Below are positions 1-64,000 of a stretch of DNA of 64,000 nucleotides, piece by piece. The notes under the pieces were generated by a model. The model had not been told where the DNA came from, ran no database searches, and was given only the letters and a program-made list of their open reading frames with translations. The translations under genes were made by a program, and so were the position numbers. The DNA is from an uncultured Candidatus Saccharibacteria bacterium (GTDB taxonomy: Bacteria > Patescibacteriota > Minisyncoccia > Phycocordibacterales > UBA1006): assembly GCA_964507625.1 (NCBI GenBank), contig CAZDPR010000003.1, positions 15,101 to 79,100 on the forward strand, read 5' to 3'. Numbering within the stretch: the first letter of the stretch is position 1; each line of letters starts with the position of its first letter.

Positions 1-13
1 TAAAAATGTACCT

Positions 14-463
14 ATGGCACAAAAACATCCGCAGTATGGGTACATGTCCAAACATCACTTGATACCCAAATTTAGAATCCGTGTTTATTACGGTATCACC
101 TTTCGCATGCCCCATAACACTATCCGATTGTGGCGGAAACGTCATGATGCATGGCATACCTTGTTTGGTGATAAAACTATTAATGAAATTATTCGTTATT
201 TAGGTGGACGCGTACACACCATTCAGTATTACCAGCAAGAACCTTGGAAAATTTTGTTTAAAAATAATTCTGCACACAAAGCACAAAAAATTCTTATTCG
301 TGCACGCAGAATGATTCGTAAACAATATGCACATTTAGAATTTGATCCAAATCTACAGTCTAAAGTAAGGCGGATCGAAACCTATATGAACAGTCGTGTA
401 TTCGGGAGAATTTATCTCGATCATCGATTTTCACCGAAACACATAAAAGCAAAGCAGAGATGA
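14..463 (+). CDS. Small basic protein with an HNH-endonuclease-like motif (HH..IP / N / H..WH), no Cys zinc ligands
   Basis: KHHLIPK...HNTIRLWRKRHDAWHTLFG matches the HNH pattern HH-N-H. The segment is about 45% GC against about 33% for the window. A terminator hairpin lies downstream at about 918-948. Confidence 0.35.
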   Translation: MAQKHPQYGYMSKHHLIPKFRIRVYYGITFRMPHNTIRLWRKRHDAWHTLFGDKTINEIIRYLGGRVHTIQYYQQEPWKILFKNNSAHKAQKILIRARRMIRKQYAHLEFDPNLQSKVRRIETYMNSRVFGRIYLDHRFSPKHIKAKQR

Positions 464-664
464 ACTCCCTGCTTTTTATTTCTTGATTCGATATCGTGCA
501 GTTTTTTTGGCAATGCGTTCTGGTTGATCCACCCACTGTTTACCCTGTGCCGTACCCTTATTTTTTGCACGACTGGTTGCAATTTTTTCACCCACCGTCA
601 GATGTTCGCGCGCTTTTTTGGGTAAATATCGACTATGTCCCACTTCGCCTGTATAGCCCCAATC

Positions 665-862
665 TTACTTGGTCCATCGTACCAAACTATTTGCATCAGA
701 TTTTTGACCGACATACCCACCTCCACGCTCTTTATATAATTTTACTGCATACTGCATGGCACGCGCAGAAAATTTACCCATTTTCTCAACGGCTTCCATT
801 TTGCAATATTCCCATAATGGTTCGTTATCTCGAACTGCAGTTTTCCCAACTTGTTTTTTCAT
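665..862 (-). CDS. Conserved small protein (KFSARAMQ.AVKLYKERGGGYVG...LVRWTK signature; resembles a phage/bacterial small-protein family, recalled as DUF5872-like)
   Basis: 65-aa charged ORF, more protein-like than the overlapping + ORF 496..864. The family assignment is from memory and unverified. Confidence 0.35.
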   Translation of the reverse strand: MKKQVGKTAVRDNEPLWEYCKMEAVEKMGKFSARAMQYAVKLYKERGGGYVGQKSDANSLVRWTK

Positions 863-962
863 AGTTTCAGTATAGCAAAAAACTTAATAATCCAATATAA
901 AATTTATAACTAATAAAAAACCGCACCCTGCATCAGGGGCGGTTATCGAGAAAAATCAGACA

Positions 963-1652
963 CTATTTCACATAGCTATTTTCTGGTTTTTTTGTGAGCG
1001 ATTTTTTCCGAATTTCTTTACGAAAATTTTTTGCTTTTCTCCATAAAGTAAAATATCGGTACATAATCTTTTCCTTTTGATGGATAAGGTTAGATGAATA
1101 CTCGTCAATACCATCAAAATACACCCTCATGTTATCCAGACTGAACAGATCTTCTTCTGGTCCATGATCACAAAACCAAGAATTTTTCAGAATATCTGTG
1201 TATTTTCCTGTTTCTTTGATGAAAATTGCAACCTTGTGTTCCACGAGGTCTTTTGGTTTTTTAGAAACCGGATCTAGTGGTCGATTGAGTACGATGTTTT
1301 GCACTAATTGTGCATACGCGACCAATCGGTCAGACATAATTTCTGGCATGTTCCCAGAATTTTCCTTGAACGCCCGTGCAAACAAAGTTTTAGAATCTTC
1401 GGTAATCAGTACCCAGGAAAGTCCTGGTTTCATCAATTTACCGTTGATAATGCCGGTGTTTACTACGGCACGATAGCCAAGATGCTCAAAAATATACATA
1501 TCCTGGTAATGATGGAGCCCTGTTACCCTGTCGGGAAACTCTTTACCCAAACGTTCAAACTCCCGTTTCTTTTCTTCTACAGAAACGAGTCGGAACCCTA
1601 ATTCCAAAAGTCGTTCACGCAAACTCGTGATGATAGTTGATTCTTTTTTCAT
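963..1652 (-). CDS. Hypothetical protein (229 aa)
   Basis: Long ORF in an AT-rich accessory region with no recognisable motif. Confidence 0.4.
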   Translation of the reverse strand: MKKESTIITSLRERLLELGFRLVSVEEKKREFERLGKEFPDRVTGLHHYQDMYIFEHLGYRAVVNTGIINGKLMKPGLSWVLITEDSKTLFARAFKENSGNMPEIMSDRLVAYAQLVQNIVLNRPLDPVSKKPKDLVEHKVAIFIKETGKYTDILKNSWFCDHGPEEDLFSLDNMRVYFDGIDEYSSNLIHQKEKIMYRYFTLWRKAKNFRKEIRKKSLTKKPENSYVK

Positions 1653-1728
1653 ATTACAAATTTTTCTTCACACTACCACACAAATACAAAAAAGCAACAC
1701 CCTAGTGATTACTAATAAGTTATCTGTA

Positions 1729-2373
1729 CTACACCATAATCATTAAAATCGCCATTCCAATCATTACCGCATTTTCTAAAACTGTAACCCATCCCAATGG
1801 TAATGCAGTCCATGTTCCTAAACAAACACATTGGACATGTTCACCTTTTTGAATAACCTTGAATACTCCCAGGGTAGTAATTCCTAAAACAATTATTGTC
1901 ACCCATGATGCAAAAGATACCCACACCCCCGACAAAAATAACCCTGCTAGTCCAAGTTCGATCGCTGGATATATTTGTGCATACAATGGAATTTTTCCTG
2001 CAAGTGGATCATATTCGATAAACGAACGAGCAAAATTCCCCCAAGTTATTGATTTAGAAACACCAAACACAAGAAAAAAGTATCCCATCAACCAGCGATG
2101 TATATTTTGTGTATCCGATATACCATTTTTAGTAATCAGCACAGTAAAAATTGTTGCTATCACAACAACACCCAATAACACAATTAGTGCTTTATATGTT
2201 TTCCAGACTGAATGGTTTGTTGTGCCGATTTTTTGCGCACCCTTTGGCGCATGGTGATCACAATAAAAATGCATCAACCCCCGATCATCAATTATTCGAT
2301 AAGTCGCATCCATAGAACATAGTTCACATTTCATATACTCGAGTATATCGCAAAACAAACACAAATAAAACAC
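1729..2373 (-). CDS. MauE/DoxX-family membrane protein with N-terminal Cys/His zinc-ribbon-like module
   Basis: N-terminus has C-x2-C-x18-C-DHH (CELCSMD...HFYCDHH). Several TM helices follow, with a CVCLG motif in the last TM segment. Confidence 0.45.
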   Translation of the reverse strand: MFYLCLFCDILEYMKCELCSMDATYRIIDDRGLMHFYCDHHAPKGAQKIGTTNHSVWKTYKALIVLLGVVVIATIFTVLITKNGISDTQNIHRWLMGYFFLVFGVSKSITWGNFARSFIEYDPLAGKIPLYAQIYPAIELGLAGLFLSGVWVSFASWVTIIVLGITTLGVFKVIQKGEHVQCVCLGTWTALPLGWVTVLENAVMIGMAILMIMV

Positions 2374-2532
2374 CTCCTAAGGGTGTTTTATTTAACTTAT
2401 CAATATAATCACTAACGCCAGTGCCAACATCCCCATCGCTGGTAATGCTTTTATGATATTATCGCGGACCTTGACATGCATCGCAATTGCCCCTTTATTG
2501 AAATTCTTTTAAATATGTGCTATACTATACAC

Positions 2533-2700
2533 ATGAAGATTAATGCAAAATCAATTAATAAACCACTTTCAGCATCTCAAAAAAAGGTGCTTAAATCTCG
2601 TGGGTTTGATTCTGCAATTGCATCATTTAAAATTGAAGGTGTGTCTTTTTCAAAAGACAAAATCTCCTCACTCCGTTCACGACTCCATTCTGTTAAATAA
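2533..2700 (+). CDS. VbhA/YhfG-like small antitoxin candidate (Fic-inhibitory S-x-x-x-E-G motif)
   Basis: 55 aa. AIASFKIEGVSF resembles the VbhA ALASQRLEGLEP inhibitory motif. Its own promoter is TTGAAA(2498-2503)-17-tgcTATACT(2521-2526), 7 nt before the ATG. A terminator hairpin lies at 2725-2752. Confidence 0.4.
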   Translation: MKINAKSINKPLSASQKKVLKSRGFDSAIASFKIEGVSFSKDKISSLRSRLHSVK

Positions 2701-2724
2701 TTCAATCATTGGATTAACATTTGC

Positions 2725-2752
2725 AACTGCTGCCTGCTGGACAGCAGTTTTA
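2725..2752 (+). terminator. Rho-independent terminator (AACTGCTG-loop-CAGCAGTT + T run)
   Basis: Perfect 8-bp stem followed by TTTT. Confidence 0.6.
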
Positions 2753-2817
2753 TTATAGTAATAGTATACCAAAAATAACCCGAGATGGTTTATTTTTATA
2801 CATTGCATTGATATCTT

Positions 2818-3033
2818 CTAGAAAAAAGTCTTTACATACAGTTGTTCTACTTTGGCGCGTGCCCATGGGGTTTTCCGTAAAAATACCAAACTGGATTTGA
2901 TACTGGGATCGATCTGGAAACAGTTAATATTCACCCGCATTCCCATTTCACCCCAACCCAAACGATCCACCAATTCCTGGAGGATCATTTCGAGTGTTTT
3001 GTTTTGGAAGGGGTTATTGTGAGATATTGACAT
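2818..3033 (-). CDS. DUF2132 (VF530-like) domain protein
   Basis: [25 protein letters not shown]...[16 protein letters not shown] matches the DUF2132 signature. Confidence 0.6.
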
Positions 3034-3078
3034 ATATATTTATTTATATTATATTAATACAAACAAAAAATCAAGAAA

Positions 3079-3498
3079 ATGACTCGAGAACAAAAACTAG
3101 CTCTTATTTCAATCGGTGCAACCTGGTGGGCAAATTACCTGGAAAAACCAGCCCGAGGAGATTCTGCAAACGGCGGAATCGGAGGATTCGGTTCTGTACT
3201 TGCCACCTTCGCAAAAATAACTGTCCAAAAACCTGTTACCAAAGATCAAATTGAACTTTTCAAAAAATCATTGACGGAACAAGTTGGACGAAACATTTAT
3301 GACACTCATCCAGATCAAACACTCACTATCGGGACTGACTGGGCCCCAGAAATGGAACTCGCAAACGCGTGCCATGAATCTGGAGTCAGTGGTACAGAAT
3401 TTCCTAGTAAAACCACTATGTGGATTAATTTTGGAAAAGGTACCATTTCGGTTGCTGTTGGTATTACAGACTCAAAGGTTATCTATACTGCAAAATAG
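3079..3498 (+). CDS. Hypothetical protein (139 aa)
   Basis: Own consensus promoter TTGACA(3027-3032)-17-TATATT(3050-3055) and terminator 3519-3545. Confidence 0.5.
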   Translation: MTREQKLALISIGATWWANYLEKPARGDSANGGIGGFGSVLATFAKITVQKPVTKDQIELFKKSLTEQVGRNIYDTHPDQTLTIGTDWAPEMELANACHESGVSGTEFPSKTTMWINFGKGTISVAVGITDSKVIYTAK

Positions 3499-3518
3499 AT
3501 TAGATACACAATGTACAA

Positions 3519-3545
3519 GGACGAACTTCGGTTCGTCTTTTTTGT
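3519..3545 (+). terminator. Rho-independent terminator (GACGAAC-ttcg-GTTCGTC + T7)
   Basis: Perfect 7-bp GC-rich stem with a TTCG loop, followed by tttttttg. Confidence 0.8.
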
Positions 3546-3609
3546 TAAGTAATAAGGAAAATAAAATAACCTGAAGTGGGTTATTTTATTTTAAGCCAAT
3601 TTTTATAAA

Positions 3610-3876
3610 TTATAATATCATTATCTCAATGAAACCTTTTGCAAGTAACTCTGTAGTTCCCTCGCGCAAATCATGCAGGTTTTCCCATAATTGAAAGGTT
3701 TGATAACTATCGTCTTCTGATATCATTTCCCATTCATCAGGTTCGACTTCTACATAATCATCATCTTCGGGCGTATATTCCTGACACATTACCAAGAATG
3801 GAAAATAAAAATCTGGGTGTTCGTGGCAGTATTTTAATAATTGAATAGCAAGGTCTCGGGTTATGTTCATAGTCAA
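3610..3876 (-). CDS. Highly acidic small protein (88 aa, about 21 D/E vs 4 K/R)
   Basis: Acidic run PEDDDYVEVEPDEWEMISEDDS, located directly downstream of the DpnI-like gene. Confidence 0.45.
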   Translation of the reverse strand: MTMNITRDLAIQLLKYCHEHPDFYFPFLVMCQEYTPEDDDYVEVEPDEWEMISEDDSYQTFQLWENLHDLREGTTELLAKGFIEIMIL

Positions 3877-3941
3877 AAATAGATCATTAGATTAATAATG
3901 ATCTGATCATTGATCAAAATAAAAATAAGATCAAGTCTTTT

Positions 3942-4706
3942 TTATGTAACTGTGTATAATCCTTTTCCTATAAATTCAAGGTACCCTTTATCTCGTAAGA
4001 ATTGTAATTGTTGGCGAATTTTTGCTTGAATATTATTGTTTTCTGGATGAATCTTTTTAAGTTCAGGTTCAAATGCATACATGTCAGTTAGGGTAAATTC
4101 TTTTTTATTTAAAGCATCAATACAATTCATAATATCAAGAATCCAACCTTTCGCTTCTACTTTTTTAATTTTTTTCAAAAAAACTGTCTTTTGCCATTTT
4201 TCTAAAACGTCTTTTTTAGAAATTTCTTTTCCATTTTCAATATAAAAAATTTGTCCCGCTTTTGGAATTTTAGAAAATAGAATATTTGAACCGACCCAGC
4301 CAGCCCGGCGAGCAGTTGGAGACAAAGGCTTCCTTTTTTCAATAATTTCAGATACGAAAAAATGCTTTGGTACCACAAAGAAATCATTCACCAATAATGT
4401 TTCTAAATATTCCATGAAAAAGAAATTTGGTTTTTCTGGAGAGTTAATTCTTTTAATCATTTCTGAATATGCTCCCGCAGCAACAGTTTTTCCAATCTTA
4501 CCTTTTTTAGATTTTAACTCAAAATCCTCGGTACATTTTTTGCAGTAAAAATCAGCTACGGGTTTATTATTTTCATATTCATTTATTAAATTTCCACAAC
4601 TGGGACAATAAATTTCACGTAAAACCCATCTCTCTGTAAGGATACGAGCTTTTTGACTTGCACTTGTGTAGTTCTCAGCTTCTTTAAGGTTGAATAATAA
4701 GTTCAT
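3942..4706 (-). CDS. dpnI-like: DpnI-family methyl-directed (G-m6A-TC) Type IIM restriction endonuclease
   Basis: N-terminus LFNLKEAENYTSASQKARILTERWVLREIYCPSCGN...ADFYCKKCTEDFELKSKKG matches the DpnI catalytic PD-(D/E)xK/E-x-K region. The C-terminal winged-helix part ends IRQQLQFLRDKGYLEFIGKGLY. Full length is 254 aa, as in DpnI. Confidence 0.7.
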   Translation of the reverse strand: MNLLFNLKEAENYTSASQKARILTERWVLREIYCPSCGNLINEYENNKPVADFYCKKCTEDFELKSKKGKIGKTVAAGAYSEMIKRINSPEKPNFFFMEYLETLLVNDFFVVPKHFFVSEIIEKRKPLSPTARRAGWVGSNILFSKIPKAGQIFYIENGKEISKKDVLEKWQKTVFLKKIKKVEAKGWILDIMNCIDALNKKEFTLTDMYAFEPELKKIHPENNNIQAKIRQQLQFLRDKGYLEFIGKGLYTVT

Positions 4707-4872
4707 ATGATTTAATTAATTATTGAAAATTTTCTGTTTAAATAAAATAGTTTAATATATCTAATACTATATATTTTCGCATAATTACAAACAATATTCA
4801 ACCCACCATTTTAAAACCAAAAAACCGCCTTTTCAGCAGTTCCTGTTATCTCCTCCTATTCCCACATTAAGC

Positions 4873-5163
4873 CTACGCCCTTTTATGAATCTCCACCTGT
4901 ACCATAACCATATCCCCTTCCCAGATATCCTGTGCCGTACGCACTGACTTTTTAATCGCAATCAAAAATGCTTGATCGCGCAAATGAGGCAACAATGACG
5001 TCTGCCAAGAGGTAGATCCAATGGTAATGGTCGCACGCAGTAATCCCTTGCCATACTGATCACGAATTGGACCAAATAATTCCCGCGGGACATAGACGAA
5101 ATACCACGGCGTATTCCCTGGCCATTTCCATACCTTTGCAGAAAAAGAAAATTCAGGTGACAT
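4873..5163 (-). CDS. DUF1905 domain protein
   Basis: VWKWPGNTPWYFVYVP...ATITIGSTSWQTSLLP...GDMVMVQV fits the DUF1905 pattern. Confidence 0.55.
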   Translation of the reverse strand: MSPEFSFSAKVWKWPGNTPWYFVYVPRELFGPIRDQYGKGLLRATITIGSTSWQTSLLPHLRDQAFLIAIKKSVRTAQDIWEGDMVMVQVEIHKRA

Positions 5164-5169
5164 AATGGG

Positions 5170-6144
5170 TTATTTTTTCTTCACTACCAATAATTGTGTC
5201 ACCAATGCCGTCATTTGATCTTTTTTCTCGGGCTTACTTTCTGCAATTAATAACGTCAGCGCGGTGAGCGTGCTCGGATTAATATTTCTATACCCCTTTA
5301 CCTGATATTTACGCAAAAACCAAATAAACGCCCATGCACCACTGCGTTTATTCCCATCAACGAACGGGTGGTTTTTCACCATAAAATATAACAAGTGTGC
5401 TGCTTTTTCTTCGGTAGTTGCATAAATTGGTTTTCCGTCGAATGACTGCATCACGTTTCCGATGATCCCCTCTACTGATCCCATTGATCGTTCTTGAGCA
5501 AAAATGTCAGTTGCTTCACCTTTTTTGATCAAGTCATTACGGAGCGTCGCAATCGAATCACGTAATTCATCTGCAGATACGGTGATTGATTTTTTGGCGG
5601 TTCCTACTGGGGTGAGTAATTCTTTGTCATATGCATCGAGTGATGCCCATGTGGTAGAAAATTCTTTTACTAATTCTAAAATACTTTTTGGATCTAATGT
5701 GGCATGTTCAGGGAGGAGGTTTTGGATTGCGGTAACGGTTTTGAGGAATTCCTGATGATTCTTTTGAATTTGCTTACGATTTATCACATAACCTTTGATA
5801 AAGTAATCTTTTAAGATCTTACTTACCCATTTACGAAATTCAATTGCTCGACCTGAATTCGTCCGATATCCAACTGCTAAAATAATATCCAAGGAGTAGA
5901 AATTAACGGGTTTATCAGAATTTGCAATGTGCATTTTTTGCACATTGCTTTTTTCACCAACTTCTTTTGATTTTAAAATATTATTAATGTGTTTAGTAAC
6001 TACTGATCGTTCTACTCCAAACACCTCGGCAATTTGTGCCTGAGTCGCCCAAATCGTTTCATGCGAAAAATCCCCACGGAACTGAATTTCTCCGGAAGAT
6101 GCTTGATATAACACTACAGAATTTTTAACGATTGGTTTTTTCAT
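5170..6144 (-). CDS. RhuM-family N-terminal domain fused to a Fic/Doc-fold domain (noncanonical motif HPFVDGNKRSG, Doc-like)
   Basis: The N-terminus is the COG3943/RhuM signature (FYSLDIILAVGYRTNSGRAIEFRKW). The C-terminal motif HPFVDGNKR is closer to the Doc kinase motif HxFxD(A/G)NKR than to the Fic motif GNGR. No in-cis S/TxxxE(G/N) inhibitory motif is present. Confidence 0.7.
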   Translation of the reverse strand: MKKPIVKNSVVLYQASSGEIQFRGDFSHETIWATQAQIAEVFGVERSVVTKHINNILKSKEVGEKSNVQKMHIANSDKPVNFYSLDIILAVGYRTNSGRAIEFRKWVSKILKDYFIKGYVINRKQIQKNHQEFLKTVTAIQNLLPEHATLDPKSILELVKEFSTTWASLDAYDKELLTPVGTAKKSITVSADELRDSIATLRNDLIKKGEATDIFAQERSMGSVEGIIGNVMQSFDGKPIYATTEEKAAHLLYFMVKNHPFVDGNKRSGAWAFIWFLRKYQVKGYRNINPSTLTALTLLIAESKPEKKDQMTALVTQLLVVKKK

Positions 6145-6186
6145 ATACTACAACCATTGAATCATATTTTGTGTTACCTGTATAGA

Positions 6187-6678
6187 TTATGTACCCAAAT
6201 AACTATCAAAATAAATCGCATGGCAGGTGTAGCCACCAGGGTTTTTTTGGAGATAGTCCTGATGATATTCTTCGGCTTTGTAAAATTTTGTAAACGGTTC
6301 CAGTGTTGTCACTACTGGGTGTGACCAGCGTTTTGAATCATTGACGATTTTGATAAAATCTTCTGCTTGTTTTTTCTCGTCATCGTTTTGATAAAAAATG
6401 GCACTGCGATACGATGTCCCGATATCGTTCCCCTGTTGATTCAAGGTGGTTGGGTTATGAATCTGGAAGAAAAAATCGAGTAATTTCCAAAATGATGTTT
6501 GTGTATCGTCATACGCGATATCGAGCGCCTCCGCGTGTCCAGGGTGGTTTTCATAAGTTGGATTATCATTATCACCACCGGTATACCCTGCAACAATATC
6601 CACAACCCCTGGCTGGGTGCGCATGAGCTCTTCCAATCCCCAAAAACATCCCCCTGCAAAATATGCGTGTTTGATCAT
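6187..6678 (-). CDS. msrA: Peptide methionine sulfoxide reductase MsrA
   Basis: GGCFWG active-site motif; start taken at MIKHAYFAGGCFWG. Confidence 0.85.
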   Translation of the reverse strand: MIKHAYFAGGCFWGLEELMRTQPGVVDIVAGYTGGDNDNPTYENHPGHAEALDIAYDDTQTSFWKLLDFFFQIHNPTTLNQQGNDIGTSYRSAIFYQNDDEKKQAEDFIKIVNDSKRWSHPVVTTLEPFTKFYKAEEYHQDYLQKNPGGYTCHAIYFDSYLGT

Positions 6679-6718
6679 ATTGATCAGTGTAGCACAAACT
6701 ATTCTGATACAAAAAACC

Positions 6719-6928
6719 CTATTGTAAATCAATAGGGCAAGTATTTTTTCCGATAATCTGATACCACAAACACCAACTCATTACTGCTTGGAAAAAGCAA
6801 AAAAGTGCACCAATAATCAAAACTACTTGTACCCAAGCTACGGTTGCAACAAACAACGCAAGTGCTAATAAAATAACCCCCAGTACTGCGCGCATAATGC
6901 GGTCAGCGGTTCCAATGTTTTTCTTCAT
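6719..6928 (-). CDS. DUF2892 (YgaP-C-like) small membrane protein
   Basis: MKKNIGTADRIMRAVLGVILLALALF followed by two TM helices. Confidence 0.55.
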   Translation of the reverse strand: MKKNIGTADRIMRAVLGVILLALALFVATVAWVQVVLIIGALFCFFQAVMSWCLWYQIIGKNTCPIDLQ

Positions 6929-7020
6929 ACCCCTACAGTGTACCCGATTTTGCACAGGATGAATACTTTTTTGAATTATTGACAAAATAGTTAAAAATAT
7001 ATAGAGTAAAGAAAAAAACT

Positions 7021-7350
7021 ATGGATCAAGAAAAGATAGATACACTCGTGTATAATGTTGCTCATTGGTTCTTTCTAAGAATCAAGGAGCAAAACATTGC
7101 AAAAACAATTCCTGGAGAAGATCTCGAAAGTTTCGAAAAAACTCTTATGTTGCATTTTCAAAATGAACTGATAAAAAGGAATGGTAGGCTCGCAATTCAA
7201 GAAGCTGATCGATTAATACTACAAATAATAATGGGAGCTGCGGAAATACACAATATTCCTAAAAAAATAATTCCCAAAGGTTTTTATTTTCTCATTAGAG
7301 TTGAGTATATGGATGTACACAATAAAAATATTTGCATATTAAGACTCTAA
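7021..7350 (+). CDS. Hypothetical protein (109 aa)
   Basis: ORF followed by candidate hairpins at 7354-7376 and 7386-7406. Confidence 0.35.
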   Translation: MDQEKIDTLVYNVAHWFFLRIKEQNIAKTIPGEDLESFEKTLMLHFQNELIKRNGRLAIQEADRLILQIIMGAAEIHNIPKKIIPKGFYFLIRVEYMDVHNKNICILRL

Positions 7351-7392
7351 TCCAAAAAGCTCGTAAGGGCTTTTTTATATACAAAAACACAC

Positions 7393-7863
7393 CTATTCGG
7401 TGTGTGTATCTTTTACGATACAAGCAATGTATCCTGTTTTTGGAATATCTTTACTACTCGTATGTAAAAATTTATGAAATGATAGTGTCATATCAGAATA
7501 TCTACTGAACCCAACAATAGAAGAACTTGCTTCCCTGTTCATAAAATCGTGATTCAAGATAAACACACGTGCAGTAAAAATTTTTTCATGCTGTTTGGTA
7601 TATTGAATTAATTGACTAGTCTGATTTTCATCAAGATATTCAATAGTTTTCTTTTGGTGTTGTATCCAATTTTGGAATCGTTCAAGAATTTTATGAAATG
7701 ATAACACTTTTTCATCTCTCTTGATTCGATTGAATTTATAGATATGTATGAGGTTGCCATCTATTTGATAACATTGGGACAGTTCCAAAATATTTTTTTC
7801 TATTTCCGTGTTTTGCTGATTTTCTAGTATTGAGTAGTTCGTTTTCATTTTTTTTTGGTTCAC
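7393..7863 (-). CDS. Hypothetical protein (156 aa)
   Basis: ORF only. Confidence 0.4.
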   Translation of the reverse strand: MNQKKMKTNYSILENQQNTEIEKNILELSQCYQIDGNLIHIYKFNRIKRDEKVLSFHKILERFQNWIQHQKKTIEYLDENQTSQLIQYTKQHEKIFTARVFILNHDFMNREASSSIVGFSRYSDMTLSFHKFLHTSSKDIPKTGYIACIVKDTHTE

Positions 7864-7897
7864 TGCTTTATATCACAAAAATATTAAAAAGTAAAAC

Positions 7898-8290
7898 CTA
7901 CCAGTTCATGATCGTAATTGTCACCTGGAGAACCGTTGCAAACAATACCCAGCCAAGGTACGGAATATTCACGAGTGTCACCCACCGCGCGTGAGGATAA
8001 ATTGCAATCATTGCCCAAATGAGTGTTCCAAGTACCAAAAATATATCAATCATCGCCAGAACATTATTCTGTAACCCAAACTGGATCGGTGTGAACAGTG
8101 CATTAAAAATGATATTAAGGATAAATGGGAGCGCTACGATAAAAGGAATTTGTCGCATAACGAGCAAATATCCTACATATCCAAAAGAAACAGCAATAAT
8201 TGCATAGAGTACGGACCATACGGGACCAAAAAGCCACCCCGGCGGTGCCCATGTTGGTTTTATTAAGGTTTGATACCACATTGATTGCAT
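7898..8290 (-). CDS. tspO: TspO/MBR tryptophan-rich sensory protein
   Basis: WYQTLIKPTWAPPGWLFGPVWSVLY plus 5 TM helices. Confidence 0.8.
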   Translation of the reverse strand: MQSMWYQTLIKPTWAPPGWLFGPVWSVLYAIIAVSFGYVGYLLVMRQIPFIVALPFILNIIFNALFTPIQFGLQNNVLAMIDIFLVLGTLIWAMIAIYPHARWVTLVNIPYLGWVLFATVLQVTITIMNW

Positions 8291-8296
8291 AGATGA

Positions 8297-8617
8297 TTAT
8301 TGAGGGAAAACGTCATCGATTCCCCCACCATTGGTGAGATTCGTAAATCCTGCTTGTGTTAATAATTGTTGTGCTGCCCCGGATCGCGCACCAGAACGGC
8401 AATACAGACAGATTGACGCGTCTTTGGGAACATCAGGCAATTGTCCTGCCATGATATTTTCTAGTGGGAAATTTATTGCATCAGGATGATGTCGTTCAGC
8501 AAATTCTGCCGGAGTTCGTACGTCGATATAGATCATATACATCAAGTATACCACAAATACATAAAAAGGCCCGAGCATTGCTGCACGGACCATAAACGTA
8601 AAGCCGTCCGAAAACAC
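8297..8617 (-). CDS. Rhodanese-domain (sulfurtransferase) protein with N-terminal TM anchor
   Basis: Active-site loop CRSGARS; DVRTPAEFAERHHPDAINFP. Confidence 0.75.
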   Translation of the reverse strand: MFSDGFTFMVRAAMLGPFYVFVVYLMYMIYIDVRTPAEFAERHHPDAINFPLENIMAGQLPDVPKDASICLYCRSGARSGAAQQLLTQAGFTNLTNGGGIDDVFPQ

Positions 8618-8736
8618 ACAAACACTTGGACTACTTCACACACTGTTTATTCTACCATATTGTACATATTTTGCAATATTTTACAGAGGTATTGACTTTT
8701 TTAATTAATTTGGTAATATAGATAAAAAAACAAAAG

Positions 8737-9051
8737 ATGATTGTAGTTTTCGCACACATTGGTGTAGGTATAGTAGAGCCACCAAGTGTTCTGATAACAC
8801 ACTTGGCCCAAATTCATGATGATATCCCCGTTATTCTTGTGGGGATAGAGAAACAAGAAATAGCCCAAGAAAAAATAGATTTCATTTTTCAAATTACTCC
8901 ATTCGTGGAACTATTTGAAAATGAGATAATAATAAGAAAATCTTCGATTCGAACCCGACACCTGGAAATAAAAACCATTTTTTCAGGTTCCCTTGCCGGA
9001 TACGACTTCCGCAGGTTTTCTAAAATTAAAGCCTCCTTAAGACCACCTTAA
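8737..9051 (+). CDS. Hypothetical protein (104 aa), low confidence
   Basis: Sits between a candidate promoter (TTGACT at about 8693) and a strong terminator at 9034-9062. Could instead be a non-coding transcript. Confidence 0.3.
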   Translation: MIVVFAHIGVGIVEPPSVLITHLAQIHDDIPVILVGIEKQEIAQEKIDFIFQITPFVELFENEIIIRKSSIRTRHLEIKTIFSGSLAGYDFRRFSKIKASLRPP

Positions 9052-9062
9052 GGATTTTTTTT
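9034..9062 (+). terminator. Rho-independent terminator (TCCTTAAG-accac-CTTAAGGA + T8)
   Basis: Perfect 8-bp stem followed by tttttttt. Confidence 0.75.
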
Positions 9063-9175
9063 ATACAAAAAAACTCCTACATTACTGTAGGAGCATATAC
9101 AAACAAGAGACGAAAGGAAATTTTCAATAACTATATCAAAATCTCAAAAAAATGCAAGGGGTAACAATTAATGTA

Positions 9176-9679
9176 TTATTCGCAAGAAATTTTAGTATAT
9201 ACCCGATCAGTTTTTGTGCCACTAGTAGCATCAGGAATGAGCAGGTTTCCAATTTCCAATAATGGATATACATGTTTTGTTATGGTTTCTTCAGAAAGAT
9301 TATAAAGCTCCTGTTCTTTTCCTGGAGCTCCTTCAATGATATACGAGAAAATAACAACAGCTTCAGTTCCTGAAATTGTTCCTGATAATGTTCCTTGGTA
9401 TCCATTGGTCATATCTGGACCTGATTGAGTTCCTGTTTTTGATCCTTCAAATTCTGTTTCGGTTCGTTTAGTGACCGTAATAGTTTCAGTAACAGCATAT
9501 GGTTCAGATTCTGTTGGAGTGGCTATATATCGATAACACAACGGGTTAGAAAGTGGTTCAGAAACGAGAGTGGTTAGGTTTGAATCATCGGAATGATCGT
9601 ATCGATTCAAAACACGCATAATGAGTAATGATGCTAATAAAAGGATGAAAAATGCTATGGGAATAATTATTTTTTTCAT
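9176..9679 (-). CDS. Secreted/membrane-anchored Thr/Ser/Gly-rich hypothetical protein
   Basis: MKKIIIPIAFFILLLASLLI signal/anchor, then low-complexity T/S/G-rich sequence. Confidence 0.5.
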   Translation of the reverse strand: MKKIIIPIAFFILLLASLLIMRVLNRYDHSDDSNLTTLVSEPLSNPLCYRYIATPTESEPYAVTETITVTKRTETEFEGSKTGTQSGPDMTNGYQGTLSGTISGTEAVVIFSYIIEGAPGKEQELYNLSEETITKHVYPLLEIGNLLIPDATSGTKTDRVYTKISCE

Positions 9680-9751
9680 AGTCCAAGTATACCATAATCG
9701 ACACATTGACAAAACATTAAAAATTGTGTATATTTTAAAAAACAATGATCT

Positions 9752-10123
9752 ATGAAAATTCATATGAACAGGATTTGGCTAAAAATTAACATTACCAACT
9801 CTTCATTCATTACTGTTCATATATGGGATAGTGAGAATGAACAACAGTTGTGTAGAAGTTTTTCAGACAAACTGGAGGGATTGAAAGCAAGTTTTCAATT
9901 ATTCTTTTTTGCAGAAACAATTTCCGCAGAAGAATTTTCTTTTCTGATTGAAAAAATACTCTTCCACGCAGAAATTCCTGAAACAACAGCAGGACAACAA
10001 GACTTACAAGATTATTTACTAGTTATTAATTGTCTTGCAGAAGGAAAAATAATAAATGCAACACAGAGGGTGAGATTTCGAAATAAAATACGAAATATTC
10101 AATTCCAAAATAAAACGCCGTGA
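9752..10123 (+). CDS. Hypothetical protein (123 aa)
   Basis: Consensus promoter TTGACA(9706-9711)-17-TATATT(9729-9734); terminator 10115-10138. Confidence 0.45.
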   Translation: MKIHMNRIWLKINITNSSFITVHIWDSENEQQLCRSFSDKLEGLKASFQLFFFAETISAEEFSFLIEKILFHAEIPETTAGQQDLQDYLLVINCLAEGKIINATQRVRFRNKIRNIQFQNKTP

Positions 10124-10135
10124 AAACGGCATTTT

Positions 10136-10597
10136 TTATTGAATAGCAATAATGCTGTAGCGAACTTCACCACGGGGTGTGGTCATTAAAAATTCATCTC
10201 CTACCTTTTTACCAAACATAGCAGATCCCATAGGTGAACTGGTAGAAATTTTTCCCTGGAGAATATCGGCTTCGGTTTCAGATACAATCATAAATGTTTT
10301 TTCAGTATCTTCTCCTTGTTTTTTTACTATGACGGTTGCACCTAATTCGACTATCCCTGAATCAGTTCTCTGAATAATTTCTGCTCGTTTCAAAATATCT
10401 TCGATTTCCATAATGCGTGATTCGTTTTTTCCTTGCTCATTGCGTGCTGCATGATATTCTGCATTTTCAGATAAATCTCCGAGAGCTCGTGCAGTAGCTA
10501 CCCGTTCCCCAATTGCATCCCGTAAAGTTGTTTTACGCTCAAAAAGCTCGGTTTCGAGTTCGGTCTTTTTTTCAAGTGTGATAAATTCTTTTTCCAT
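10136..10597 (-). CDS. greA: Transcription elongation factor GreA
   Basis: N-terminal coiled coil plus C-terminal FKBP-like domain; start at MEKEFITLEKK. Confidence 0.85.
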   Translation of the reverse strand: MEKEFITLEKKTELETELFERKTTLRDAIGERVATARALGDLSENAEYHAARNEQGKNESRIMEIEDILKRAEIIQRTDSGIVELGATVIVKKQGEDTEKTFMIVSETEADILQGKISTSSPMGSAMFGKKVGDEFLMTTPRGEVRYSIIAIQ

Positions 10598-10708
10598 AGA
10601 GATTATTATCCTATCATATTTTGGTAAATAAAAAAAGAAGCACAAAATTTTTTGTCAAGAAAAAGCCCTACCGTAACGGGGGCTTGAATTAAAAAAATAA
10701 GGATATTT

Positions 10709-12427
10709 TTAGGGATTTTTGAAAAAATCAGGATCATTATTCTGTATCCAATCTAATACTGTTCGCATGGTTCGCGACGCCCCTGTTTCGTTCGTTGATG
10801 GTGCAGTATCCATCATAACTACAAATGCATAGGTTGGATTTTCTGCTGGAAAAAATCCGGTAGTCCATGAATTCATAAATTGATTCCCTCGCCCAACCTG
10901 TGCAGTTCCTGTTTTTGCAGCTACTGACACATACGGAACATTTAATACCTGTGCCGTTCCTCTGGTTACAGTTTCGCGCATAGCGTTTCTGATAATTTGG
11001 TAATTTTTTTCATCAATTCCTGTTACATAGCTAATTTGATTTTCTTGAATTCCCTCTTGATCTAATTGTATGTGAGGAGTGATTAATTTCCCGCTCGTTG
11101 CAATACCACCCACGGCACGTAATAGTTGAAGCATAGATACCTGAAAACCAAACTGCCCAATTGCCGAGTTATAGGTATCTCCCTGTCGCCAGGCACCATC
11201 TTGAAAAGTCTTTAATTTCCATTCTGGCGATGGAATAATTCCCTGTTTATCATTTTCAAGTTCAAACCCGGTCGGCGAACCAAGCCCAAATCGCACCAAA
11301 TAATCATTAATACGAGAAATACCTAATGCTTGTTGATTCCCCAAACCTCCTCCAATCGCATAAAAAAAGGTGTTTACTGATTCGGCAATAGCCGTGTAGA
11401 CATTCGTCGGTCCATGCCCTTCGCGTTTCCAGTCTCGGAATACTTGTGGATTTTCTGGATCCCACCGGTTTGGAATTTCTACTCTCCCTGAACTGAAAAT
11501 AGTCGTTTGCGGGGTGATAACCCCTTCCTGAAGTGCTGCGAGTGCGATGTAAGGTTTTACAGTAGAACCAGGGGTATATAATCCGGAAATAGCTCGATTT
11601 AAATATACCTTGCGAGAATCGTTTGCATACCCACGAATCGTTGCTGTATCTTTTCCTTCAGCGAGGACATTAGCATCGAATTCTGGATAACTGGTCATCG
11701 CAATTAATTCACCTGTTTGCACATTCATGATTAATCCAGCCCCTCCTTGAAACTTACTGGATTCTGCTAAATCTTTAATGGCGTTATATAACGCTGATTG
11801 AATTCCTGAATGAATAGTAGTTGAAAGATTCTTCCCTGGTTCTGAAGGAATCATCATATTTTCTGCAGTAATATTACCGAGCGCATCAACCTCTACTACT
11901 TTACTCCCATTATTCCCTGAAAGATATTCTGAAAATACTTTTTCAATACCTACTTTCCCTTCAATATTTTGTCGCCAGAAAAACCCCGCTTTATCACGAG
12001 TCGGATATCCCACATACCCTAATAGATGACCATACCCACCGCCTTCTTTGTAAGCACGATGGAGAAATGGTTCCCCGTTTGGCGCAGGAATATTCCAAGC
12101 TAATGGGATACCATTACGGTCAAAAACTACCCCACGTTCTGCAAAAATGGGAATTTTTTGTAATCGATTATTTTCTGATAGTGCAAAAAATTTTGCACCC
12201 TGAACAATTTGTACCTGATAGAGCCGAGCAATAAAGGTTATAAACACAACAACAACAACACCAATAAAAATTGACACGGCGCGTTTACTAATTGACTGTT
12301 CGATTACACCTTCGAATTGTTGAGTATTAAATCCAGGCCTATTTTGTGCATCGAGCAACACTTGATCAGGATCAATAAAAGAGTGGGTAATTTTTTTAGG
12401 TCGACGCCCAAAAAGTCTCAATATCAT
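10709..12427 (-). CDS. mrdA: Class B penicillin-binding protein (PBP2/MrdA-like transpeptidase)
   Basis: Contains STVKP (SxxK) and KTGTAQ motifs, with an N-terminal TM anchor. Confidence 0.8.
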   Translation of the reverse strand: MILRLFGRRPKKITHSFIDPDQVLLDAQNRPGFNTQQFEGVIEQSISKRAVSIFIGVVVVVFITFIARLYQVQIVQGAKFFALSENNRLQKIPIFAERGVVFDRNGIPLAWNIPAPNGEPFLHRAYKEGGGYGHLLGYVGYPTRDKAGFFWRQNIEGKVGIEKVFSEYLSGNNGSKVVEVDALGNITAENMMIPSEPGKNLSTTIHSGIQSALYNAIKDLAESSKFQGGAGLIMNVQTGELIAMTSYPEFDANVLAEGKDTATIRGYANDSRKVYLNRAISGLYTPGSTVKPYIALAALQEGVITPQTTIFSSGRVEIPNRWDPENPQVFRDWKREGHGPTNVYTAIAESVNTFFYAIGGGLGNQQALGISRINDYLVRFGLGSPTGFELENDKQGIIPSPEWKLKTFQDGAWRQGDTYNSAIGQFGFQVSMLQLLRAVGGIATSGKLITPHIQLDQEGIQENQISYVTGIDEKNYQIIRNAMRETVTRGTAQVLNVPYVSVAAKTGTAQVGRGNQFMNSWTTGFFPAENPTYAFVVMMDTAPSTNETGASRTMRTVLDWIQNNDPDFFKNP

Positions 12428-12442
12428 ATGTATTACTATATC

Positions 12443-12721
12443 TTATTTTAACCAATCAGTCGAACGGAAATAAGTATGAAAAACAAAACCACATCCATAA
12501 AGTAATATCATTATCATGGTATGAAGTATATGGGTATACCAATGATCTCCAGAAAAACCAAACGCTCCGTCCATAATAATACCCACCGCAATAATTTCAA
12601 AAAACCTTGGAAATAAAAGTATCCCAACAACCACAAAAATCCCTACCCCCCACCAAGGAAATAGGAATGGTGTCATGCAAAGCCATGCGCTATATACGAA
12701 TCGTTTCCATGAATAATCCAT
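12443..12721 (-). CDS. Small polytopic membrane protein (possible MreD-like elongasome component)
   Basis: Three TM segments; lies immediately upstream of the PBP2 gene. Confidence 0.3.
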   Translation of the reverse strand: MDYSWKRFVYSAWLCMTPFLFPWWGVGIFVVVGILLFPRFFEIIAVGIIMDGAFGFSGDHWYTHILHTMIMILLYGCGFVFHTYFRSTDWLK

Positions 12722-12729
12722 ATTTGATG

Positions 12730-13263
12730 TTAAAAATCTGATGTTCTACGATAATCAATAATTTTTTCATAGATCGTTCTCAAAATATTATAAATTAATA
12801 TTCCAAAAACAAGGTAAAACAACCACGGAGTACTAAAAATATACACAAACACTGAAAGGACAAAAATGTATACTTTTAAAAGAAAAATAGAACCATCAAA
12901 ATCATCACCCATTCCCTGGATGACTGTCGTCTGTTGTTCTGCGAGTACCTGATCAGAGCGCGATAAAATTTCAGCATCCATTTTTTCTTCACGCAGAGCA
13001 ACTTCTTTTTCTTTCTGTTCCTGAACATTTTTCCAGATTATTTCCTGCTCACTCCGCCATGTATCAGTAACCGTAATCATACGATTAAAAAACAAAACCA
13101 CTCCATCCATAGGAGATTTTTTTGTTTCATTTATTAATGGAGCACTACTCGATGCATCCAAGGTAGAGGAAACAGAAATGGTAGATGACTGAGCAAAAGA
13201 AATAAACGGAACAATAATAAACCCAAGAACTCCTCCGATAACGAAATTTTTGATGATTTTCAT
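12730..13263 (-). CDS. Membrane protein with coiled-coil segment (177 aa)
   Basis: N-terminal signal/TM, an EQKEKEVALREEK coiled coil, C-terminal TM helices. Confidence 0.35.
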   Translation of the reverse strand: MKIIKNFVIGGVLGFIIVPFISFAQSSTISVSSTLDASSSAPLINETKKSPMDGVVLFFNRMITVTDTWRSEQEIIWKNVQEQKEKEVALREEKMDAEILSRSDQVLAEQQTTVIQGMGDDFDGSIFLLKVYIFVLSVFVYIFSTPWLFYLVFGILIYNILRTIYEKIIDYRRTSDF

Positions 13264-13289
13264 AGTACTTCTATTGTAGTACAGATAAT

Positions 13290-13360
13290 GCTACCCGACA
13301 AGGACTCGAACCTCGATTAACAGGACCAAAACCTGCTGTCCTACCATTAGACGATCGGGT
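13290..13360 (-). tRNA. trnQ: tRNA-Gln (anticodon UUG)
   Basis: Acceptor stem TACCCGA/TCGGGTA with a U1:A72 pair. Anticodon stem GCAGG/CCTGT, loop TTTTGGT. T-arm CGAGG-TTCGAGT-CCTTG. Confidence 0.8.
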
Positions 13361-13385
13361 AAAAGAATAACCCTTGTAAAAAGGA

Positions 13386-14429
13386 TTATTTCACGTTTGT
13401 AGTATTACTTAAAATCTCAATAATTGCAAGTTCAAGAGGGATTTCTGGAAAAGTCGACTGACCTGTTTCTTGGTATACCCCGATCAGTTTCCGTAAAAAA
13501 TCTGGAGAACCAATAAAGGAAAGTTGGTATTTTTGCATGAGCACTATCTCATCATTTGAAAATTGATTCTTTTCTTTTTCCCATAACACAGGCGCATGCT
13601 GCATAAACAACACTAAACGAACTGTATGAATGAGTTTTTCCAAAAAATCACTCATTCCTTTTTCATAACTCTGTGCAACAGATTGCACCAGAGTGAATAA
13701 TTTTTCTTGATTTTTTTGGTCAAGGAGTTCCAGGAAATCAAAGACCATATGATCAAACGACCTCAAGCCAATTTTTTCAATATCAGATTCGAGAATGGTT
13801 GTACCTGATGATTGTTCAAGTATTTGTTCGAGTAGTACCAAAGCATCACGAAAAGAACCCTGTGCACGATTTGCTATAACCATCGCAAGATCATGGGAAA
13901 GTTTTTTTCCTTCCTGATCGGCAATGTCAATAATTTGATCTACTAAAATTTCTTTGGTTGGCCTATCTAACTGTATTACCTGACATCGTGATAATACGGT
14001 TGGAATAATTTTATGCAATTCGGTAGTGGCCATAAAAAACAATACATGCGCTGGTGGTTCTTCTAAAATTTTAAGAAAGGCATTCCAAGCACTTTTTGAA
14101 AGCATGTGCACTTCATCTAAAATATAAATTTTATATTGCGAACTGAGTGGTAAAGTAAGCGAATCTTCTCGGAGCTGTCGAATTTCATCAACTCCATTGT
14201 ATGATGCAGCATCAATTTCATAAATATCATGTGAGTGTACACCAATTTCTTTTGCAAAAATACGAGCCAAGGTTGTTTTCCCAGTTCCGCGCCCACCAGT
14301 AAAAATAAGAGCATGAGGGATTTTTTGTGACACTACTAATGATTGTAAATATTGAACGACTGATTTCTGACCCTTTACCTGATCAAAGGTCTGAGGGCGA
14401 TATTTTCGATAGAGTGCAATATGTGTCAT
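13386..14429 (-). CDS. dnaX: DNA polymerase III subunit gamma/tau (short form)
   Basis: Walker A GGRGTGKTTLARIFAKE; DEVHMLS; start at MTHIALYRKYRPQTF. Confidence 0.85.
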   Translation of the reverse strand: MTHIALYRKYRPQTFDQVKGQKSVVQYLQSLVVSQKIPHALIFTGGRGTGKTTLARIFAKEIGVHSHDIYEIDAASYNGVDEIRQLREDSLTLPLSSQYKIYILDEVHMLSKSAWNAFLKILEEPPAHVLFFMATTELHKIIPTVLSRCQVIQLDRPTKEILVDQIIDIADQEGKKLSHDLAMVIANRAQGSFRDALVLLEQILEQSSGTTILESDIEKIGLRSFDHMVFDFLELLDQKNQEKLFTLVQSVAQSYEKGMSDFLEKLIHTVRLVLFMQHAPVLWEKEKNQFSNDEIVLMQKYQLSFIGSPDFLRKLIGVYQETGQSTFPEIPLELAIIEILSNTTNVK

Positions 14430-14592
14430 ATCTATGCAGTATACCAAATTTTGGATAATAAAAAACCCCTGAAAATTCAGGTGGTAAATTGAAGTACTTG
14501 TCATAATTATACCGGTATGAGTACCTTCTCTTGCAAAGGAAAAGCTTTTTTACTTGCCATACCTCTAAATGTCAATTAAAAACACACCAGTA

Positions 14593-15678
14593 TTACTGAT
14601 GTGTTTTTAGGAAGCTTGTAACAATATCCCGCACTTCACCTAATGACTGACTGTTCATTAATTGAATACGCAAATCTTTTGCTCCAGAAAACCCGGTTGC
14701 ATACGCCTTGTAATGTTTTTTCATTACAGCAAAATTTTTATGTTGCCCCAATAATTGCACAAATAATTCAGTATGTTCAATCATTACTGCAAGTTTTTCT
14801 GAAAGTGATATATCTGCAATAGTGTACCGTTTATCTCCTAATATTTTTTTGGACCAAGCATTGGGTAATAATCGTAATAGAATATTTTGTTTCCAAGTCC
14901 CTCTTTTTTTAATAGCGATTTGTTTATTAAAAATCCAAGGATTACCAAACACTGCGCGCCCAATCATGATACCGTCGCATCCAGTTGCGGTTATTTTTTG
15001 CATTCCATCATCACAATCTGCTACATCACCGTTCCCAATAATAATTGTATCTGGTGCAATAATATTCCTGAGTGCAACTATTTGGGTAATATAATCCCAA
15101 TTTGCAGGAACCTGCGATAAATCTTTACGCGTACGCGCATGAACCGTTAACGCTGGTAATTGTTGTTCTAACAACAACTTGATCCAGGTATCAATTTCTG
15201 AACTATAATACCCTACCCGAGTTTTTACCGAAACAGGAATTTTTTTACATCCTGAATTTTGCACTGCGTCATCTACTCCTTGTCGTGCAGCTTGGATAAT
15301 CGCAATTGCTTTTTCTGGAGTTTTAATCATCGCAGATCCACACCCCTGTTTTTCAATCGTTTTATCAGGACACCCCATATTAATATCAATACCATCAAAC
15401 CCCAATTCAGTAACTAACGCACATGCTTTGCGCATATTTTCTGGATTACTAGAAAATAATTGGGCAACAATTGGTCGTTCCAATTCAGAATACTCTAAAT
15501 CTTTCAAGAGTTTTTCTCGTCCCAACGGATGACATAATCCATCAGCAGAAACAAATTCAGTCCAGGTGACATCTGGCTTCCCATATTTTGCAATAATCTG
15601 ACGAAAAGCAGCATCGGTTACATCTGCCATTGGTGCAAGTGCAAAAAAAGGTTTTGAGAGATTGTTCCAAAAATTCAT
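14593..15678 (-). CDS. dus: tRNA-dihydrouridine synthase
   Basis: FALAPMADVTDAAFRQI; TIM-barrel Dus family with a C-terminal extension. Confidence 0.8.
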   Translation of the reverse strand: MNFWNNLSKPFFALAPMADVTDAAFRQIIAKYGKPDVTWTEFVSADGLCHPLGREKLLKDLEYSELERPIVAQLFSSNPENMRKACALVTELGFDGIDINMGCPDKTIEKQGCGSAMIKTPEKAIAIIQAARQGVDDAVQNSGCKKIPVSVKTRVGYYSSEIDTWIKLLLEQQLPALTVHARTRKDLSQVPANWDYITQIVALRNIIAPDTIIIGNGDVADCDDGMQKITATGCDGIMIGRAVFGNPWIFNKQIAIKKRGTWKQNILLRLLPNAWSKKILGDKRYTIADISLSEKLAVMIEHTELFVQLLGQHKNFAVMKKHYKAYATGFSGAKDLRIQLMNSQSLGEVRDIVTSFLKTHQ

Positions 15679-15711
15679 ATCCCTACATTACCTGATATAT
15701 TATTTTTGTAA

Positions 15712-15741
15712 ACAAAAAACCATACGTGTATGGTTTTTTAT
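15712..15741 (-). terminator. Bidirectional rho-independent terminator (AACCATAC/GTATGGTT)
   Basis: aaaaaaccatacgtgtatggtttttt, with A/T runs on both sides. Confidence 0.7.
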
Positions 15742-16664
15742 TCTTCACTCATTATTTCTGTATGAGTAGCTTGTTCTGATAATTCAGAAACTTTTTCTAA
15801 AGATTTTTCCTTTCCACTAAATTTATAAAATATTTTTCCAGGAAATCGTAAGTCAATATATTCTAAAGCTTTTGGTTGTTGTCGGTATTGTTTTTGAAAT
15901 ACCTCGTGCTCAAGACCAGTGGTTACATCCCGTAAAAATATTACATCATCCTGGGATAAAGTTCCTAAAAGCGCAACATTTTTTTGAGGATACAGAGTAA
16001 ATAATCGATCAATAATAAATGCAACGTCTTCGTATTCCAAAAACTCTACGCGAGAAATAATAATATTTTCACTCTGTAAATTTTTAAACAGTGCATCAAA
16101 TCGATACATTAATTCTGGTTCAATAATTTTTTTACCAATAAATTCTGAAAATTGTTTTTCTTGTCGTGAAGAAAATATTGTATATACCCCATCCGAAAAT
16201 CGTGGAGACGCACCATACAAAACCCCTGTTCGATCAATGAACCCGCAGATAGTTTCATTAAAACACCAAACTGCTTCTGGGGACCGTTCTCGAACAGTAA
16301 TGCCAATTGTATGAGGGTTCACAAAAGAAACATATACTAAATCTACAATCGGAAATCTGGATTGAATATTTTTTTGTAATTGCTTTTTAGAAAAAAATAA
16401 AGAACTAGAACGAGGAATAACACCCAGAATAGTTCCTTTTAAATACTCTTCAATAAACGAAACTAATTCTTGTTCAGGAAATGTTTTTACACCAGCTACA
16501 CGAACTTCATCTATTTGAATAGTATCTTGACGGGCAATCATAATAATAACCACAATGAGTGTTAGAAATACCAATGAGCTCAAAAACAGCCATAGCCCAA
16601 AACTTCTCCGTGATGCGCGGAGTGGTGGTTGATGTGTATGCTGTTGTGGAACAGGAGTATCCAT
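15738..16664 (-). CDS. ftsQ: FtsQ/DivIB-like cell-division protein (TM + POTRA-like)
   Basis: N-terminal TM, then IQIDEVRVAGVKTFPEQEL, a POTRA-like segment. Confidence 0.4.
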   Translation of the reverse strand: MDTPVPQQHTHQPPLRASRRSFGLWLFLSSLVFLTLIVVIIMIARQDTIQIDEVRVAGVKTFPEQELVSFIEEYLKGTILGVIPRSSSLFFSKKQLQKNIQSRFPIVDLVYVSFVNPHTIGITVRERSPEAVWCFNETICGFIDRTGVLYGASPRFSDGVYTIFSSRQEKQFSEFIGKKIIEPELMYRFDALFKNLQSENIIISRVEFLEYEDVAFIIDRLFTLYPQKNVALLGTLSQDDVIFLRDVTTGLEHEVFQKQYRQQPKALEYIDLRFPGKIFYKFSGKEKSLEKVSELSEQATHTEIMSEE

Positions 16665-16666
16665 AG

Positions 16667-17953
16667 TTATTCAGAAATTGTTTCTGTTATTGGTTTTCCA
16701 ATAGTTGTTTTCCCATCCATATATTTTTGTAATACGGTTGGAATTTTGATCGTTCCGTCTGATTGTTGATAGTTTTCCAAAATACATGCCACAATTCGCG
16801 GAGTTGCAACAGCGGTATTATTTAATGAATGCACGAATCGTAATTTGCCAGATGCATCACGGTAACGAATGTTTAATCGCCGTGTTTGGAAATCATGGAA
16901 ATAGGATGCACTATGGGTTTCTCGGTAACAGTTTTGTGACGGCATCCAAACTTCGATATCGTATTTTTTTACTTGCCCTTGTCCCAAATCCCCACCACAG
17001 TTTACCACTACATGATATGGAAGTTCTAATGCTTGCAATAACTCCTCGACGTTTTCGGTAATTGCCTCATGATGCTCTACTGATGTTGTGTGTGATGCTT
17101 CACAGAGTACTACTTGTTCCAGTTTAAAAAATTCATGCACACGAATCAATCCTTTCGTATCTTTACTATGACTCCCTGCTTCACGTCGGAAACATGGTGA
17201 AAACGCAGCTATTTTGACTGGTAATTGTGATGCTTCCAAAATTTCATCACTATAGTATGACATGGTTGCAACTTCCCCAGTTCCTGCGAGATAATCATCA
17301 TCCTGTGTTTTATATAAATCATCTTCACCCCCTGGTAAATACCCAGTCCCCATGAGTGTTTTTTTATTCACTAATGACGGCACAATCATCGGAGTAAACC
17401 CTTTTGCAATTAATTTTTCATTAAATAATTGCCATAATGCCATTTCAATTTGCACAGCTTCATTTTTTAAAAAATACCCTCGGAATCCGGCAACTTTTGC
17501 ACCTCGTTCAAAATCTGCCAAATCATGCATTTCACATAACTCAATATGATTTTTAGGATTTGGAATCGTTGGTTTTGTCCCCCAATCACGGATTTCTACA
17601 TTTCCTGTATCATCATCACCTTCAGGAACTGATATGTCGGGAACGTTGGGCACACGTAACATTAATTTTTGCCACTCTGTCATCACCTCTTTTAATTCTT
17701 CCTCGTGTTTTTTGAGATCTTCTTTCAGTACTGACATTTGTGCAATGAGTGTCGATTTTTCATCTGGGGTAGCTGACGGAATTTTATCAGAAACAATGTT
17801 CTGTTCTGCGCGCAGTGTTTCTACCACTGATAGTTTTTCAATTCTTTTTTGGTCAACAGATACCAATTCATCCACATTAAAATCAATGTGTTTTTTACGA
17901 GCTGCTTCCTTGATCAAATCCGGATTTTCCCGGATAAATTTAATATCCAACAT
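16667..17953 (-). CDS. serS: Seryl-tRNA synthetase
   Basis: N-terminal coiled-coil arm plus class II core. A TATAAT -10 lies 7 nt upstream of the ATG. Confidence 0.9.
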   Translation of the reverse strand: MLDIKFIRENPDLIKEAARKKHIDFNVDELVSVDQKRIEKLSVVETLRAEQNIVSDKIPSATPDEKSTLIAQMSVLKEDLKKHEEELKEVMTEWQKLMLRVPNVPDISVPEGDDDTGNVEIRDWGTKPTIPNPKNHIELCEMHDLADFERGAKVAGFRGYFLKNEAVQIEMALWQLFNEKLIAKGFTPMIVPSLVNKKTLMGTGYLPGGEDDLYKTQDDDYLAGTGEVATMSYYSDEILEASQLPVKIAAFSPCFRREAGSHSKDTKGLIRVHEFFKLEQVVLCEASHTTSVEHHEAITENVEELLQALELPYHVVVNCGGDLGQGQVKKYDIEVWMPSQNCYRETHSASYFHDFQTRRLNIRYRDASGKLRFVHSLNNTAVATPRIVACILENYQQSDGTIKIPTVLQKYMDGKTTIGKPITETISE

Positions 17954-18151
17954 ATAGCCGTGATTATAGCACTGTCAGGGTAAAAAATAAAGAAAAAAAA
18001 ACACCTCCCACTTCTTTTTACAGAAATGAGAGGCAATGCTGCTGTTTTTTGATCAATTACTGAATTTCATACTCATACCAAGTAAAGTGATTTTGTATAA
18101 ATATAGCATAAATAAAAAATAATGCAAGTTTTTTAAAAAAGTAATAAACTA

Positions 18152-18340
18152 TTATTTTACAATATTTTTTGGGCTTTCTGGGGACTTAAGTAAACCATTT
18201 TCAAATTGAGAATAATGATACCAAAAACCATTTATCTCTAATAATTCAGCTCCGCAATGGATACATAAGGTAATACCTCTAGAACCTTCTCTCGCCTCAC
18301 AAGTTGAATCCCAACACTCGGGTTTTTCGTCGTTGAACAT
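18152..18340 (-). CDS. Small Cys-rich zinc-ribbon protein (62 aa)
   Basis: C9, C14, C26 and C29 form a C-x4-C...C-x2-C arrangement. Confidence 0.35.
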   Translation of the reverse strand: MFNDEKPECWDSTCEAREGSRGITLCIHCGAELLEINGFWYHYSQFENGLLKSPESPKNIVK

Positions 18341-18390
18341 ATAGGTATATTTTTGTACAGTTTAACAATTATGATAAAATAATCAAACCT

Positions 18391-19242
18391 ATGTTCCCTA
18401 TCCAACCATTTGAAATCCCAGAACCACTGCGTCATATTCCACAATCACCTAAACAATTATCCATTCGTGGCACATTTCCTGATATGAAAAAATTCACCTT
18501 CCTGACTGTGGTCGGACCACGCAATTACACCAGCTATGGTGAGGATGTGTGTCGAACACTCATTGCAGGACTTGCAGGATACCCTATTGTGATTGTGTCA
18601 GGACTCGCACATGGAATTGATCGGATTGCGCACGAATCCGCGCTGGATAATAATCTCATCACCGTTGCGTTCCCTGGATCAGGACTTGATGATAATGCTC
18701 TCTACCCAAAAACAAATTTTAACCTGGCCATGCGAATACTGGAATCTGGTGGAGCGCTCGTTTCTGAATTCAAAGACAACGAAGGCGGTCTCACCTGGAT
18801 GTTCCCTACTCGTAATCGACTAATGGCAGGATTATCGGTTGCAACACTCGTAATCGAGGCAGAACATAAATCAGGTACCCGTATCACTGCACGACTGGCA
18901 ACGGAATATAATCGGGATGTACTGGCAGTACCAGGAAATATTTTTTCCAAAAATTCAGAAGGAACGAATGAATTAATTAGACTCGGCGCAACACCAATCA
19001 CCTGTGCGAACGATATCCTGGAAGCACTGGGATTCCACATTACCGAAACCGCCCCAATGGATTTATTTTCACAATGTAGCCCAGAAGAACAATCAGTCAT
19101 TGAATTACTCAATACTCCAAAAATGAAGGGGGATCTGATCCGTGAAATGGGCATCCCTGTCCACAAGGCAAACATTCTGCTGTCACAAATGGAATTGAAT
19201 GGATTGATTAAAGATGTTGGTGGTGAGATACGGAGAACTTGA
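18391..19242 (+). CDS. dprA: DNA processing protein DprA (Smf)
   Basis: GLAHGIDRIAHESAL and VPGNI motifs; C-terminal winged helix. Confidence 0.85.
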   Translation: MFPIQPFEIPEPLRHIPQSPKQLSIRGTFPDMKKFTFLTVVGPRNYTSYGEDVCRTLIAGLAGYPIVIVSGLAHGIDRIAHESALDNNLITVAFPGSGLDDNALYPKTNFNLAMRILESGGALVSEFKDNEGGLTWMFPTRNRLMAGLSVATLVIEAEHKSGTRITARLATEYNRDVLAVPGNIFSKNSEGTNELIRLGATPITCANDILEALGFHITETAPMDLFSQCSPEEQSVIELLNTPKMKGDLIREMGIPVHKANILLSQMELNGLIKDVGGEIRRT

Positions 19243-19289
19243 CAAATATTTTTGTATATGCTAATATATTTTAAATAAAATCAAATACC

Positions 19290-19550
19290 ATGAAATTAAA
19301 AGCAAGAGATCCTTTGAAAATCTTATTCATAGGAAGAAGAAATTTTGAATTCCCAAATCAATTCAAGAATGGAGAATCTCATATTGGACCCTTACAAGAA
19401 GATTTTACCCATTTTGGAAATTCTATTAAAGTAGGAAATTTTCAAACAGACGCAGTTCTCTATCTCACACCTACAAATGACAGGAGGTTAATAGTAGAGA
19501 CTGAAACATCTTATTTTTTACTTGAGTCCGTACAGGATTGTGAAAAATAG
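19290..19550 (+). CDS. Hypothetical protein (86 aa) inserted between dprA and topA
   Basis: ORF only. Confidence 0.35.
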   Translation: MKLKARDPLKILFIGRRNFEFPNQFKNGESHIGPLQEDFTHFGNSIKVGNFQTDAVLYLTPTNDRRLIVETETSYFLLESVQDCEK

Positions 19551-19648
19551 ACACCAAACTACCGCAAGGTAGTTTTATTAAATTTGCCAAACTTGCCTCT
19601 TTCGTGGTATGTAGTAAAACATTACTCAATCTAAGGTTGTACTATTCT

Positions 19649-22102
19649 ATGAAACTATTAATTGTCGAATCCCCAAGTAAAGCAAAAACTATTGAAAAAT
19701 ACTTGGACGGAAAATACACCGTCCGTGCATCAATCGGACATGTGCGTGATTTACCAAAAACCAATCGTGATGCAATTGATATCCCTGGTGGATTTATTCC
19801 CCGTTATGAAATTTCTGCGGGTAAAGGAAAAGTTATTTCTGAATTACAATCTCTTGCCAAACGCGCTGACGAAGTCATTCTTTCTCCTGATCCCGACCGT
19901 GAAGGTGAAGCTATTGCGTGGCATTTACAGGAACTCCTCCATGATGCAAAAATTACCGCACCGATTAAACGGGTTACCTTTAACGAAATCACTAAAGACG
20001 CGGTTATCGAGGCACTCAATCACCCTCGCGATGTTGATCGTAAATTAGTAGCAGCACAGGAAGCCCGTCGAGTACTGGATCGATTGGTGGGATATGATTT
20101 ATCAGGACTCATCTGGAAAAAGGTACGCTATGGGTTATCAGCAGGACGCGTACAATCCCCTGCGCTCCGTATTATTATGGAACGTGAACGGGAAATTCGC
20201 GCATTCGTCCCAGAAACATATTGGACAATCCAAGGTAATTTTTCTGCAGGAAAAGAAACATTCCCATTAACTTGTACCGAAGAACCTCGTGATATCAATG
20301 AAGTCAAAAGAATACTCGACCTTACCAAAAAACAACCTTGGTCAATTACTGATATCAAAACCAGTGAACAAAAAAGATCTCCTCGCGCACCGTTTACCAC
20401 ATCAACATTACAACAAACCGCTTCCACTCGATTAGGACTTTCTCCTTCACGTACGATGCAATTAGCGCAAAAATTATACGAAGCCGGACACATTACCTAT
20501 ATGCGTACGGATAGTACAAACCTAAGTAAACAAGCCCAAGGGCAGATTCTCCATTTTGTAGAAAAAGAACTCGGGAAAGAATTTGTACAACCACGCACCT
20601 ATGCAACAAAATCAAAAAACGCACAAGAAGCCCACGAAGCAATTCGTCCATCATCAATAGCTAAAAAAATAGCCGGAGCAAACCCAGCAGAACAATCGCT
20701 ATATAAAATAATTTGGGAACGTACGGTTGCATCACAAATGGCAGACGCGACACTATTGAAAACAAAACTGGTAGCAAACATTGATACAAAAAACATTCCC
20801 GATTTTACTGCAAACGGATCCAGAATTATTTTCCCTGGATGGTTAACGGTTGATACGGGTGCCCGTGGTGAAGACGTAGAGTTGCCAAAATTATCCGTCG
20901 GACAAACTATTCAATTAATTGATATTACCGAAACAGAAAAAGCAACCCAACCACCTAATCGATATAGTGAAGCAGGACTCATCAAAGAATTAGAAGAACG
21001 AGGTATCGGCCGACCATCTACCTATGCATCTATTATGCGAACGTTGGAAGATCGTGAATATGTACGCAAGGAAGGCAGGACCCTGTTCCCAACCGATACT
21101 GGGGATGTTGTTTCTAGTTTCTTGGAACATAATTTCCCAACCTATATTAGTGATACATTCACCGCAGAAATGGAAAATGAACTGGATGATATCGCAAATG
21201 GTAAACGAGACTATACCAAAACCCTTGCTGATTTTTATACCCCATTTTCTGCAGAAGTTGCAGAAAAAGATAAACTTGCGAAAGCAACTCACCTGGGTGA
21301 TGCGGAATCACATCTTATTTGTCCAAAATGTGGTGCATCTATGATGATTAAACTGGGTCGCACCGGTAAATTCCTATCATGTACTCGATACCCACAGTGT
21401 GATGGAGCACTGACTATGGACGGTACCGAAATTGGAAAAGAAAAACCATTAGGATATCACCCAAAAACCAACGATCCAATTTATGTATTATCAGGACGAT
21501 TTGGTGCATATGTACAACAAGGTGACGCACCAGAGGTTCCAAAACTCACTAAATTCCCCAAGGGTCATAAAAAAACTGACGCCGACAAAGAATTAATAAA
21601 ACAAGAAAAAGAATCCATAGCGCAAGCAAAATTACTCCCGCAACCGCGCCGTGCATCATTACCTGCACGAATGAAACCTGCTGATGTAACACTCGACATT
21701 GCACTCAAATTATTGGAACTCCCACGGGAATTAGGAAACGACCCAACGACCGGAGAACCTATCATTGCCAATATTGGGAAATTTGGTCCCTACGTAGGAC
21801 GAGGACGAGAATTCAGATCACTCAAAAAAGGATTTGATCCGTATACCATAACACTCGACGAAGCAATTACAATTATTAATACTCCAAAACAATTACCTAA
21901 AGGAACAGAACTAGTAACGACATTCATTCATCCAAAAAGTAAGAAGGAAATGCAGGTATTAAAATCAAAATCAGGAACATTTATCAAATCAGGATTAAAA
22001 CGAATCTATCTACCTGATAATTTTGATATCACAAATGCAACTGCAGATGAGTTCGCCGCGTTGTTAAGCACTGAAACAGTAAAGAAAAAAGGTGGAAAAT
22101 AA
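19649..22102 (+). CDS. topA: DNA topoisomerase I
   Basis: MKLLIVESPSKAKTIEKYL Toprim N-terminus; catalytic Tyr region; C-terminal zinc ribbon CPKCG...CTRYPQC. Confidence 0.9.
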   Translation: MKLLIVESPSKAKTIEKYLDGKYTVRASIGHVRDLPKTNRDAIDIPGGFIPRYEISAGKGKVISELQSLAKRADEVILSPDPDREGEAIAWHLQELLHDAKITAPIKRVTFNEITKDAVIEALNHPRDVDRKLVAAQEARRVLDRLVGYDLSGLIWKKVRYGLSAGRVQSPALRIIMEREREIRAFVPETYWTIQGNFSAGKETFPLTCTEEPRDINEVKRILDLTKKQPWSITDIKTSEQKRSPRAPFTTSTLQQTASTRLGLSPSRTMQLAQKLYEAGHITYMRTDSTNLSKQAQGQILHFVEKELGKEFVQPRTYATKSKNAQEAHEAIRPSSIAKKIAGANPAEQSLYKIIWERTVASQMADATLLKTKLVANIDTKNIPDFTANGSRIIFPGWLTVDTGARGEDVELPKLSVGQTIQLIDITETEKATQPPNRYSEAGLIKELEERGIGRPSTYASIMRTLEDREYVRKEGRTLFPTDTGDVVSSFLEHNFPTYISDTFTAEMENELDDIANGKRDYTKTLADFYTPFSAEVAEKDKLAKATHLGDAESHLICPKCGASMMIKLGRTGKFLSCTRYPQCDGALTMDGTEIGKEKPLGYHPKTNDPIYVLSGRFGAYVQQGDAPEVPKLTKFPKGHKKTDADKELIKQEKESIAQAKLLPQPRRASLPARMKPADVTLDIALKLLELPRELGNDPTTGEPIIANIGKFGPYVGRGREFRSLKKGFDPYTITLDEAITIINTPKQLPKGTELVTTFIHPKSKKEMQVLKSKSGTFIKSGLKRIYLPDNFDITNATADEFAALLSTETVKKKGGK

Positions 22103-22135
22103 AAAAGAGCCCGTGCATAGCACGAGCTTTTTATT
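22102..22135 (+). terminator. Rho-independent terminator after topA
   Basis: gagcccgtgcatagcacgagcttttt. Confidence 0.6.
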
Positions 22136-22153
22136 TAAAAAATTAATTTATAT

Positions 22154-22516
22154 TTATAAAAGTTCCGGTTCAAGTCGAACAAATGCAGACTCAAGCCCTC
22201 CGAAAAGGGCATCAATGTCATGCTTTGAACATGTTGAAACTTTTGTTCCAGCATATTCAAACGACATTTCGCCATTTTCAAATATAACATTTTTGAAACC
22301 ATATTTCTGCAAAAATTGCAGAATAGTTTCTTTCTTTTGCTCCCATGGAAGATTAAGAAAATCTCGGGAATAGTTTTGAAAATGTTGTATCGAACTATAA
22401 TACTTCGATAGTTTTTCAAACCATTGTTGACATAGATCGTTAGTTTTAACTGACTTAGTCTCAACCTGATTTACTCTCACAGGTTTTGCACCAATTACTT
22501 TTATTCTTCCTCTCAT
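22154..22516 (-). CDS. Hypothetical protein (120 aa)
   Basis: Driven by a consensus promoter (feature 22543-22570). Confidence 0.45.
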   Translation of the reverse strand: MRGRIKVIGAKPVRVNQVETKSVKTNDLCQQWFEKLSKYYSSIQHFQNYSRDFLNLPWEQKKETILQFLQKYGFKNVIFENGEMSFEYAGTKVSTCSKHDIDALFGGLESAFVRLEPELL

Positions 22517-22542
22517 TGTATGAATTTTAAATGTTCTAAATA

Positions 22543-22570
22543 ATTATATCACAATATAAATTATTGTCAA
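22543..22570 (-). promoter_or_regulatory. Consensus sigma70 promoter TTGACA-16-TGaTATAAT (extended -10) for the 22154..22516 gene
   Basis: On the minus strand the -35 is at 22570-22565 and the -10 at 22548-22543. TTATCCACAG (a DnaA-box consensus) lies immediately upstream at 22577-22585. Confidence 0.6.
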
Positions 22571-22615
22571 CATATCTGTGGATAACTAAAAAACGCCTTG
22601 TAATCAAAGCGTTTT

Positions 22616-23725
22616 TTAGATCTTAAATTCTATAACATCTCCATCTTTTACAATGTATTCCTTCCCTTCTGTTCGCACTAACCCTCTCCCTTTTGCTTCA
22701 CCAAAAGATCCAGCATCCAATAACTCTTTCCAAAAAATAACTTCAGCACGGATGAATTTGGTTTGGAAATCAGTGTGAATTGCCGCGGCCGCAACAGGAG
22801 CCGTTGAACCGTCTTTGATTGTCCATGCGCGGGTTTCTTTTTCACCAGTTGTAAAATACGTCGCAAGTCCGAGGAGTTTATATGATTTTTTAATCAATGT
22901 ATCTACTCCGTCATCTGCATGTCCAATTTCTGCACGCATCATTTCTTTATCATCACCTTCAAATTCAGATAATTCTTGTTCAATTTTTGCATCTAATACT
23001 ACCCACTCTGAACCATAACTTTCAATTTCCTGACAAATCTGAGCGAATTTTCCTGGATCAGTTTCATCGAGATTTTTACCTCCTGTTCGTTTATTCAAAC
23101 CATAAATAAATTTTTTCAAAGTAAGCAAATTCAATTGCTTGGCAACTTTTTGTTCTTCATCATTCAGCACAACACTGTTTGCCATTTTTTCTGCAGAAAG
23201 TGCTTCAAAAAATTTTTTTGCAACTGATTCTTCAAACATTGCTACTTTATCGCCTCGTTTTACATCACGCTGTAAATTAGCAATTCTTTTTTCTACAGTT
23301 TCCAAATCTGCCAAAATTAATTCCATATTAATCACCTTGATATCTCGCAATGGATCAATTTCACCATACACATGATTAATAGATTCTTTGCCATCTGCTA
23401 CTGCAAAAATCCGCACCATTTCAAGTATGGCATCTACCTCACGGATATGGGCAAGGAATTTATTTCCCAACCCTTCACCTTTACTGGCACCTGCTACCAA
23501 TCCTGCAATATCTACGAATTCAATGGCTGCGGGAATTGTTTTTTGAGTATTTGAAAAAGCGGCAAGTGCATATAATCGTTCATCAGGAACAGAAACAATA
23601 CCGACTGATGGATCGATAGTACAAAATGGATAATTTTCTGCTGGTACACACTTTTTGGTAAGCGCATTAAACAAGGTGGATTTTCCAACATTAGGAAGAC
23701 CTACAATTCCGATTGAGAGTGACAT
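22616..23725 (-). CDS. ychF: Ribosome-binding ATPase YchF (Obg-family GTPase)
   Basis: GIVGLPNVGKSTLFNALT; C-terminal TGS domain. Confidence 0.9.
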   Translation of the reverse strand: MSLSIGIVGLPNVGKSTLFNALTKKCVPAENYPFCTIDPSVGIVSVPDERLYALAAFSNTQKTIPAAIEFVDIAGLVAGASKGEGLGNKFLAHIREVDAILEMVRIFAVADGKESINHVYGEIDPLRDIKVINMELILADLETVEKRIANLQRDVKRGDKVAMFEESVAKKFFEALSAEKMANSVVLNDEEQKVAKQLNLLTLKKFIYGLNKRTGGKNLDETDPGKFAQICQEIESYGSEWVVLDAKIEQELSEFEGDDKEMMRAEIGHADDGVDTLIKKSYKLLGLATYFTTGEKETRAWTIKDGSTAPVAAAAIHTDFQTKFIRAEVIFWKELLDAGSFGEAKGRGLVRTEGKEYIVKDGDVIEFKI

Positions 23726-23783
23726 ATGGTTGGTACTGTACGCTATTTTTATCAAAATTTCAAGTAAAAATAACCCTTCCGGG

Positions 23784-24038
23784 TTATTTTTGTGTCATAA
23801 TTTTCTGTAATTCTGCCTGATGTTCACGCATAACTGTCATCATCGCTGCCTGTTCACTGATTCCTTGTTTTTTCTTGGCTTCTACTTCGTTTTGAATCTT
23901 TTTAAAGAAATCTGGGTTTTTCTGCACTACTTCTAATATCATATCAATTTGTTCATCAGTAACCCCCATTCCTTTTAATTTTGAACCAAGCATTTTTTTA
24001 AGAATAAATTTTTGAAACATATATCGATATAGTATCAC
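23784..24038 (-). CDS. Hypothetical small protein (84 aa)
   Basis: ORF; KKMLGSKLKGMGVTDEQIDMILEVVQKNPDFFKK. Confidence 0.35.
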   Translation of the reverse strand: MILYRYMFQKFILKKMLGSKLKGMGVTDEQIDMILEVVQKNPDFFKKIQNEVEAKKKQGISEQAAMMTVMREHQAELQKIMTQK

Positions 24039-24130
24039 AAAACCACAAATTCAAAAACTTGACAATATCCTCAATATTTACTAATATTTGAAATAAGACA
24101 ACATTGTCCCTCATTTTAAAACTTACAACC

Positions 24131-24274
24131 ATGGAACAATTAGTTGAATTTTTGTTTCAAAAAGAAACATTAGAAGCTTTCCTTAAATTCGCTCTCGCAT
24201 GCGGATCAGCAATGATCCTCGGCGGGAAAATAAAAAACAGAAAACATACAAAGTATGAATCGGAACAATAAAAC
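24131..24274 (+). CDS. Candidate small ORF (47 aa, one hydrophobic segment)
   Basis: Promoter TTGACA(24058-24063)-17-TAATAT, then ORF MEQLVEFLFQKETLEAFLKFALACGSAMILGGKIKNRKHTKYESEQ, then terminator hairpin CCGCGAgcaaTCGCGG + T7. Confidence 0.3.
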
Positions 24275-24316
24275 ATCCGCGAGCAATCGCGGTTTTTTTA
24301 TGTTAGGATAGTACTG

Positions 24317-24895
24317 ATGAAAAAATTTACCACCCTCCATGAACTTCATGCTCATTTTCACACAGTCAATACTTGCAGTTTAAAAGCAGATGCAAATCCT
24401 GTGTTTGGTGACGGAAATCCAGAATCAGCTATTGTATTCATCGGTGAAGCCCCTGGGAAAAAGGAGAACGAAACAGGAAAACCATTTATGGGTGCAGCAG
24501 GAAAATTTTTAAATGAAATGCTTGCCAGTATTAAACTGAACCGTGATGATATTTATATTACCAATATTGTAAAATATCGCCCACCCAATAATCGTGATCC
24601 AAAACCTGATGAAAAAGAATCGTGTGCGGATTGGCTCCGTGCAGAAATTACCTTTATCCAACCAAAACTCATTGTGTTTTTAGGGAGACATTCCATGAAC
24701 CATTTTTTCCCCGATTTAGTAATATCAGAAACTCACGGGAAACTCATCCATCAAACAATTCCAGACTTTCCTTGTGATTATTTCCTCCCATTCTATCACC
24801 CAGCAGCAGCGCTCTATAATGGAGGACTCCGCACGGAACTGATAAAAGATTTTAAAAAAATTCCCAAAATACTACAAAAAATAAAAAACGCATGA
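24317..24895 (+). CDS. udg: Family 4 uracil-DNA glycosylase
   Basis: GEAPG, FMGAAGKFLNEML and YHPAAALY motifs. Confidence 0.8.
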   Translation: MKKFTTLHELHAHFHTVNTCSLKADANPVFGDGNPESAIVFIGEAPGKKENETGKPFMGAAGKFLNEMLASIKLNRDDIYITNIVKYRPPNNRDPKPDEKESCADWLRAEITFIQPKLIVFLGRHSMNHFFPDLVISETHGKLIHQTIPDFPCDYFLPFYHPAAALYNGGLRTELIKDFKKIPKILQKIKNA

Positions 24896-24907
24896 TGCGT
24901 TTTTTAT
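24883..24907. terminator. Bidirectional terminator (AACGCA-tga-TGCGTT) between udg and the NDH-2 gene
   Basis: The stop codon lies inside the loop; A and T runs on either side. Confidence 0.7.
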
Positions 24908-26091
24908 TTAAATGGATTCAATCGAATCACTTTTGATAACGGGAGAATAGAAATAAAATATTTAAGATCGATAATTTTCCGTAACCATGACGATAATTTT
25001 CCAGCAATGACTATACCACCTACCGCAGTAATAGACCATCCATGACCAACACCGATATTGTATGCAACAGGTTTGGGTTGATATGATTGGTATGACTTCC
25101 CTAATATTTTTTGTGTGATTACATAGGCAACATAATTACCATTATGAATAGCAGTCTGTGCTAATCCTGAATATTCCGTATCAGCAATATCTCCGATAAA
25201 AAAACAATTTTCTTGATCTTTTGCTTCGAGGTATTCATTAACTTGAACACGACTTTTCTTTTGCAGAATAATATTTGAAGTTTGATTTACTAATTCATTA
25301 CTGACTGTTCCTGCTGTCCAGATCAATGTTTTTGCACCTAGTGTCATATCAGCCAACGCCACGGTCCATGAACCCTGCTTTAATAATTGACGATTACATA
25401 AAATATTTACCCCTAATTGGCGTAATCGTTTGGTAGCAAGTTGTTGCACTTTTTCTGGCATCATAGGTAATATACGCCCTGCCCCTTCAATAATATCAAC
25501 CGTTACTAATGATTCATCCAGCTTATGTTCTTTACATAAATGTTTTGCATATACTGCAAGTTCTCCTGCTAAATCTACCCCGTTTGGTCCAGCACCTACA
25601 ACAACAAAATGAAGCCCTACCACACAATCTGCAACATCTCCATTATCACAATGTTTTGCAAATAAAGTTTGAATGTGAGTTCGTAATCGTTCTGCGTGGG
25701 TAGTATTTTGAAATGGAAACGACATATCTGCTAATCCTTGAATTCCAAAAAAGTTTGATTCTGAACCAACTGCCATTATCAAATAATCTGCTTGCATTGT
25801 TTCACCAGACGCAAGAGTGATTGTTTTTGTGCTTGTATCGCACCCTATTACTTTTTCTATGACTAACTGCACTTTATGATTTGAAAAAATATCCTCTAAA
25901 GGAATACGATGATAAGATACTGGACCTTTGATAGATAAGTACCCATGGAGTGCGGGATAATATTCAAAAGATGACCGGTCTGAAATAAGTATAATTTCAA
26001 TTCCCAGCTTTTTAGATCGTTTAGATAATTGAAGCGCAGTTTGTATTCCTGCAAATCCTCCACCCACAATAATCACTTTTTTTGTCTGCAT
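24904..26091 (-). CDS. ndh: FAD-dependent NADH dehydrogenase (NDH-2-like pyridine nucleotide-disulfide oxidoreductase)
   Basis: VIIVGGGFAG and GAGPNGVDLAGEL dinucleotide-binding motifs. Confidence 0.7.
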   Translation of the reverse strand: MQTKKVIIVGGGFAGIQTALQLSKRSKKLGIEIILISDRSSFEYYPALHGYLSIKGPVSYHRIPLEDIFSNHKVQLVIEKVIGCDTSTKTITLASGETMQADYLIMAVGSESNFFGIQGLADMSFPFQNTTHAERLRTHIQTLFAKHCDNGDVADCVVGLHFVVVGAGPNGVDLAGELAVYAKHLCKEHKLDESLVTVDIIEGAGRILPMMPEKVQQLATKRLRQLGVNILCNRQLLKQGSWTVALADMTLGAKTLIWTAGTVSNELVNQTSNIILQKKSRVQVNEYLEAKDQENCFFIGDIADTEYSGLAQTAIHNGNYVAYVITQKILGKSYQSYQPKPVAYNIGVGHGWSITAVGGIVIAGKLSSWLRKIIDLKYFISILPLSKVIRLNPFK

Positions 26092-26145
26092 ATAGAAAAA
26101 AGTATACCATACTTTATGTAAAAAATAGGAAGAATATGATAGAAT

Positions 26146-26736
26146 ATGATTATCCCTCTACCGAGTAAGATTTTTGATTCTTATTCGTCTTTATCTATGA
26201 ACCGTTCTTATGATGAAAATGCTTTTATAAAGCTCTATAATGACCATTCTGACGAAATATTTCGTTATTGTTATATTCGTATTAAAGATCGAAATAAAGC
26301 ACTTGACATAACTCAGGATGTATTTTTTAAACTTTGGAATGAATATCGTAAAAACCCGAAGAGGTTTTTTGAAAAAACGAGCATGAAAGCGTTTATGTTT
26401 CGAGTAACTCGCAATACACTGATTGATGCTACGAGAAAAAAACAATCTATTCCGTTTTCCTCATTTATGGATTCTGAATCAGAATCATCTGTAGAACCGG
26501 TCATTGTAACCACTCCACAACAACAACCAGAAGCAAAATACGCAGTCCAAGAATTCATTGAATACCTTGAATTACTGGATGCTCATCATAAAGAAATTCT
26601 TATATATCGATATATTAATGAATATACTATCCCAGAAATTGCAGATATATTGCAAATTTCAGAAAATGCAACTTCGGTGAGAATCCACCGAGCGGTCGAA
26701 CATGCCCGTAATAAACTCAAAGAATTTTATGAATAA
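26146..26736 (+). CDS. ECF-type RNA polymerase sigma factor (sigma-70 regions 2 and 4)
   Basis: Region 2 DITQDVFFKLW; region 4 YTIPEIADILQISENATSVRIHRA. Confidence 0.8.
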   Translation: MIIPLPSKIFDSYSSLSMNRSYDENAFIKLYNDHSDEIFRYCYIRIKDRNKALDITQDVFFKLWNEYRKNPKRFFEKTSMKAFMFRVTRNTLIDATRKKQSIPFSSFMDSESESSVEPVIVTTPQQQPEAKYAVQEFIEYLELLDAHHKEILIYRYINEYTIPEIADILQISENATSVRIHRAVEHARNKLKEFYE

Positions 26737-27814
26737 TATTTTTGAAAAACTTTTTTCTCTTGGTAAAAACATTAGGATGACTGAATCAGAAAAAAACAAG
26801 ATTCGTCATAACCTTGTAGTACATATGAATCATCGTCCTGTACAAACACCAAGTATCTATTTTTTCCGAACTGCAATTATCGGAGCTTTTGCAATGCTTC
26901 TTTTTATTAGTTCTGGAACCACTATGGTAGCATCAGCACAAAAATCACTCCCTGGGGAATTTCTCTACCCTCTCAAGCGAGCAAGTGAATCAGTAAAAAA
27001 AATCACTCTCAGTAGTGCAATAGAAAAAGCAGATTACGAAATTGAACTCATTGAAAAACGTTTTGCAGAAGCAAATACTCTTCTCCAAGAAAAAAAACTT
27101 GATCCAAAAATTGAAACCATGATTAGTAATTCAATTAAAGACCACAGTAAAAACCTTGAGAAAGAAACAATAAAATTAACATCGATTAACCCTGCAGAAG
27201 CATTTGCACTCAATACTCGATTACAGGGGCTTCTCGAAACACAAACCAATGAACTATTAGCGGTAGCAACTCTGACAAATAATAGTAGTGATATCATGAC
27301 ATTATCAGATCCAGTAAAACCAACACTACTTGCACTTGCAACCTATGAAGAATCGCAAAAAGTAATTGAAAAACAAAAGAAAATAGAAGAAGTAATTTTA
27401 GTCGACGCAACCAGTAGTACTCAGTCATTAGCTGAAGAAAAATATACTGCAATCCTTGCTCGTGTAGATCAGTATCCAGATTTATTCACAATTTCGAATA
27501 CGTTCAAGTCTAAAATGATAGATACTTCTTCGACAGTATCCCTATTTTCTACAGATCCTGTAATCCTCTCTAAAGAAATACACACCTCAGTTCCATCTAT
27601 AAATACACTATCTTCTGATATTTCGAGAGAAGTAACAGTAACACTCCCAGATTTATTAGAACAAATAAAACAAGCATATACTGAAAAACAATATGGAAAA
27701 ATTATCATTCTTGCAAATGATATTGAAAAACAGATCAGTGAAACAGTAAAGAAAATACCGTCCGTAGTAGAGCCAATTTCTGTAATCACCCCCGAAACAC
27801 CATTATTACCATAG
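26729..27814 (+). CDS. Membrane-anchored anti-sigma-factor-like protein (translationally coupled to the ECF sigma)
   Basis: Its ATG overlaps the sigma stop codon (ATGAATAA). Cytoplasmic N-terminus, one TM helix, and a long extracytoplasmic coiled/low-complexity domain. Confidence 0.35.
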   Translation: MNNIFEKLFSLGKNIRMTESEKNKIRHNLVVHMNHRPVQTPSIYFFRTAIIGAFAMLLFISSGTTMVASAQKSLPGEFLYPLKRASESVKKITLSSAIEKADYEIELIEKRFAEANTLLQEKKLDPKIETMISNSIKDHSKNLEKETIKLTSINPAEAFALNTRLQGLLETQTNELLAVATLTNNSSDIMTLSDPVKPTLLALATYEESQKVIEKQKKIEEVILVDATSSTQSLAEEKYTAILARVDQYPDLFTISNTFKSKMIDTSSTVSLFSTDPVILSKEIHTSVPSINTLSSDISREVTVTLPDLLEQIKQAYTEKQYGKIIILANDIEKQISETVKKIPSVVEPISVITPETPLLP

Positions 27815-27847
27815 TTAAGAAAAGCTGTTCTCTAACAGCTTTTCTTT

Positions 27848-29332
27848 TTGATTAAAAAATACTATAGTAATACCACTATGAATCCATTCGTGGAAAAAAT
27901 TACACAACTCATCCCTGATATTTCCATAGATGATACAAACCGTATTCACCGTGCGGTTGTTTTTGCTGAACAATTTCATAAAGACCAAAAACGTAATAGT
28001 GGTGAACCGTACGTAACTCATGCGATTGCTGTTGCGTGTCACTTGGCAGAAATAAAAGCTGATATACCTACTATTATCGCTGGAATCCTCCATGATACAC
28101 TAGAAGACACATCAGCTACTGAAATTGATATTGAGCGCGAATTTGGTACTGAAATACTTACCTTGGTGCAAGGAGTTACTAAACTTGGTCACCTGAAATA
28201 CAAAGGAGCTGAACGTCATGCTGAATCACTCAGAAAATTTTTTATTGCAAGCGCTAATGATATCCGTGTGGTTGCAATCAAACTCGCTGATAGGCTCCAC
28301 AACATTGCTACCCTTTCCCATATTCCAAAAGAAAAACAGCATCGTATCGCACTTGAAACGCTCGAAATTTATGCACGGTTAGCAGATCGATTAGGGATGG
28401 GGCGAATGAAAGCACAGCTGGAAGATCTTGCCTTTCCCTTTGCCTACCCCGAAGAACACAATCGAGTAAAAACTATTCTCGAAAACTATCAAACTTTTTC
28501 TGAACCTCATTTAGCAAAAGTTGCGGAAACATTAAAAGAAGAATTAGAAATACTCGAAGCAGACATTACTCGACTCGACTATCGAGTAAAGCATGTATAT
28601 AGTTTATGGAAAAAATTAGTATACAATAATTATGACATCAATCAAATTCATGATATTTTAGCACTCCGTATTTTAGTTCCAACAGTATCAGACTGCTATC
28701 AGGCTTTAGGTATTATTCACGGACTCTATAAACCACTTCCAGGCCGTTTCAAGGACTACATCGCACTTCCAAAACCTAACGGATACCAATCGCTCCATAC
28801 AACCATTTTTGACGGTATGGGGGGTATTGTAGAGATTCAAATACGCACCAATGAAATGCACCAAGAAGCCGAATTTGGTATCTATTCCCATGTACAATAC
28901 AAAGAAAAACAGCGCGGAATAGCCGGATCAAAAACAGAATGGACTCAACAATTATTGGAAGCTCAAAAAACAATGCAAAAACCTGAAGAATTTATTAATC
29001 ATTTAAAACTAGATTTTTTCCAGGAACGAGTCTTCATCTATACTCCAAAAGGTGATGTTATTGAACTACCTCGTGGAGCTGTGGTATTAGACTTTGCATA
29101 TCGTATTCATTCTGATATTGGGAATCATGCCACTGGAGGAAAAATTAATGGAAAAATGTCATCGTTAGATAGCGAGCTCACCCAGGGTGATATTGTAGAA
29201 ATTATCCATAACGAAAAGCAACGACCCAATCGTAAATGGATTGATATGTGTAAAACTTCACTTGCCCGTGGACATATCAAACGATATCTGAAAGAACATG
29301 GTGGCATGATGGATAAATTTTTTGTAAAATAA
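27848..29332 (+). CDS. rel: RelA/SpoT-family (p)ppGpp synthetase/hydrolase (HD + synthetase + TGS; no ACT)
   Basis: HD motif ILHDTLEDT; synthetase motifs; TGS domain YTPKGDVIELPRGAVVLDFAYRIHSDIG. Confidence 0.85.
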   Translation: MIKKYYSNTTMNPFVEKITQLIPDISIDDTNRIHRAVVFAEQFHKDQKRNSGEPYVTHAIAVACHLAEIKADIPTIIAGILHDTLEDTSATEIDIEREFGTEILTLVQGVTKLGHLKYKGAERHAESLRKFFIASANDIRVVAIKLADRLHNIATLSHIPKEKQHRIALETLEIYARLADRLGMGRMKAQLEDLAFPFAYPEEHNRVKTILENYQTFSEPHLAKVAETLKEELEILEADITRLDYRVKHVYSLWKKLVYNNYDINQIHDILALRILVPTVSDCYQALGIIHGLYKPLPGRFKDYIALPKPNGYQSLHTTIFDGMGGIVEIQIRTNEMHQEAEFGIYSHVQYKEKQRGIAGSKTEWTQQLLEAQKTMQKPEEFINHLKLDFFQERVFIYTPKGDVIELPRGAVVLDFAYRIHSDIGNHATGGKINGKMSSLDSELTQGDIVEIIHNEKQRPNRKWIDMCKTSLARGHIKRYLKEHGGMMDKFFVK

Positions 29333-29360
29333 AAACCTCACGATGGAGGTTTTTTGTTTT
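29331..29360. terminator. Bidirectional terminator (AACCTC-acgatg-GAGGTT)
   Basis: Perfect 6-bp stem flanked by A5 and T5. Confidence 0.7.
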
Positions 29361-29946
29361 TTGTATTCTGTAATTTTCTGAGCTCTGCTTCGAGGCTCGG
29401 AATTTCTTCGTATTTTTCATCATCAACGCAAGATTTTATTTTCTGTTCTAACATTCTTATTTCGTCCGATTGTTCTTGGCAATTTTGATCATCATCATTT
29501 GAATTCTCTTGAGAAACCATATGATATTCAAACTCTGTAAAGATAATATATGCGTTGGACGAATAGTGAGACTCTTTTCTAAAACAAGAATAATTTTCAA
29601 GAAAAGGTAGATCAAAAATTCCTGGATCAATTTTTGAAAAATCAATATCAAAATCGTACTCTGATAAGCCTGAACTTAATCTTTTTACTGGAACAACTAT
29701 TTCTTGTTCTCCTAAAATATCGTCTAAATCGTACACTTCAGTAAAAATTGAAAGCATTACACACCTATCAGTAAATATAAAATCATAGATGGATAGAAAT
29801 CTTGTACTCCCAATTTCCATATTTTTGATGCAATGATGATCAAAAGTAACCGGAATTTTTCCTCTAATCATGACACTTGTGTTTTTATGGTGAAGAAATT
29901 TATTTACTTTCAAATTAACAAATATTATTAGAATAGTCAATTCCAA
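29338..29946 (-). CDS. Hypothetical protein (202 aa, acidic C-terminus)
   Basis: ORF only. Confidence 0.4.
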   Translation of the reverse strand: MELTILIIFVNLKVNKFLHHKNTSVMIRGKIPVTFDHHCIKNMEIGSTRFLSIYDFIFTDRCVMLSIFTEVYDLDDILGEQEIVVPVKRLSSGLSEYDFDIDFSKIDPGIFDLPFLENYSCFRKESHYSSNAYIIFTEFEYHMVSQENSNDDDQNCQEQSDEIRMLEQKIKSCVDDEKYEEIPSLEAELRKLQNTKNKKPPS

Positions 29947-30108
29947 GACAAAAGAGGCATTTCTGCCCCTTCAGTCAACTCGAGTGGACTTCGATACGAT
30001 TCTTGTGAACCGATTGATTGTAGAATTACAGTATTTAAAGGAAGTTTTGTAAGAAAAAATCCGCCCTAAACAAAAAGCGGATCTACTTACTTAAAAAATT
30101 ATTTAACT

Positions 30109-30459
30109 TCATGAGTGAGACTTAATACTGTTCTCTCTTTTTATTTTTCTAGCAAGTTGGCAGTTTTTTATCGCTTCATCAAATTGAGACCCTAGCACTT
30201 CACGAAACCTCTTCCATTGAGAATCCCAAGAGTCTGAATACCCTGCTATGTAAGCAAAATCTGAACGAACTGATTCACGAGGATCTGGATGATCAGGTTC
30301 TTCCCCTTTTCTTATTTCAGTCAGTTCTGAGAAGAATTTTAGAATATCTTCATCTTGTGTCAATAACCCAAAACCTATAAATATAGGATTATTATCTGGA
30401 TAAAGTTCTTCAATTTGAGGAATAATTGGTTTAGTTTTATCTACTACAAATTTCTCCAT
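30109..30459 (-). CDS. Hypothetical protein (116 aa)
   Basis: ORF; terminator hairpin ATCCGC/GCGGAT at about 30058-30085. An upstream 8-bp hairpin lies at 30487-30523. Confidence 0.4.
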   Translation of the reverse strand: MEKFVVDKTKPIIPQIEELYPDNNPIFIGFGLLTQDEDILKFFSELTEIRKGEEPDHPDPRESVRSDFAYIAGYSDSWDSQWKRFREVLGSQFDEAIKNCQLARKIKRENSIKSHS

Positions 30460-30603
30460 TTTTTATGATTTAATTATTTTGCAATACTGCTCTCTAAGAA
30501 TTAATAAATCACGCCCAGAGAGCAATATACAAAACGAATCAAATACAATATAAAAGAACTGTATTATATCAATATAATATATTTCTTTTATATTTTGTCA
30601 AGG

Positions 30604-30676
30604 TGGACCCTAGCGGATTCGAACCGCTGACCTCCTCAGTGCAAGTGAGGCGCTCTACCAACTAAGCTAAGGGCCC
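30604..30676 (-). tRNA. trnA: tRNA-Ala (anticodon UGC)
   Basis: GGGCCCT acceptor stem with the G3:U70 Ala identity pair. Anticodon loop CTTGCAC. T-arm AGCGG-TTCGAAT-CCGCT. Confidence 0.9.
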
Positions 30677-30680
30677 AGGT

Positions 30681-30783
30681 GCGAACCTTATCAATACCAC
30701 GGCAACCGTGGTGTTTCTACATCGTAGAAACTTTGGTTCGCTCAGGTTATCTGGCAATAGACGAGCTATTTTCAGGTAACCTG
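30681..30783 (-). ncRNA. Candidate structured small RNA fused upstream of tRNA-Ala (strand inferred from the promoter)
   Basis: Domain 1: a 7-bp outer stem GCGAACC/GGTTCGC (30681-30687 / 30735-30741) encloses two adjacent perfect hairpins, CCACGG-caa-CCGTGG (30697-30711) and GTTTCTAC-atc-GTAGAAAC (30713-30731). Domain 2: stem CAGGTTA/TAACCTG (30743-30749 / 30777-30783) encloses AATAG-acgag-CTATT. A consensus promoter lies just beyond it (see next feature). Confidence 0.35.
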
Positions 30784-30807
30784 TGATCGTAAGAACAATC
30801 TAGAATA

Positions 30808-30835
30808 ATTATAATCAAAGAATGATTTTTTGCAA
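30808..30835 (-). promoter_or_regulatory. Consensus sigma70 promoter TTGCAA-16-TATAAT reading into the structured RNA and tRNA-Ala
   Basis: On the minus strand the -35 is at 30835-30830 and the -10 at 30813-30808. The predicted TSS is near 30800, about 17 nt before the structured region. Confidence 0.5.
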
Positions 30836-30939
30836 GTCATTAGACCAAATAAAATATTTTTTATCAAGATGTCATGTATGATAGAATATCCTTACCGGGT
30901 CGTCACCGGAATGTATATAGTTTGTCTATTATTTTTATG

Positions 30940-31305
30940 AACACTTCGAATAGTATTATGATTCTTGTTGGTATTATAGGAGCTTTGGTTATTGGTTTTT
31001 TTCTTGGAAAAGGTTCTGGTATGTCAAAAATGCATCAGGAAATGATGTCAGGAGATACATCAATGCATAGCATGATGATGGATATGACTGCATCATTACA
31101 AGGAAAAACAGGTGCGGAATTTGATCGAGCATTCCTCGCAGAAATGATTATTCATCATGAAGGAGCAGTGGATATGGCTAAAATGGTATTAGAACAATCA
31201 GATCGACCAGAACTCCAACAATTAGCAAATGAAATTATTACCGCACAAGAAAAAGAAATTGACCAAATGAAAAACTGGCAAAAAGAATGGTTCTCAGCTG
31301 AATAA
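30940..31305 (+). CDS. DUF305 family protein (four-helix-bundle, metal-binding type) with N-terminal TM anchor
   Basis: DRAFLAEMIIHHEGAVDMAKMVL...IITAQEKEIDQMKNWQKEW is the classic DUF305 signature. The ORF opens at 30874; the likely start is MNTSNS at 30940. Confidence 0.75.
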   Translation, partial: NTSNSIMILVGIIGALVIGFFLGKGSGMSKMHQEMMSGDTSMHSMMMDMTASLQGKTGAEFDRAFLAEMIIHHEGAVDMAKMVLEQSDRPELQQLANEIITAQEKEIDQMKNWQKEWFSAE

Positions 31306-31340
31306 TAAAAATACACACGATACAGTGTGTATTTTTATTA
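31306..31340. terminator. Bidirectional terminator (ATACACAC-gatacag-GTGTGTAT)
   Basis: Perfect 8-bp stem plus T run. Confidence 0.75.
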
Positions 31341-33065
31341 TCGATCAGGAGGAATATTATAATAATTAATGAGAAAATTAGTAATATTTAAAAATGGGTC
31401 AACGAGTGTTTCAGAAGAAAACTGAGCTCCTTTTTTAGGATATTCATTCATTAAAAATATAATAAATTTTGGGTCATAAGCCGGAAAATATCCTACAAAG
31501 GTATGTAAATTGCGATCTTCATAATAGCCTCCAGATTCACGATTTGCAATTTGTGCAGTTCCTGTTTTTCCCGCAATAGAATAATGTTTTAATTTTTTGG
31601 TACCATTAAAATAACTATCGAAAGCATTCACCATCATACGAGTTATTTCTTCTGAACTTTCTGGTTTGATCACTGTTTTTAATATCGTTGGTTCAATAAT
31701 TTTTTTTGTACCATCAATATATTCAATATATTCAACAACGCGCGGTTGCATTAATTTCCCACCATTAGCAAGTACCGACATAGCTCGTGTCATCCCGATT
31801 GGTGTCGCAGCAATTCCTTGTCCGAAAGCAATATTGGCGAATTCTACATCACGATTGGTGCGTAAATTTGAAACGAGACCCTTAATTTCCCCCGGTAAAT
31901 CAATTCCTGTAGTTTCTCCGAACCCAAATTTTTCAAATTGTTCTCGAAAATTATTTTTATCCATCCGTTGCATTGCAAACACCATTCCGGTATTCAATGA
32001 TTGATCAAGTACGGTTTGCATTGTAATAGTTCCACGTCCCTTGCGGTCAAAATTTCGAATCGTTCGATCTCCTACTTTGATAAATCCAGCATCATAATAG
32101 GTTGTATCAGCAGTAATCGCTCCTTGATCGAGTGCAGTTGCGAGAATAATTGGTTTCATAATTGAACCCATTTCAAAAACACTTTCAACTGCTGGGTTAT
32201 TTAATAATGCAACTGATGACACGTTTCGATAATTATTAATATCAAATCCAGGAGTTGATGCCATGGCAACAACTGCGCCTGTTTTTGGATCCATGATAAT
32301 TCCTGTAGTACGATCAGAATCCCATTGTTCGCGAATTAATTCAAGTTCATTTTGAAGCGAAGATTGCACCAACGGTTCTAGAGTAGTCACAATATCACCC
32401 TCAGTGGGAATTTCATCCTTTGAAAATTGAGTCAAATGAGTAAATACCTCTGCAAAAAAATTCACATACAATCCAGATGAAACCCTACTTAAAATATCAT
32501 CATAGAAACGCTCTAATCCATACCGTCCAACCAAATCATTATCTTTATATGCAACCAATCCAATAACATGGGGCGCTAGTAATCCTGAAGGTGAAAATCG
32601 AGCATTCATCTGATAGAGCGTTGCCGATTTTATTTGTAACTGTTTGATTTGTTCTGCTTGATCCTGGGTTAATTTCACCGCAAGTTCTTCATAGGTGTCA
32701 TTTTTTTTGGATACCTGTTTTATAAGTGTTTCCTGATCTAGTTCAGGGATAATATTTTTCAATGATTCGTAAAGTTGTTCTGGATTAAAATTTTCTTGTT
32801 GTTGGAGAATACTAGGATTCACCGTAAGCATAAAACCGCGGAGTAAACTTGCCCCTGATACTAATTCACCATTTTTCTTCTTAAAAAAAATACTTCCACG
32901 ATCAAATTGAGAATGAGCAGTTCGCACATACTGTCGATCAGCTTCTTGAGAATATTTTTCACCATGAACAATTTGAAGCCATGCTAATTTTGCAACAAAA
33001 AGAAGCCCTATAAAAATAAAGATGATAGAGATAATACGGATACGATAACCAAACACAGAAGACAT
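31338..33065 (-). CDS. ftsI: Class B penicillin-binding protein FtsI (PBP3)
   Basis: SIMKP (SxxK) and KTGTAQ motifs; sits in the dcw cluster after ftsL. Confidence 0.85.
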   Translation of the reverse strand: MSSVFGYRIRIISIIFIFIGLLFVAKLAWLQIVHGEKYSQEADRQYVRTAHSQFDRGSIFFKKKNGELVSGASLLRGFMLTVNPSILQQQENFNPEQLYESLKNIIPELDQETLIKQVSKKNDTYEELAVKLTQDQAEQIKQLQIKSATLYQMNARFSPSGLLAPHVIGLVAYKDNDLVGRYGLERFYDDILSRVSSGLYVNFFAEVFTHLTQFSKDEIPTEGDIVTTLEPLVQSSLQNELELIREQWDSDRTTGIIMDPKTGAVVAMASTPGFDINNYRNVSSVALLNNPAVESVFEMGSIMKPIILATALDQGAITADTTYYDAGFIKVGDRTIRNFDRKGRGTITMQTVLDQSLNTGMVFAMQRMDKNNFREQFEKFGFGETTGIDLPGEIKGLVSNLRTNRDVEFANIAFGQGIAATPIGMTRAMSVLANGGKLMQPRVVEYIEYIDGTKKIIEPTILKTVIKPESSEEITRMMVNAFDSYFNGTKKLKHYSIAGKTGTAQIANRESGGYYEDRNLHTFVGYFPAYDPKFIIFLMNEYPKKGAQFSSETLVDPFLNITNFLINYYNIPPDR

Positions 33066-33114
33066 AGAAAAATATAAAAAATTATAACAAAATTCCCGCC
33101 AAAAGACGAGAATA

Positions 33115-33435
33115 CTAACGAATCAAAGCAACTGCAGGGTATGATTCTTCGGTATAAGCAAACACAGGAGTAACCGTTTCAGAAAACCCTAATTGTTCAA
33201 TAGTAGTTGGATCAATTGCTTGAGCAAGTTCAAAATAGGTTACTTCTAAATCAGAAATTGCAATTTGTGTTTGACGGATTTCTTCTCGTAATTCTTTTCG
33301 TTCATTCGTAAGCGCAACAGACTGAACAGTAAATCCAGCGTATGCGCCAATAATAAGGACGAGAACTCCCGTGAAAAATCGTGACACCAATACACGATTG
33401 AGAAATGATTTTTTTTGTTGAGAAGAATAATCCAT
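33115..33435 (-). CDS. ftsL: FtsL-like cell-division protein
   Basis: Short bitopic protein with a TM helix and coiled coil, between rsmH and ftsI. Confidence 0.5.
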   Translation of the reverse strand: MDYSSQQKKSFLNRVLVSRFFTGVLVLIIGAYAGFTVQSVALTNERKELREEIRQTQIAISDLEVTYFELAQAIDPTTIEQLGFSETVTPVFAYTEESYPAVALIR

Positions 33436-33461
33436 AAAAATTGCAAATAAATCTGATAATA

Positions 33462-34433
33462 TTATTGTTTTTCAATAATGCGTAATTTTGCACTGCGTGA
33501 CCGAATATTCGAGATAATTTCGCCCTGTGATGGCGTAAGAGGCTTTTTGTGTACAAGTTGGATAGTTTGCGTATCTGCATATGATTTGAAAATATGCTTT
33601 ACGATTCTATCTTCCCCACTATGAAAGGTAATAACTGCAAACCTTCCCTGTGGTGCTAAACATTGAATTCCTGCATGGAGCGCATCGGTAATGGCTCCAA
33701 ATTCATCATTTACTGCAATGCGTAATGCTTGGAATACTTTGGTTGCAGGATGAATTTTAAATTTTAATGATTTTCCACTGGCAATCTTTTTTGGGAAAAG
33801 TGCATTGATAACTTCACGAGCAAGTTGATGCGTCGTCATAATTAATGAATCTTTTCGCACTTGGACTAAATGTCGGGCAATAACACGAGCTTTCGGTTCG
33901 TCACCGTACCCGTAAAAAATATCAGCGAGTGTTTCCTCTTCCCAGAAATTAATAATTTCATAGGCAGTTAATCGTTCTCCTGATAACCCTTTAGCGAGAT
34001 TCATATCGAGCGGTCCATCATGCATAAATGATAATCCTCGATCATGATCCTCAATTTGAAAACTACTCCATCCTAAGTCTAATAATATTCCATCAACTTG
34101 ATCAATAGAAAGTGAATGGAGGATGTCGATAATATTTCGAAAGTTGTTGTGCACAAAATATTTTTTACACGACAGTGGTGCAAGTTTTTCTTGTGCGCGC
34201 ACAATTGCGTCATAGTCTACGTCGCAACCAATAAATGTTCCGTTCGAAGATAATTGTTCTGCAATACCGAATGCATGTCCAGCACCACCCAATGTTCCGT
34301 CAATATATACACCGTCCGGACGGATAGCGAGCGCTTCTAATGATTCGCTATAAAGGACTGGAATATGTAATGATTGCTTGTTCATACTATTTTTCATGAA
34401 GTGTTTCTGCAAGGGATTCAATTTCTGATTCAA
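33462..34433 (-). CDS. rsmH: 16S rRNA (cytosine1402-N4)-methyltransferase RsmH (MraW)
   Basis: IPVLYSESLEAL...GVYIDGTLGGAGHA. Confidence 0.9.
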   Translation of the reverse strand: MNQKLNPLQKHFMKNSMNKQSLHIPVLYSESLEALAIRPDGVYIDGTLGGAGHAFGIAEQLSSNGTFIGCDVDYDAIVRAQEKLAPLSCKKYFVHNNFRNIIDILHSLSIDQVDGILLDLGWSSFQIEDHDRGLSFMHDGPLDMNLAKGLSGERLTAYEIINFWEEETLADIFYGYGDEPKARVIARHLVQVRKDSLIMTTHQLAREVINALFPKKIASGKSLKFKIHPATKVFQALRIAVNDEFGAITDALHAGIQCLAPQGRFAVITFHSGEDRIVKHIFKSYADTQTIQLVHKKPLTPSQGEIISNIRSRSAKLRIIEKQ

Positions 34434-34818
34434 CTTTTTTCAAATACTGTATCCACTGATCTTCATTCCAGAGTTCTAAACGATTACGAGCTCCGATAAT
34501 GACTACTTTTGTATCAAGTTTTGCTTCTTGTTTCAAAAAATCTGGAATAAGGATTCTTCCTGCAGAATCTACTTCTGTTTCTGTTGCACCTGACAACATA
34601 AAACGATTAAACGCACGATTATTTGCCTGATGATCTGAAAAACTTTGAAGGCTTTCCAAATACTTCTTCCCTTCTGAATAGGAATACACAGAAAGACAGC
34701 GATCGAGACCTCGCGTAATAATTATTTTTTTACCGAGTAATTTCCGTAATTTTGCCGGAAGCGACATTCGGTTTTTACTGTCGAGTGTGTGTCGATATTC
34801 TCCGAGAAACATAGGCAT
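34387..34818 (-). CDS. mraZ: Transcriptional regulator MraZ
   Basis: MPMFLGEYRHTLDSKNRMSLPAKLR; tandem MraZ/SpoVT-AbrB domains. Confidence 0.9.
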   Translation of the reverse strand: MPMFLGEYRHTLDSKNRMSLPAKLRKLLGKKIIITRGLDRCLSVYSYSEGKKYLESLQSFSDHQANNRAFNRFMLSGATETEVDSAGRILIPDFLKQEAKLDTKVVIIGARNRLELWNEDQWIQYLKKVESEIESLAETLHEK

Positions 34819-34835
34819 AGAGATGAACTGAAATT

Positions 34836-34885
34836 ATCCCACTTCATCCCACTTCAATAATACGCTATCCCACCATGAAACACAA
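34836..34885 (-). promoter_or_regulatory. mraZ promoter (TTGTGT-17-TATTAT) with three direct GTGGGAT MraZ boxes
   Basis: On the minus strand: GGTGGGATAGCGTATTATTGAAGTGGGATGAAGTGGGAT. The boxes are spaced 21 and 10 bp apart. One lies in the promoter spacer and two just downstream of the -10. Confidence 0.6.
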
Positions 34886-34949
34886 GTAACTGGGTTTCAC
34901 AAAACTGTGGATAACAAAAAACACCCTTTTAGAAGGATGTTTTTTATAA

Positions 34950-35639
34950 TTATTCACTATCGAATGACTTCCCAGTAATTTTTTCATACACAAAAATCTT
35001 TGCAATCATAGTTACCGGAATAGTGATAAACAATCCAATACCAATTAAAAGTAATCCACCGATATTAATGAGTACTACTAATATTCCAAATCCAAGCAAA
35101 TCAAAGAAGTGATTTTTTGTTACTCCTGCTGTTTTTTTAAACAACGCAACAATTCCTAATCCAGAATGATCAATTGCAGTAGGATTTAGAAACATAAAAC
35201 GAATCTGAATATACACAGCTAATGCAACTACCAATCCAACTGCAATGAATAATGGAATTAGACCTTTTATGAGAAATGCAATTACCAATATAACCGCAAT
35301 AGTAATAATTGTAGGGACAATAAAAAGTAATTGTGTTACAAATACCTTCCCCCAAATTTTTGGCTGTGTTTTAAAATCATGCCAAGTATGTGAATTTCCT
35401 CGAATTAAACGTAAAATTACCTGCGCCCAACCAATACTTAATGCAAGACTCACTATGATACTCAAAAGAGTAACCAGTACTGAAAGAATAGTTGTTGATT
35501 CAGTTTTTACTGTTAAAAATTGCATTAATATTAAAACGAGCCCAGACACAAACACTGCAGGTAATATAAAAGCGTAGTTTACTTTGAATAATTTCCATGC
35601 TTGTGAAAGCATTTGAGAATTAGAAAAACCGTGGTTCAT
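34950..35639 (-). CDS. Polytopic integral membrane protein (229 aa, about 6 TM)
   Basis: Hydrophobic periodicity; terminator hairpin at 34916-34945. Confidence 0.5.
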   Translation of the reverse strand: MNHGFSNSQMLSQAWKLFKVNYAFILPAVFVSGLVLILMQFLTVKTESTTILSVLVTLLSIIVSLALSIGWAQVILRLIRGNSHTWHDFKTQPKIWGKVFVTQLLFIVPTIITIAVILVIAFLIKGLIPLFIAVGLVVALAVYIQIRFMFLNPTAIDHSGLGIVALFKKTAGVTKNHFFDLLGFGILVVLINIGGLLLIGIGLFITIPVTMIAKIFVYEKITGKSFDSE

Positions 35640-35727
35640 AATTATATTTTTTATTATCTAATAATATATTTTCAGTATACCATATTTTCTCAAACAAAAA
35701 ACTACCCTTTGGGATAGTTTTTTGTGT

Positions 35728-35803
35728 GGTGCGTGATCCAGGATTCGAACCTGGGGCCTTTCGAGTATCAGTCGAATGCTCTAGCCAGCTGAGCTAATCA
35801 CGC
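35728..35803 (-). tRNA. trnI: tRNA-Ile (anticodon GAU), CCA encoded
   Basis: GCGTGAT acceptor stem; anticodon loop CTGATAC; T-arm CCAGG-TTCGAAT-CCTGG; ends ACCA. Confidence 0.9.
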
Positions 35804-35901
35804 GTTTCAATGCTCCACGAAAAACAGTATACTGATTTTTCGATATTTTGCAAACAAAAAAATTATAATTCTGTATTAGTTTTTTATTTAGTAATCAATA
35901 C

Positions 35902-35929
35902 TTGACAATATTTCAAAATATGCTATAAT
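35902..35929 (+). promoter_or_regulatory. Consensus sigma70 promoter TTGACA-16-TATAAT for the lipoprotein gene
   Basis: -35 at 35902-35907 and -10 at 35924-35929; ATG at 35947. Confidence 0.6.
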
Positions 35930-35946
35930 TAATAAAATTTGGACAT

Positions 35947-36648
35947 ATGAAAAAAAATATTTTTGCCGCAATGATGGGATTGGCAACCCTTTTAATGATT
36001 TCCTGTTCCACGAAAGATGTCATAAATGACATTGACCCAATGGAAACAGAGGGTCTCCAAGTACGGACTCAAATCATAGACTCGTTGAGGAATTTGCCTC
36101 CTGAAGAGCGCGGAAGATTCATGGAACAAAACGCTCCACAACTGAATTCCATGTTAGCCTCTTACCTGAGACAACGGGGATACAGCTGCGAAATCGAAAC
36201 TGTCGGATACTCTTTCGGATCTGGTAAGGCCAAAGGTGTGGAGTCAGGAGACAGTACTCGACACAATGGTCACTACAACGATCAGCTCTACGCGATCATC
36301 AAAGGTGGTAGCTGCTTCGGAGATTCGTTGATTGTGTTTGTCCAGTGTCTCAATGGCACATTCTCCTTAAAGGGGGACGGACAATCACTTGGTACTTATG
36401 TGCCAGAGTTTACGATTGATTCGTTGATGGGGATAAATCGATATGTTGATTATATGATGTCAATTTATTTGGCTGAATATTTTAACATTCCGATTTATAA
36501 AGGGAGAAAAATGAACGAAAAGTTCAGAATTACCCCTGCGGAGGCTCGATTATTAGAAGATTCTATTGGAAATACTCAAGTCACCGTAAAGGTGTATCCT
36601 GGAGATCACTTCCATCTAGGCAGAATGACCTATACCAGGTCGTTCTAA
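35947..36648 (+). CDS. Lipoprotein of unknown function (lipobox LMISC), GC-rich gene
   Basis: Signal peptide MKKNIFAAMMGLATLLMISCS. Local GC is about 48% against a window background near 33%. Confidence 0.5.
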   Translation: MKKNIFAAMMGLATLLMISCSTKDVINDIDPMETEGLQVRTQIIDSLRNLPPEERGRFMEQNAPQLNSMLASYLRQRGYSCEIETVGYSFGSGKAKGVESGDSTRHNGHYNDQLYAIIKGGSCFGDSLIVFVQCLNGTFSLKGDGQSLGTYVPEFTIDSLMGINRYVDYMMSIYLAEYFNIPIYKGRKMNEKFRITPAEARLLEDSIGNTQVTVKVYPGDHFHLGRMTYTRSF

Positions 36649-36663
36649 ATTCGCGAAACTCAA

Positions 36664-36693
36664 ATAGCACGTCTTTATGGCGTGCTATTTTTA
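36664..36693 (+). terminator. Rho-independent terminator (ATAGCACG/CGTGCTAT + T run)
   Basis: 8-bp stem. Confidence 0.65.
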
Positions 36694-36707
36694 CTTCTTA
36701 AATTCTT

Positions 36708-36735
36708 ACAAAAAAGCCACCCATTACAGGTGGCT
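36708..36735 (-). terminator. Rho-independent terminator for the lysozyme gene (AGCCACC/GGTGGCT)
   Basis: 7-bp GC-rich stem with a T run on the minus strand. Confidence 0.65.
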
Positions 36736-36753
36736 TTACAGTTTTTGGAAAAC

Positions 36754-37485
36754 TTATTTTAAGACAAGTCTTGGAAGGTCTCGCCTTTTAATATCGTTTC
36801 CATCGACTGTATTTGCATTTATGCCCGGCATGCGGACATATTCTGCAAATTGATGAATCGCAGCAGCTGCTAGGATAGGGTCGTCCCTACGCGCAGATGA
36901 ATATGCTGCAATCCAAACAGGGTATTCAGTAAAATCATCTTTTAGATGATCGCGGTAATACGCGTATCCTGAATAGATGATGGGCTTTACCCCGTACTCT
37001 TTTTCAACGGCATCGAGCCATTTTTTAAGCCCCACTTTGAGCTTTGCCATGCTTTGCACACGACTTTTTTGCTCAATATCCAGAATCGGAACAAAGTCCC
37101 CTTTCTGGATTTTCCCCCTAATTGCTCGCAGATAATTATCTGCTTGTTTCAGGGAATTTTCGTTGGGATCGTAATAGTGGTACGCACCCACTATGAGACC
37201 CTGTTCACGAGCCTCGGACAAATTTTTTTCAAAATTTTTATCTTTACGATCTGCCCCCATTGTAGAGCGCATGATAGCAAACTCTACTGGGGCATGCTGG
37301 TCCTGTGTTGCCACAGTTTTCCAGCAGACATCCCCCTGATAATGGGAGATATCGATGCCGAACACGGTTTCATTCTGAACAGTTTCGTATCCAGCCTGTC
37401 CGTTATCTAAACAAGCAAAAACAAGTATCGAGAAGAAAAACGAAAGTGCAATTATTTTGATCGCAGAAAAAAAAGAATTTTTCAT
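36754..37485 (-). CDS. Glycoside hydrolase family 25 lysozyme (secreted)
   Basis: GIDISHYQG and EFAIMRSTMG GH25 motifs; N-terminal signal peptide; GC-rich. Confidence 0.8.
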   Translation of the reverse strand: MKNSFFSAIKIIALSFFFSILVFACLDNGQAGYETVQNETVFGIDISHYQGDVCWKTVATQDQHAPVEFAIMRSTMGADRKDKNFEKNLSEAREQGLIVGAYHYYDPNENSLKQADNYLRAIRGKIQKGDFVPILDIEQKSRVQSMAKLKVGLKKWLDAVEKEYGVKPIIYSGYAYYRDHLKDDFTEYPVWIAAYSSARRDDPILAAAAIHQFAEYVRMPGINANTVDGNDIKRRDLPRLVLK

Positions 37486-37574
37486 TTGTTAAGTTTTTTT
37501 TATTATAGCATAATTTATAATATTATCAATTTTGTATAGTGATAATAAAAAACCGCGTTCAGCAGTTTTTTTAT

Positions 37575-37928
37575 TTACGCAATTTTGGTAACTTTGAATT
37601 TCATGTAAGGTTGTCGGTGTCCTCGTTTTTTGTAGTAACGAGATTTAGCTTTGTATTTTACTACGATAACTTTGTCACCTTTTCCTTCTTCGATAAATTC
37701 AGCGGTAACTTTTGCACCTGCAACAGTTGGAGTTCCAATGGTTGTTTTTGATCCATCAGTCGTCATTAGTACTTGATCAAATGCAAGGGATTTTCCAGCT
37801 TCGAATTCCCCATCTAATTTTTCAATAGTAATAATATCTCCTTCACGAACGATGTATTGTTTTCCACCTGTAAGGATTACAGAAAAAGCAGGAGAAAGTT
37901 CTTTAGTTGTTTTCTTGGTAGTAGCCAT
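37575..37928 (-). CDS. rplU: Ribosomal protein bL21
   Basis: ILTGGKQYIVREGD...FDQVLM...KGDKVIVVKYKAKSRYYKKRGHRQPY. Confidence 0.85.
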   Translation of the reverse strand: MATTKKTTKELSPAFSVILTGGKQYIVREGDIITIEKLDGEFEAGKSLAFDQVLMTTDGSKTTIGTPTVAGAKVTAEFIEEGKGDKVIVVKYKAKSRYYKKRGHRQPYMKFKVTKIA

Positions 37929-37997
37929 AATGTTCTCTAGTATACATGAAATCAGAGTTTTTGCAAGAGGGATAACGATGCGTAATAAAAGCCGAAT

Positions 37998-38180
37998 TTA
38001 CGTGGTAAATCCGGCTTTTTTCTTTGACTTTTCCGCAATAGTTTTTGCGACCTCCTCAATAAATGAGGCTGTCTTTGCGGTCAAAGAAAAGGTGAGCCAC
38101 AGGGCTCCGAAAAAAGTTACTCTCATGAATTTCCCAAACAATCCTTCTTTTGCCTGGTTATTATTTCTTACTTGTGACAT
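37998..38180 (-). CDS. Candidate small membrane protein (60 aa)
   Basis: ORF with one TM helix; a hairpin AGCCG/CGGCT overlaps its 3' end. Competes with the + ORF 37852..38208. Confidence 0.2.
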   Translation of the reverse strand: MSQVRNNNQAKEGLFGKFMRVTFFGALWLTFSLTAKTASFIEEVAKTIAEKSKKKAGFTT

Positions 38181-38292
38181 ATACTTTTTTTTGGTTCAAA
38201 AATTATAATAGCATATTTATATTTTTTTGTCAATAATTACAATATTTCCATCACCTTTATTATTCCGCTCTTTTCTGCTACTATGACGATAT

Positions 38293-39672
38293 ATGTTTGA
38301 TATTTACTTGACCAACACCCTTTCCAAAAAGAAAGAAGTTTTTTCACCAATCCATACAGGTTCAGTTGGCATGTATCACTGTGGACCAACCGTATATGAT
38401 TCTATTCATATCGGAAACCTCCGCGCATTCCTCCTTGCTGATATTACCCGACGCGTATTTGAATATAATGGATATGCGGTAAATCAAGTGATGAATATCA
38501 CCGATATCGGACACCTGGTTTCTGATGGTGATAGCGGTGATGATAAAATGACCAAAGGATTAAAACGAGAAGGATTGGAAATTAATCTCGAAAATATGCT
38601 CAAATTGGCTCGTAAGTACGAAGAAGTATTTCTTGCTGATATTGCTGATTTGAACATTCTCCGACCCAAAATTATTGCCCGCGCAAGTGAACATGTCGCC
38701 GAGGATATTGCAATGATTGAACAACTCGAAGTAAAAGGATTCACCTACACCACATCTGATGGAATCTATTTTGATACTGAAAAAATGCCGGATTATGGGA
38801 AACTGGGCGGACTCGACCATACCCATGAATCACGAATTGGTGAAATTTCTGAGAAAAAAAACCCACGAGATTTTGCGTTGTGGAAATTTGATACTGAAAA
38901 AGGTTGGCAGTCACCCTGGGGGCAAGGATTTCCTGGTTGGCATATTGAATGTTCTGGGATGAGTACTAAATACCTAGGAGATCAATTTGATATTCACACG
39001 GGAGGTCATGATCTCGCATCAGTACATCATAATAACGAAATCGCACAATCAGAATGTGCGACGGGACATGCCCCGTTTGTACAGTACTGGTTACATAACG
39101 AATTCGTAAATATTGGTGAAGAAAAAATGGCAAAATCAGGAAATAATTTTATCACGCTCGCTACGGTTCGTGATAACCGTATTAACCCTCTCGCGCTCCG
39201 CTATTTATATCTCCAATCACATTACCGATCTCAAATTTCTTTTTCTTGGGATGCACTCAGCGGGTCAGAAACTGCTCTCAAAAAAATACAAAGTATTATT
39301 ACAGAATTACCAGATGGCGGGACTATTAATGAATCATATCAAACACTCTTTAGAGAAACTATTAATGATGACCTGAATACTGCAGGAGGAATTGCGGTTA
39401 TGTGGGAATTGATCAAAAATCCTGATGTAAGTCCTGAGGATAAAAAAGCAACATTACTCGATATGGATCAAGTACTAGGACTACGATTAGCTGATCAACG
39501 ACCGCTCGATATTGATGAAATTCCTGAACTTATTCAAAAACTATTAAAAGAACGAGCAATAGCACGGGAACATAACGACTGGCACAGTGCCGACTTACTC
39601 CGTAATGAAATCAAAGCATTAGGATACGAAATCAAGGATACCGATGACGGACAAAAAATTAGACGCGCATAA
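38293..39672 (+). CDS. cysS: Cysteinyl-tRNA synthetase
   Basis: HIGN (HIGH) and KMAKS (KMSKS) motifs; CGPTVYD. Confidence 0.9.
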   Translation: MFDIYLTNTLSKKKEVFSPIHTGSVGMYHCGPTVYDSIHIGNLRAFLLADITRRVFEYNGYAVNQVMNITDIGHLVSDGDSGDDKMTKGLKREGLEINLENMLKLARKYEEVFLADIADLNILRPKIIARASEHVAEDIAMIEQLEVKGFTYTTSDGIYFDTEKMPDYGKLGGLDHTHESRIGEISEKKNPRDFALWKFDTEKGWQSPWGQGFPGWHIECSGMSTKYLGDQFDIHTGGHDLASVHHNNEIAQSECATGHAPFVQYWLHNEFVNIGEEKMAKSGNNFITLATVRDNRINPLALRYLYLQSHYRSQISFSWDALSGSETALKKIQSIITELPDGGTINESYQTLFRETINDDLNTAGGIAVMWELIKNPDVSPEDKKATLLDMDQVLGLRLADQRPLDIDEIPELIQKLLKERAIAREHNDWHSADLLRNEIKALGYEIKDTDDGQKIRRA

Positions 39673-39675
39673 CAT

Positions 39676-39700
39676 AAAAACCGCAGAGAGCGGTTTTTAT
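39676..39700. terminator. Bidirectional terminator (AACCGC-agaga-GCGGTT)
   Basis: 6-bp stem flanked by A5 and T5. Confidence 0.7.
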
Positions 39701-40633
39701 TTATTTCCAAACATCTAATTCTTTAGCAATTTCCTCGACATGTTTTTTTGCATCTTTGGAGAGTTTTTTAGGTATTTTGATATGGGTAACAATGAGAAAA
39801 TCTCCTGCACGCATAAACCCTTGAGAAACTCCTTTCCCTTTTAATTTAATTACATGACCTACTGGCATGCATTCTGGAATTTCTATGGTTTCTTTACCAT
39901 CTAATGTTTCTATTTCTACCTTTCTCCCCAATAATGCATCACGTAATGACACTGACAAATCCATTACTAAATTATTTCCATCTTTATAAATAGTTCCATG
40001 TTTTTGTACACGAACCAAAATAAATAAATTTCCTGGTCGCCCATCGGTAATCGTTTCTCCTGCTCCGTCCATGCGTAATTGCTGACCATCTTCTACACCT
40101 GCAGGGATCGTGACGGAAACTTTTTTAGTTCCTTTTTGCACTCCGTCCTGATAATTGGGAACTTCGATTTCTTTGATAAACCCGCGTACTGATTCTTTGA
40201 ATGTCATGGTGATTTGTACCTCAATATTGCGCCCTTTACGCACGCGTCGTCCACCAAACCCAAACGCTGCTCCAAATAAATCACCGAGATCAAAATCATT
40301 CATATCAAAATGAACATTCCCTTGCTGGAACCCTCCCTGCTGTGCCTGTCGCATGATATCTTCCCATGAAAACCCACCGAAACCTTGTCCGAATGGATTT
40401 CCTCCCTGTCCGCCACCGAAACCAGCACCCGCAGAGCCGAATTGATCATACTGCGCACGCTTGTTTTTATCTGATAGTGTTTGGTAGGCTTCATTGATTT
40501 CCTTAAACTTTTTATCATCACCGCCGTTTTTATCAGGATGATGTTGATGAGCCAATTTCCGAAAAGCAGTTTTAATATCCGCATCAGATGCGGTTTTTTC
40601 AACTCCTAAAATTTTATAATAATCTTTTGACAT
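39701..40633 (-). CDS. cbpA: DnaJ-class co-chaperone, class B (J domain + G/F region + C-terminal domains, no CxxCxGxG zinc finger)
   Basis: J domain with DYYKILGV and the HPD motif; Gly/Phe-rich linker; no Cys repeats. Confidence 0.8.
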   Translation of the reverse strand: MSKDYYKILGVEKTASDADIKTAFRKLAHQHHPDKNGGDDKKFKEINEAYQTLSDKNKRAQYDQFGSAGAGFGGGQGGNPFGQGFGGFSWEDIMRQAQQGGFQQGNVHFDMNDFDLGDLFGAAFGFGGRRVRKGRNIEVQITMTFKESVRGFIKEIEVPNYQDGVQKGTKKVSVTIPAGVEDGQQLRMDGAGETITDGRPGNLFILVRVQKHGTIYKDGNNLVMDLSVSLRDALLGRKVEIETLDGKETIEIPECMPVGHVIKLKGKGVSQGFMRAGDFLIVTHIKIPKKLSKDAKKHVEEIAKELDVWK

Positions 40634-40782
40634 AGAATAGTAGTATATATTATTTTACGAGATTTCTCACCTCTATTTTTATTTCTATTTGATACAAATA
40701 AATAAGAGATTTGAAATATTTGACAAAATAATTATTTAAAGTATTATGTATTTATTCTTTTCAAAACTTAATTACTATTTCA

Positions 40783-40962
40783 ATGAAAAACAAGCTTCTC
40801 TTAATTTCTGGTTTAAACATTATTTCTGTTTTTGTTGTTGGTATTTTATTTTTATCCGACACACCAATAGAAAACATTGTTTTTTGGGTTTTAGTTTTTT
40901 TAATAACCATAAGTGCCATTACAGCAAAATTAACGCTCAGAATATTGAAAGAAAATTTTTGA
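40783..40962 (+). CDS. Candidate 59-aa two-TM membrane protein between dnaJ and dnaK (not in the supplied ORF track)
   Basis: Promoter TTGACA(40720-40725)-16-TATTAT(40742-40747). ORF MKNKLLLISGLNIISVFVVGILFLSDTPIENIVFWVLVFLITISAITAKLTLRILKENF. A nested terminator hairpin lies at 40978-41031. Confidence 0.35.
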   Translation: MKNKLLLISGLNIISVFVVGILFLSDTPIENIVFWVLVFLITISAITAKLTLRILKENF

Positions 40963-41028
40963 GAAAATTTATCTATCAACCCTGTACACTCCCCCGAATT
41001 TATTTCGGAAGAGAAACAGGGTTGTTTT

Positions 41029-42930
41029 TTATTCCCCAGTTTTTTCTTGATTTTCATCTGACGAAGTTTCTTCAGAACCTTTTTCAGTAGTTGCATCCGT
41101 AGCTGTTTTTTCTTGCTCTCCGCCAGCTGGCGGATTCTGAATCACTTCATAAATCTTCATCATTTCATTCGAAAGATTCATGGTTGCGGTATCAATCGCA
41201 CTTGCATCGTCTTTATCTTTTACCTCTTTTAATTCTTTAATTTTTGTTTCAATAGATTCTTTTGTTTCTGTAGGGATTTTTTCAGCATATTCGCGTAAAG
41301 ATTTTTCTGCTGCAAAAATTGCTGTTTCTGCCTCGTTTCGTTTATCCACTAATTCCTTTTTCTTTTTATCTTCATCTGCATATTTTTCTGCATCTTCTTG
41401 CATTTTCTTGATATCTGCATCTGATAGACCCCCTCCTGATTGAATAGTGATTGACGCTTCTTTATTACTTGCTTTATCAATTGCTTTTACATTCAAAATT
41501 CCATTTGCATCAATATCAAAGGTTACTTCGATTTGTGGAATTCCTCGTGGTGCTGGCGCAATATCACCTAATACGAATCGTCCGAGTGACTTGTTATCAG
41601 TCGCCATTGGTCGTTCCCCTTGGGTAATATGAATTTCTACTGATGTTTGATTATCTGCAGCAGTAGAAAAGATTTGAGATTTTGATGTTGGAATGGTGGT
41701 ATTGCGTTCAATTAATTTTGTTGCAACCCCTCCCATGGTTTCAATCCCCAGTGACAATGGAATTACATCAAGGAGCAATACATCTTTTACATCTCCCTGT
41801 AATACCCCAGCTTGTACCGCAGCACCTAATGCCACTACTTCATCTGGATTGATTGATCGATTTGGTTCTTTACCAAACAATTTTTTAACTTCTTCTACAA
41901 TTTTTGGCATTCGAGTTTGCCCTCCTACCATAATGATTTCATCAATTTCATTCATTTTAAACGGTGAAGCTTCAATAGCTCGTTTGGTAATAGCGATAGA
42001 TTTATCAATGTATGGTGCAGCGAGTTCTTCCAATTTTGCACGCGTCATTTTCATCATCAAGTGTTGTGGTACTCCATCATTTTGTGCAATGAACGGAATA
42101 TTGATTTCTGTTTCATTGGTTGTAGAAAGTTCGTGTTTTGCTTTTTCTGCAGCTTCTTTTAATCGCTGTAATGCAAGCACATCTTTGGTAACATCAATTC
42201 CTGAATCTTTTTTAAATTCGTCCCCAATCCATTTTACAATTTCACGGTCAATGTCTTCACCTCCCATGTGGGCATCTCCATCGGTTGATTTCACTTCTAC
42301 CAAATCTGCCCCAACCTCGAGAACAGAAATATCAAATGTTCCACCTCCAAAATCGTACACGGCAATTTTTTGATCTTTTTTAGAATTGAATCCGTACGCC
42401 AACGCCGCCGCAGTTGGTTCATTAATTATTCGCTTTACATCCAGTCCCGCAATTTTACCCGCATTTACCGTTGCTTGTCGTTGACTATCGTCAAAATATG
42501 CTGGCACCGTGATCACCGCCTCGGTAATTTTTTCACCGATTTTTGCTTCTACATCGGCTTTGATTTTTGCAAGTGTCATCGCAGAAATTTCTTCTGGTCG
42601 ATAATCTTTATCTCCCAATTTGATCGCAACACCATCATCTGACCCTTTGGTGATTTTGAATGGTGAATGATCAATATCTTTTTTTACTACTTCGTCACTG
42701 AATTTGTGACCCATGTAGCGTTTAATTCCAAAAATGGTGTTTTCTGGATTAGTGACCGCTTGGCGTTTTGCCAATTGCCCTACCAATCGTTCACCATTTT
42801 TTGCGAGCGCCACGATTGACGGAGTTGTTCGTGCACCTTCTGTGTTTTCAATAATTTTTGGTTGACCACCCTCGATAATTGCTACCGCACTGTTGGTGGT
42901 TCCAAGATCAATTCCAATGATTTTTGACAT
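41029..42930 (-). CDS. dnaK: Chaperone DnaK (Hsp70)
   Basis: [14 protein letters not shown] start; full Hsp70 NBD and SBD. Confidence 0.95.
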
Positions 42931-43028
42931 ATTTTTGTAAAAATTATTCTTAATTTTTAATAATCTCTTCGTTCTGAATAACAACCATTCCGAAGTTAGC
43001 TTAAGTATAAACAAAAAAATATTTTTTG

Positions 43029-43058
43029 ACAAGTTTTTTGCGTTCGCAAAAAACTTGT
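43029..43058. promoter_or_regulatory. Perfect 14-2-14 inverted repeat (ACAAGTTTTTTGCG tt CGCAAAAAACTTGT) overlapping the -35 elements of divergent promoters
   Basis: The dnaK promoter on the minus strand is TTGTCA(43032-43027)-17-TATACT(43009-43004). The PaaX-like gene promoter on the plus strand is TTGTTT(43055-43060)-17-TATTAT(43078-43083). Confidence 0.55.
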
Positions 43059-43103
43059 TTAAATAAAAATATAGTGTTATTATTTATAAGAACCAAGAAT
43101 ACT

Positions 43104-43649
43104 ATGAAAAGTAACGATTATTCCAAAAAAATACTGAAAATCCTTTCTGAAAATCGAGCCTTGTCCTTTTCTGATATTACTTCGGAACTGGTAAAAGACA
43201 TTGCTGGAAACGCAAAAAACGACCCAAAAAAGGCCGTATATGCAGTAAATCGATCACTGAAAGGGCTCATCGAATCTGGTGTCATAGAGCGCCATTTTTC
43301 TGGTCAAAACAATTATGCCCGATTAACGGAATCAGGGCGTAAAAAAGCAACTACGCTTAAATTAGAAAGCGAAACCTCACTCCTCCCTAACTGGGATGGT
43401 CAGTGGCGAATAATACTCCTCGACCTCCCCGAATCCCGCAAATCAGAACGCGAGGCGCTCCGGTATTTATTAAAAAAAGCAGGATTCACCTGCCTTAAAA
43501 ACTCAGCTTGGATTTCCCCCTATCCATTTGAACATCTATTCATGAATATTAAAAAAGATCTGGGACTCACAACCGAAATGATGATCATTACCACCAATAA
43601 TCTGGACTTAGAAACAGAAATAGAATTGGTAAAAATATTACAAAAATAA
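43104..43649 (+). CDS. PaaX-family-like transcriptional regulator (N-terminal winged helix + PaaX_C-like domain)
   Basis: C-terminal WDGQWRIILLDLPESRKSEREALRYLLKKAGFTCLKNSAWISPYP matches the PaaX_C pattern; N-terminal wHTH. Confidence 0.55.
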   Translation: MKSNDYSKKILKILSENRALSFSDITSELVKDIAGNAKNDPKKAVYAVNRSLKGLIESGVIERHFSGQNNYARLTESGRKKATTLKLESETSLLPNWDGQWRIILLDLPESRKSEREALRYLLKKAGFTCLKNSAWISPYPFEHLFMNIKKDLGLTTEMMIITTNNLDLETEIELVKILQK

Positions 43650-43676
43650 CACACCTCCGTTAAGAGGTGTGCGCAA
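43650..43676 (-). terminator. Terminator (CACACCTC-cgttaa-GAGGTGTG) with the T run on the minus strand
   Basis: Perfect 8-bp stem. Confidence 0.65.
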
Positions 43677-43692
43677 ATTTAACCTAATATGT

Positions 43693-44559
43693 TTATTCAG
43701 TTTTACCGACAATTATCTGCGTAGCACCGGCTCTAGCAAGAGTAATTTGACGACCAAAGTCTTGCATACCTTTTGATTGGTAAATCCTGTCGGCATTTGC
43801 TGCATCGATTGCCTGCTGCGTTAAAGGTTGAAAATCTGGAACCATTTCAAAAGTTGAGATTTGAACACCTCTTGCTTTAAGGTCCTGATTGATAAGTTCC
43901 ATATAAGTTAACTCCAATGCATTGATATCATGAGCTACCACATCTTCTTTTGGAAACTCATCAGTAGTTACTCTTTTAATACGGGTTTCAATTACTCTGT
44001 TTTCGGCTCCTTCAAAGCGCTGGTTATCATCCTGAGCATCATCTGTTTCGGCATTGGTTTTTCCCAGCTTTTTTGCGTGCTTCATAAATAGTAACGGATC
44101 TGCGATCAGGTAACTATAGGTCAATCTTATTTTTACCTTTACCTGGTCTTTAAAGAGAACATAATATTCCATGTCACCTTGCATTTCATAGCCTGGCATA
44201 GTTTCTTTAATGAAACACATATTTCCTGTTCCTGCTGGAACCCGAGAACCTACCGGAACCTGTTTCCAGTTTACTCCACAATCTTCACTATAAAGTACAA
44301 TTTGATTTGTTTTAGAGTAAGTGCAACTACTAAGAAAACCACCGGCAAGAATGAGTAAAAAAATTGAAGACAATTGAGAAATACCCTTTGCCGCATAAAA
44401 AACCACACGAATCCCAATAATTAGCAATAAGAACAGAAAAGCTGTTTGGTACCAAGGGGCCGTAACCCAATAGTTTCCAGAAACAACAACATTGTACCAA
44501 ATTGTTCCACCCCATAAAGCAAAGATGGCGAGCAGGCTGTACAAAAATACTTTTTTCAT
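43693..44559 (-). CDS. SPFH/band-7-like membrane protein
   Basis: Three N-terminal TM helices plus a C-terminal domain with SPFH-like pattern. Confidence 0.35.
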   Translation of the reverse strand: MKKVFLYSLLAIFALWGGTIWYNVVVSGNYWVTAPWYQTAFLFLLLIIGIRVVFYAAKGISQLSSIFLLILAGGFLSSCTYSKTNQIVLYSEDCGVNWKQVPVGSRVPAGTGNMCFIKETMPGYEMQGDMEYYVLFKDQVKVKIRLTYSYLIADPLLFMKHAKKLGKTNAETDDAQDDNQRFEGAENRVIETRIKRVTTDEFPKEDVVAHDINALELTYMELINQDLKARGVQISTFEMVPDFQPLTQQAIDAANADRIYQSKGMQDFGRQITLARAGATQIIVGKTE

Positions 44560-44670
44560 TTTTTGAAAGGTATCGAATTTATTTATACCGGATCGAGACC
44601 GGATTTGTTCTAAAGAAGTTTATCATACATATTAATTTTTGTCAAACTAAAAAAACGCATAACGCGTTTT

Positions 44671-45273
44671 TTAGTTTGCTTTATATACTACCACCCGCGC
44701 TGGACGGATCACCTTATCCCCCATCATGTATCCCTTTTGAATAATGGTAGCCACTGTATCATCTTGGGATTGGTCGTTAGTATCCTCTGTTTTCATTGGT
44801 TCATGTTTATTCGGATCAAATGCAATACCTACTGCAGAAATTTCTGTCACTCCATAATCATCTAATACTGTTTTCATCTGGTTATAGATATATTCTACCC
44901 CCACGCGCCAATTCGCATCTACAGCGTTCCACGCATCGGTATTCCCCATAGCCATATCAAAACTATCGAGTACTGGCAAAAAACTCATAATCATTCGTTC
45001 CGTAGTTTTTTGTTTTACTACATCGGCGATTTCATCTTTTTCCTTTTTCAAGTTTACATAATCGGCACGAGATCGTTGAAGTGCAGTAAGGTGTTCCCGA
45101 GATTCAGATTGTGATTGTTTTAATTTTTCTCGTAAATCTTTCAGCTTTGCTTTGTCTTTTTTTTCATCTCCCACCCAATCGAGTTCTTCGAATTCCAAAT
45201 CCTCAACTGATTCTTCGATTGATTCATCGTCAATAATTTCATCTAATTGTTCAAATTCTTTTTCATCAGACAT
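44671..45273 (-). CDS. grpE: Nucleotide exchange factor GrpE
   Basis: Acidic N-terminus, coiled coil, GrpE C-terminal beta domain. Not linked to dnaK. Confidence 0.85.
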   Translation of the reverse strand: MSDEKEFEQLDEIIDDESIEESVEDLEFEELDWVGDEKKDKAKLKDLREKLKQSQSESREHLTALQRSRADYVNLKKEKDEIADVVKQKTTERMIMSFLPVLDSFDMAMGNTDAWNAVDANWRVGVEYIYNQMKTVLDDYGVTEISAVGIAFDPNKHEPMKTEDTNDQSQDDTVATIIQKGYMMGDKVIRPARVVVYKAN

Positions 45274-45381
45274 AATCGTTTCAATAAATTAACAGTAATA
45301 TTCGTTCAGAATGAACATTCTGATTATACATAATTTTAGAAATAAAAAAAGCCATAAATAAAAAACACCCTTTGGTGTTTT

Positions 45382-45795
45382 TTATCGTTTTGACCATTGT
45401 GATGATTTTCGAGCTTTTTTAAGTCCGAATTTACGACGTTCTTTTGATCGAGCATCTCGTTTCAAAAATCCAGCTTTTTTCAAATCATCTTTTGATTGTT
45501 CATCTAATTTTACCAATGCTCGAGCAATTCCATGTCGGACTGCTTCTGCTTGGGAATGAATACCTCCTCCAGAAACTTTTACCGTTACGGTGTATTCAGC
45601 AACATTTTCAGTTTCATGAATTGCACCCATAGCAGTTTTGAAAAGTTCTGTTGTTGGGAAATACTCTTTGATTGATCGGTCATTTACCGTTACTACTGTT
45701 TTATCTGCCGGTGTCAATCGTACACGCGCTGTTGAAGTCTTTCGACGCCCAATGGCAGTAGTGTATTGTGTTGTTGTTGATGGTGACATAGGCAT
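45382..45795 (-). CDS. rpsI: Ribosomal protein uS9
   Basis: GRRKTSTARVRL...ends SQWSKR. Confidence 0.9.
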   Translation of the reverse strand: MPMSPSTTTQYTTAIGRRKTSTARVRLTPADKTVVTVNDRSIKEYFPTTELFKTAMGAIHETENVAEYTVTVKVSGGGIHSQAEAVRHGIARALVKLDEQSKDDLKKAGFLKRDARSKERRKFGLKKARKSSQWSKR

Positions 45796-46133
45796 TATTC
45801 AGTAACTTTTAGGTTTTTTAAGATTTCTTCTCGTAATTTGTTACGAGGAAGCATTCCTCGAACTGTTCGCAAGAGAACTTCAGAAATTCCTCGACGCTTG
45901 AGCAAGTTTCCTCGAGTTTCAATCTTGAGTCCTCCTGGATATCCAGAATACGTTTTATACGTATCATCCATTTTATCAGTAAGATCAAGTTTCCCTGCGT
46001 TAATTACTTCTACACTGTTTCCAGACAGTTTATGAGGAGCAAAATCTGGAGAATTTTTCCCACGTAAAATCATTGCAATTTCTGTTGCAAGACGTCCCAA
46101 TTTTTTATTTGTTGCATCAATAGTATGTTTCAT
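45795..46133 (-). CDS. rplM: Ribosomal protein uL13
   Basis: GRLATEIAMILRGK. Confidence 0.85.
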   Translation of the reverse strand: MKHTIDATNKKLGRLATEIAMILRGKNSPDFAPHKLSGNSVEVINAGKLDLTDKMDDTYKTYSGYPGGLKIETRGNLLKRRGISEVLLRTVRGMLPRNKLREEILKNLKVTE

Positions 46134-46148
46134 ACAGGTTTTTATAAA

Positions 46149-46505
46149 TTAAACAAATTCAATAAGGGCCATAGGAGCTCCATCACTTGCTCGTGCTGGT
46201 GCTTTCAGGATACGGGTGTATCCTCCGTTTCGATCCGTAAATTTAGGAGCGATATCGCGAACAATTTTTTGTGCAACATCGATTTGTCCTCCCATATCAG
46301 CAGTGAGTGTTCGCAGTGCGATTATTTCATTAACTGATTTTGCACGAGTAATCATTTTTTCTACAAATGGTCGAAGCTCTTTTGCTCGTGCTTCTGTTGT
46401 CATTATGCGACCTTCGATCACGAGTGCTCGTGCGAGTGAGCGCATAAATGCAAGACGAATGTTTTTCTTTCGTCCAAATTTTCGGTTGTGATTATGGTGT
46501 CGCAT
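46149..46505 (-). CDS. rplQ: Ribosomal protein bL17
   Basis: MRHHNHNRKFGRKKNIRLAFMRSLARAL. Confidence 0.9.
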   Translation of the reverse strand: MRHHNHNRKFGRKKNIRLAFMRSLARALVIEGRIMTTEARAKELRPFVEKMITRAKSVNEIIALRTLTADMGGQIDVAQKIVRDIAPKFTDRNGGYTRILKAPARASDGAPMALIEFV

Positions 46506-46541
46506 AAAGGAAATATCAAATTCTAATAGTAATACTGATTA

Positions 46542-47528
46542 TTATTTTTTTAGTTCAAGTCCAAAATCAGCAAGGACTTCTTTGAGTTCAGAAAGAGCTT
46601 TTTCTCCGAAACCATCGAGATTTAAGAGATCTTTTTCTGTTTTTTGAATTAATCCACCTACAGTTCGAATTCCTGCTTCTGAAAGTGCATTAAGAGTTCG
46701 AGTAGAAAGTTGAATAGAATCAATTCTGGTTTTCAATACATCAGTGAGATCTACTGATTCATCATCTTCTGTATAATCTGATTCTGCTTTTGTGACAGAT
46801 TCAGAAACGGTAACTGATGGATCAGGGATTACAAATTCTTTGAGATCTAAAATTGATTTAAACTGTTCGAGCATAATACGAATTGCATCAGAGAGAATTT
46901 TACTTGGACTCTGAGAACCATCAGTATCTAATATTACTCGCAATCGATTATAATCTGTTCGATCTCCTACACGCATGTTTTCTACTTCATAGTGAGCACG
47001 AACGATTGGAGTAAATACTGCATCGGTAACGATTTCACCAACTTCTGTTTTTTCTTTCACTAAATTTTCTCGAGGTATTAACCCTAAACCTTTTGCTAAA
47101 GTAATACTGATTTCCAGTTTTCCTGATTTATCAGTAATTTCAGCAATTGATTGATCTGGGGTTAGAACTTCTGCAAGCCCGTTCGTATCAAATGATCCAG
47201 CAGTAACTACTCCTGGTTTTGATACTGATAAATGAATGGTTTGCGGTTCGTCACCTAATAAATGGAAACGAGCTCGTTTTAAATTAAGAATGATATTGAG
47301 TGCATCTTCTCGAATTCCTGGAATTGTTGCAAATTCATGCGCAGCTCCGTTAATTTTGAAAGAAATAATACCAGTTCCTGGAATAGATGAAAGGATAATT
47401 CTTCTTAAAGAATTTCCAAGTGTATGACCATAACCAGGAGCAAGTCCTTCGATTTCATACACTCCAGAAGTTTTATCTTCTGAGATAATTTTAAATTTTG
47501 AAGGGAGAACAATTGAAGTAGAATACAT
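46542..47528 (-). CDS. rpoA: DNA-directed RNA polymerase subunit alpha
   Basis: N-terminal dimerisation domain plus C-terminal alpha-CTD helix-hairpin-helix. Confidence 0.9.
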   Translation of the reverse strand: MYSTSIVLPSKFKIISEDKTSGVYEIEGLAPGYGHTLGNSLRRIILSSIPGTGIISFKINGAAHEFATIPGIREDALNIILNLKRARFHLLGDEPQTIHLSVSKPGVVTAGSFDTNGLAEVLTPDQSIAEITDKSGKLEISITLAKGLGLIPRENLVKEKTEVGEIVTDAVFTPIVRAHYEVENMRVGDRTDYNRLRVILDTDGSQSPSKILSDAIRIMLEQFKSILDLKEFVIPDPSVTVSESVTKAESDYTEDDESVDLTDVLKTRIDSIQLSTRTLNALSEAGIRTVGGLIQKTEKDLLNLDGFGEKALSELKEVLADFGLELKK

Positions 47529-47628
47529 AATGCGTAATGTGTGTTTCGTACGAAACTTATTTTAGCATGCTAATGAAAACTTAATGAAACAAGGTTCTAG
47601 AATTTGTTTGATTAAGTGCGTCAATTGA

Positions 47629-48228
47629 TTATCGACTATAAAACTCGATAACTGACTGACAGTTAAGAAACGGATCTGTTTCTTTTGGTAGTTCGATAAC
47701 CGTCGCTGATGAAAAATCCGGAGACCATTTCAACCAATCAACAGTTTTAAAACTTTTTAGTTTTGTTGCAATATCTGCAAACAAAACTCGATTCTTACTT
47801 CCTTCACGAATGGCGATAGAATCACCTTTTTCTACACGGTATGAAGGGACCGTGAGTCGTTTTCCATTAACCGTAATATGTCCATGAGAAACGATCTGTC
47901 GAGCGAGTGCTCGTGATGATGCAAGTCCAAGTCGATAAATAACGTTATCGAGTCGTTGTTCAAGGAGTTGTGCGAGTAAATCAGCAGGTTTCATATGTTT
48001 TCCTGAACTATGCATTGCAAGATTGATATAATTACTGAATTGTTTTTCTCGAACTCCGTAAGTGAATCGAATTTTTTGTTTTTCGATGAACTGTACACCG
48101 TAATCTGAACGTCGAGTCATTTTTTTAGCAGGAGCTTTTTGCCGAGCTAAAAACTTTTGTGTTTGACATTTTTCAAACATTCCAGCACCTAAACGACGAC
48201 AGATTTTATATTTTTTAGTAGTAGGCAT
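47629..48228 (-). CDS. rpsD: Ribosomal protein uS4
   Basis: MPTTKKYKICRRLG; S4 RNA-binding domain. Confidence 0.9.
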   Translation of the reverse strand: MPTTKKYKICRRLGAGMFEKCQTQKFLARQKAPAKKMTRRSDYGVQFIEKQKIRFTYGVREKQFSNYINLAMHSSGKHMKPADLLAQLLEQRLDNVIYRLGLASSRALARQIVSHGHITVNGKRLTVPSYRVEKGDSIAIREGSKNRVLFADIATKLKSFKTVDWLKWSPDFSSATVIELPKETDPFLNCQSVIEFYSR

Positions 48229-48252
48229 AATATACAAATAAATTAAAAAATA

Positions 48253-48687
48253 TTAAACGCGCCGTGCTTTTTTAGGACGGGGACCATTAAATGGAACAGG
48301 AGTTTTATCCTTAATAGAAAGAATGTCAATTCCTCGTGCAATGAATGATCGGATTGCTGATTCACGACCTGAACCAACCCCTTTTACAACAATATCAACT
48401 TCTTTGAGTCCGATCATTTGTGCTTTTTCTGCAAGGATTTCACCAATTTTTGCAGCTGCAAATGGTGTACCCTTTTTAGCACCTTTAAACCCGAGCGCTC
48501 CAGACGAAGAAGACATAATCACATTACCTTCTTTATCAGTAAGTACTACTTTTGTGTTATTGTAGGTAGCCTGTACATGGAGTACTCCGTGTACAAGTTT
48601 TTTTCGAGGAACACGAGCCAATGCTCGATCTTTCAAGCTCTTGTTAACTCGTTGTCCTTCTTGTTTTACGATACGTTTTTTACCCAT
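48253..48687 (-). CDS. rpsK: Ribosomal protein uS11
   Basis: Typical S11 core. Confidence 0.9.
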   Translation of the reverse strand: MGKKRIVKQEGQRVNKSLKDRALARVPRKKLVHGVLHVQATYNNTKVVLTDKEGNVIMSSSSGALGFKGAKKGTPFAAAKIGEILAEKAQMIGLKEVDIVVKGVGSGRESAIRSFIARGIDILSIKDKTPVPFNGPRPKKARRV

Positions 48688-48794
48688 AGAGATAGATTAA
48701 TAAGTGTTAAGTAATAAAGTGGAAAAGTAATACAGTGTGAAATTTTCAAGTTGAGAAACAACTTTTACAACTTTACTACTTGAATTACTGATGA

Positions 48795-49175
48795 TTATGT
48801 TTTTGACTCTTTACGTCGACCAGATGCCATAGTGGTTCGTTTGTTACCACGAACCGTTCGCGAATTTGTTTTTGTTCGTTGACCACGCGTAGGTAATCCT
48901 GCTGCATGCCGAGATCCGCGATACGAACGAATATCTTTCAATCGTTTAATGTTTTGACTCACCTCTCGTTTAAGATTACCTTCGAGTTTGAATCCTTCTG
49001 CAATTGTACGAATTGCATTTTCTTCGTCAGTAGTTAAATCTTTGATCTTTTTAAGAGGATCAATGTTTACTTGCTTGAGGATACTTTTTGCTCGAGACAA
49101 TCCAATACCATAGATTGCAGTGAGACCATATTGTGCCTGTTTATTATCAGGAAGTGTAATACCAAGAATACGCAT
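48795..49175 (-). CDS. rpsM: Ribosomal protein uS13
   Basis: MRILGITLPDNKQAQYGLTAIYGIG. Confidence 0.9.
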   Translation of the reverse strand: MRILGITLPDNKQAQYGLTAIYGIGLSRAKSILKQVNIDPLKKIKDLTTDEENAIRTIAEGFKLEGNLKREVSQNIKRLKDIRSYRGSRHAAGLPTRGQRTKTNSRTVRGNKRTTMASGRRKESKT

Positions 49176-49199
49176 ATGAGAGTGATAAAATAAAATTAA

Positions 49200-49313
49200 T
49201 TATTGACGCGCTTTGTGGCGTGGATTTTTTTTGTTAATACGGTACAAACGACCTTTTCGACGCACAATAATATCGTCTGCACTAATTTTTTTAATCGAAG
49301 ATTGCACCTTCAT
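49200..49313 (-). CDS. rpmJ: Ribosomal protein bL36, Cys-less variant (37 aa; not in supplied ORF track)
   Basis: Translates to [37 protein letters not shown], with the L36 fold signature RRKGR.Y.I. The zinc-ligand cysteines are replaced. It sits between rpsM and infA as expected. Confidence 0.7.
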
Positions 49314-49412
49314 ACAGTTAATTACCAGTTACTAAACAAGTAAACTGAAGATAAAGCTAATAAATAAAAGAAGTAATTCGCAATTAATTTGCCAAATATT
49401 ATTCTAGCATAA

Positions 49413-49628
49413 CTAAACACGTTTGACAATACGTCCCTTCCCTCCGTAAGGATCGAGGAGTACTTGTACAGTATCTCCGACCAAAACCTTAATTCGATGA
49501 AGTTTCATTTTCCCAGAAAGATACGCAATCATGAGCTCATTACCGTCTTTTGGTTGTACACGAAACATTGCATTGGGTAATGCTTCGACAACACTCGCAG
49601 TAATAATAGTTTCTTCATTGGTACTCAT
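49413..49628 (-). CDS. infA: Translation initiation factor IF-1
   Basis: S1-like OB fold. Upstream promoter TTGACA-16-TATGCT at about 49650-49677 (minus strand). Confidence 0.9.
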   Translation of the reverse strand: MSTNEETIITASVVEALPNAMFRVQPKDGNELMIAYLSGKMKLHRIKVLVGDTVQVLLDPYGGKGRIVKRV

Positions 49629-49679
49629 GAGGATATGACCAGCATAGCAAAATTTTTTAAATTGTCAAGAAAAACAACA

Positions 49680-50993
49680 TTATTTTGCAAAATGACGAAC
49701 TTCAATAGTAAATCGACTTTGTTTTTCAGGAACAGTGAATAACCATGGTGGTGTCACCTTGGTAGAAATATCAATAATTCCTGGTAATGTTCGTGTTTGT
49801 TTTACAATTTCTTTTACTTTTTCACCTGCAAATTGCTGTTGGAGCGAATCCTTTGCGACAGTGTACTGAGTAACTAATTGCCCTTTTATCAGTAAGGAAA
49901 AATCAGGTGTGCCAGGAGTACCTGAAAGAGCAAATGTTAGTTTTGTTTTTTCATAATTATTTTCCAGATTTTCTTGATCGCCAATAAAACGATTGGTTAA
50001 TTGATCGAATATATCTTGTTTTTTGAGCAAAACACCTTGAATAGTTCTTTTTCCAATAAAATGAATTCTTCCTTCTTTTATGTGTTCAGTAATTTCAATA
50101 GGTCCCACAGTAATTAAGTCTTCTGGTAAAATAAACTCAGACGGTGTTTGATTGATTAAATATTTTTGTGGATTACTCGCATCAAACTTTGACTGAATAA
50201 TCGTCCGTGCTAATAATCGTTCTGGCTCAGTAATCACCTGACGAGTTCCAATAAATCCTCCCTGAATTTCTCGAACCGTTCGGGCTGTCAATAATGGATA
50301 TGCAGGGAAAGTAAAGTCATCAAAACCAATATTTGACTCATCTCCTGGATTTTCTGCAACAATAACAACATCGCTACTGGCAGGTGTTTTAGTTGTTCCT
50401 GCGGGTATTCTTTTTTCTTGCTCAATAATAAATCGGGTTCCGTTAGTACTCACTACCACCGTTTGACGCGGTAATAATACCGACTGTGTTCCTGTATTAA
50501 TAATTTTAATAGTACCGGTAGCTTTTTCAGAAACAGATTCCTGAATTTCTGTAACCGGACTATGTTGGTATTCTTCAATAACCGTTGCGGTGTTATATCC
50601 CAATTGACCCCCTAACGGTTCTTCTGCAAGAGGAATTGTTTCTTCAATTTCTTGTGTTGATTCTGATAATGTAATTACCGTATGCACTTTCCCCACCGCA
50701 CTGGATAGTGTGAAAAATAATACCACTATCAATAATCCGACAACATACCATAAAAACCCTCCTCGAGTAGGTGTTTTTGATATTTCTGAACGATGATAAT
50801 TCGGCTGGTATTCTAATGTTTGTAAAATATGTTCCTGACGTTTTGTAATAACTGGTGATGAACTTTGTTTAATTGTATCATTTTTTTTAGAAGCAACAGA
50901 AATATCCTGTTTTTTTATAACAGGCTGACTTATTTTTTTCTTTACGACAATATCTTGTCCCACTTTACGTTTTCGTTGTTCCATATATGTCAA
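49680..50993 (-). CDS. Hypothetical bitopic membrane protein with large extracytoplasmic domain (437 aa)
   Basis: Basic N-terminus, one TM helix (GFLWYVVGLLIVVLFFTL), about 330-aa C-terminal domain. Confidence 0.45.
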   Translation of the reverse strand: MTYMEQRKRKVGQDIVVKKKISQPVIKKQDISVASKKNDTIKQSSSPVITKRQEHILQTLEYQPNYHRSEISKTPTRGGFLWYVVGLLIVVLFFTLSSAVGKVHTVITLSESTQEIEETIPLAEEPLGGQLGYNTATVIEEYQHSPVTEIQESVSEKATGTIKIINTGTQSVLLPRQTVVVSTNGTRFIIEQEKRIPAGTTKTPASSDVVIVAENPGDESNIGFDDFTFPAYPLLTARTVREIQGGFIGTRQVITEPERLLARTIIQSKFDASNPQKYLINQTPSEFILPEDLITVGPIEITEHIKEGRIHFIGKRTIQGVLLKKQDIFDQLTNRFIGDQENLENNYEKTKLTFALSGTPGTPDFSLLIKGQLVTQYTVAKDSLQQQFAGEKVKEIVKQTRTLPGIIDISTKVTPPWLFTVPEKQSRFTIEVRHFAK

Positions 50994-51022
50994 AATAGAT
51001 ACTCATTATTTTCACTTTCTAT

Positions 51023-52189
51023 CTACTGAAAATTTTTAATAATAATTAAATCTATATCAGTAATTGATTCTCGATAATGATCAAAAATTGGATCAGTTGC
51101 TAAAAATTGCTCACTGTGCACGAATATCGTTTTTGGCGAACCAAAAATTAGTGCAAATGATTCCTTGTCCTGCCAGAGAGTATATACCATTTTAAAAAAT
51201 AAATTACGTTTGTTATCCCCAATCCAGATCGCCTGTTCTGCAGATAACCCTTCCTCTACCCATTGTTTACAAAATTTTTGTAACTGATATTCCCACTCCT
51301 GGTACACATCCATAAAAGATTTCTGAATTTTCTTTTCAATCCGATCATCAATGATTTTTTGTTGTACTAATGTAAGTAAACCTTGAATTTCATTTCTTGA
51401 AATATTGAGCGTTGTTTTAATCGCGTGTTCTAATTGGTAAAGTCCTATAGGAAATGTACCTACTGCACGAACGCCTTGTACATCAACCCAAAATAATTGA
51501 GTAAGTAGTCCCGATGGATACAATACTAAACTTGGGCTCGTAATAATACTAGTTAAATAACGAGCCGTAATTGATTGTATCGTATGATATGAAATATGAA
51601 GCATTTTTACTCGTAAATATTCATGAATCATTTTACCAACATAGGCAACAATTGCGGTATCAAAAAAACCGCTCATAATATCTAATCCAACTTCCTTGGT
51701 TTTTTTACCTTGCCAGTCAGTAACTGGGTGACCAGACAAAAATACTCCAATTATTTCAGGTGTTACAGTAGGGGTATGTAGTTTAGAATTAAAACCATAC
51801 TGATCAAGTCGAGTTGTAGTAATATCTTTCTGAAGTAACTCTTTCACCATACTGCGCGTTACGGTAAATGGTGTTTTTCGTTTATGAATAAGTCGTTTTA
51901 AAAATGAATGCGCCCATGGTTCTCCAATGATCACCTGCGCAGATTGTGGGTAGAGATTTTTTGTGATCAAAAGATTAATGAGAGATCGTGTAGTTCTGTG
52001 GAGTGCATCTACTAATTGTGTTTCCATTGGTCGCTCATCGTAACGAAACAATTCATATACTAATGATTGGTAAAAAATAATTACCCCAAAAGAATTTACG
52101 AGAGTTACCGAAGCACCTTCGCTATCAAACCTCCAATAAGAGGAAATTTTTTTATCATTTTTTTCTGTATTCGAAAAAAGAGAGAACAT
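51023..52189 (-). CDS. Hypothetical protein with weak ASKHA (actin/Ppx-GppA-like) phosphate-motif resemblance
   Basis: FDSEGASVTLV resembles the phosphate-1 motif D.G..S; VGLDIMSGFFDTAIV resembles the phosphate-2 motif DIGGG.TD. Weak. Confidence 0.3.
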   Translation of the reverse strand: MFSLFSNTEKNDKKISSYWRFDSEGASVTLVNSFGVIIFYQSLVYELFRYDERPMETQLVDALHRTTRSLINLLITKNLYPQSAQVIIGEPWAHSFLKRLIHKRKTPFTVTRSMVKELLQKDITTTRLDQYGFNSKLHTPTVTPEIIGVFLSGHPVTDWQGKKTKEVGLDIMSGFFDTAIVAYVGKMIHEYLRVKMLHISYHTIQSITARYLTSIITSPSLVLYPSGLLTQLFWVDVQGVRAVGTFPIGLYQLEHAIKTTLNISRNEIQGLLTLVQQKIIDDRIEKKIQKSFMDVYQEWEYQLQKFCKQWVEEGLSAEQAIWIGDNKRNLFFKMVYTLWQDKESFALIFGSPKTIFVHSEQFLATDPIFDHYRESITDIDLIIIKNFQ

Positions 52190-52261
52190 AGTATCTATAG
52201 TATACTATATGAAGGTAATTTTATGCAAAAATAAAAAGAGGATAACTTCCTCTTTTTATTT

Positions 52262-54019
52262 TTATTCAATTACCGCTTTGATACGTCGCACTCCTGCACT
52301 ACTCGCTTCTTCTTTTTGAATTTTGAAACTTCCAATGAGTCCTGTGTGTTCGATATGAGGACCACCACAGAATTCTTTTGAGATTGCAGAATCCAAATCC
52401 TGTCCGATGTAATACACGGAAACCATATCAGGATATTTTACTCCGAATTCCATTTCTGCACCGATTTGTTCTGCTTGTTCTCGTGGCATTTCTACGCGTT
52501 GCATTGGTAGATCTTGTGCAATCCATTCGTTTACCAACTTTTCAACTTCAGCTTTTTGTTGATCAGTCATTTTTACATCATGACTAAAATCAATACGGAT
52601 ACGCTCATCGGTAATATTACTCCCCCGCTGGTGCACATGATTACCGAGAACTTGTCGGAGCGCTGCGAGTAATAAATGATGTGCAGTATGAGAACGAATA
52701 ATTTTGTCAGACGTACCACCTAATCCTCCTTTGAATTTTTGTTCTGCACCTGATCGAGATAATTCCTGATGAACTTTCATTTCTGCATCAAACTTTGCAC
52801 GATCAATAGTAATCCCCTTTTCAGCTGCGAGTTCCTCGGTTAGCTCGATCGGAAATCCATAGGTTGTTGCGAGAATAAATGGATCGGTTCCCTTTTCAAA
52901 TTCTTTGAGTCCAGAATCAAGTGTTTTGTAAAATTTTCTTTCTTCTTCAGAAAAAACATTTCCTATTTCAACTAAAACACTTTCACCTTGTAATTCTGTA
53001 TAAATATTTTTATAAATTTCAACTACCGCTGAAACTATTGGAAATAAATTGAAAGAACCTTTAGTTAAATTATACCCTCTCAAAATTGCACGACGCATCA
53101 ACCTTCTCAAAATATATCCTTGGTCTTTATTGTTTGGGCGAACTCCATCTAAAATCATGAATACAGACGTTCGAACATGATCTGCGATAATCCGCCTTGT
53201 TTTAATATCAATATTACTTGAAAAATTATCAATTCTTTCATTTATTAGCAAAAAAATATCTGTATCATACGCTGTAACTTTACCTTGCATTACTGCAGTT
53301 AATCGTTCTAATCCTGCGCCAGTATCCACATTTTTCTGCGATAATTTGCCAATGACTTTCCCATCTTTTTTCTCGTATTCCATGAATACATCGTTCCAAA
53401 TTTCAATGAATTTTTCTTGGTTAATAAGATTAAGAAAATTATCATGAGCAATTTGTTGCCCCACGTATTCTCCTCGCATGTCATAAAACATTTCACTACA
53501 TGGACCACAGGGACCATTATCACCTGGACTCCACCAGTTATCGTCTGCCGGTAGTGCATAGATACGATGTTCTGGAATTCCAAGTTTCATCCAAATGTCT
53601 TTTGATTCTTGATCATATGGCGCGTTTTCATCTCCTGCAAAAATAGTCACCGCGAGCCGTGCAGGATCAAGTCCGAGACCTTCATCTTTACTCGTTAGAA
53701 ATTCATAGCTCCATTTGATTGCATCATCTTTGAAATAGTCACCCAATGACCAATTCCCTAACATTTCAAAAAATGAAAAATGTCGATTGTCACCAATATC
53801 ATCCAAATCCCCTGTTCGTACACATTTTTGACATGATGCAAGACGTTTTCCCAGTGGGTGCGACTGTCCCATGAGATACGGTACGAGCGGTTGCATTCCC
53901 GCCGTATTAAATAATACCGACGGATCATTTTCTGGAACTAGTGACGCAGACGGTAAAATCGCGTGACCGCGTTGTTTAAAGAATTCCAAGAATCGAGATC
54001 GAATTTCTGATGATTGCAT
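52262..54019 (-). CDS. alaS: Alanyl-tRNA synthetase (catalytic + editing domains; no C-Ala domain)
   Basis: N-terminus MQSSEIRSRFLEFFKQRGH; editing-domain HTAHHLL and CGGPH motifs; 585 aa. Confidence 0.85.
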   Translation of the reverse strand: MQSSEIRSRFLEFFKQRGHAILPSASLVPENDPSVLFNTAGMQPLVPYLMGQSHPLGKRLASCQKCVRTGDLDDIGDNRHFSFFEMLGNWSLGDYFKDDAIKWSYEFLTSKDEGLGLDPARLAVTIFAGDENAPYDQESKDIWMKLGIPEHRIYALPADDNWWSPGDNGPCGPCSEMFYDMRGEYVGQQIAHDNFLNLINQEKFIEIWNDVFMEYEKKDGKVIGKLSQKNVDTGAGLERLTAVMQGKVTAYDTDIFLLINERIDNFSSNIDIKTRRIIADHVRTSVFMILDGVRPNNKDQGYILRRLMRRAILRGYNLTKGSFNLFPIVSAVVEIYKNIYTELQGESVLVEIGNVFSEEERKFYKTLDSGLKEFEKGTDPFILATTYGFPIELTEELAAEKGITIDRAKFDAEMKVHQELSRSGAEQKFKGGLGGTSDKIIRSHTAHHLLLAALRQVLGNHVHQRGSNITDERIRIDFSHDVKMTDQQKAEVEKLVNEWIAQDLPMQRVEMPREQAEQIGAEMEFGVKYPDMVSVYYIGQDLDSAISKEFCGGPHIEHTGLIGSFKIQKEEASSAGVRRIKAVIE

Positions 54020-54072
54020 AATAACCCTACCCTATCATATTTTAAGAAACAAAAAAAGCACCAAAATGCTTT

Positions 54073-55866
54073 TTATATCAATCCCATTTTCTTGCAATCT
54101 TTTTCTAATTGTTTCAATTCCTTTTCCAATGACTGCAATCCTGTTTCCCAGAATTTTGAATCAGTGGTATCAATACCAATTTTTTTGAAAATATTTGCTG
54201 GGGTGTCAGATCCACCTGCAGATAAAAATTGATTAATTTTTTCAATAAAACTTTTGTCTTGCTGATATTTTTGGTACATTGCCGTACTAATTAATTGCCC
54301 ATACGCATAACTGTATACATAGAAAAATCGTCGCATGTGGGAATGCATAATCCAACCCAACCCATCCTGTTCTGTGAGTGTTACCGATTTACCCATATAT
54401 CGTTTTAAATATTTTACACGGATTTTTGAAATTTCATCAGCTGACAACATTCCATTTGTATACACTCCGTCATACATTTCTTGTTCAAATTGAAAATGGT
54501 TAATCTGTCGATGAATGGTCATGAATGCTTCCTGTAGATAATTAAATCGTTCGAACAACTGATCTTTCGCTGTCAACGTTGCGTACAATTCATCACGTAC
54601 AAAATTTTCAAATAACGTACTCGCTACTTCTGCGGTTGAAATTGGATGATCATGGTAGAGTACCCCTTGGTGTTTATTAGAATATTCTGCATGAATTGCA
54701 TGCCCCATTTCATGGGCCAGTGTCCGGACTGCATCAAATGTTTCATTCCAATTCAGTAGGATATAGGTCGGTCGCCCGTAATCACCCCAACAATACCCAC
54801 CACCTCTTTTTCCAGATCGAGAATATACATCAATCTGACCATTAATAAGAAAGGAATCAAAAATTGCACGGTATTCTGGGGAAACTTTTTCAAATGCACT
54901 CCGTACGATCTGCACCGCATCATCAAATGAGTATTTTTTATTCGTTGCATGCAAACTGATCGCCATATCATACGAACCTAATGTTTCTACCTGCATGAGT
55001 TTCTTTTTTAAGGTAAACAACTGATTAGTTAATGATTCATATTTTTTAACCGCATTCATTAAAGCAGTAAGTTCTGTAGGCGTATTTTGATAATCTAACA
55101 GAGTAGCTTCAAAAGGTTTTGTAAATCCTCGTAATGTGTCATCAATTTTTTTATTATTAATAACCGCATTCATTTCTGCTTCTGCAATTAATTGTATTGT
55201 TGCTAATTGTTCATATACCAAATCATGTAATTTTTTACGATCTGATTGTTTGTGAAGTGTAGCAATCATTCCAGACGCTTTAGTAATTGGCAATATTTCC
55301 CCCTTCCATTGTACGGTTAGTTTCCCAATTGCTTTTTCTGTCATGTCTGTCCAAAATTCATATGCAGGATTCCGCTTTAAGGAAAGTATTTTTTCTTCTG
55401 ATTCTGATAACTGATGTTTTGCAGCTATAAACAACCGCTCCAACATATATCGATATTTCGCAAAGCGACCATCTTTTACTACTTGCTCTTGAATTTCTTT
55501 TGGTAGTTTTCCTATTGCAAGTGAGTAAAAAATTGTTTCATTAAAAGCATGATTCAGTCGTTCCTGAGTTTTAGTAATCAATCCTGCCAGTTTTTGATTT
55601 CCACTGTCAACTTCTCGTGCTAATGCATAAAATACAAACGGATGTGCAGTAGAAATAGTTTCTTCAAATTGTTCATACTCACGGAGTGATACAAGTAGTT
55701 TTTCACTATTAGTAAAATCGGCACCTTTCCATTTTTTAGCAAATTTTTGACATTCCGATTCTACTAACTGAATATCTTGTTCAATTTTTGGGTCTTTTAC
55801 ATTTTTATACAACAATCCCAAATTCCATTCTGTTTTGTATTCTTTATTTTTTACTGGTTTTTTCAT
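54073..55866 (-). CDS. pepF: Oligoendopeptidase F (M3B metallopeptidase)
   Basis: HEMGH zinc motif. Confidence 0.85.
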   Translation of the reverse strand: MKKPVKNKEYKTEWNLGLLYKNVKDPKIEQDIQLVESECQKFAKKWKGADFTNSEKLLVSLREYEQFEETISTAHPFVFYALAREVDSGNQKLAGLITKTQERLNHAFNETIFYSLAIGKLPKEIQEQVVKDGRFAKYRYMLERLFIAAKHQLSESEEKILSLKRNPAYEFWTDMTEKAIGKLTVQWKGEILPITKASGMIATLHKQSDRKKLHDLVYEQLATIQLIAEAEMNAVINNKKIDDTLRGFTKPFEATLLDYQNTPTELTALMNAVKKYESLTNQLFTLKKKLMQVETLGSYDMAISLHATNKKYSFDDAVQIVRSAFEKVSPEYRAIFDSFLINGQIDVYSRSGKRGGGYCWGDYGRPTYILLNWNETFDAVRTLAHEMGHAIHAEYSNKHQGVLYHDHPISTAEVASTLFENFVRDELYATLTAKDQLFERFNYLQEAFMTIHRQINHFQFEQEMYDGVYTNGMLSADEISKIRVKYLKRYMGKSVTLTEQDGLGWIMHSHMRRFFYVYSYAYGQLISTAMYQKYQQDKSFIEKINQFLSAGGSDTPANIFKKIGIDTTDSKFWETGLQSLEKELKQLEKDCKKMGLI

Positions 55867-55923
55867 ATACTCGATACTCTAGCATAAAAGTCTGTAAATT
55901 AAAAAACCAACGACACTGGTTTT

Positions 55924-56424
55924 TTAATTTCGGTCTTTTAATTCTTTTTCAAAACTTGGATCAGGAAATATTCGTAATCGAATTTTTCTTTCAATAAATG
56001 ATAGTGCGCCTAAAACAAAGAAAGTAAGGAGCGTTGCGAAAATTGCTTCTTTATATAAACCAAATCCTACCGCCATACCAATCGCTGCGCAGGTCCACAA
56101 CCCACTGGCAGTGGTCAAATTTTGTACTTTGTCATCTTTAAAGAAAATAAGTCCTGCCCCTAAAAATCCAATCCCTACAACTACCTGAGCCGCAACACGC
56201 AACGGATCAGTAATAAATTCACCACTTGCAAGAATATATGTATGGGTAACAATTTCGCTAATTGCAATGAATAAAGCAGAGGTCATGCTCACTAATGCAT
56301 AGGTACGCATCCCTGCAGTTTTATGAACAAGAATTCTTTCAAATCCAAGAAGTAATCCAAGTGTCATTGCAAGGGTTAATTTTAGAGCAATGGTAATAAA
56401 TTGGTAATCAAAAATTGTTTCCAT
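55924..56424 (-). CDS. mgtC: MgtC/SapB-family membrane protein
   Basis: ALKLTLAMTLGLLLGFER. Confidence 0.75.
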   Translation of the reverse strand: METIFDYQFITIALKLTLAMTLGLLLGFERILVHKTAGMRTYALVSMTSALFIAISEIVTHTYILASGEFITDPLRVAAQVVVGIGFLGAGLIFFKDDKVQNLTTASGLWTCAAIGMAVGFGLYKEAIFATLLTFFVLGALSFIERKIRLRIFPDPSFEKELKDRN

Positions 56425-56468
56425 AATAAATTCATTATACTATAGCAAAATAAAACAACAAGTATTAA

Positions 56469-57512
56469 TTAATACGGAAAAATATCAATTAATTCACCTG
56501 AATAATAAAATTCATGTGCTAAATCACCAAAAGTATATTGTTGTCCATTCACCGTAATTGGAGCACCTCCTGCTTGAGGATTAGGTTTTGGAATAGATCG
56601 ATTAAATCCAAGATTATAAAGCGTCGCTAATACTCCAGGATTTTTTGTAATATCATACCCAGCACGTTCCCATTGTGCAGCTACTTGTCGCATAAACAGA
56701 CCAACATATAAATAGGAATAATATGTATTTTTTGTGTCAGTAATTCGATTAAACCGTACATCCTCAGGATTTATTCCTGCAGGATACGATACCAGATTTT
56801 CCATAGATTTCCCTAAATAAAAAACTGAGTTTGGATTTTTTAAATTTTCATCAATACGAGCAACGGTTTCTGGTTTTAATCCAGCAATACCAAATGAAAA
56901 TTTGGATAATGATGCAAGAATTTTCAATGGCTCAAAATATTGTTTAAATGAATCTCGTGCATTAGTAAAAAATCGGAACTGTTCTCCAATAACACCACCT
57001 AATAATAATCGTGGTGAAATACCCGCATCACGAGCCGCCTGAATAATGTATTCCTGATCACGAGTAAATGCTGATTTCATAACTTCCCATTCAGCTGAAT
57101 CTGCCCATGCAAAAGCTGTTTTTGCAATTGGTTTTGTGTTTGGAACAATTGCTGTAGTGCACTGCTCCATTTCTGATATAAATTTTTTGTCACCCAAAAA
57201 ACGATTGCTAGCAGTACCGATCATTTCCTGAATGAGTGAAACATCTTGAGAAGTTTGCACTACAGAATAAATATTTCTAGCTGTTTCTGGGGCATAATTT
57301 GCGATCACATGAATTTTACATAAAATCATTGCACGAGTAATTTTACCATCCTGAGGCAATAATTGTGCAACATTACTCTGCAGTGATCGATTGCGCTCAC
57401 TGATTGTACCGCGAACATTTAATAATCCAAATTGCATGGCAATAAATACACTAAAAAACAGAAATCCAATTCCTGCAAAAATAATAAGTGTGATTTTTAA
57501 AAAGTGCGACAT
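56469..57512 (-). CDS. Hypothetical membrane-anchored protein (347 aa)
   Basis: N-terminal TM; no recognised motif. Confidence 0.4.
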   Translation of the reverse strand: MSHFLKITLIIFAGIGFLFFSVFIAMQFGLLNVRGTISERNRSLQSNVAQLLPQDGKITRAMILCKIHVIANYAPETARNIYSVVQTSQDVSLIQEMIGTASNRFLGDKKFISEMEQCTTAIVPNTKPIAKTAFAWADSAEWEVMKSAFTRDQEYIIQAARDAGISPRLLLGGVIGEQFRFFTNARDSFKQYFEPLKILASLSKFSFGIAGLKPETVARIDENLKNPNSVFYLGKSMENLVSYPAGINPEDVRFNRITDTKNTYYSYLYVGLFMRQVAAQWERAGYDITKNPGVLATLYNLGFNRSIPKPNPQAGGAPITVNGQQYTFGDLAHEFYYSGELIDIFPY

Positions 57513-57518
57513 AAAAAA

Positions 57519-58688
57519 TTAACGAACAACACCACCGCCAATACATACATTATTTTCAAAAACAACAATGGATTGTCCAGGTGATACTGATTCTCTGGTT
57601 GTAATAGTTATTTGATAATCATTTGATTCTGATTTTTGGAGCATACATGGATATTCATTTCCGTGATATCGAATTTGTGCTGAATATATTTTTGCTAAAT
57701 CTGGCTCAATACGCCACACACAATCCTGTAATAAAATAACTGATTGATCAGATTTCTGTAGAGGAGTATGTGCAACAGTGAGTATATTTGCGGTGATGTC
57801 TTTTTTAATTACATAATACGGTGCGTCATCAGGGGTTTTTTTATGAATCGTAAACCCATGTCGCTCTCCTAATGTATATAACAACACTCCGTTATGTGTT
57901 CCAATAATTTCGCCAGATACATTCACTACATCACCCGGTTGTTTTGGTACATAATGATTCAAAAATTCTTTCATATCGACTTCACCAATAAAACAAATAC
58001 CTTGTGAATCTTTTTTTGCTGCAACAGGTATCATATAAAGCCATGCTAAAAAACGGGTAAATGATTTTTTAAAACCTCCAACAGGAAAGAGTATTTTTGC
58101 TAATTGTTCTCGATTGAGGGTCCATAAAAAATATGATTGATCTTTTGATTGATCAATACCTTTATAGAGATCTTTTTGATTCGTTTGTGCATAATGACCC
58201 GTAGCAACAAAATCCGCACCGTGTTTTAAAGCATAACGCAAAAAACCGCCGAACTTTACTTCTCGATTACACATAACATCAGGATTAGGAGTTCTTCCTT
58301 CTCGATATTCGTGAATCATATAATCAGCAACACCTTGTTTATATTCTTGTTCCAAATCAAGCTCAAGAAAAGGAATTTCTAAATGAGCACACACCCGCAT
58401 CGCATCTCTTCGTTCATCACGCCAAGTGCATTCTATCCAATCCGGTTGCCATGTCCGAATAAACACACCTGTTACATCGTATCCATATAATTTTAATAGT
58501 AGCGCAGATACACTAGAATCCACTCCACCGGAAACACCAACAAAAACCCGTTTTCCATTACCGGGCTTAATAATACACATCCAGAAATGCTTCAAAAAGG
58601 AAATCATATTGCTACCATAACAGAAAATAGAAAATAAAAAAAGCGACCTATTCGATCGCCTACTTATGTTCAAAAACTTTTTTCCCAA
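57519..58688 (-). CDS. mnmA: tRNA-specific 2-thiouridylase MnmA
   Basis: PP-loop VGVSGGVDSS. The true start is probably internal, since the ORF N-terminus overlaps the next gene. Confidence 0.85.
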   Translation of the reverse strand: MGKKFLNISRRSNRSLFLFSIFCYGSNMISFLKHFWMCIIKPGNGKRVFVGVSGGVDSSVSALLLKLYGYDVTGVFIRTWQPDWIECTWRDERRDAMRVCAHLEIPFLELDLEQEYKQGVADYMIHEYREGRTPNPDVMCNREVKFGGFLRYALKHGADFVATGHYAQTNQKDLYKGIDQSKDQSYFLWTLNREQLAKILFPVGGFKKSFTRFLAWLYMIPVAAKKDSQGICFIGEVDMKEFLNHYVPKQPGDVVNVSGEIIGTHNGVLLYTLGERHGFTIHKKTPDDAPYYVIKKDITANILTVAHTPLQKSDQSVILLQDCVWRIEPDLAKIYSAQIRYHGNEYPCMLQKSESNDYQITITTRESVSPGQSIVVFENNVCIGGGVVR

Positions 58689-59367
58689 TCCATTCTATTT
58701 TTTGGATAAACTTAGAAGGATTAGTTTTGAGTTCTTTTATATAGGTGAGTACTGGGTTTCCATATTTTGAGAATTTATATTCTCTTTTTTTAAGAGCTAA
58801 CTCAAAATGCTTTTTTGAAGTTTTAATATCAACCCCAAAATTTTCCCCATTTTCCCATTCAATAATCAAATCGGAGTGAAGAAATTTATCTTCATTTTTA
58901 TTTGATTTTCTGACAGATCTTATCATTGAGCTACCTTTTTGAACTTCACTGTCAACAACATCGAAAGCAAGAGATTCAGTTTCATATCCTCGCATTCGTG
59001 CATGTATTTCTTCATTAATTTTTTTATATAAATTATTATAATTAACAAGATCTCCATTAATTATAATATTAAGGTTTTGTGAATTTGTTCTTTCAATAAA
59101 CATATCACTACTTATCCTTTTTAAAAATGAAAAAGTAAATTCAATTTTTTCTCCGGTTATTAAGTTTATTCTGTAAAACAACTGAATAGAAGAAAGTACT
59201 TCAAGTGTTTCTATTTTTCGTAATAAAATGAATTCTTGAAAAATAGAGTTTAAATCTTTTTTAAGAAGAATGTCTCGTTGATTACCCCATTGATTGTAAG
59301 GAATCTTTTTTCTCGATTGTTCACCTTTTTCATAAGAAGAAAGATGAACACTTTTTTTCTTGCTCAT
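58660..59367 (-). CDS. Hypothetical protein (235 aa) with a possible PD-(D/E)xK-like motif
   Basis: SDLIIEWENGENFGVDIKTSKK gives a D-x13-D-I-K arrangement. Speculative. Confidence 0.3.
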   Translation of the reverse strand: MSKKKSVHLSSYEKGEQSRKKIPYNQWGNQRDILLKKDLNSIFQEFILLRKIETLEVLSSIQLFYRINLITGEKIEFTFSFLKRISSDMFIERTNSQNLNIIINGDLVNYNNLYKKINEEIHARMRGYETESLAFDVVDSEVQKGSSMIRSVRKSNKNEDKFLHSDLIIEWENGENFGVDIKTSKKHFELALKKREYKFSKYGNPVLTYIKELKTNPSKFIQKIEWIGKKVFEHK

Positions 59368-59427
59368 CTTAACTTGTTTTTTCTAAAATACCACAAAAAT
59401 AAAAAAATGCAAGTATTCTGCATTTTT

Positions 59428-59967
59428 TTATATCACCATTAATTTTTTAAATATTTCAAAAGTTGCACGTATGTCTGCCAATGCAGTGTGCGCCTTTTCA
59501 TTTTTTACCCCCAGTCGTTCACAGAGTTCTCGTAATGTAAAACTGGTCATTGTTGGATCTTTTCGAAACCGCATATACGCAAGTGGAATAGTGTCGAGTT
59601 TTGCGTAAAAAAATGGATCTTTAATATTTTTTTTACCAAAAGCAACGGCTAAAAATGAATAGTCAAAGCTTACATTTTGCGCCACCATAACACATCCATC
59701 ACATTTTTGAGAAAGCACGGTGAGTGCTTCTTCTAATGAATGCGCGAACATCCAATCAGTTTCGTTGTACCCATTAATACGGAGCGCTTCCTGTTCTGCG
59801 GTTTCTATATGTTCTGGTTTTATTTTATACTCAAACTCCTCTATCATTACCCATTCGCCTTTTTCATCCTGTTTTGCAATTAAGCAACCTAGTTCAACAA
59901 TTTCATGTTTATATGGATTAGTCCCTGTTGTTTCAATATCAACAAATGCTAAACGTTTTCCTTTCAT
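59428..59967 (-). CDS. DnaQ-like 3'-5' exonuclease (DEDDh)
   Basis: FVDIETTG (Exo I); NVSFDYSFL; HTALADIRAT (Exo III with His). Confidence 0.8.
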   Translation of the reverse strand: MKGKRLAFVDIETTGTNPYKHEIVELGCLIAKQDEKGEWVMIEEFEYKIKPEHIETAEQEALRINGYNETDWMFAHSLEEALTVLSQKCDGCVMVAQNVSFDYSFLAVAFGKKNIKDPFFYAKLDTIPLAYMRFRKDPTMTSFTLRELCERLGVKNEKAHTALADIRATFEIFKKLMVI

Positions 59968-59992
59968 AGATATAATTTTATTAACTCATAAA

Positions 59993-61030
59993 TTAACGCA
60001 AATATCGTCTTTTATTTGCAACATGCTCATCATGTGTTTTCCCATATCGAATAGCGCCACTATCATCATGAAGATAGTACCAATATTCAGATTTTTGTGG
60101 TTCGAGGGCAGCCTGAATCATTGCTTCGCCAGGATTATTAATTGGACCAATCGGTAAACCTTTCCGAGTATAGGTATTATAGGGATTATCAGTACGCAAA
60201 TCTTTCAAGGTTAAATTACTACTCCCCTTTTGGTGTGTATATAAAAATGTGGCATCTACCTGCATTGGCATACCTGAATCTATTCTTTTCCATAAAATTC
60301 CAGCAATAATCTTTGCCTCTTCTGCATTATATGCTTCTTTTTCTAAAATAGATGCCATAGTAATAATTTCTTTCCATGTTCGTTGTTTCCCTCCAAAAGA
60401 ATCCTTCGTTAGTCCATTTCTGTTAAAAAATGAATTAAATTTATTTTCTATTCGATCAGATTCCTGTTTCAACGAATTAATAACTTGGTCTACCGAAGTT
60501 GTCCTAAAGAAAAAATAGGTATTTGGAAATAAAAATCCTTCCTGTTCTTTGGTTTTTAGTAAAAATTCTCCCGTATTAAAATCGGGAATTGATTTTTGTA
60601 AAATTTCTGACATCTGCACTATTGTTATTCCTTCTGGGAAAGTAACTCGAATTTGACCATTACCATATATTCCTCGATTTATTCTATATAAAACTGCAAA
60701 TACGGTTTCTGGTTTTTCAAAAATATAATCACCAACAATAATTGGTTTTTTATTAAATCGTGCAGAGAGGAGAATTCTAAACCAATCAGCAGAACGAATA
60801 ACATTCGACTCCTTGAGAACCTGCGCCAAATCCCGAGAAAGCATACCGGGATAAATAGTAATAACAGTATCAGGGGTAAAATTTTTTGGTGGACGGGAAA
60901 GGATAGTAATAATGAGCAAGATTATAATAATACAAAAAATAATTCCAAAAAAAACATAACGAAAAAAACCAGAAGGTTTTTTCGGGGTAAACTCAAAAGA
61001 ATATAATGGTTTGCGATTCTTATTAAACAT
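59993..61030 (-). CDS. mltG: Endolytic murein transglycosylase MltG (YceG family)
   Basis: N-terminal TM; YceG-like domain with FPEG...; ILEKEA; NPYNTYTRKGLPIGPINNPG. Confidence 0.8.
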   Translation of the reverse strand: MFNKNRKPLYSFEFTPKKPSGFFRYVFFGIIFCIIIILLIITILSRPPKNFTPDTVITIYPGMLSRDLAQVLKESNVIRSADWFRILLSARFNKKPIIVGDYIFEKPETVFAVLYRINRGIYGNGQIRVTFPEGITIVQMSEILQKSIPDFNTGEFLLKTKEQEGFLFPNTYFFFRTTSVDQVINSLKQESDRIENKFNSFFNRNGLTKDSFGGKQRTWKEIITMASILEKEAYNAEEAKIIAGILWKRIDSGMPMQVDATFLYTHQKGSSNLTLKDLRTDNPYNTYTRKGLPIGPINNPGEAMIQAALEPQKSEYWYYLHDDSGAIRYGKTHDEHVANKRRYLR

Positions 61031-61036
61031 ACTACA

Positions 61037-62443
61037 TTAAATAGGAAGATTAGCGGGTGGTTCAGCTTTTTGGGCAGCAATACGCTCAAATGATCCTGTA
61101 GTGGAAACACGACCAGGAAAATGGAAAATTGTTGCAAGCTCTTCAGTGTTGAGCGTGAACGGTTTTTTTCCATCTTTTTCAACAGAAAAGAAATAAAATT
61201 TATCTTCTGAAGAAGTTGCAGGTGCATAATAATATGCACGCTTTACATATTGTTCAAACATTTTTTTCTGATTTTTTGTAGCACGAACACCTTCGGGATC
61301 TTGCCAAGGAAAATCAAATGCATTTGTAAAATTGGTCATTGATAAGCCATTGTAAGGCGCTGTTTTGGGTGCTGCAAACTGACGAAGCGCACTAGTGATT
61401 TCTGTCGGACAACGCATACCATTAAATGATTCTTTTTTAGCGTAATAAATGACCCGAATACCAACATCAAAACCGAGTTTAGTAATACTTCGTTCAATCC
61501 GATCAACAAGCTCTTTTTTATCTGGGGGAAGATTTTTATATCCACCTACTTTTTTTGCTTTTTCACCTTCACCTGCAGTTGCAGTTGCGTAATCATCGAG
61601 AATTTCCTTAACCAATCGTTGACCCTGTGCCTGCCAGTCCTCAATCTTACCATCTTTTTCTAAATGAAGATAGTCTTCCTTTTCACCAAATAAATGTTTA
61701 AAAAACCAGTCTTCTTGTTTTGCTTCACTGAGTTTTAAATTTTTACCAGCAGCCCGAACGAAAATCTGAATCCAAACCTGCTCACCTTTTTTCAGTGAGC
61801 CAAGCATTTCGATGAGCGGTGTGAGCGGATCAATTTTCTGTTCTTCATCTAATGATAATGATTTATTATCCATTCCAAAATCTAAATAAGTTTTAATAGG
61901 AATAGCATCATCCTTGTCAAGCTTCATTTCAAAACCACGTAATTCCCAACCATTTCCTTTTGCGAACTTGGGAACATATCGGGTATAGTCATCAACTTCA
62001 GTTACTTCAGCATTAGGATATTGTGAATAAATTTGTGTTTCTACTAAATTTTTAAATCGTGATTCTATGCGAATGAAAAAATAAATATTTCCTTCAATAG
62101 AAACAATTTCAAGCGTATGGTACGCCATTACTTTTCCTTTCCAGTTTCGGTCATACCAAGTTCCCACCCCGCCTGCCTGATATAATGCATTCGCTAAAAT
62201 AATTTCCATAGCTTCTGGAGTTTTATATACATCTTTTGGAATTTTTACTTCAAGGAGCGACCATTTGAGCCCTGATAAAAATTCTAATCGCTTCTTTTTT
62301 TTCCACCAATTTTGTGCCAATAAAAAAGAAACTAACGGAACCCAAACGACCGATGTTTTTATTACTATCGGTATAATGAGTTCACTCATGACTGATTCTA
62401 TAATAATCATAGATGTTCCAAGTATACCACAAACAAAAAACAA
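61037..62443 (-). CDS. Hypothetical membrane protein (468 aa; 2 N-terminal TM helices + large soluble domain)
   Basis: ORF; no recognised motif. Confidence 0.4.
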   Translation of the reverse strand: MFFVCGILGTSMIIIESVMSELIIPIVIKTSVVWVPLVSFLLAQNWWKKKKRLEFLSGLKWSLLEVKIPKDVYKTPEAMEIILANALYQAGGVGTWYDRNWKGKVMAYHTLEIVSIEGNIYFFIRIESRFKNLVETQIYSQYPNAEVTEVDDYTRYVPKFAKGNGWELRGFEMKLDKDDAIPIKTYLDFGMDNKSLSLDEEQKIDPLTPLIEMLGSLKKGEQVWIQIFVRAAGKNLKLSEAKQEDWFFKHLFGEKEDYLHLEKDGKIEDWQAQGQRLVKEILDDYATATAGEGEKAKKVGGYKNLPPDKKELVDRIERSITKLGFDVGIRVIYYAKKESFNGMRCPTEITSALRQFAAPKTAPYNGLSMTNFTNAFDFPWQDPEGVRATKNQKKMFEQYVKRAYYYAPATSSEDKFYFFSVEKDGKKPFTLNTEELATIFHFPGRVSTTGSFERIAAQKAEPPANLPI

Positions 62444-62460
62444 CGGAAATCCGTTGTTTT

Positions 62461-63543
62461 TTATTTTACAATTGTATATAAACCGTCTTTTGTTTTTGTA
62501 AAATATTTTGGATTTTGCAAATTTACTAAAATAGTATTTTTCTTAAGGTATCGTTCTTTCATTACTTTTTCTACAATATCTTCTTTACTCATTGGTCCTT
62601 CTGCTTTCAAAATATCAGCAATAACATCACGTACTACTCCGGTTTTATAACCCCATTCTTTTAGTGCATATACACCACGTCCCACTAATACAAATCGATC
62701 ATCTTTGATTAATTCATTGTGAGTTGTTGCAATATGTGTTTTTTTACCAAAAGTTTTATTAATTGCTGCTGCTACTTCTCGGAAATGCATTGGTGATCCA
62801 TGTCGTCGCATAACTAAATATGCATAATCTTTCACCCCACGAGTTTTCACGTTAGGAGAACTCGCTCGACCCCATTCTCCAAGTTTGTTTGAAGAAAGTG
62901 TTTTTGAAATTTGCAACCATCGTTTTGCAGTAGTCGCATCAACGTTATGTGAATCAATTTGACACACACCCTCATGGCATAAAATACGATCAATGATTTC
63001 GTTTTCAGAAATAAGGTCATGTTCAGCAAGGCTCGCATGTACATCAATGAGCGCTCGGTGTACGGTTTCTGCAACAGGATGATTCGTCACCCAACGTTTT
63101 TTATATGAATGATCTTCTTTCATTTCTCGGAATTCATCACCAAGTGTTAAATAGAGAGCAATATGATTTTGAGTAACTCGATCTGGTGCCAACATGGGGA
63201 GTAATTCTTCTTCTGCAACAATTCCACCTAAATCCTGAATAATTTTTTTCAATTCAGCAAAAATTTCTTCTGCCTCATGATAACTATCTGATTTTTTGAT
63301 AGCATTCAATGCAAAATTTTCAATTTGTCGTACTCGTTCACGAGTAATACCATATCGATTACCGATTGATTCTAAGGTCATTCGTTCTCCTGTGTCATCA
63401 AGTCCGAAACGGTTAACAACCACTTGCTGTGCTCGATCTTGGAGATGTTTTAACAATTTTTTTGTTGTCTGTTTTGGTTTAAAAGTAATAGTCACCTTTC
63501 CCATAAAATTCAGCGTAAGAAAGTTAAATGGATAATAGAACAA
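62461..63543 (-). CDS. Sigma-70 region-4-like HTH fused to C-terminal HARE-HTH-type winged-helix domain(s)
   Basis: TLESIGNRYGITRERVRQIENFALNAIKK matches sigma region 4.2. SPMHFREVAAAINKTF...RFVLVGRGVYALKEWGY matches the HARE-HTH pattern; a second HARE-like segment runs from SKEDIVEKVMKE to DGLYTIVK. Confidence 0.5.
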   Translation of the reverse strand: MFYYPFNFLTLNFMGKVTITFKPKQTTKKLLKHLQDRAQQVVVNRFGLDDTGERMTLESIGNRYGITRERVRQIENFALNAIKKSDSYHEAEEIFAELKKIIQDLGGIVAEEELLPMLAPDRVTQNHIALYLTLGDEFREMKEDHSYKKRWVTNHPVAETVHRALIDVHASLAEHDLISENEIIDRILCHEGVCQIDSHNVDATTAKRWLQISKTLSSNKLGEWGRASSPNVKTRGVKDYAYLVMRRHGSPMHFREVAAAINKTFGKKTHIATTHNELIKDDRFVLVGRGVYALKEWGYKTGVVRDVIADILKAEGPMSKEDIVEKVMKERYLKKNTILVNLQNPKYFTKTKDGLYTIVK

Positions 63544-63694
63544 TTCATTATAGAAAGAACAGTCTTTCAGTTCGATTTCCTTGTTACAAAATTATAGTAT
63601 CACGACTAAAAGCAAAAGTCAAATTTCTGTCAAGGCTTATTTTCTCAATATATTTACAAGATTGTAAAGGACATAGTATTGATCAATTTGTCCT

Positions 63695-64000
63695 TTATCG
63701 TTTCTTTAAAATCTTTTTCAAATATTTACCCGTATGACTTACTGGATTGTTTGCAACCTCTTCTGGAGTACCTTTTGCGATAATTTTCCCTCCTCCAACA
63801 CCACCCTCAGGACCGAAATCTAATAGGTAGTCTGCACATTTAATTACATCTAAATTATGTTCAATTAATACTACTGTATTTCCACGATCTACTAATTTTT
63901 CGAGCACTTGAATGAGTCGTTTTACATCTTCAAAGTGAAGTCCTACAGTAGGTTCGTCTAGTAAGTAAATCGTTTTTTGCGTCATCGGACGATACAGTTC
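63695..64000 (-). CDS. uvrA: Excinuclease ABC subunit A, C-terminal part (gene continues beyond window end)
   Basis: [20 protein letters not shown]...[27 protein letters not shown] is the second ABC signature/Walker B region of UvrA. Confidence 0.85.

Follow-up and report, generated by a model that had tools for sequence, protein, structure and literature searches.

The window analyzed here, a stretch of DNA of 64 kb, carries an insert of ~1.68 kb (about positions 35862 to 37543) that holds two genes and lies between the promoter of a tRNA-Ile gene and the terminator of rplU (Table 1). One of the genes encodes a GH25 muramidase and the other a lipoprotein of an uncharacterized family, here called LIPO. 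A preliminary description of this region had placed tRNA-Ile to the left and rplU to the right of two convergent genes, and had recognized a GH25 lysozyme with the string GIDISHYQG, a 233-aa lipoprotein with the lipobox LMISC, a consensus promoter (TTGACA-16-TATAAT) ahead of the lipoprotein gene, and a separate terminator for each gene. All of these assignments were confirmed, the flanking genes by ARAGORN and Pfam, the lysozyme by its match to Pfam Glyco_hydro_25, the lipoprotein by its ORF and a PROSITE-type pattern, and the terminators by a scan combined with folding.

Table 1. Annotated features of the insert and its flanks (positions refer to the window)
Feature	Positions	Strand	Basis and remarks
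tRNA-Ile (anticodon GAT)	35727..35803	-	ARAGORN; left flank of insertion site, 5' end toward insert
tRNA-Ile promoter-like site, TTGCAA-16-TATACT	35826..35853	-	Promoter scan; native sequence
Left junction, A-rich copy AACAAAAAA	35853..35861	.	Alignments; homology to empty sites stops
LIPO promoter, TTGACA, 16 nt, TG-TATAAT	35902..35929	+	12/12 consensus, TG extension
LIPO, lipoprotein of uncharacterized family, 233 aa	35947..36648	+	ORF; lipobox Cys at residue 20
LIPO intrinsic terminator	36662..36690	+	Scan; fold dG -17.8 kcal/mol, z -5.95
GH25 intrinsic terminator, hairpin GCCACC/GGTGGC then U-run	36713..36737	-	Scan; minus-strand fold z -3.2
GH25 (Chalaropsis-type) muramidase, 243 aa	36754..37485	-	Pfam PF01183 E 4e-41; contains GIDISHYQG
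GH25 promoter, TTGATA, 16 nt, TG-TATAAT	37502..37529	-	11/12 consensus
Right junction, A-rich copy AATAAAAAA	37544..37552	.	Alignment; homology to empty sites restarts
rplU terminator hairpin	37547..37572	-	Fold dG -9.8, z -3.15; native
rplU (ribosomal protein L21)	37575..37928	-	Pfam Ribosomal_L21p E 1e-33; TIGR00061; right flank

The muramidase covers the entire PF01183 profile (positions 1 to 180 of 180) and scores 141.7 bits, the cutoff being 27. Residues D45, D136, and E138 are invariant among the 19 homologs compared. Furthermore, the solved enzymes 2wag and 4kru both have an Asp at the position of D45, and the D136-x-E138 motif is matched by DVE in the former and by DIE in the latter. 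Judged by these alignments, the protein belongs to the GH25 family and its catalytic residues are intact. The enzyme had been called secreted, a term that is imprecise because the protein has a lipobox of its own (LVFAC, Cys25) that satisfies a PROSITE-type pattern, and it is therefore a predicted lipoprotein. A lipobox is likewise present in 22 of its 40 closest homologs.

LIPO begins with MKKNIFAAMMGLATLLMISC, and its lipobox (Cys20) satisfies the same type of pattern, as do those of 33 of the 69 family members inspected. The protein has no match in Pfam (E <= 0.01), NCBIfam, PHROG, or PADLOC, and the family is rare, with 163 cluster representatives among 1.84e9. An AF2 model of LIPO is confident (pLDDT 88.9). 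When this model was compared with the PDB using Foldseek, nothing was returned at E <= 0.001 (best E 0.47), and the PDB matches listed have TM-scores of no more than 0.24 under either normalization and no more than 0.18 when normalized to the query. As modeled, the predicted fold appears to be like that of no solved structure. LIPO also has no match among 50,697 phage records or in plasmid and IMG/VR collections, and a related-locus search with a 15-sequence LIPO alignment yielded four metagenome loci and zero viral ones. Two neighboring genes at other loci can be recorded here: a 222-aa protein in L008 has neither GH25 similarity nor a Pfam match, and a 216-aa protein in L006, unrelated to the first, is also without a Pfam match.

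The promoters of the two genes are identical at 24 of 28 positions and together form a 39-nt inverted repeat (82%). Their shared 28-mer pattern occurs at only these two sites in the window when up to 3 mismatches are allowed. In L001, a related locus that carries the same gene pair, the two promoters likewise resemble each other. We considered whether the inverted repeat might represent transposon-like terminal repeats and rejected this reading because its arms are set back from the junctions by 40 and 14 nt and fall exactly on the -35 and -10 elements.

Comparison with related genomes reveals how the pair came to occupy this site. The preliminary description had proposed a search for relatives in which rplU stands directly beside tRNA-Ile, and four such genomes were found (L022, L010, L012, and L040). 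Their sites are empty, with rplU following tRNA-Ile after 80 to 150 bp, and they share the flanking order PBP, rsmH, mraZ, membrane protein, tRNA-Ile, rplU, cysS, and dnaJ. In L001, both genes are present, with junctions identical to those of the window, and the pair is thus present in two of the six related loci (the window and L001). The four empty sites, together with a site filled at the same junctions, identify a ~1.68-kb insertion, and the initial reading of this region as an insert is therefore supported.

The boundaries of the insertion are visible in the alignments. The tRNA-Ile promoter-like site is kept in every relative and was not damaged by the insertion, and the block GTATACxGATTTT...TTTTGCAAAyAAAAAA is retained in alignments of both filled and empty sites. 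On the other side, the rplU hairpin occupies the same relative position as the hairpin of the empty sites. The sole repeat flanking the insert is a 9-nt A-rich sequence of low complexity, of which the empty sites have one copy only (AAyAAAAAAC). Because of this low complexity, its interpretation as a target-site duplication is uncertain. The earlier statement that no direct repeats are present thus needs to be amended, although the repeat in question is low-complexity sequence.

Description of the region as a tRNA-adjacent insert is correct in the sense that presence and absence of the genes alternate at a site beside tRNA-Ile, but not in the sense of integrase-type targeting. The insert begins 59 nt past the 5' end of the tRNA, beyond its promoter, and neither alignments nor a repeat search found a tRNA-derived repeat at the far end. 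No integrase or recombinase was found on the insert, for which the ORF list and Pfam give only two non-nested ORFs of at least 60 aa. Placement on the 5' (promoter) side of the tRNA, together with the missing integrase, sets this adjacency apart from targeting of the integrase type.

The direction of the event can also be established. A CorA-like gene is common to L010, L012, and L040 and is absent in the window, L001, and L022. This distribution marks the first three as outgroups, and since all of them are empty, the event is polarized as a gain. Housekeeping proteins place the window, L001, and L022 at roughly equal distances from one another, so their common ancestor may have gained the pair and L022 may later have lost it in a single clean event. 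The region is a mosaic, in that the tRNA allele joins the window with L022 (the tRNA-Ile sequence is identical in the two, even though the L022 site is empty), whereas rplU and the insert join the window with L001. Between the window and L001, the insert genes have dS values of 0.6 to 1.0, about the same as the flanking genes, which argues against a recent transfer, and a recent exchange between the window and L001 lineages is accordingly unsupported. We also observe that the GC content at third codon positions (GC3) of the insert has stayed high despite this divergence.

One might instead suppose that the pair is ancestral at this site and vertically inherited, and that the empty-site relatives lost it. 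The flank-like dS values and the near-equidistance of the window, L001, and L022, which permits a single loss in L022, are compatible with such a history. However, the three outgroups also lack the pair and have in common a compact spacer in which the promoter is followed by the terminator, so this history would need a minimum of two to four precise deletions. In addition, both carriers have foreign GC3 and codon usage in these genes. We therefore consider an ancestral pair improbable and favor a gain by insertion.

The preliminary description had also pointed out that rpmA (L27), the usual partner of rplU, is missing from this locus. Indeed, no L27 gene was found within the 64-kb window. However, rpmA is beside rplU in none of the empty-site relatives either, and its absence is therefore unrelated to the insert and is a clade-wide trait.

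Claims about base composition had to be scaled back. The GC content of positions 35947 to 37485 had been given as 45 to 48% against 33% for the window, which is overstated, since the computed values are 42.0% and 36.1%. A housekeeping stretch (positions 19891 to 21429) equals the insert in GC content (42.4%). The notion of a foreign composition holds for synonymous sites: GC3 is 0.449 for LIPO and 0.398 for GH25 compared to a median of 0.26, and among 49 genes LIPO ranks first and GH25 sixth in codon-usage deviation. The GC3 excess is also seen in the L001 copies (0.47 and 0.46). The same notion does not hold for overall GC, which is only 6 points above that of the window, or for tetranucleotides, by which the insert is no outlier (z 1.4, rank 60 of 624). 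The tetranucleotide profile was consequently dropped as evidence because it does not single out the insert. Composition alone is weak evidence of insertion.

With regard to the donor, the 40 best GH25 hits have 47 to 83% identity to the window protein. The organism-named entries among these 40 include only Nomurabacteria, Paceibacteria, and Patescibacteria/Gracilibacteria (49 to 53% identity), and the first relatives outside CPR are Flavobacteriaceae proteins at 45 to 47%. Because Patescibacteria rank ahead of Flavobacteriaceae among the organism-named hits, the earlier suggestion of a donor from another phylum, such as the host lineage, is unsupported. Among the closest hits (54 to 60% identity), the contigs of six were examined, and these carry bacterial housekeeping genes and have 34 to 41% GC. 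Elsewhere, LIPO homologs have GC3 values usual for their own contigs, some of which have 40 to 45% GC. Most probably, the cassette came from a different lineage of Patescibacteria with a higher GC content.

Arrival of the cassette from a different phylum, for example from a Bacteroidota host, would agree with the position of Flavobacteriaceae as the first GH25 relatives beyond CPR and with an insert GC above that of the recipient genome. Against this origin stand the organism-named hits in the best 40, all of which are Patescibacteria (the hits at 54 to 60% carry no phylum assignment), and the flavobacterial homologs, which differ in N-terminal architecture. The sampled LIPO contexts also argue against it, as all of them are on contigs of 35 to 45% GC among bacterial housekeeping genes, their phylum being unassigned. 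We regard this origin as no more probable than an ancestral pair, and a Patescibacteria donor is preferred.

A viral origin deserves mention as well, since a PHROG search matched the GH25 domain to endolysin families (phrog_291, E 8e-39). The insert could in principle be the remnant of a prophage lysis cassette composed of an endolysin and an accessory gene. However, the flanks are tRNA-Ile and rplU, and there are no other phage genes, holin, or integrase at the locus. The genes are served by separate promoters and terminators, both proteins bear lipoprotein signal peptides, and the absence of LIPO from PHROG, the phage records, and IMG/VR was described above. On the contigs examined, the closest GH25 homologs are surrounded by bacterial housekeeping genes (for example, those for ClpB, ribosomal protein S15, a sigma factor, and the CCA-adding enzyme), and the annotation includes neither structural nor lysis genes of phages. 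A prophage remnant is therefore highly improbable.

The association between the two protein families extends beyond this site. In L089/L090, a LIPO-family gene (assigned by hhalign with a probability of 100% and E 7e-68) adjoins a GH25 gene in convergent orientation, beside a XerC-like gene, and in L097/L098 a LIPO-family gene and a GH25 gene are in tandem. Adjacency is therefore present in window/L001, L089/L090, and L097/L098, and is absent from roughly six loci with LIPO and four with GH25. L089, L097, and L105 may share one ancestral neighborhood, so the data perhaps represent two independent contexts rather than three. Since the two families are neighbors in at least two unrelated settings, we infer from gene order that GH25 and LIPO form a functional pair, in which LIPO might serve as a partner, regulator, or immunity factor of the enzyme. 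A partnership between lipoprotein and lysozyme, already raised in the preliminary description, thus gains support from near-identical promoters and from adjacency that recurs in at least one other neighborhood, but this adjacency is not obligatory. Isoelectric points of the pairs gave no consistent acid/base complementarity. A co-phylogeny of four GH25/LIPO pairs was uninformative because the inter-lineage identities are all about equal.

Perhaps the two genes merely moved together and have unrelated functions, with GH25 being an ordinary autolysin and the lipoprotein having another role. Most LIPO loci lack an adjoining GH25 gene and several GH25 loci lack LIPO, and anchoring places the enzyme beside the peptidoglycan of its producer. 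Indeed, for a muramidase anchored in the membrane, a role as an autolysin that remodels the wall of its own cell is equally conceivable. However, the adjacency recurs with differing arrangements and flanks, the promoters are near-identical in the window and similar to each other in L001, and two other GH25 contexts have a lipoprotein of a different family as the adjacent 3' neighbor. For these reasons, we view unrelated functions as unlikely and retain the functional pair. A more specific proposal, which we advance tentatively, is that the LIPO family is a new class of GH25-specific protein partner (an inhibitor or immunity protein, or a surface regulator), forming a two-gene module among episymbiotic Patescibacteria and having a fold unlike solved structures. 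If this were true, solo LIPO genes would be orphan immunity genes against the muramidases of neighbors.

The observations as a whole are best explained by horizontal insertion of a two-gene cassette from a higher-GC Patescibacteria donor that encodes a functional muramidase-lipoprotein pair, and we assign this reading a probability of about 0.7. In this scenario, a self-contained accessory cassette would have arrived by horizontal transfer in the short spacer between tRNA-Ile and rplU of a Patescibacteria (CPR) genome whose class is probably Paceibacteria. With no integrase on the element, insertion probably proceeded by illegitimate or microhomology-mediated recombination at the A-run, and the cassette was perhaps later swapped between sister lineages by homologous recombination via the conserved flanks. 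Two membrane-anchored extracytoplasmic proteins would then be expressed from two strong promoters, near-identical in sequence and pointing toward each other. The predicted GH25 N-acetylmuramidase would cut the MurNAc-GlcNAc bond of peptidoglycan and thereby might open or digest surface peptidoglycan, either that of a host or neighboring cell or fragments to be scavenged. LIPO would be the cognate protein, which most likely holds the enzyme back or steers it and thereby protects the wall of the producer.

These findings are relevant because CPR/Patescibacteria rely on other cells, and the means by which they break through or feed on the wall of a neighbor while sparing their own are largely unexplained. 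At this locus, a streamlined CPR genome offers a clean, polarized case of gene gain, for which relatives still have the empty site, and an enzyme that cuts peptidoglycan is tied to a lipoprotein family lacking annotation. We know of no proteinaceous inhibitor of GH25 enzymes that has been described. If LIPO controls or neutralizes the muramidase, it would be, to our knowledge, the first protein partner or inhibitor of a GH25 enzyme, and this possibility could be tested in cultivated episymbionts. If it does not, then the insert is an ordinary small accessory islet.

Several known systems resemble the locus in part. Like other GH25 muramidases, including Streptomyces cellosyl (1JFX), a putative lysozyme (2WAG), an autolytic lysozyme (4KRU), and Cpl-1-type endolysins, the window protein has the same full-length Pfam domain and the common N-terminal D-x-S-x-[YW]-Q and D-x-E motifs, and it aligns with solved GH25 enzymes at E values of 1e-17 to 1e-7. 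Cell-wall-binding repeats are typical of endolysins and autolysins. In contrast, the window enzyme is a single-domain protein with a lipoprotein signal peptide, has no such repeats, and is itself encoded by an accessory gene.

The insert is also comparable to tRNA-associated islands and islets, with which it shares presence or absence at a fixed tRNA-side locus, deviant synonymous sites, and accessory cargo. It differs from them in being only 1.7 kb long and located on the 5' side of the tRNA, in having a 9-nt A-run at its junctions, and in the absence of an integrase and of a tRNA 3'-end repeat.

A further parallel is found in pairs of hydrolases with inhibitors or immunity proteins, and the T6SS Tge/Tgi proteins are muramidase-immunity pairs of this kind. 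The likeness consists of a muramidase gene beside a gene for an extracytoplasmic lipoprotein, recurrent adjacency, and orphan copies of the lipoprotein gene. MliC/PliC/SliC proteins inhibit c-type lysozyme, and the motifs SxSGAxY and YxxxTKG characterize MliC/PliC (PMC6033465). LIPO resembles no known inhibitor in sequence or fold and has neither of these motifs, and no secretion system is nearby. The Pfam MliC model is unmatched, as LIPO matched no Pfam family at E <= 0.01, and an eight-stranded beta-barrel is unsupported by the Foldseek comparison with the PDB. A GSGKA string in LIPO was considered as a form of SxSGAxY and rejected because the Pfam, motif, and fold comparisons were all negative.

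Finally, the work on the saccharibacterium Ca. Southlakia epibionticum, as cited in PMC12102498, reports that lysozyme and peptidase homologs downstream of virB4 are essential for epibiotic growth. The window locus differs from that arrangement, as it is presented there, in having no T4SS gene. As far as that account goes, the two lysozymes are alike as wall hydrolases of episymbiotic CPR bacteria, each with a plausible role at the interface with a host.

The two-gene block between tRNA-Ile and rplU is an insert, as judged from related genomes that carry the same site in an empty form. Relatives were collected by scanning one genome per species with the neighboring CysS protein, which gave a graded series of Patescibacteria loci onto which the proteins and tRNAs of the window were mapped. 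In all four empty-site loci (L022, L010, L012, and L040, with CysS identities to the window of 85%, 76%, 76%, and 81%), tRNA-Ile and rplU are separated by 80-150 bp. The order membrane protein, tRNA-Ile(GAT), rplU, and cysS is retained in L022, L010, and L012, and the flanking PBP, rsmH, mraZ, and dnaJ genes follow the same order where contigs are long enough; the L040 contig is just 3.9 kb and covers tRNA-Ile, rplU, and cysS only. A JGI metagenome contig (L001, CysS identity 81%) has both insert genes, whose proteins are 89% and 83% identical to those of the window. The preliminary description had read the locus as an insert that relatives might lack, and these empty sites, with rplU next to tRNA-Ile, bear this out.

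Alignments of the insert junctions (A1 and A2) reveal that an empty site consists of the tRNA, a conserved tRNA promoter block (...GTATACxGATTTT...TTTTGCAAAyAAAAAAC), the rplU terminator hairpin, and the rplU stop codon. In both carriers, the window and L001, homology to empty sites ends straight after the A-run (~35862) and picks up again at GATAATAAAAAAC (~37544), immediately ahead of the rplU terminator. These breakpoints define an insert of ~1.68 kb that includes both promoters and both terminators and leaves both neighboring genes intact. Its two ORFs are convergent and lie to the right of tRNA-Ile. The promoter quoted earlier for the lipoprotein gene is exact, and the separate terminators assigned to the two genes both fold well. 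We conclude that the locus carries an autonomous two-gene cassette that was horizontally acquired.

Features of the insert locus and of the compared loci
Locus	Feature	Position	Strand	Basis or remark
Window	tRNA-Ile(GAT)	35727-35803	-	ARAGORN
Window	Lipoprotein gene promoter, TTGACA-16 nt-TATAAT, TG extension	35902-35929		Promoter scan
Window	Lipoprotein (LIPO) gene, 233 aa, N-terminus MKKNIFAAMMGLATLLMISC	35947-36648	+	ORF
Window	Lipoprotein gene terminator	36662-36690		dG -17.8, z -5.9
Window	GH25 gene terminator, hairpin GCCACC/GGTGGC	36713-36737	Read on -	z -3.2
Window	GH25 gene, 243 aa, includes FGIDISHYQG	36754-37485	-	ORF
Window	rplU	37575-37928	-	Pfam L21 E 1e-33; TIGR00061
Window	Small ORF in place of CorA-like gene	37998-38180
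L010	CorA-like gene	8776-9756
L012	CorA-like gene	9078-9980
L040	CorA-like gene	1897-2799
L001	Insertion with palindromes	8236-8300
L047	GC-rich palindrome	20966-20985
L069	GC-rich palindrome	15432-15451		T-run after it
L004	Second lipoprotein gene upstream of LIPO	8929-9891
L093	Second lipoprotein gene upstream of LIPO	3898-4860
L095	Second lipoprotein gene upstream of LIPO	652-1578
L004	tRNA-Ile(TAT)	10817-10891
L093	tRNA-Ile(TAT)	5879-5953
L006	tRNA-Ile(TAT)	2104-2178
L094	tRNA-Ile(TAT)	2184-2258
L102	GH25 gene, then 254-aa lipoprotein gene	3828-6587
L091	GH25 gene, then lipoprotein gene	6001-7442

Each end of the insert has a copy of an A-rich 9-mer (AAyAAAAAA), of which empty sites have one copy only. 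It could be a target duplication or a microhomology used in recombination, and its sequence is too simple to discriminate between the two. The insert encodes no integrase. Its position next to the promoter, 5' of tRNA-Ile, means that this is not classical integration at a tRNA 3' end. In L001, a separate insertion of ~50 nt is located exactly at the tRNA-Ile 5' end, where it is flanked by a 9-bp duplication (TAATCACGC); two perfect palindromes lie within it, CTCAGATCTGAG and CCTGCCTGCCGGCAGGCAGG. Intergenic DNA of two unrelated CPR loci (L047 and L069) has the same 20-nt GC-rich palindrome, which could represent a small mobile hairpin or terminator element.

The absence of rpmA from the locus, which had been associated with the insert, is real, and the proposed association is not supported. 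In a comparison that covered the whole window and loci L018-L074, no L27 gene was found within the 64-kb window or within the 21-kb loci of close relatives, and in distant CPR loci the L27 gene is several kb from that for L21 rather than adjacent. The missing rpmA is thus a clade trait to which the insert is irrelevant.

Gene content varies on both sides of rplU, given that the insert on one side is matched on the other by a gene for a CorA-like membrane protein (~300 aa), which L010, L012, and L040 carry between rplU and cysS. The window, L001, and L022 lack this gene and have a small ORF of 60-73 aa instead. L010 and L012 are also more distant on MraZ, CysS, and DnaJ, as is L040 on CysS and L21. 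On these two grounds we treated the three loci as outgroups, and since all of them are empty, the event is polarized as a gain within the group formed by the window, L001, and L022. Nearly equal distances separate the three members of this group (MraZ 87-89%, CysS 80-85%, DnaJ 85-88%). The cassette could have been gained once in an ancestor of the window and L001, or gained earlier and then lost once, in L022.

Different parts of the locus give different groupings. The L21 protein of the window is 87% identical to that of L001 vs 65% to that of L022, and it is 117 aa long in both carriers vs 130-155 aa in all empty-site relatives, where the extra length is a Lys/Ala-rich N-terminal extension. 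By its insert, as by rplU, the window falls with L001. For tRNA-Ile, the window has the same sequence as L022, and L001 the same as L012; L022 and L012 are both empty. This mosaic ancestry (window 35727-37928) points to homologous exchange around the insertion site. Nei-Gojobori dS values between the window and L001 are 0.58 (lipoprotein gene) and 1.01 (GH25 gene) for the insert, compared with 0.79 (mraZ), 0.98 (rplU), 1.05 (cysS), and ~1.6 (PBP and rsmH) in the flanks. Because these values are similar, the insert is about as old as the window/L001 lineage split, and its arrival was not recent. Despite this age, the GC3 of the insert is still high in both carriers.

A foreign composition had been proposed from GC figures that do not hold: positions 35947-37485 are 42.0% GC vs 36.1% for the window, and a housekeeping stretch (19891-21429) is just as GC-rich (42.4%). 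Tetranucleotide distance, another suggested check, does not mark the insert as an outlier (z 1.4). The signal at synonymous sites stands. GC3 is 0.449 for the lipoprotein gene and 0.398 for the GH25 gene vs a median of 0.26 (genes of at least 150 aa), the L001 copies are likewise high (0.47 and 0.46), and the two genes rank first and sixth in codon-usage deviation among 49 genes. Composition by itself is no more than suggestive of foreign origin. A block of accessory genes at 4873-8617 (DUF1905, RhuM/Fic-domain protein, MsrA, TspO, and rhodanese) also has raised GC3 (0.34-0.46) and could likewise have been acquired.

A donor outside the phylum, as had been envisaged, is not indicated by any of the evidence. 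The search returned more than 600 GH25 relatives, and after the L001 copy the best matches are 50-60% identical. Those named by organism are Nomurabacteria, Paceibacteria, and Patescibacteria/Gracilibacteria (49-53%), and the contigs of six of the closest matches (54-60%) carry bacterial housekeeping genes at 34-41% GC. Flavobacteriaceae proteins come next (45-47%) and differ in N-terminal architecture. LIPO-family genes elsewhere reside on contigs of 35-45% GC with bacterial housekeeping neighbors, and have GC3 values normal for those contigs. From this ranking and these contexts, the likeliest donor would be another, unsampled Patescibacteria lineage with higher GC. Matches of GH25 to PHROG endolysin families are due solely to the shared catalytic domain, and searches of phage records, plasmids, and IMG/VR found nothing that matches LIPO.

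We inspected the neighborhoods of the closest GH25 homologs for LIPO-family genes and found the two side by side in two settings besides the window and L001. L089/L090 have the order XerC-like gene, GH25 (forward), LIPO (reverse), and response regulator, which is convergent as in the window (LIPO assignment by hhalign, probability 100%, E 7e-68), and in L097/L098 LIPO follows GH25 in tandem. Neighboring genes are partly common to L089, L097, and L105 (S15/NYN/XerC, or Exo_endo_phos), so these may be rearranged forms of one ancestral neighborhood. Adjacency is thus counted in three arrangements and in no fewer than two independent contexts. It is not obligatory, with no GH25 gene in reach at about six LIPO loci (L004/L093, L006/L094, L008, L095, and L096) and no LIPO gene at four GH25 loci (L091, L099-101, L102-104, and L105).

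It is possible, in keeping with these separate occurrences, that unrelated genes were merely co-transferred. The recurrent adjacency is accompanied by a likeness of the two insert promoters, TTGACAATATTTCAAAATATGCTATAAT and TTGATAATATTATAAATTATGCTATAAT, which are inverted near-copies that match at 24/28 positions from -35 to -10. The likeness extends to a 39-nt inverted repeat (82%; 35902-35940/37491-37529), and the 64-kb window has no further match to the shared pattern with up to three mismatches. The two promoters of L001 are also alike, and by hand count the paired promoters within either genome are at least as alike as either is to its counterpart in the other. This likeness suggests common regulation of both genes.

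The GH25 product has a full-length PF01183 domain (141.7 bits vs a Pfam cutoff of 27). Across 19 homologs, D45, D136, and E138 do not vary; alignment places an identical Asp opposite D45 in the solved enzymes 2wag and 4kru and aligns D136-x-E138 to their DVE and DIE motifs, respectively. By these sequence criteria the active site is intact. A lipobox (LVFAC, Cys25) missed by the preliminary description is present on this protein and on 22 of its 40 closest homologs. Because LIPO has one as well, both products are predicted to be membrane-anchored and extracytoplasmic. In two of the four GH25 loci without LIPO, the 3' neighbor encodes a lipoprotein of another family. That of L102 (...FTFISC) has a C-terminal transmembrane segment and is unrelated to LIPO, and a LysM + peptidase M23 gene is upstream of GH25; that of L091, also of an unrelated family, starts MKTAKTFVFVAIIIALTSFESC (...SFESC).

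The window LIPO protein has no match in Pfam, NCBIfam, PHROG, or PADLOC. A word-indexed search retrieved nine LIPO proteins only, and an exhaustive profile search gave 163 cluster representatives, including 115 with E <= 1e-10. LIPO is therefore a real family that is rare and unannotated. C81, C123, and C134 of the mature protein are invariant among closer members, as are the GSGKA string, CFxDS, NGTF, and PGDxF; over 29 members only G108, C134, N136, A200, V216, and D220 are. An AlphaFold2 model from 14 sequences is confident (pLDDT 88.9, pTM 0.78) and predicts that residues 37-76 form a helical hairpin, after which comes a domain built largely of long beta hairpins. Foldseek found no PDB match at E <= 0.001 (best E 0.47; TM-score <=0.24 by either normalization and <=0.18 by query among the matches listed), its comparison with viral models was negative, and a profile search of PDB sequences was empty. 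The GSGKA string had raised the MliC/PliC family, whose motifs are SxSGAxY and YxxxTKG (PMC6033465); LIPO was rejected as a member, having neither motif, no Pfam MliC match, and no barrel match.

Two further features of LIPO neighborhoods were observed. A second lipoprotein gene (~310-320 aa) is directly upstream of LIPO in L004, L093, and L095, with products that read MKRIVCIFTLLLCL(V/I)SC... and MKTFLLLICSIFLAC.... LIPO-family genes are also near tRNA-Ile in three different contexts: divergent from tRNA-Ile(GAT) in the window and L001, 90-160 bp upstream of tRNA-Ile(TAT) in L004/L093, and separated from tRNA-Ile(TAT) by a ~210-aa membrane-protein gene in L006/L094. In bacteria, the UAU anticodon is uncommon for tRNA-Ile.

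We propose that the muramidase would act on peptidoglycan at the cell surface. An autolysin paired with its regulator is possible, and the producer does make peptidoglycan, given the mraZ-rsmH-PBP cluster immediately upstream. Because the cassette is accessory (2/6 related loci carry it), a role on the wall of a neighbor or host, or in peptidoglycan scavenging, is favored over a core autolysin role. LIPO would be the cognate partner of this enzyme, most plausibly restraining it on the producer's own wall.

The islet in itself represents an ordinary kind of event. What is modestly new is the module of GH25 and LIPO, whose lipoprotein partner comes from an unannotated family with no recognizable fold. 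For at least one cultivated CPR bacterium, Ca. Southlakia, cell-wall hydrolases are reported to matter for episymbiosis; these are the lysozyme and peptidase homologs encoded downstream of virB4 (PMC12102498).

Follow-up and report, generated by a model that had tools for sequence, protein, structure and literature searches.

A short, two-domain relative of PaaX and a palindromic site between its gene and dnaK most likely form, as their joint conservation suggests, a novel type of autoregulatory switch that governs the principal heat-shock chaperone. This regulator, hereafter termed mini-PaaX, was found together with dnaK in about 200 related ultra-small members of the Candidate Phyla Radiation (CPR)/Patescibacteria and is previously undescribed; our literature search found no description of PaaX-like dnaK regulation in Patescibacteria or Parcubacteria. 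The control of heat-shock genes in bacteria involves sigma-32, HrcA/CIRCE, HspR/HAIR, CtsR and RheA. To our knowledge, transcriptional regulation in the CPR is almost entirely unexplored, and the PaaX protein family was previously known only for aromatic catabolism.

Palindrome and divergent promoters at the dnaK locus

The window (the whole 64-kb stretch of DNA that was analysed) contains dnaK (Hsp70), identified by its translation, on the minus strand at 41029..42930, and the regulator gene on the plus strand at 43104..43649, separated by a gap of 173 bp (42931-43103). Inside this gap, at 43029-43058, lies a perfect 14-2-14 palindrome without strand assignment, ACAAGTTTTTTGCG-tt-CGCAAAAAACTTGT; dnaK is the first gene downstream of it on the minus strand. 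Both its coordinates and its sequence are exactly those reported in an earlier note on this DNA. The site was considered a candidate operator by its sequence, uniqueness, chance expectation and conservation. It is single-copy in the window at up to three mismatches, with no occurrence expected from shuffled sequences, and in Markov simulations perfect inverted repeats with arms of 14 nt or longer and loops of 6 nt or shorter have an expected count of 0.03 per 64 kb.

The promoter of dnaK, TTGTCA-17-TATACT (43004..43032, minus strand), was detected by a promoter scan, with the -35 hexamer at 43032-43027, a spacer of 17 nt and the -10 hexamer at 43009-43004. The regulator promoter, TTGTTT-17-TATTAT (43055..43083, plus strand), was read by eye from the sequence, with the -35 hexamer at 43055-43060 and the -10 hexamer at 43078-43083, 17 nt apart. 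Its -35 is weak in the window (three of six consensus positions) and the promoter is absent from the output of the promoter scan; in the aligned position the relatives have a conserved TTGTAT/TTGTCA-17-(-10) promoter. The overlap of the palindrome with both -35 elements, proposed earlier, amounts to 4 nt on each side, the left arm sharing them with the dnaK promoter and the right arm with the regulator promoter. The centre of the operator is near position -46.5 relative to both predicted transcription start sites, at about 42997 on the minus strand and about 43090 on the plus strand, and the site is upstream of both.

On the dnaK side, the relatives have TTGTCA or TTGCAA at the same position, and the promoter is conserved as TTGTCA-17-TATAAT; the -10 element fits TATAAT at five or more of six positions in 124 of 180 loci and perfectly in 84 of them. 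Across the relatives, the distance of these -35 and -10 elements from the left operator arm is constant. In some loci (for example, L033, L050, L071 and L080) the arm nearer to dnaK is degenerate, and the distance between the site and the start of dnaK is 17-28 nt; the promoter geometry of such loci deviates, and a clear -35/-10 pair could not be placed. The regulator-side -35 is variable among the relatives. In most of them the regulator ATG follows the -10 element by about 6 nt, which suggests leaderless regulator mRNAs in these genomes; the predicted leader in the window is about 14 nt long (ATG at 43104). The predicted fold of the dnaK 5'UTR is only modestly more stable than those of shuffled sequences (z=-2.0).

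Conservation of gene order and operator in related genomes

The regulator gene and dnaK are divergent in all 169 related Patescibacteria loci that contain both genes, so the synteny that the earlier note had advised checking does exist. The gene order dnaJ<-dnaK<- ->REG <-grpE is found in 80 of 80 GTDB-species loci, which were identified via the regulator protein. The palindrome, likewise to be sought in related genomes, was assessed over 198 loci and has one site in each, scoring 25-51 bits, with the best background score at 4.9 bits. The operator is kept in 79 of 82 genome loci, two of the three exceptions being cut at or near the 5' end of the regulator gene. A blind scan of metagenome contigs with the motif alone gave 120 matches, 118 of which have an adjoining regulator and/or dnaK; the other two are chance half-matches within genes of higher-GC organisms.

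The family consensus of the operator is ACAAGTATTTCGYG-RY-CRCGAAATACTTGT, of which the palindrome in the window is a variant. The inner core of the family site is TTCGYG-RY-CRCGAA, and its outer blocks are ACAAG and CTTGT. The invariant positions are C2, T8, T9, G12, G14 and their mirror positions, and the regulator-side (right) arm is better conserved than the left arm (20.8 vs 19.0 bits). The operator sequence is conserved across proteins that are merely 35-60% identical. Among the divergent members, one with 43% identity (P0139) is divergent from dnaK and has the operator, and one with 35% identity (P0157) is divergent from grpE-dnaK and has a variant palindrome, ACAAGTATTTCAC-TATA-TTGAAATTGTTGT. 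Upstream of their own genes, two more distant subfamily members (L213 and L208) have palindromes that resemble the operator in an altered form.

The distance from the site to the regulator ATG is kept within very narrow limits, its modal value being about 34 nt; the spacing to dnaK ranges from 17 to about 1500 nt. Other genes are located between the site and dnaK in 30 of the 169 loci, and essentially all of them are co-directional with dnaK. The 48 inserted ORFs that were scanned are heterogeneous, with six small P-loop kinases, two J-domain proteins, one trypsin-like peptidase and a majority without assignment, and no additional conserved regulon member emerged among them. In three loci (L005, L010 and L020) the site is still beside dnaK while the regulator gene has moved off by 1.4-3 kb. 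In eight further loci the site is more than 300 bp from both genes and still precedes a string of minus-strand genes running into dnaK. No second copy of the operator was found in the 64-kb window or in about 1.9 Mb of related loci, a search that took in the 200 bp upstream of dnaK or the regulator gene where the site had moved away.

The two arms of the operator do not change in concert. Changes confined to one arm far outnumber symmetric changes at mirrored positions, compensatory changes between the arms are almost absent, and only nine of 139 unique sites are perfect palindromes, the arms differing at two to five positions in most loci. This independent variation of the arms identifies the palindrome as a predicted protein operator, conserved in sequence rather than in pairing. 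The reading as a hairpin or terminator was rejected, as the arms lack covariation and the site is between gene starts. A scan with Rfam of the window and three related loci detected only tRNAs and no family match at the palindrome, and hence no known RNA thermometer in the scanned sequence.

The mini-PaaX regulator

The regulator is a protein of 181 aa with an N-terminal winged helix and the central Cas2-like domain of PaaX, as seen by Pfam, an AF2 model and Foldseek. Residues 96-175 match positions 3-82 of the 83 positions of the PaaX_M profile (PF20803) with E=1.2e-20 and 73.8 bits at a cut-off of 24; the Pfam match to a winged helix-turn-helix (wHTH) domain is weak (E=8e-4). In the AF2 model (pLDDT 80.8), a wHTH domain (H-H-H-E-E) is followed by a beta-alpha-beta-alpha-beta domain. 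The predicted wHTH spans residues 6-74 and consists of three helices and a beta-hairpin. The best Foldseek match of the model is E. coli PaaX (8A39; E=3.7e-6 over 178 aligned columns); the top matches are the PaaX structures 8A39, 3L09 and 3KFW, and many wHTH regulators were also retrieved. A profile search of solved structures with the regulator sequence gave nothing significant, so fold comparison was needed to recognise the kinship with PaaX. We regard the PaaX-like DNA-binding architecture of the regulator as established.

The regulator has no Pfam match to PaaX_C and stops at residue 181, just past the Cas2-like domain; all 28 aligned homologues are equally short. The winged helix and the kinship with PaaX had thus been correctly recognised from the sequence, but the motif then named PaaX_C belongs to PaaX_M. 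With TIGR02277, the equivalog model of canonical PaaX, the regulator scores 41.1 bits, below the cut-off of 264.55. The regulator is therefore related to PaaX through two domains but lacks the ligand-sensing one at the C terminus, and is no PaaX orthologue. The Cas2-like domain is nearly invariant. A total of 2117 relatives were found, with identities of 60-100% among the 120 matches listed; the regulator occurs in 393 GTDB species representatives and spans over 2000 protein clusters. Short PaaX_M-only proteins as a whole comprise about 3500 representatives at 50% clustering.

Neighbouring chaperone genes and known heat-shock elements

The dnaK genes of the relatives match PF00012, with tblastn identities of 67-92% in the related genome loci. 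Downstream of dnaK, the window contains dnaJ (39701..40633, minus strand; Pfam DnaJ and DnaJ_C) after a spacer of 395 bp. Inside the spacer are a plus-strand ORF and a hairpin, which makes the co-transcription of dnaK and dnaJ uncertain. This ORF (40783-40962) encodes a hydrophobic protein of 59 aa and has a promoter-like TTGACA-16-TATTAT and, behind it, a hairpin with a T-run; it had been described earlier with both its promoter and its terminator, all of which can be seen. A tblastn search found no relatives of the ORF in the other loci.

The grpE gene (44671..45273, minus strand; Pfam GrpE, E=5.9e-39) is convergent with the regulator gene and forms a separate unit behind rpoA-rplQ-rplM-rpsI, in agreement with the earlier description; we treat it as context and not as a demonstrated target. 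The window has no further site of at least 12 bits by the positional weight matrix, and hence none at grpE, nor were groES, groEL, clpB or another heat-shock gene seen in the scanned sequence. With the operator at the dnaK locus only and grpE without a site, the regulon seems to comprise no more than the dnaK unit and the regulator gene, and a role as a general heat-shock regulator is unsupported. The non-canonical autoregulated dnaK circuit suggested in the earlier note thus agrees with the synteny, the conservation of the operator and the lack of CIRCE and HAIR, but the expected spread of the motif to other heat-shock promoters was not observed, as grpE has no operator and no locus has a second site. 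As a separate observation, the 5' ends of dnaK and grpE in the window and in its closest relative have a different motif in common, ATTCWGAACGAA, which may be the actual stress-responsive element in the lineage of the window.

The palindrome had been said to match neither CIRCE nor HAIR, and our scans agree. CIRCE (TTAGCACTC-N9-GAGTGCTAA) does not occur within three mismatches in the window, and 1.15 Mb of related loci contain one match with four mismatches, away from chaperone promoters. For HAIR, which the operator does not resemble, the same 1.15 Mb contain three scattered matches with two mismatches and no conserved site; the sole HAIR-like match near a dnaK promoter (L037; two mismatches) is an unconserved hairpin of a single locus. 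The absence of an adjacent hrcA was also confirmed, with no HrcA domain among the 29 ORFs of the window scanned with Pfam and no hrcA gene beside dnaK in the related loci with gene calls. The sequence read comprises 64 kb of the window genome and about 16 kb per relative.

Proposed mechanism

We consider it likely that the 181-aa regulator is an autoregulated repressor dedicated to the dnaK operon, with the palindrome as its operator. The site, the regulator gene and the head of the dnaK transcription unit co-occur one-to-one, and the geometry of the operator is fixed relative to both promoters. A palindromic site that overlaps both core promoters and is conserved with the regulator gene is the layout of a divergent autoregulated repressor. 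Because of the co-occurrence and adjacency, we infer that the regulator binds the palindrome; it would repress rather than activate, with heat or unfolded-protein stress as the probable input.

A regulator dimer on the palindrome would occlude the outermost 4 nt of each -35 hexamer and could thereby repress the near-consensus sigma-70 promoter of dnaK and the regulator's own promoter simultaneously, with the Cas2-like domain possibly acting as the dimerisation domain. Upon loss of DNA binding by the repressor, both dnaK and the regulator would be de-repressed, and newly made regulator would reset the switch. Such a system would be laid out like TetR/tetA and function like HspR/HAIR. As the regulator has no counterpart of the PaaX sensor domain and its Cas2-like domain hardly varies, we think that an inherent heat lability of the dimer, or else titration by DnaK as known for HspR, is more plausible than a small-molecule ligand.

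Alternative explanations

The position of the operator near -46.5, upstream of both -35 hexamers with only a partial overlap, is also compatible with an activator that would bring RNA polymerase to the two divergent promoters and, under stress, induce both dnaK and its own gene. Such a reading would also fit the regulator-side -35, with its poor match in the window and its variation among the relatives. However, the dnaK promoter is near consensus, with a perfect -10 in almost half of the loci, and should not need activation; wherever the start of dnaK is as close as 17-28 nt to the site, an overlap of operator and core promoter is unavoidable. The dedicated dnaK-operon regulators with palindromic operators that we know of, HrcA and HspR, are all repressors. 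The closest relative that has been characterised, PaaX, represses by keeping RNA polymerase off the promoter (PMC9493321). Activation appears rather improbable on these grounds. We give still less weight to the explanation that the palindrome serves only the autoregulation of the regulator, the adjacency to dnaK being an inherited gene order and the real targets or function being elsewhere. Such a role would fit the tight spacing to the regulator ATG as opposed to the variable spacing to dnaK, the better conservation of the regulator-side arm and the genes inserted between the site and dnaK. Yet these genes are co-directional with dnaK, the dnaK-side -35 and -10 are at a fixed distance from the left arm, and the site is retained directly upstream of dnaK in the three loci from which the regulator has moved, as well as ahead of the genes running into dnaK in the eight loci where it is distant from both. 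The divergent adjacency extends down to 35% protein identity, including one divergent grpE-dnaK operon. The blind scan places the motif at the dnaK-regulator locus only and the 1.9 Mb of related sequence have no other site; with the motif absent elsewhere in the scanned sequence, no targets elsewhere are visible.

The assignment of the operator to mini-PaaX comes from co-occurrence and adjacency, which leaves room for a different protein as its binder. We consider this very unlikely, as the gene and the site are adjacent and occur one-to-one (79 of 82 genome loci, 118 of 120 blind-scan matches), and the altered palindromes that L213 and L208 have upstream of their own genes are what a co-evolving pair would give. 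Hardly credible is a purely structural role with no regulator bound, be it as a bidirectional terminator, as a cruciform or as the remnant of a repeat element. Seven further perfect palindromes in the window, with arms of 12 nt or more flanked by A-runs and T-runs, do behave like terminators between gene ends, and the arms of the dnaK palindrome likewise have a T-run and an A-run. But the latter palindrome is between two gene starts, its sequence rather than its pairing is conserved with almost no compensatory changes, a loop of 2 nt cannot form, and Rfam has no matching family. A repressor bound to the palindrome thus remains our preferred reading.

Implications

The regulator-operator pair would be a core feature of one large CPR class, tied to its central chaperone gene, and suggests what one subfamily among the widespread short PaaX_M proteins may do. 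The defined 30-bp operator and the 181-aa protein are a directly testable pair, and the operator and gene together are a ready marker for annotating dnaK promoters in Patescibacteria genomes. We tentatively speculate that mini-PaaX could be a dedicated proteostasis sensor of the CPR class Paceibacteria ('Parcubacteria'), which possibly lacks HrcA, HspR and sigma-32, and that the Cas2-like domain could be the sensing module. This module might be a heat-labile dimer interface, or a client or partner of DnaK, in which case the level of free DnaK would set the activity of the repressor. If true, the feedback control of chaperones would have a fourth solution, structurally unrelated to the others, and the large family of short PaaX_M-only proteins would gain its first assigned function.

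Comparison with known regulatory systems

PaaX of E. coli W and Pseudomonas is a repressor of phenylacetate catabolism. It is an autoregulated repressor that competes with RNA polymerase and controls divergent promoters; at about 305-316 aa, it includes a helical domain at the C terminus for sensing phenylacetyl-CoA, and it sits with the paa genes and uses the operator TGATTC-N27-GAATCA (PMC9493321). The regulator described here has the same N-terminal winged helix and central Cas2-like domain (PF20803), and PaaX is its best structural match. In contrast to PaaX, it ends at 181 aa after the Cas2-like domain, has dnaK, dnaJ, grpE and the ribosomal-protein/rpoA genes instead of paa genes as neighbours, and has a different operator. 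The TetR/tetA system is similar in that a repressor and its target are divergent and have overlapping promoters with a common palindromic operator DNA, so that autoregulation and control of the target go together; the protein family is unrelated, and there is a single operator here rather than two.

HrcA/CIRCE, the usual system in low-GC and many other bacteria, is a negative regulation of chaperone operons via a long palindrome near the promoter, a feature resembling the site described here. The hrcA gene normally precedes grpE-dnaK, whereas a gene of this kind was not found ahead of dnaK here; CIRCE usually controls groESL too, whereas no second operator site was seen here. The best functional analogue of the predicted pair appears to be HspR/HAIR, known in Streptomyces, Mycobacterium, Helicobacter and Campylobacter. 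HspR is a MerR-family protein encoded by the last gene of dnaK-grpE-dnaJ-hspR, with the operator CTTGAGT-N7-ACTCAAG and DnaK as a co-repressor. Both systems have an inverted-repeat operator at the dnaK promoter, a very small regulon and a dedicated factor encoded with the dnaK operon, whose autoregulation is predicted in our case. Unlike HspR, mini-PaaX combines a PaaX-type wHTH with a Cas2-like fold instead of the MerR fold, is transcribed divergently from dnaK, and has a 14-2-14 palindrome without resemblance to HAIR.

The palindrome and its two promoters

The palindrome ACAAGTTTTTTGCG-tt-CGCAAAAAACTTGT, read from the sequence at positions 43029-43058, lies in the 173-bp gap between dnaK (42930 to 41029, minus strand, with a typical N-terminus in translation) and the gene of the PaaX-like regulator on the plus strand, whose ATG at 43104 is the start in all homologues aligned. 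Its sequence and position are as the earlier note had them, and it is unique in the window: the operator stays single-copy even at three mismatches (0 expected from shuffles). For perfect inverted repeats whose arms reach 14 nt or more and whose loops do not exceed 6 nt, first-order Markov simulations of the window give 0.03 per 64 kb. Also in the window are seven other perfect palindromes whose arms measure 12-17 nt (15714-15739, 24879-24909, 27817-27846, 31302-31341, 45358-45385, 52227-52263 and 62435-62462; chance expectation for arms of at least 12 nt, 0.15); each has A-run/T-run flanks, is found between gene ends and probably serves as an intrinsic terminator in both directions. The operator is the sole window palindrome of this arm length placed between two gene starts.

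The dnaK promoter found by consensus scan is TTGTCA-17-TATACT (43032-43004, minus strand), and the regulator promoter, identified by reading the sequence, consists of TTGTTT (43055-43060), a 17-nt spacer and TATTAT (43078-43083) on the plus strand. The outer 4 nt of the palindrome are common to each -35 element, as had been claimed. The regulator -35 is weak in the window; its position matches the conserved promoter of the relatives, where it reads TTGTAT, TTGTCA or TTGTAC. On the dnaK side, the hexamer over the left operator arm is TTGTCA, TTGCAA or TTGCTA in the relatives, with a -10 element at 16-18 nt that is a full TATAAT (6/6) in 84 loci and matches at least 5/6 positions in 124/180 loci. 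A few related loci (such as L033, L050, L071 and L080), for which no dnaK hexamers were assigned, have a degenerate left arm and a distance of 17-28 nt between the site and the dnaK start, so that the operator must extend into the core promoter of dnaK.

In most loci ~6 nt separate the -10 element from the regulator ATG, and the distance from the site to this ATG has its mode at ~34 nt, which suggests a leaderless regulator mRNA in most relatives; the leader in the window is ~14 nt. In eight loci (L021, L033, L038, L045, L046, L058, L069, L078) the usual regulator start 'ATGTCAAG' is swapped for 'ATGTCAAyCCC'; a GC-rich hairpin of 25-45 nt comes next, and the real start codon is further downstream. 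This is a hairpin-bearing leader inserted at the predicted regulator transcription start. Another long GC-rich hairpin, of 100-150 nt, lies between promoter and start codon in the dnaK 5' UTR of L025, L035, L041, L045, L048, L065, L070, L073, L082 and L084. It is absent from the window and has no Rfam family match in L048. Its apparent occurrence in either orientation, depending on the species (L084 vs L065), suggests that this hairpin is a small insert, mobile or palindromic, and not a conserved leader.

Conservation of the operator

A position weight matrix built from intergenic regions found exactly one operator site in 79/82 genome loci, and two of the three loci lacking it are cut at or near the regulator 5' end. 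True sites score 25-51 bits; among 2000 random 200-bp windows the highest score was 4.9 bits. The sites have the consensus ACAAGTATTTCGYG-RY-CRCGAAATACTTGT, from which the perfectly symmetric window operator differs by A7->T and C11->T, both mirrored in the opposite arm. In a blind test, a metagenome collection was scanned with a pattern derived from the DNA motif alone. At least 120 loci matched; among the matches listed, 118/120 adjoin the regulator gene and/or dnaK, and the remaining two are half-matches within coding regions of organisms of 44-53% GC.

Among 139 unique sites, only 9 show perfect symmetry, and in most the two arms mismatch at 2-5 positions. Changes at mirrored positions overwhelmingly affect one arm (at positions 5/26, 61 one-arm changes vs 1 symmetric change), showing that the sequence is conserved and the pairing is not. 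We therefore rejected a hairpin as the reading of the palindrome; the operator region also has no Rfam family match. Conserved sequence with unconserved pairing is the signature of a dimeric DNA-binding protein.

Gene order in related loci

Searches by tblastn with the window DnaK, DnaJ, GrpE and regulator, together with gene calls, revealed the order dnaJ<- dnaK<- ->regulator <-grpE in essentially every locus. The synteny of the PaaX-like gene with dnaK, which the earlier note had put forward as a check, was confirmed: the two genes are divergent in 169/169 loci holding both. The gap between them is at most 190 bp in 34/75 loci, the remainder having inserted genes. The site is within 300 bp of both genes in 128 of the 169 loci, next to the regulator but separated from dnaK by other genes in 30, beside dnaK only in 3, and between both but more than 300 bp from each in 8. 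Genes between the site and dnaK essentially all run in the same direction as dnaK and are heterogeneous; they include six small P-loop kinases, and a few are proteostasis-related (two J-domain proteins and one trypsin-like peptidase). No substitute site was found at the partner gene left behind by a moved site. Taken together, these observations indicate that the operator is always upstream of a minus-strand gene string ending in dnaK and is usually also at the regulator promoter.

The spacer between dnaJ and dnaK holds, on the strand opposite to both, a 59-aa hydrophobic ORF with two predicted membrane helices (40783-40962, plus strand). A strong promoter-like TTGACA-16-TATTAT (40720-40747) precedes this ORF, and a hairpin and T-run follow it. 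It has no relative by tblastn in 86 related loci; in L001/L008 an unrelated 66-aa plus-strand ORF occupies its position. Between the regulator and grpE, a 288-aa gene (43693-44559, minus strand) has a weak SPFH/Band 7 match (E=6e-4) and no tblastn match in any related locus; in the relatives this slot is variable and holds other genes, among them DoxX, cytochrome b5-like, rhodanese and ABC transporter genes. A 324-aa ORF at 5170-6144 (minus strand) with RhuM-family and Fic/DOC domains is possibly a toxin or mobile-element gene amid an otherwise housekeeping stretch.

The regulator and its family

Pfam assigns residues 96-175 of the regulator to the PaaX central Cas2-like domain (PaaX_M, PF20803, E=1.2e-20) and gives a weak winged-helix match at the N-terminus; the PaaX C-terminal domain was not found, and the protein motif labeled 'PaaX_C' in the earlier note belongs to PaaX_M. 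In the AlphaFold model (pLDDT 80.8), a winged helix made of three helices plus a hairpin precedes a beta-alpha-beta-alpha-beta domain. Of the solved structures, the model matches E. coli PaaX best (8A39, E=3.7e-6, 178 aligned columns), with the PaaX-like 3L09 and 3KFW next; sequence profiles alone reached no solved structure. The NCBI PaaX equivalog model scores 41 bits (cut-off 264.55), hence the regulator is a truncated, distant PaaX relative and not a PaaX orthologue.

There are 2117 detectable relatives, the best 120 of which are 60-100% identical and ~180 aa long. In an alignment of 28 homologues the Cas2-like domain is almost invariant and the winged helix carries a variable insert. A GTDB scan with one genome per species yielded 393 relatives; the 80 kept all belong to Patescibacteria (Paceibacteria, 'Nomurabacteria', Minisyncoccia or generic CPR labels).

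An HMM search of 1.84 billion cluster representatives retrieved 3515 short PaaX_M proteins, only 21 of them below 1e-30, so the dnaK-linked group is a tight core in a large family. Among distant members, P0139 (43% identity to the window protein) is divergent from dnaK and has the operator. P0157 (35%, locus L213) is divergent from a classical grpE-dnaK operon and has a variant, ACAAGTATTTCAC-TATA-TTGAAATTGTTGT (L213 1146-1183), that lacks the CGCG core. Two others are away from dnaK: no palindrome was found upstream of P0150 (36%), and P0166 (35%, locus L208), a distant paralogue beside pilin-like/type IV pilus genes, carries a perfect 23-2-23 palindrome of its own, TCCACTATCCCCATCTTGTGACG-GT-CGTCACAAGATGGGGATAGTGGA (L208 4937-4984), ~17 nt upstream of the start and with a CG-GT-CG centre. 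The family may in general have self-operators centred on CG-RY-CG, and the related but distinct palindromes of related regulators fit co-evolving regulator-operator pairs.

Extent of the regulon

The motif was not found at the other heat-shock promoters in the sequence covered, a place where the earlier note had suggested looking. The grpE gene, convergent with the regulator and following rpoA-rplQ-rplM-rpsI, has no operator copy; neither the 64-kb window nor any of the 16-kb loci has a second site scoring 12 bits or more; and groEL, clpB and hrcA are not among the 29 window ORFs scanned. The claimed lack of CIRCE at dnaK extends to the relatives: the 1.15 Mb of related sequence has none close to dnaK or grpE. 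The only HAIR-like match by a dnaK promoter, in L037, is a hairpin that is confined to this locus and is not conserved. As far as the data reach, the predicted regulon comprises the dnaK unit and the regulator.

The 12-mer ATTCWGAACGAA has exactly two copies in the window (42968-42979 and 45301-45312, both minus strand), each on the sense strand just past the -10 box, of dnaK (...TATACTtaagctaaCTTCGGAATGGTTGTTATTCAGAACGAAG) and grpE (...TGTATAATCAGAATGTTCATTCTGAACGAAT). It is kept at both genes in the closest relative, L007 (~7867 and 9195-9215), and not in more distant loci. This 12-mer may couple dnaK and grpE in a narrow lineage as a further cis element, acting as an operator at +1 or as a motif in the 5' UTR.

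Model of regulation and comparison with known systems

The best-supported model takes the regulator as an autoregulated repressor devoted to the dnaK operon; the core of the earlier interpretation is supported, with the domain corrected to PaaX_M and the motif not reaching the other heat-shock promoters in the sequence covered. The link between regulator, operator and dnaK is very probable. That the regulator represses is likely: the promoters are strong and near-consensus and the operator touches each of the two -35 elements, a layout most simply read as repression, and activation from a site at about -46.5 is less likely. A stress or heat input to the regulator is somewhat favoured. We speculate that this input could be a heat-labile regulator dimer or titration by DnaK rather than a small-molecule signal, which is less likely given the missing ligand domain and the near-invariance of the Cas2-like domain.

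We found no published description of a dnaK-operator/mini-PaaX system in the literature. PaaX-type proteins are not known to have been linked to chaperone control before, and the circuit is conserved across a large CPR class. PaaX itself, as a review describes it, has a winged helix-turn-helix, a dimerisation motif and a C-terminal domain binding phenylacetyl-CoA; it recognizes TGATTC-N27-GAATCA and represses the divergent paa promoters and its own promoter by excluding RNA polymerase (PMC9493321). The window regulator differs from canonical PaaX in lacking the C-terminal sensor domain, in scoring below the equivalog cut-off, in its operator and in having no paa genes nearby. By the sequence covered, the window system also belongs to neither HrcA/CIRCE nor HspR/HAIR. 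Among known systems, PaaX is closest in ancestry, TetR/tetA in layout, and HspR/HAIR in function, where the regulator is likewise encoded together with dnaK, the operator is an inverted repeat and the regulon is very small.
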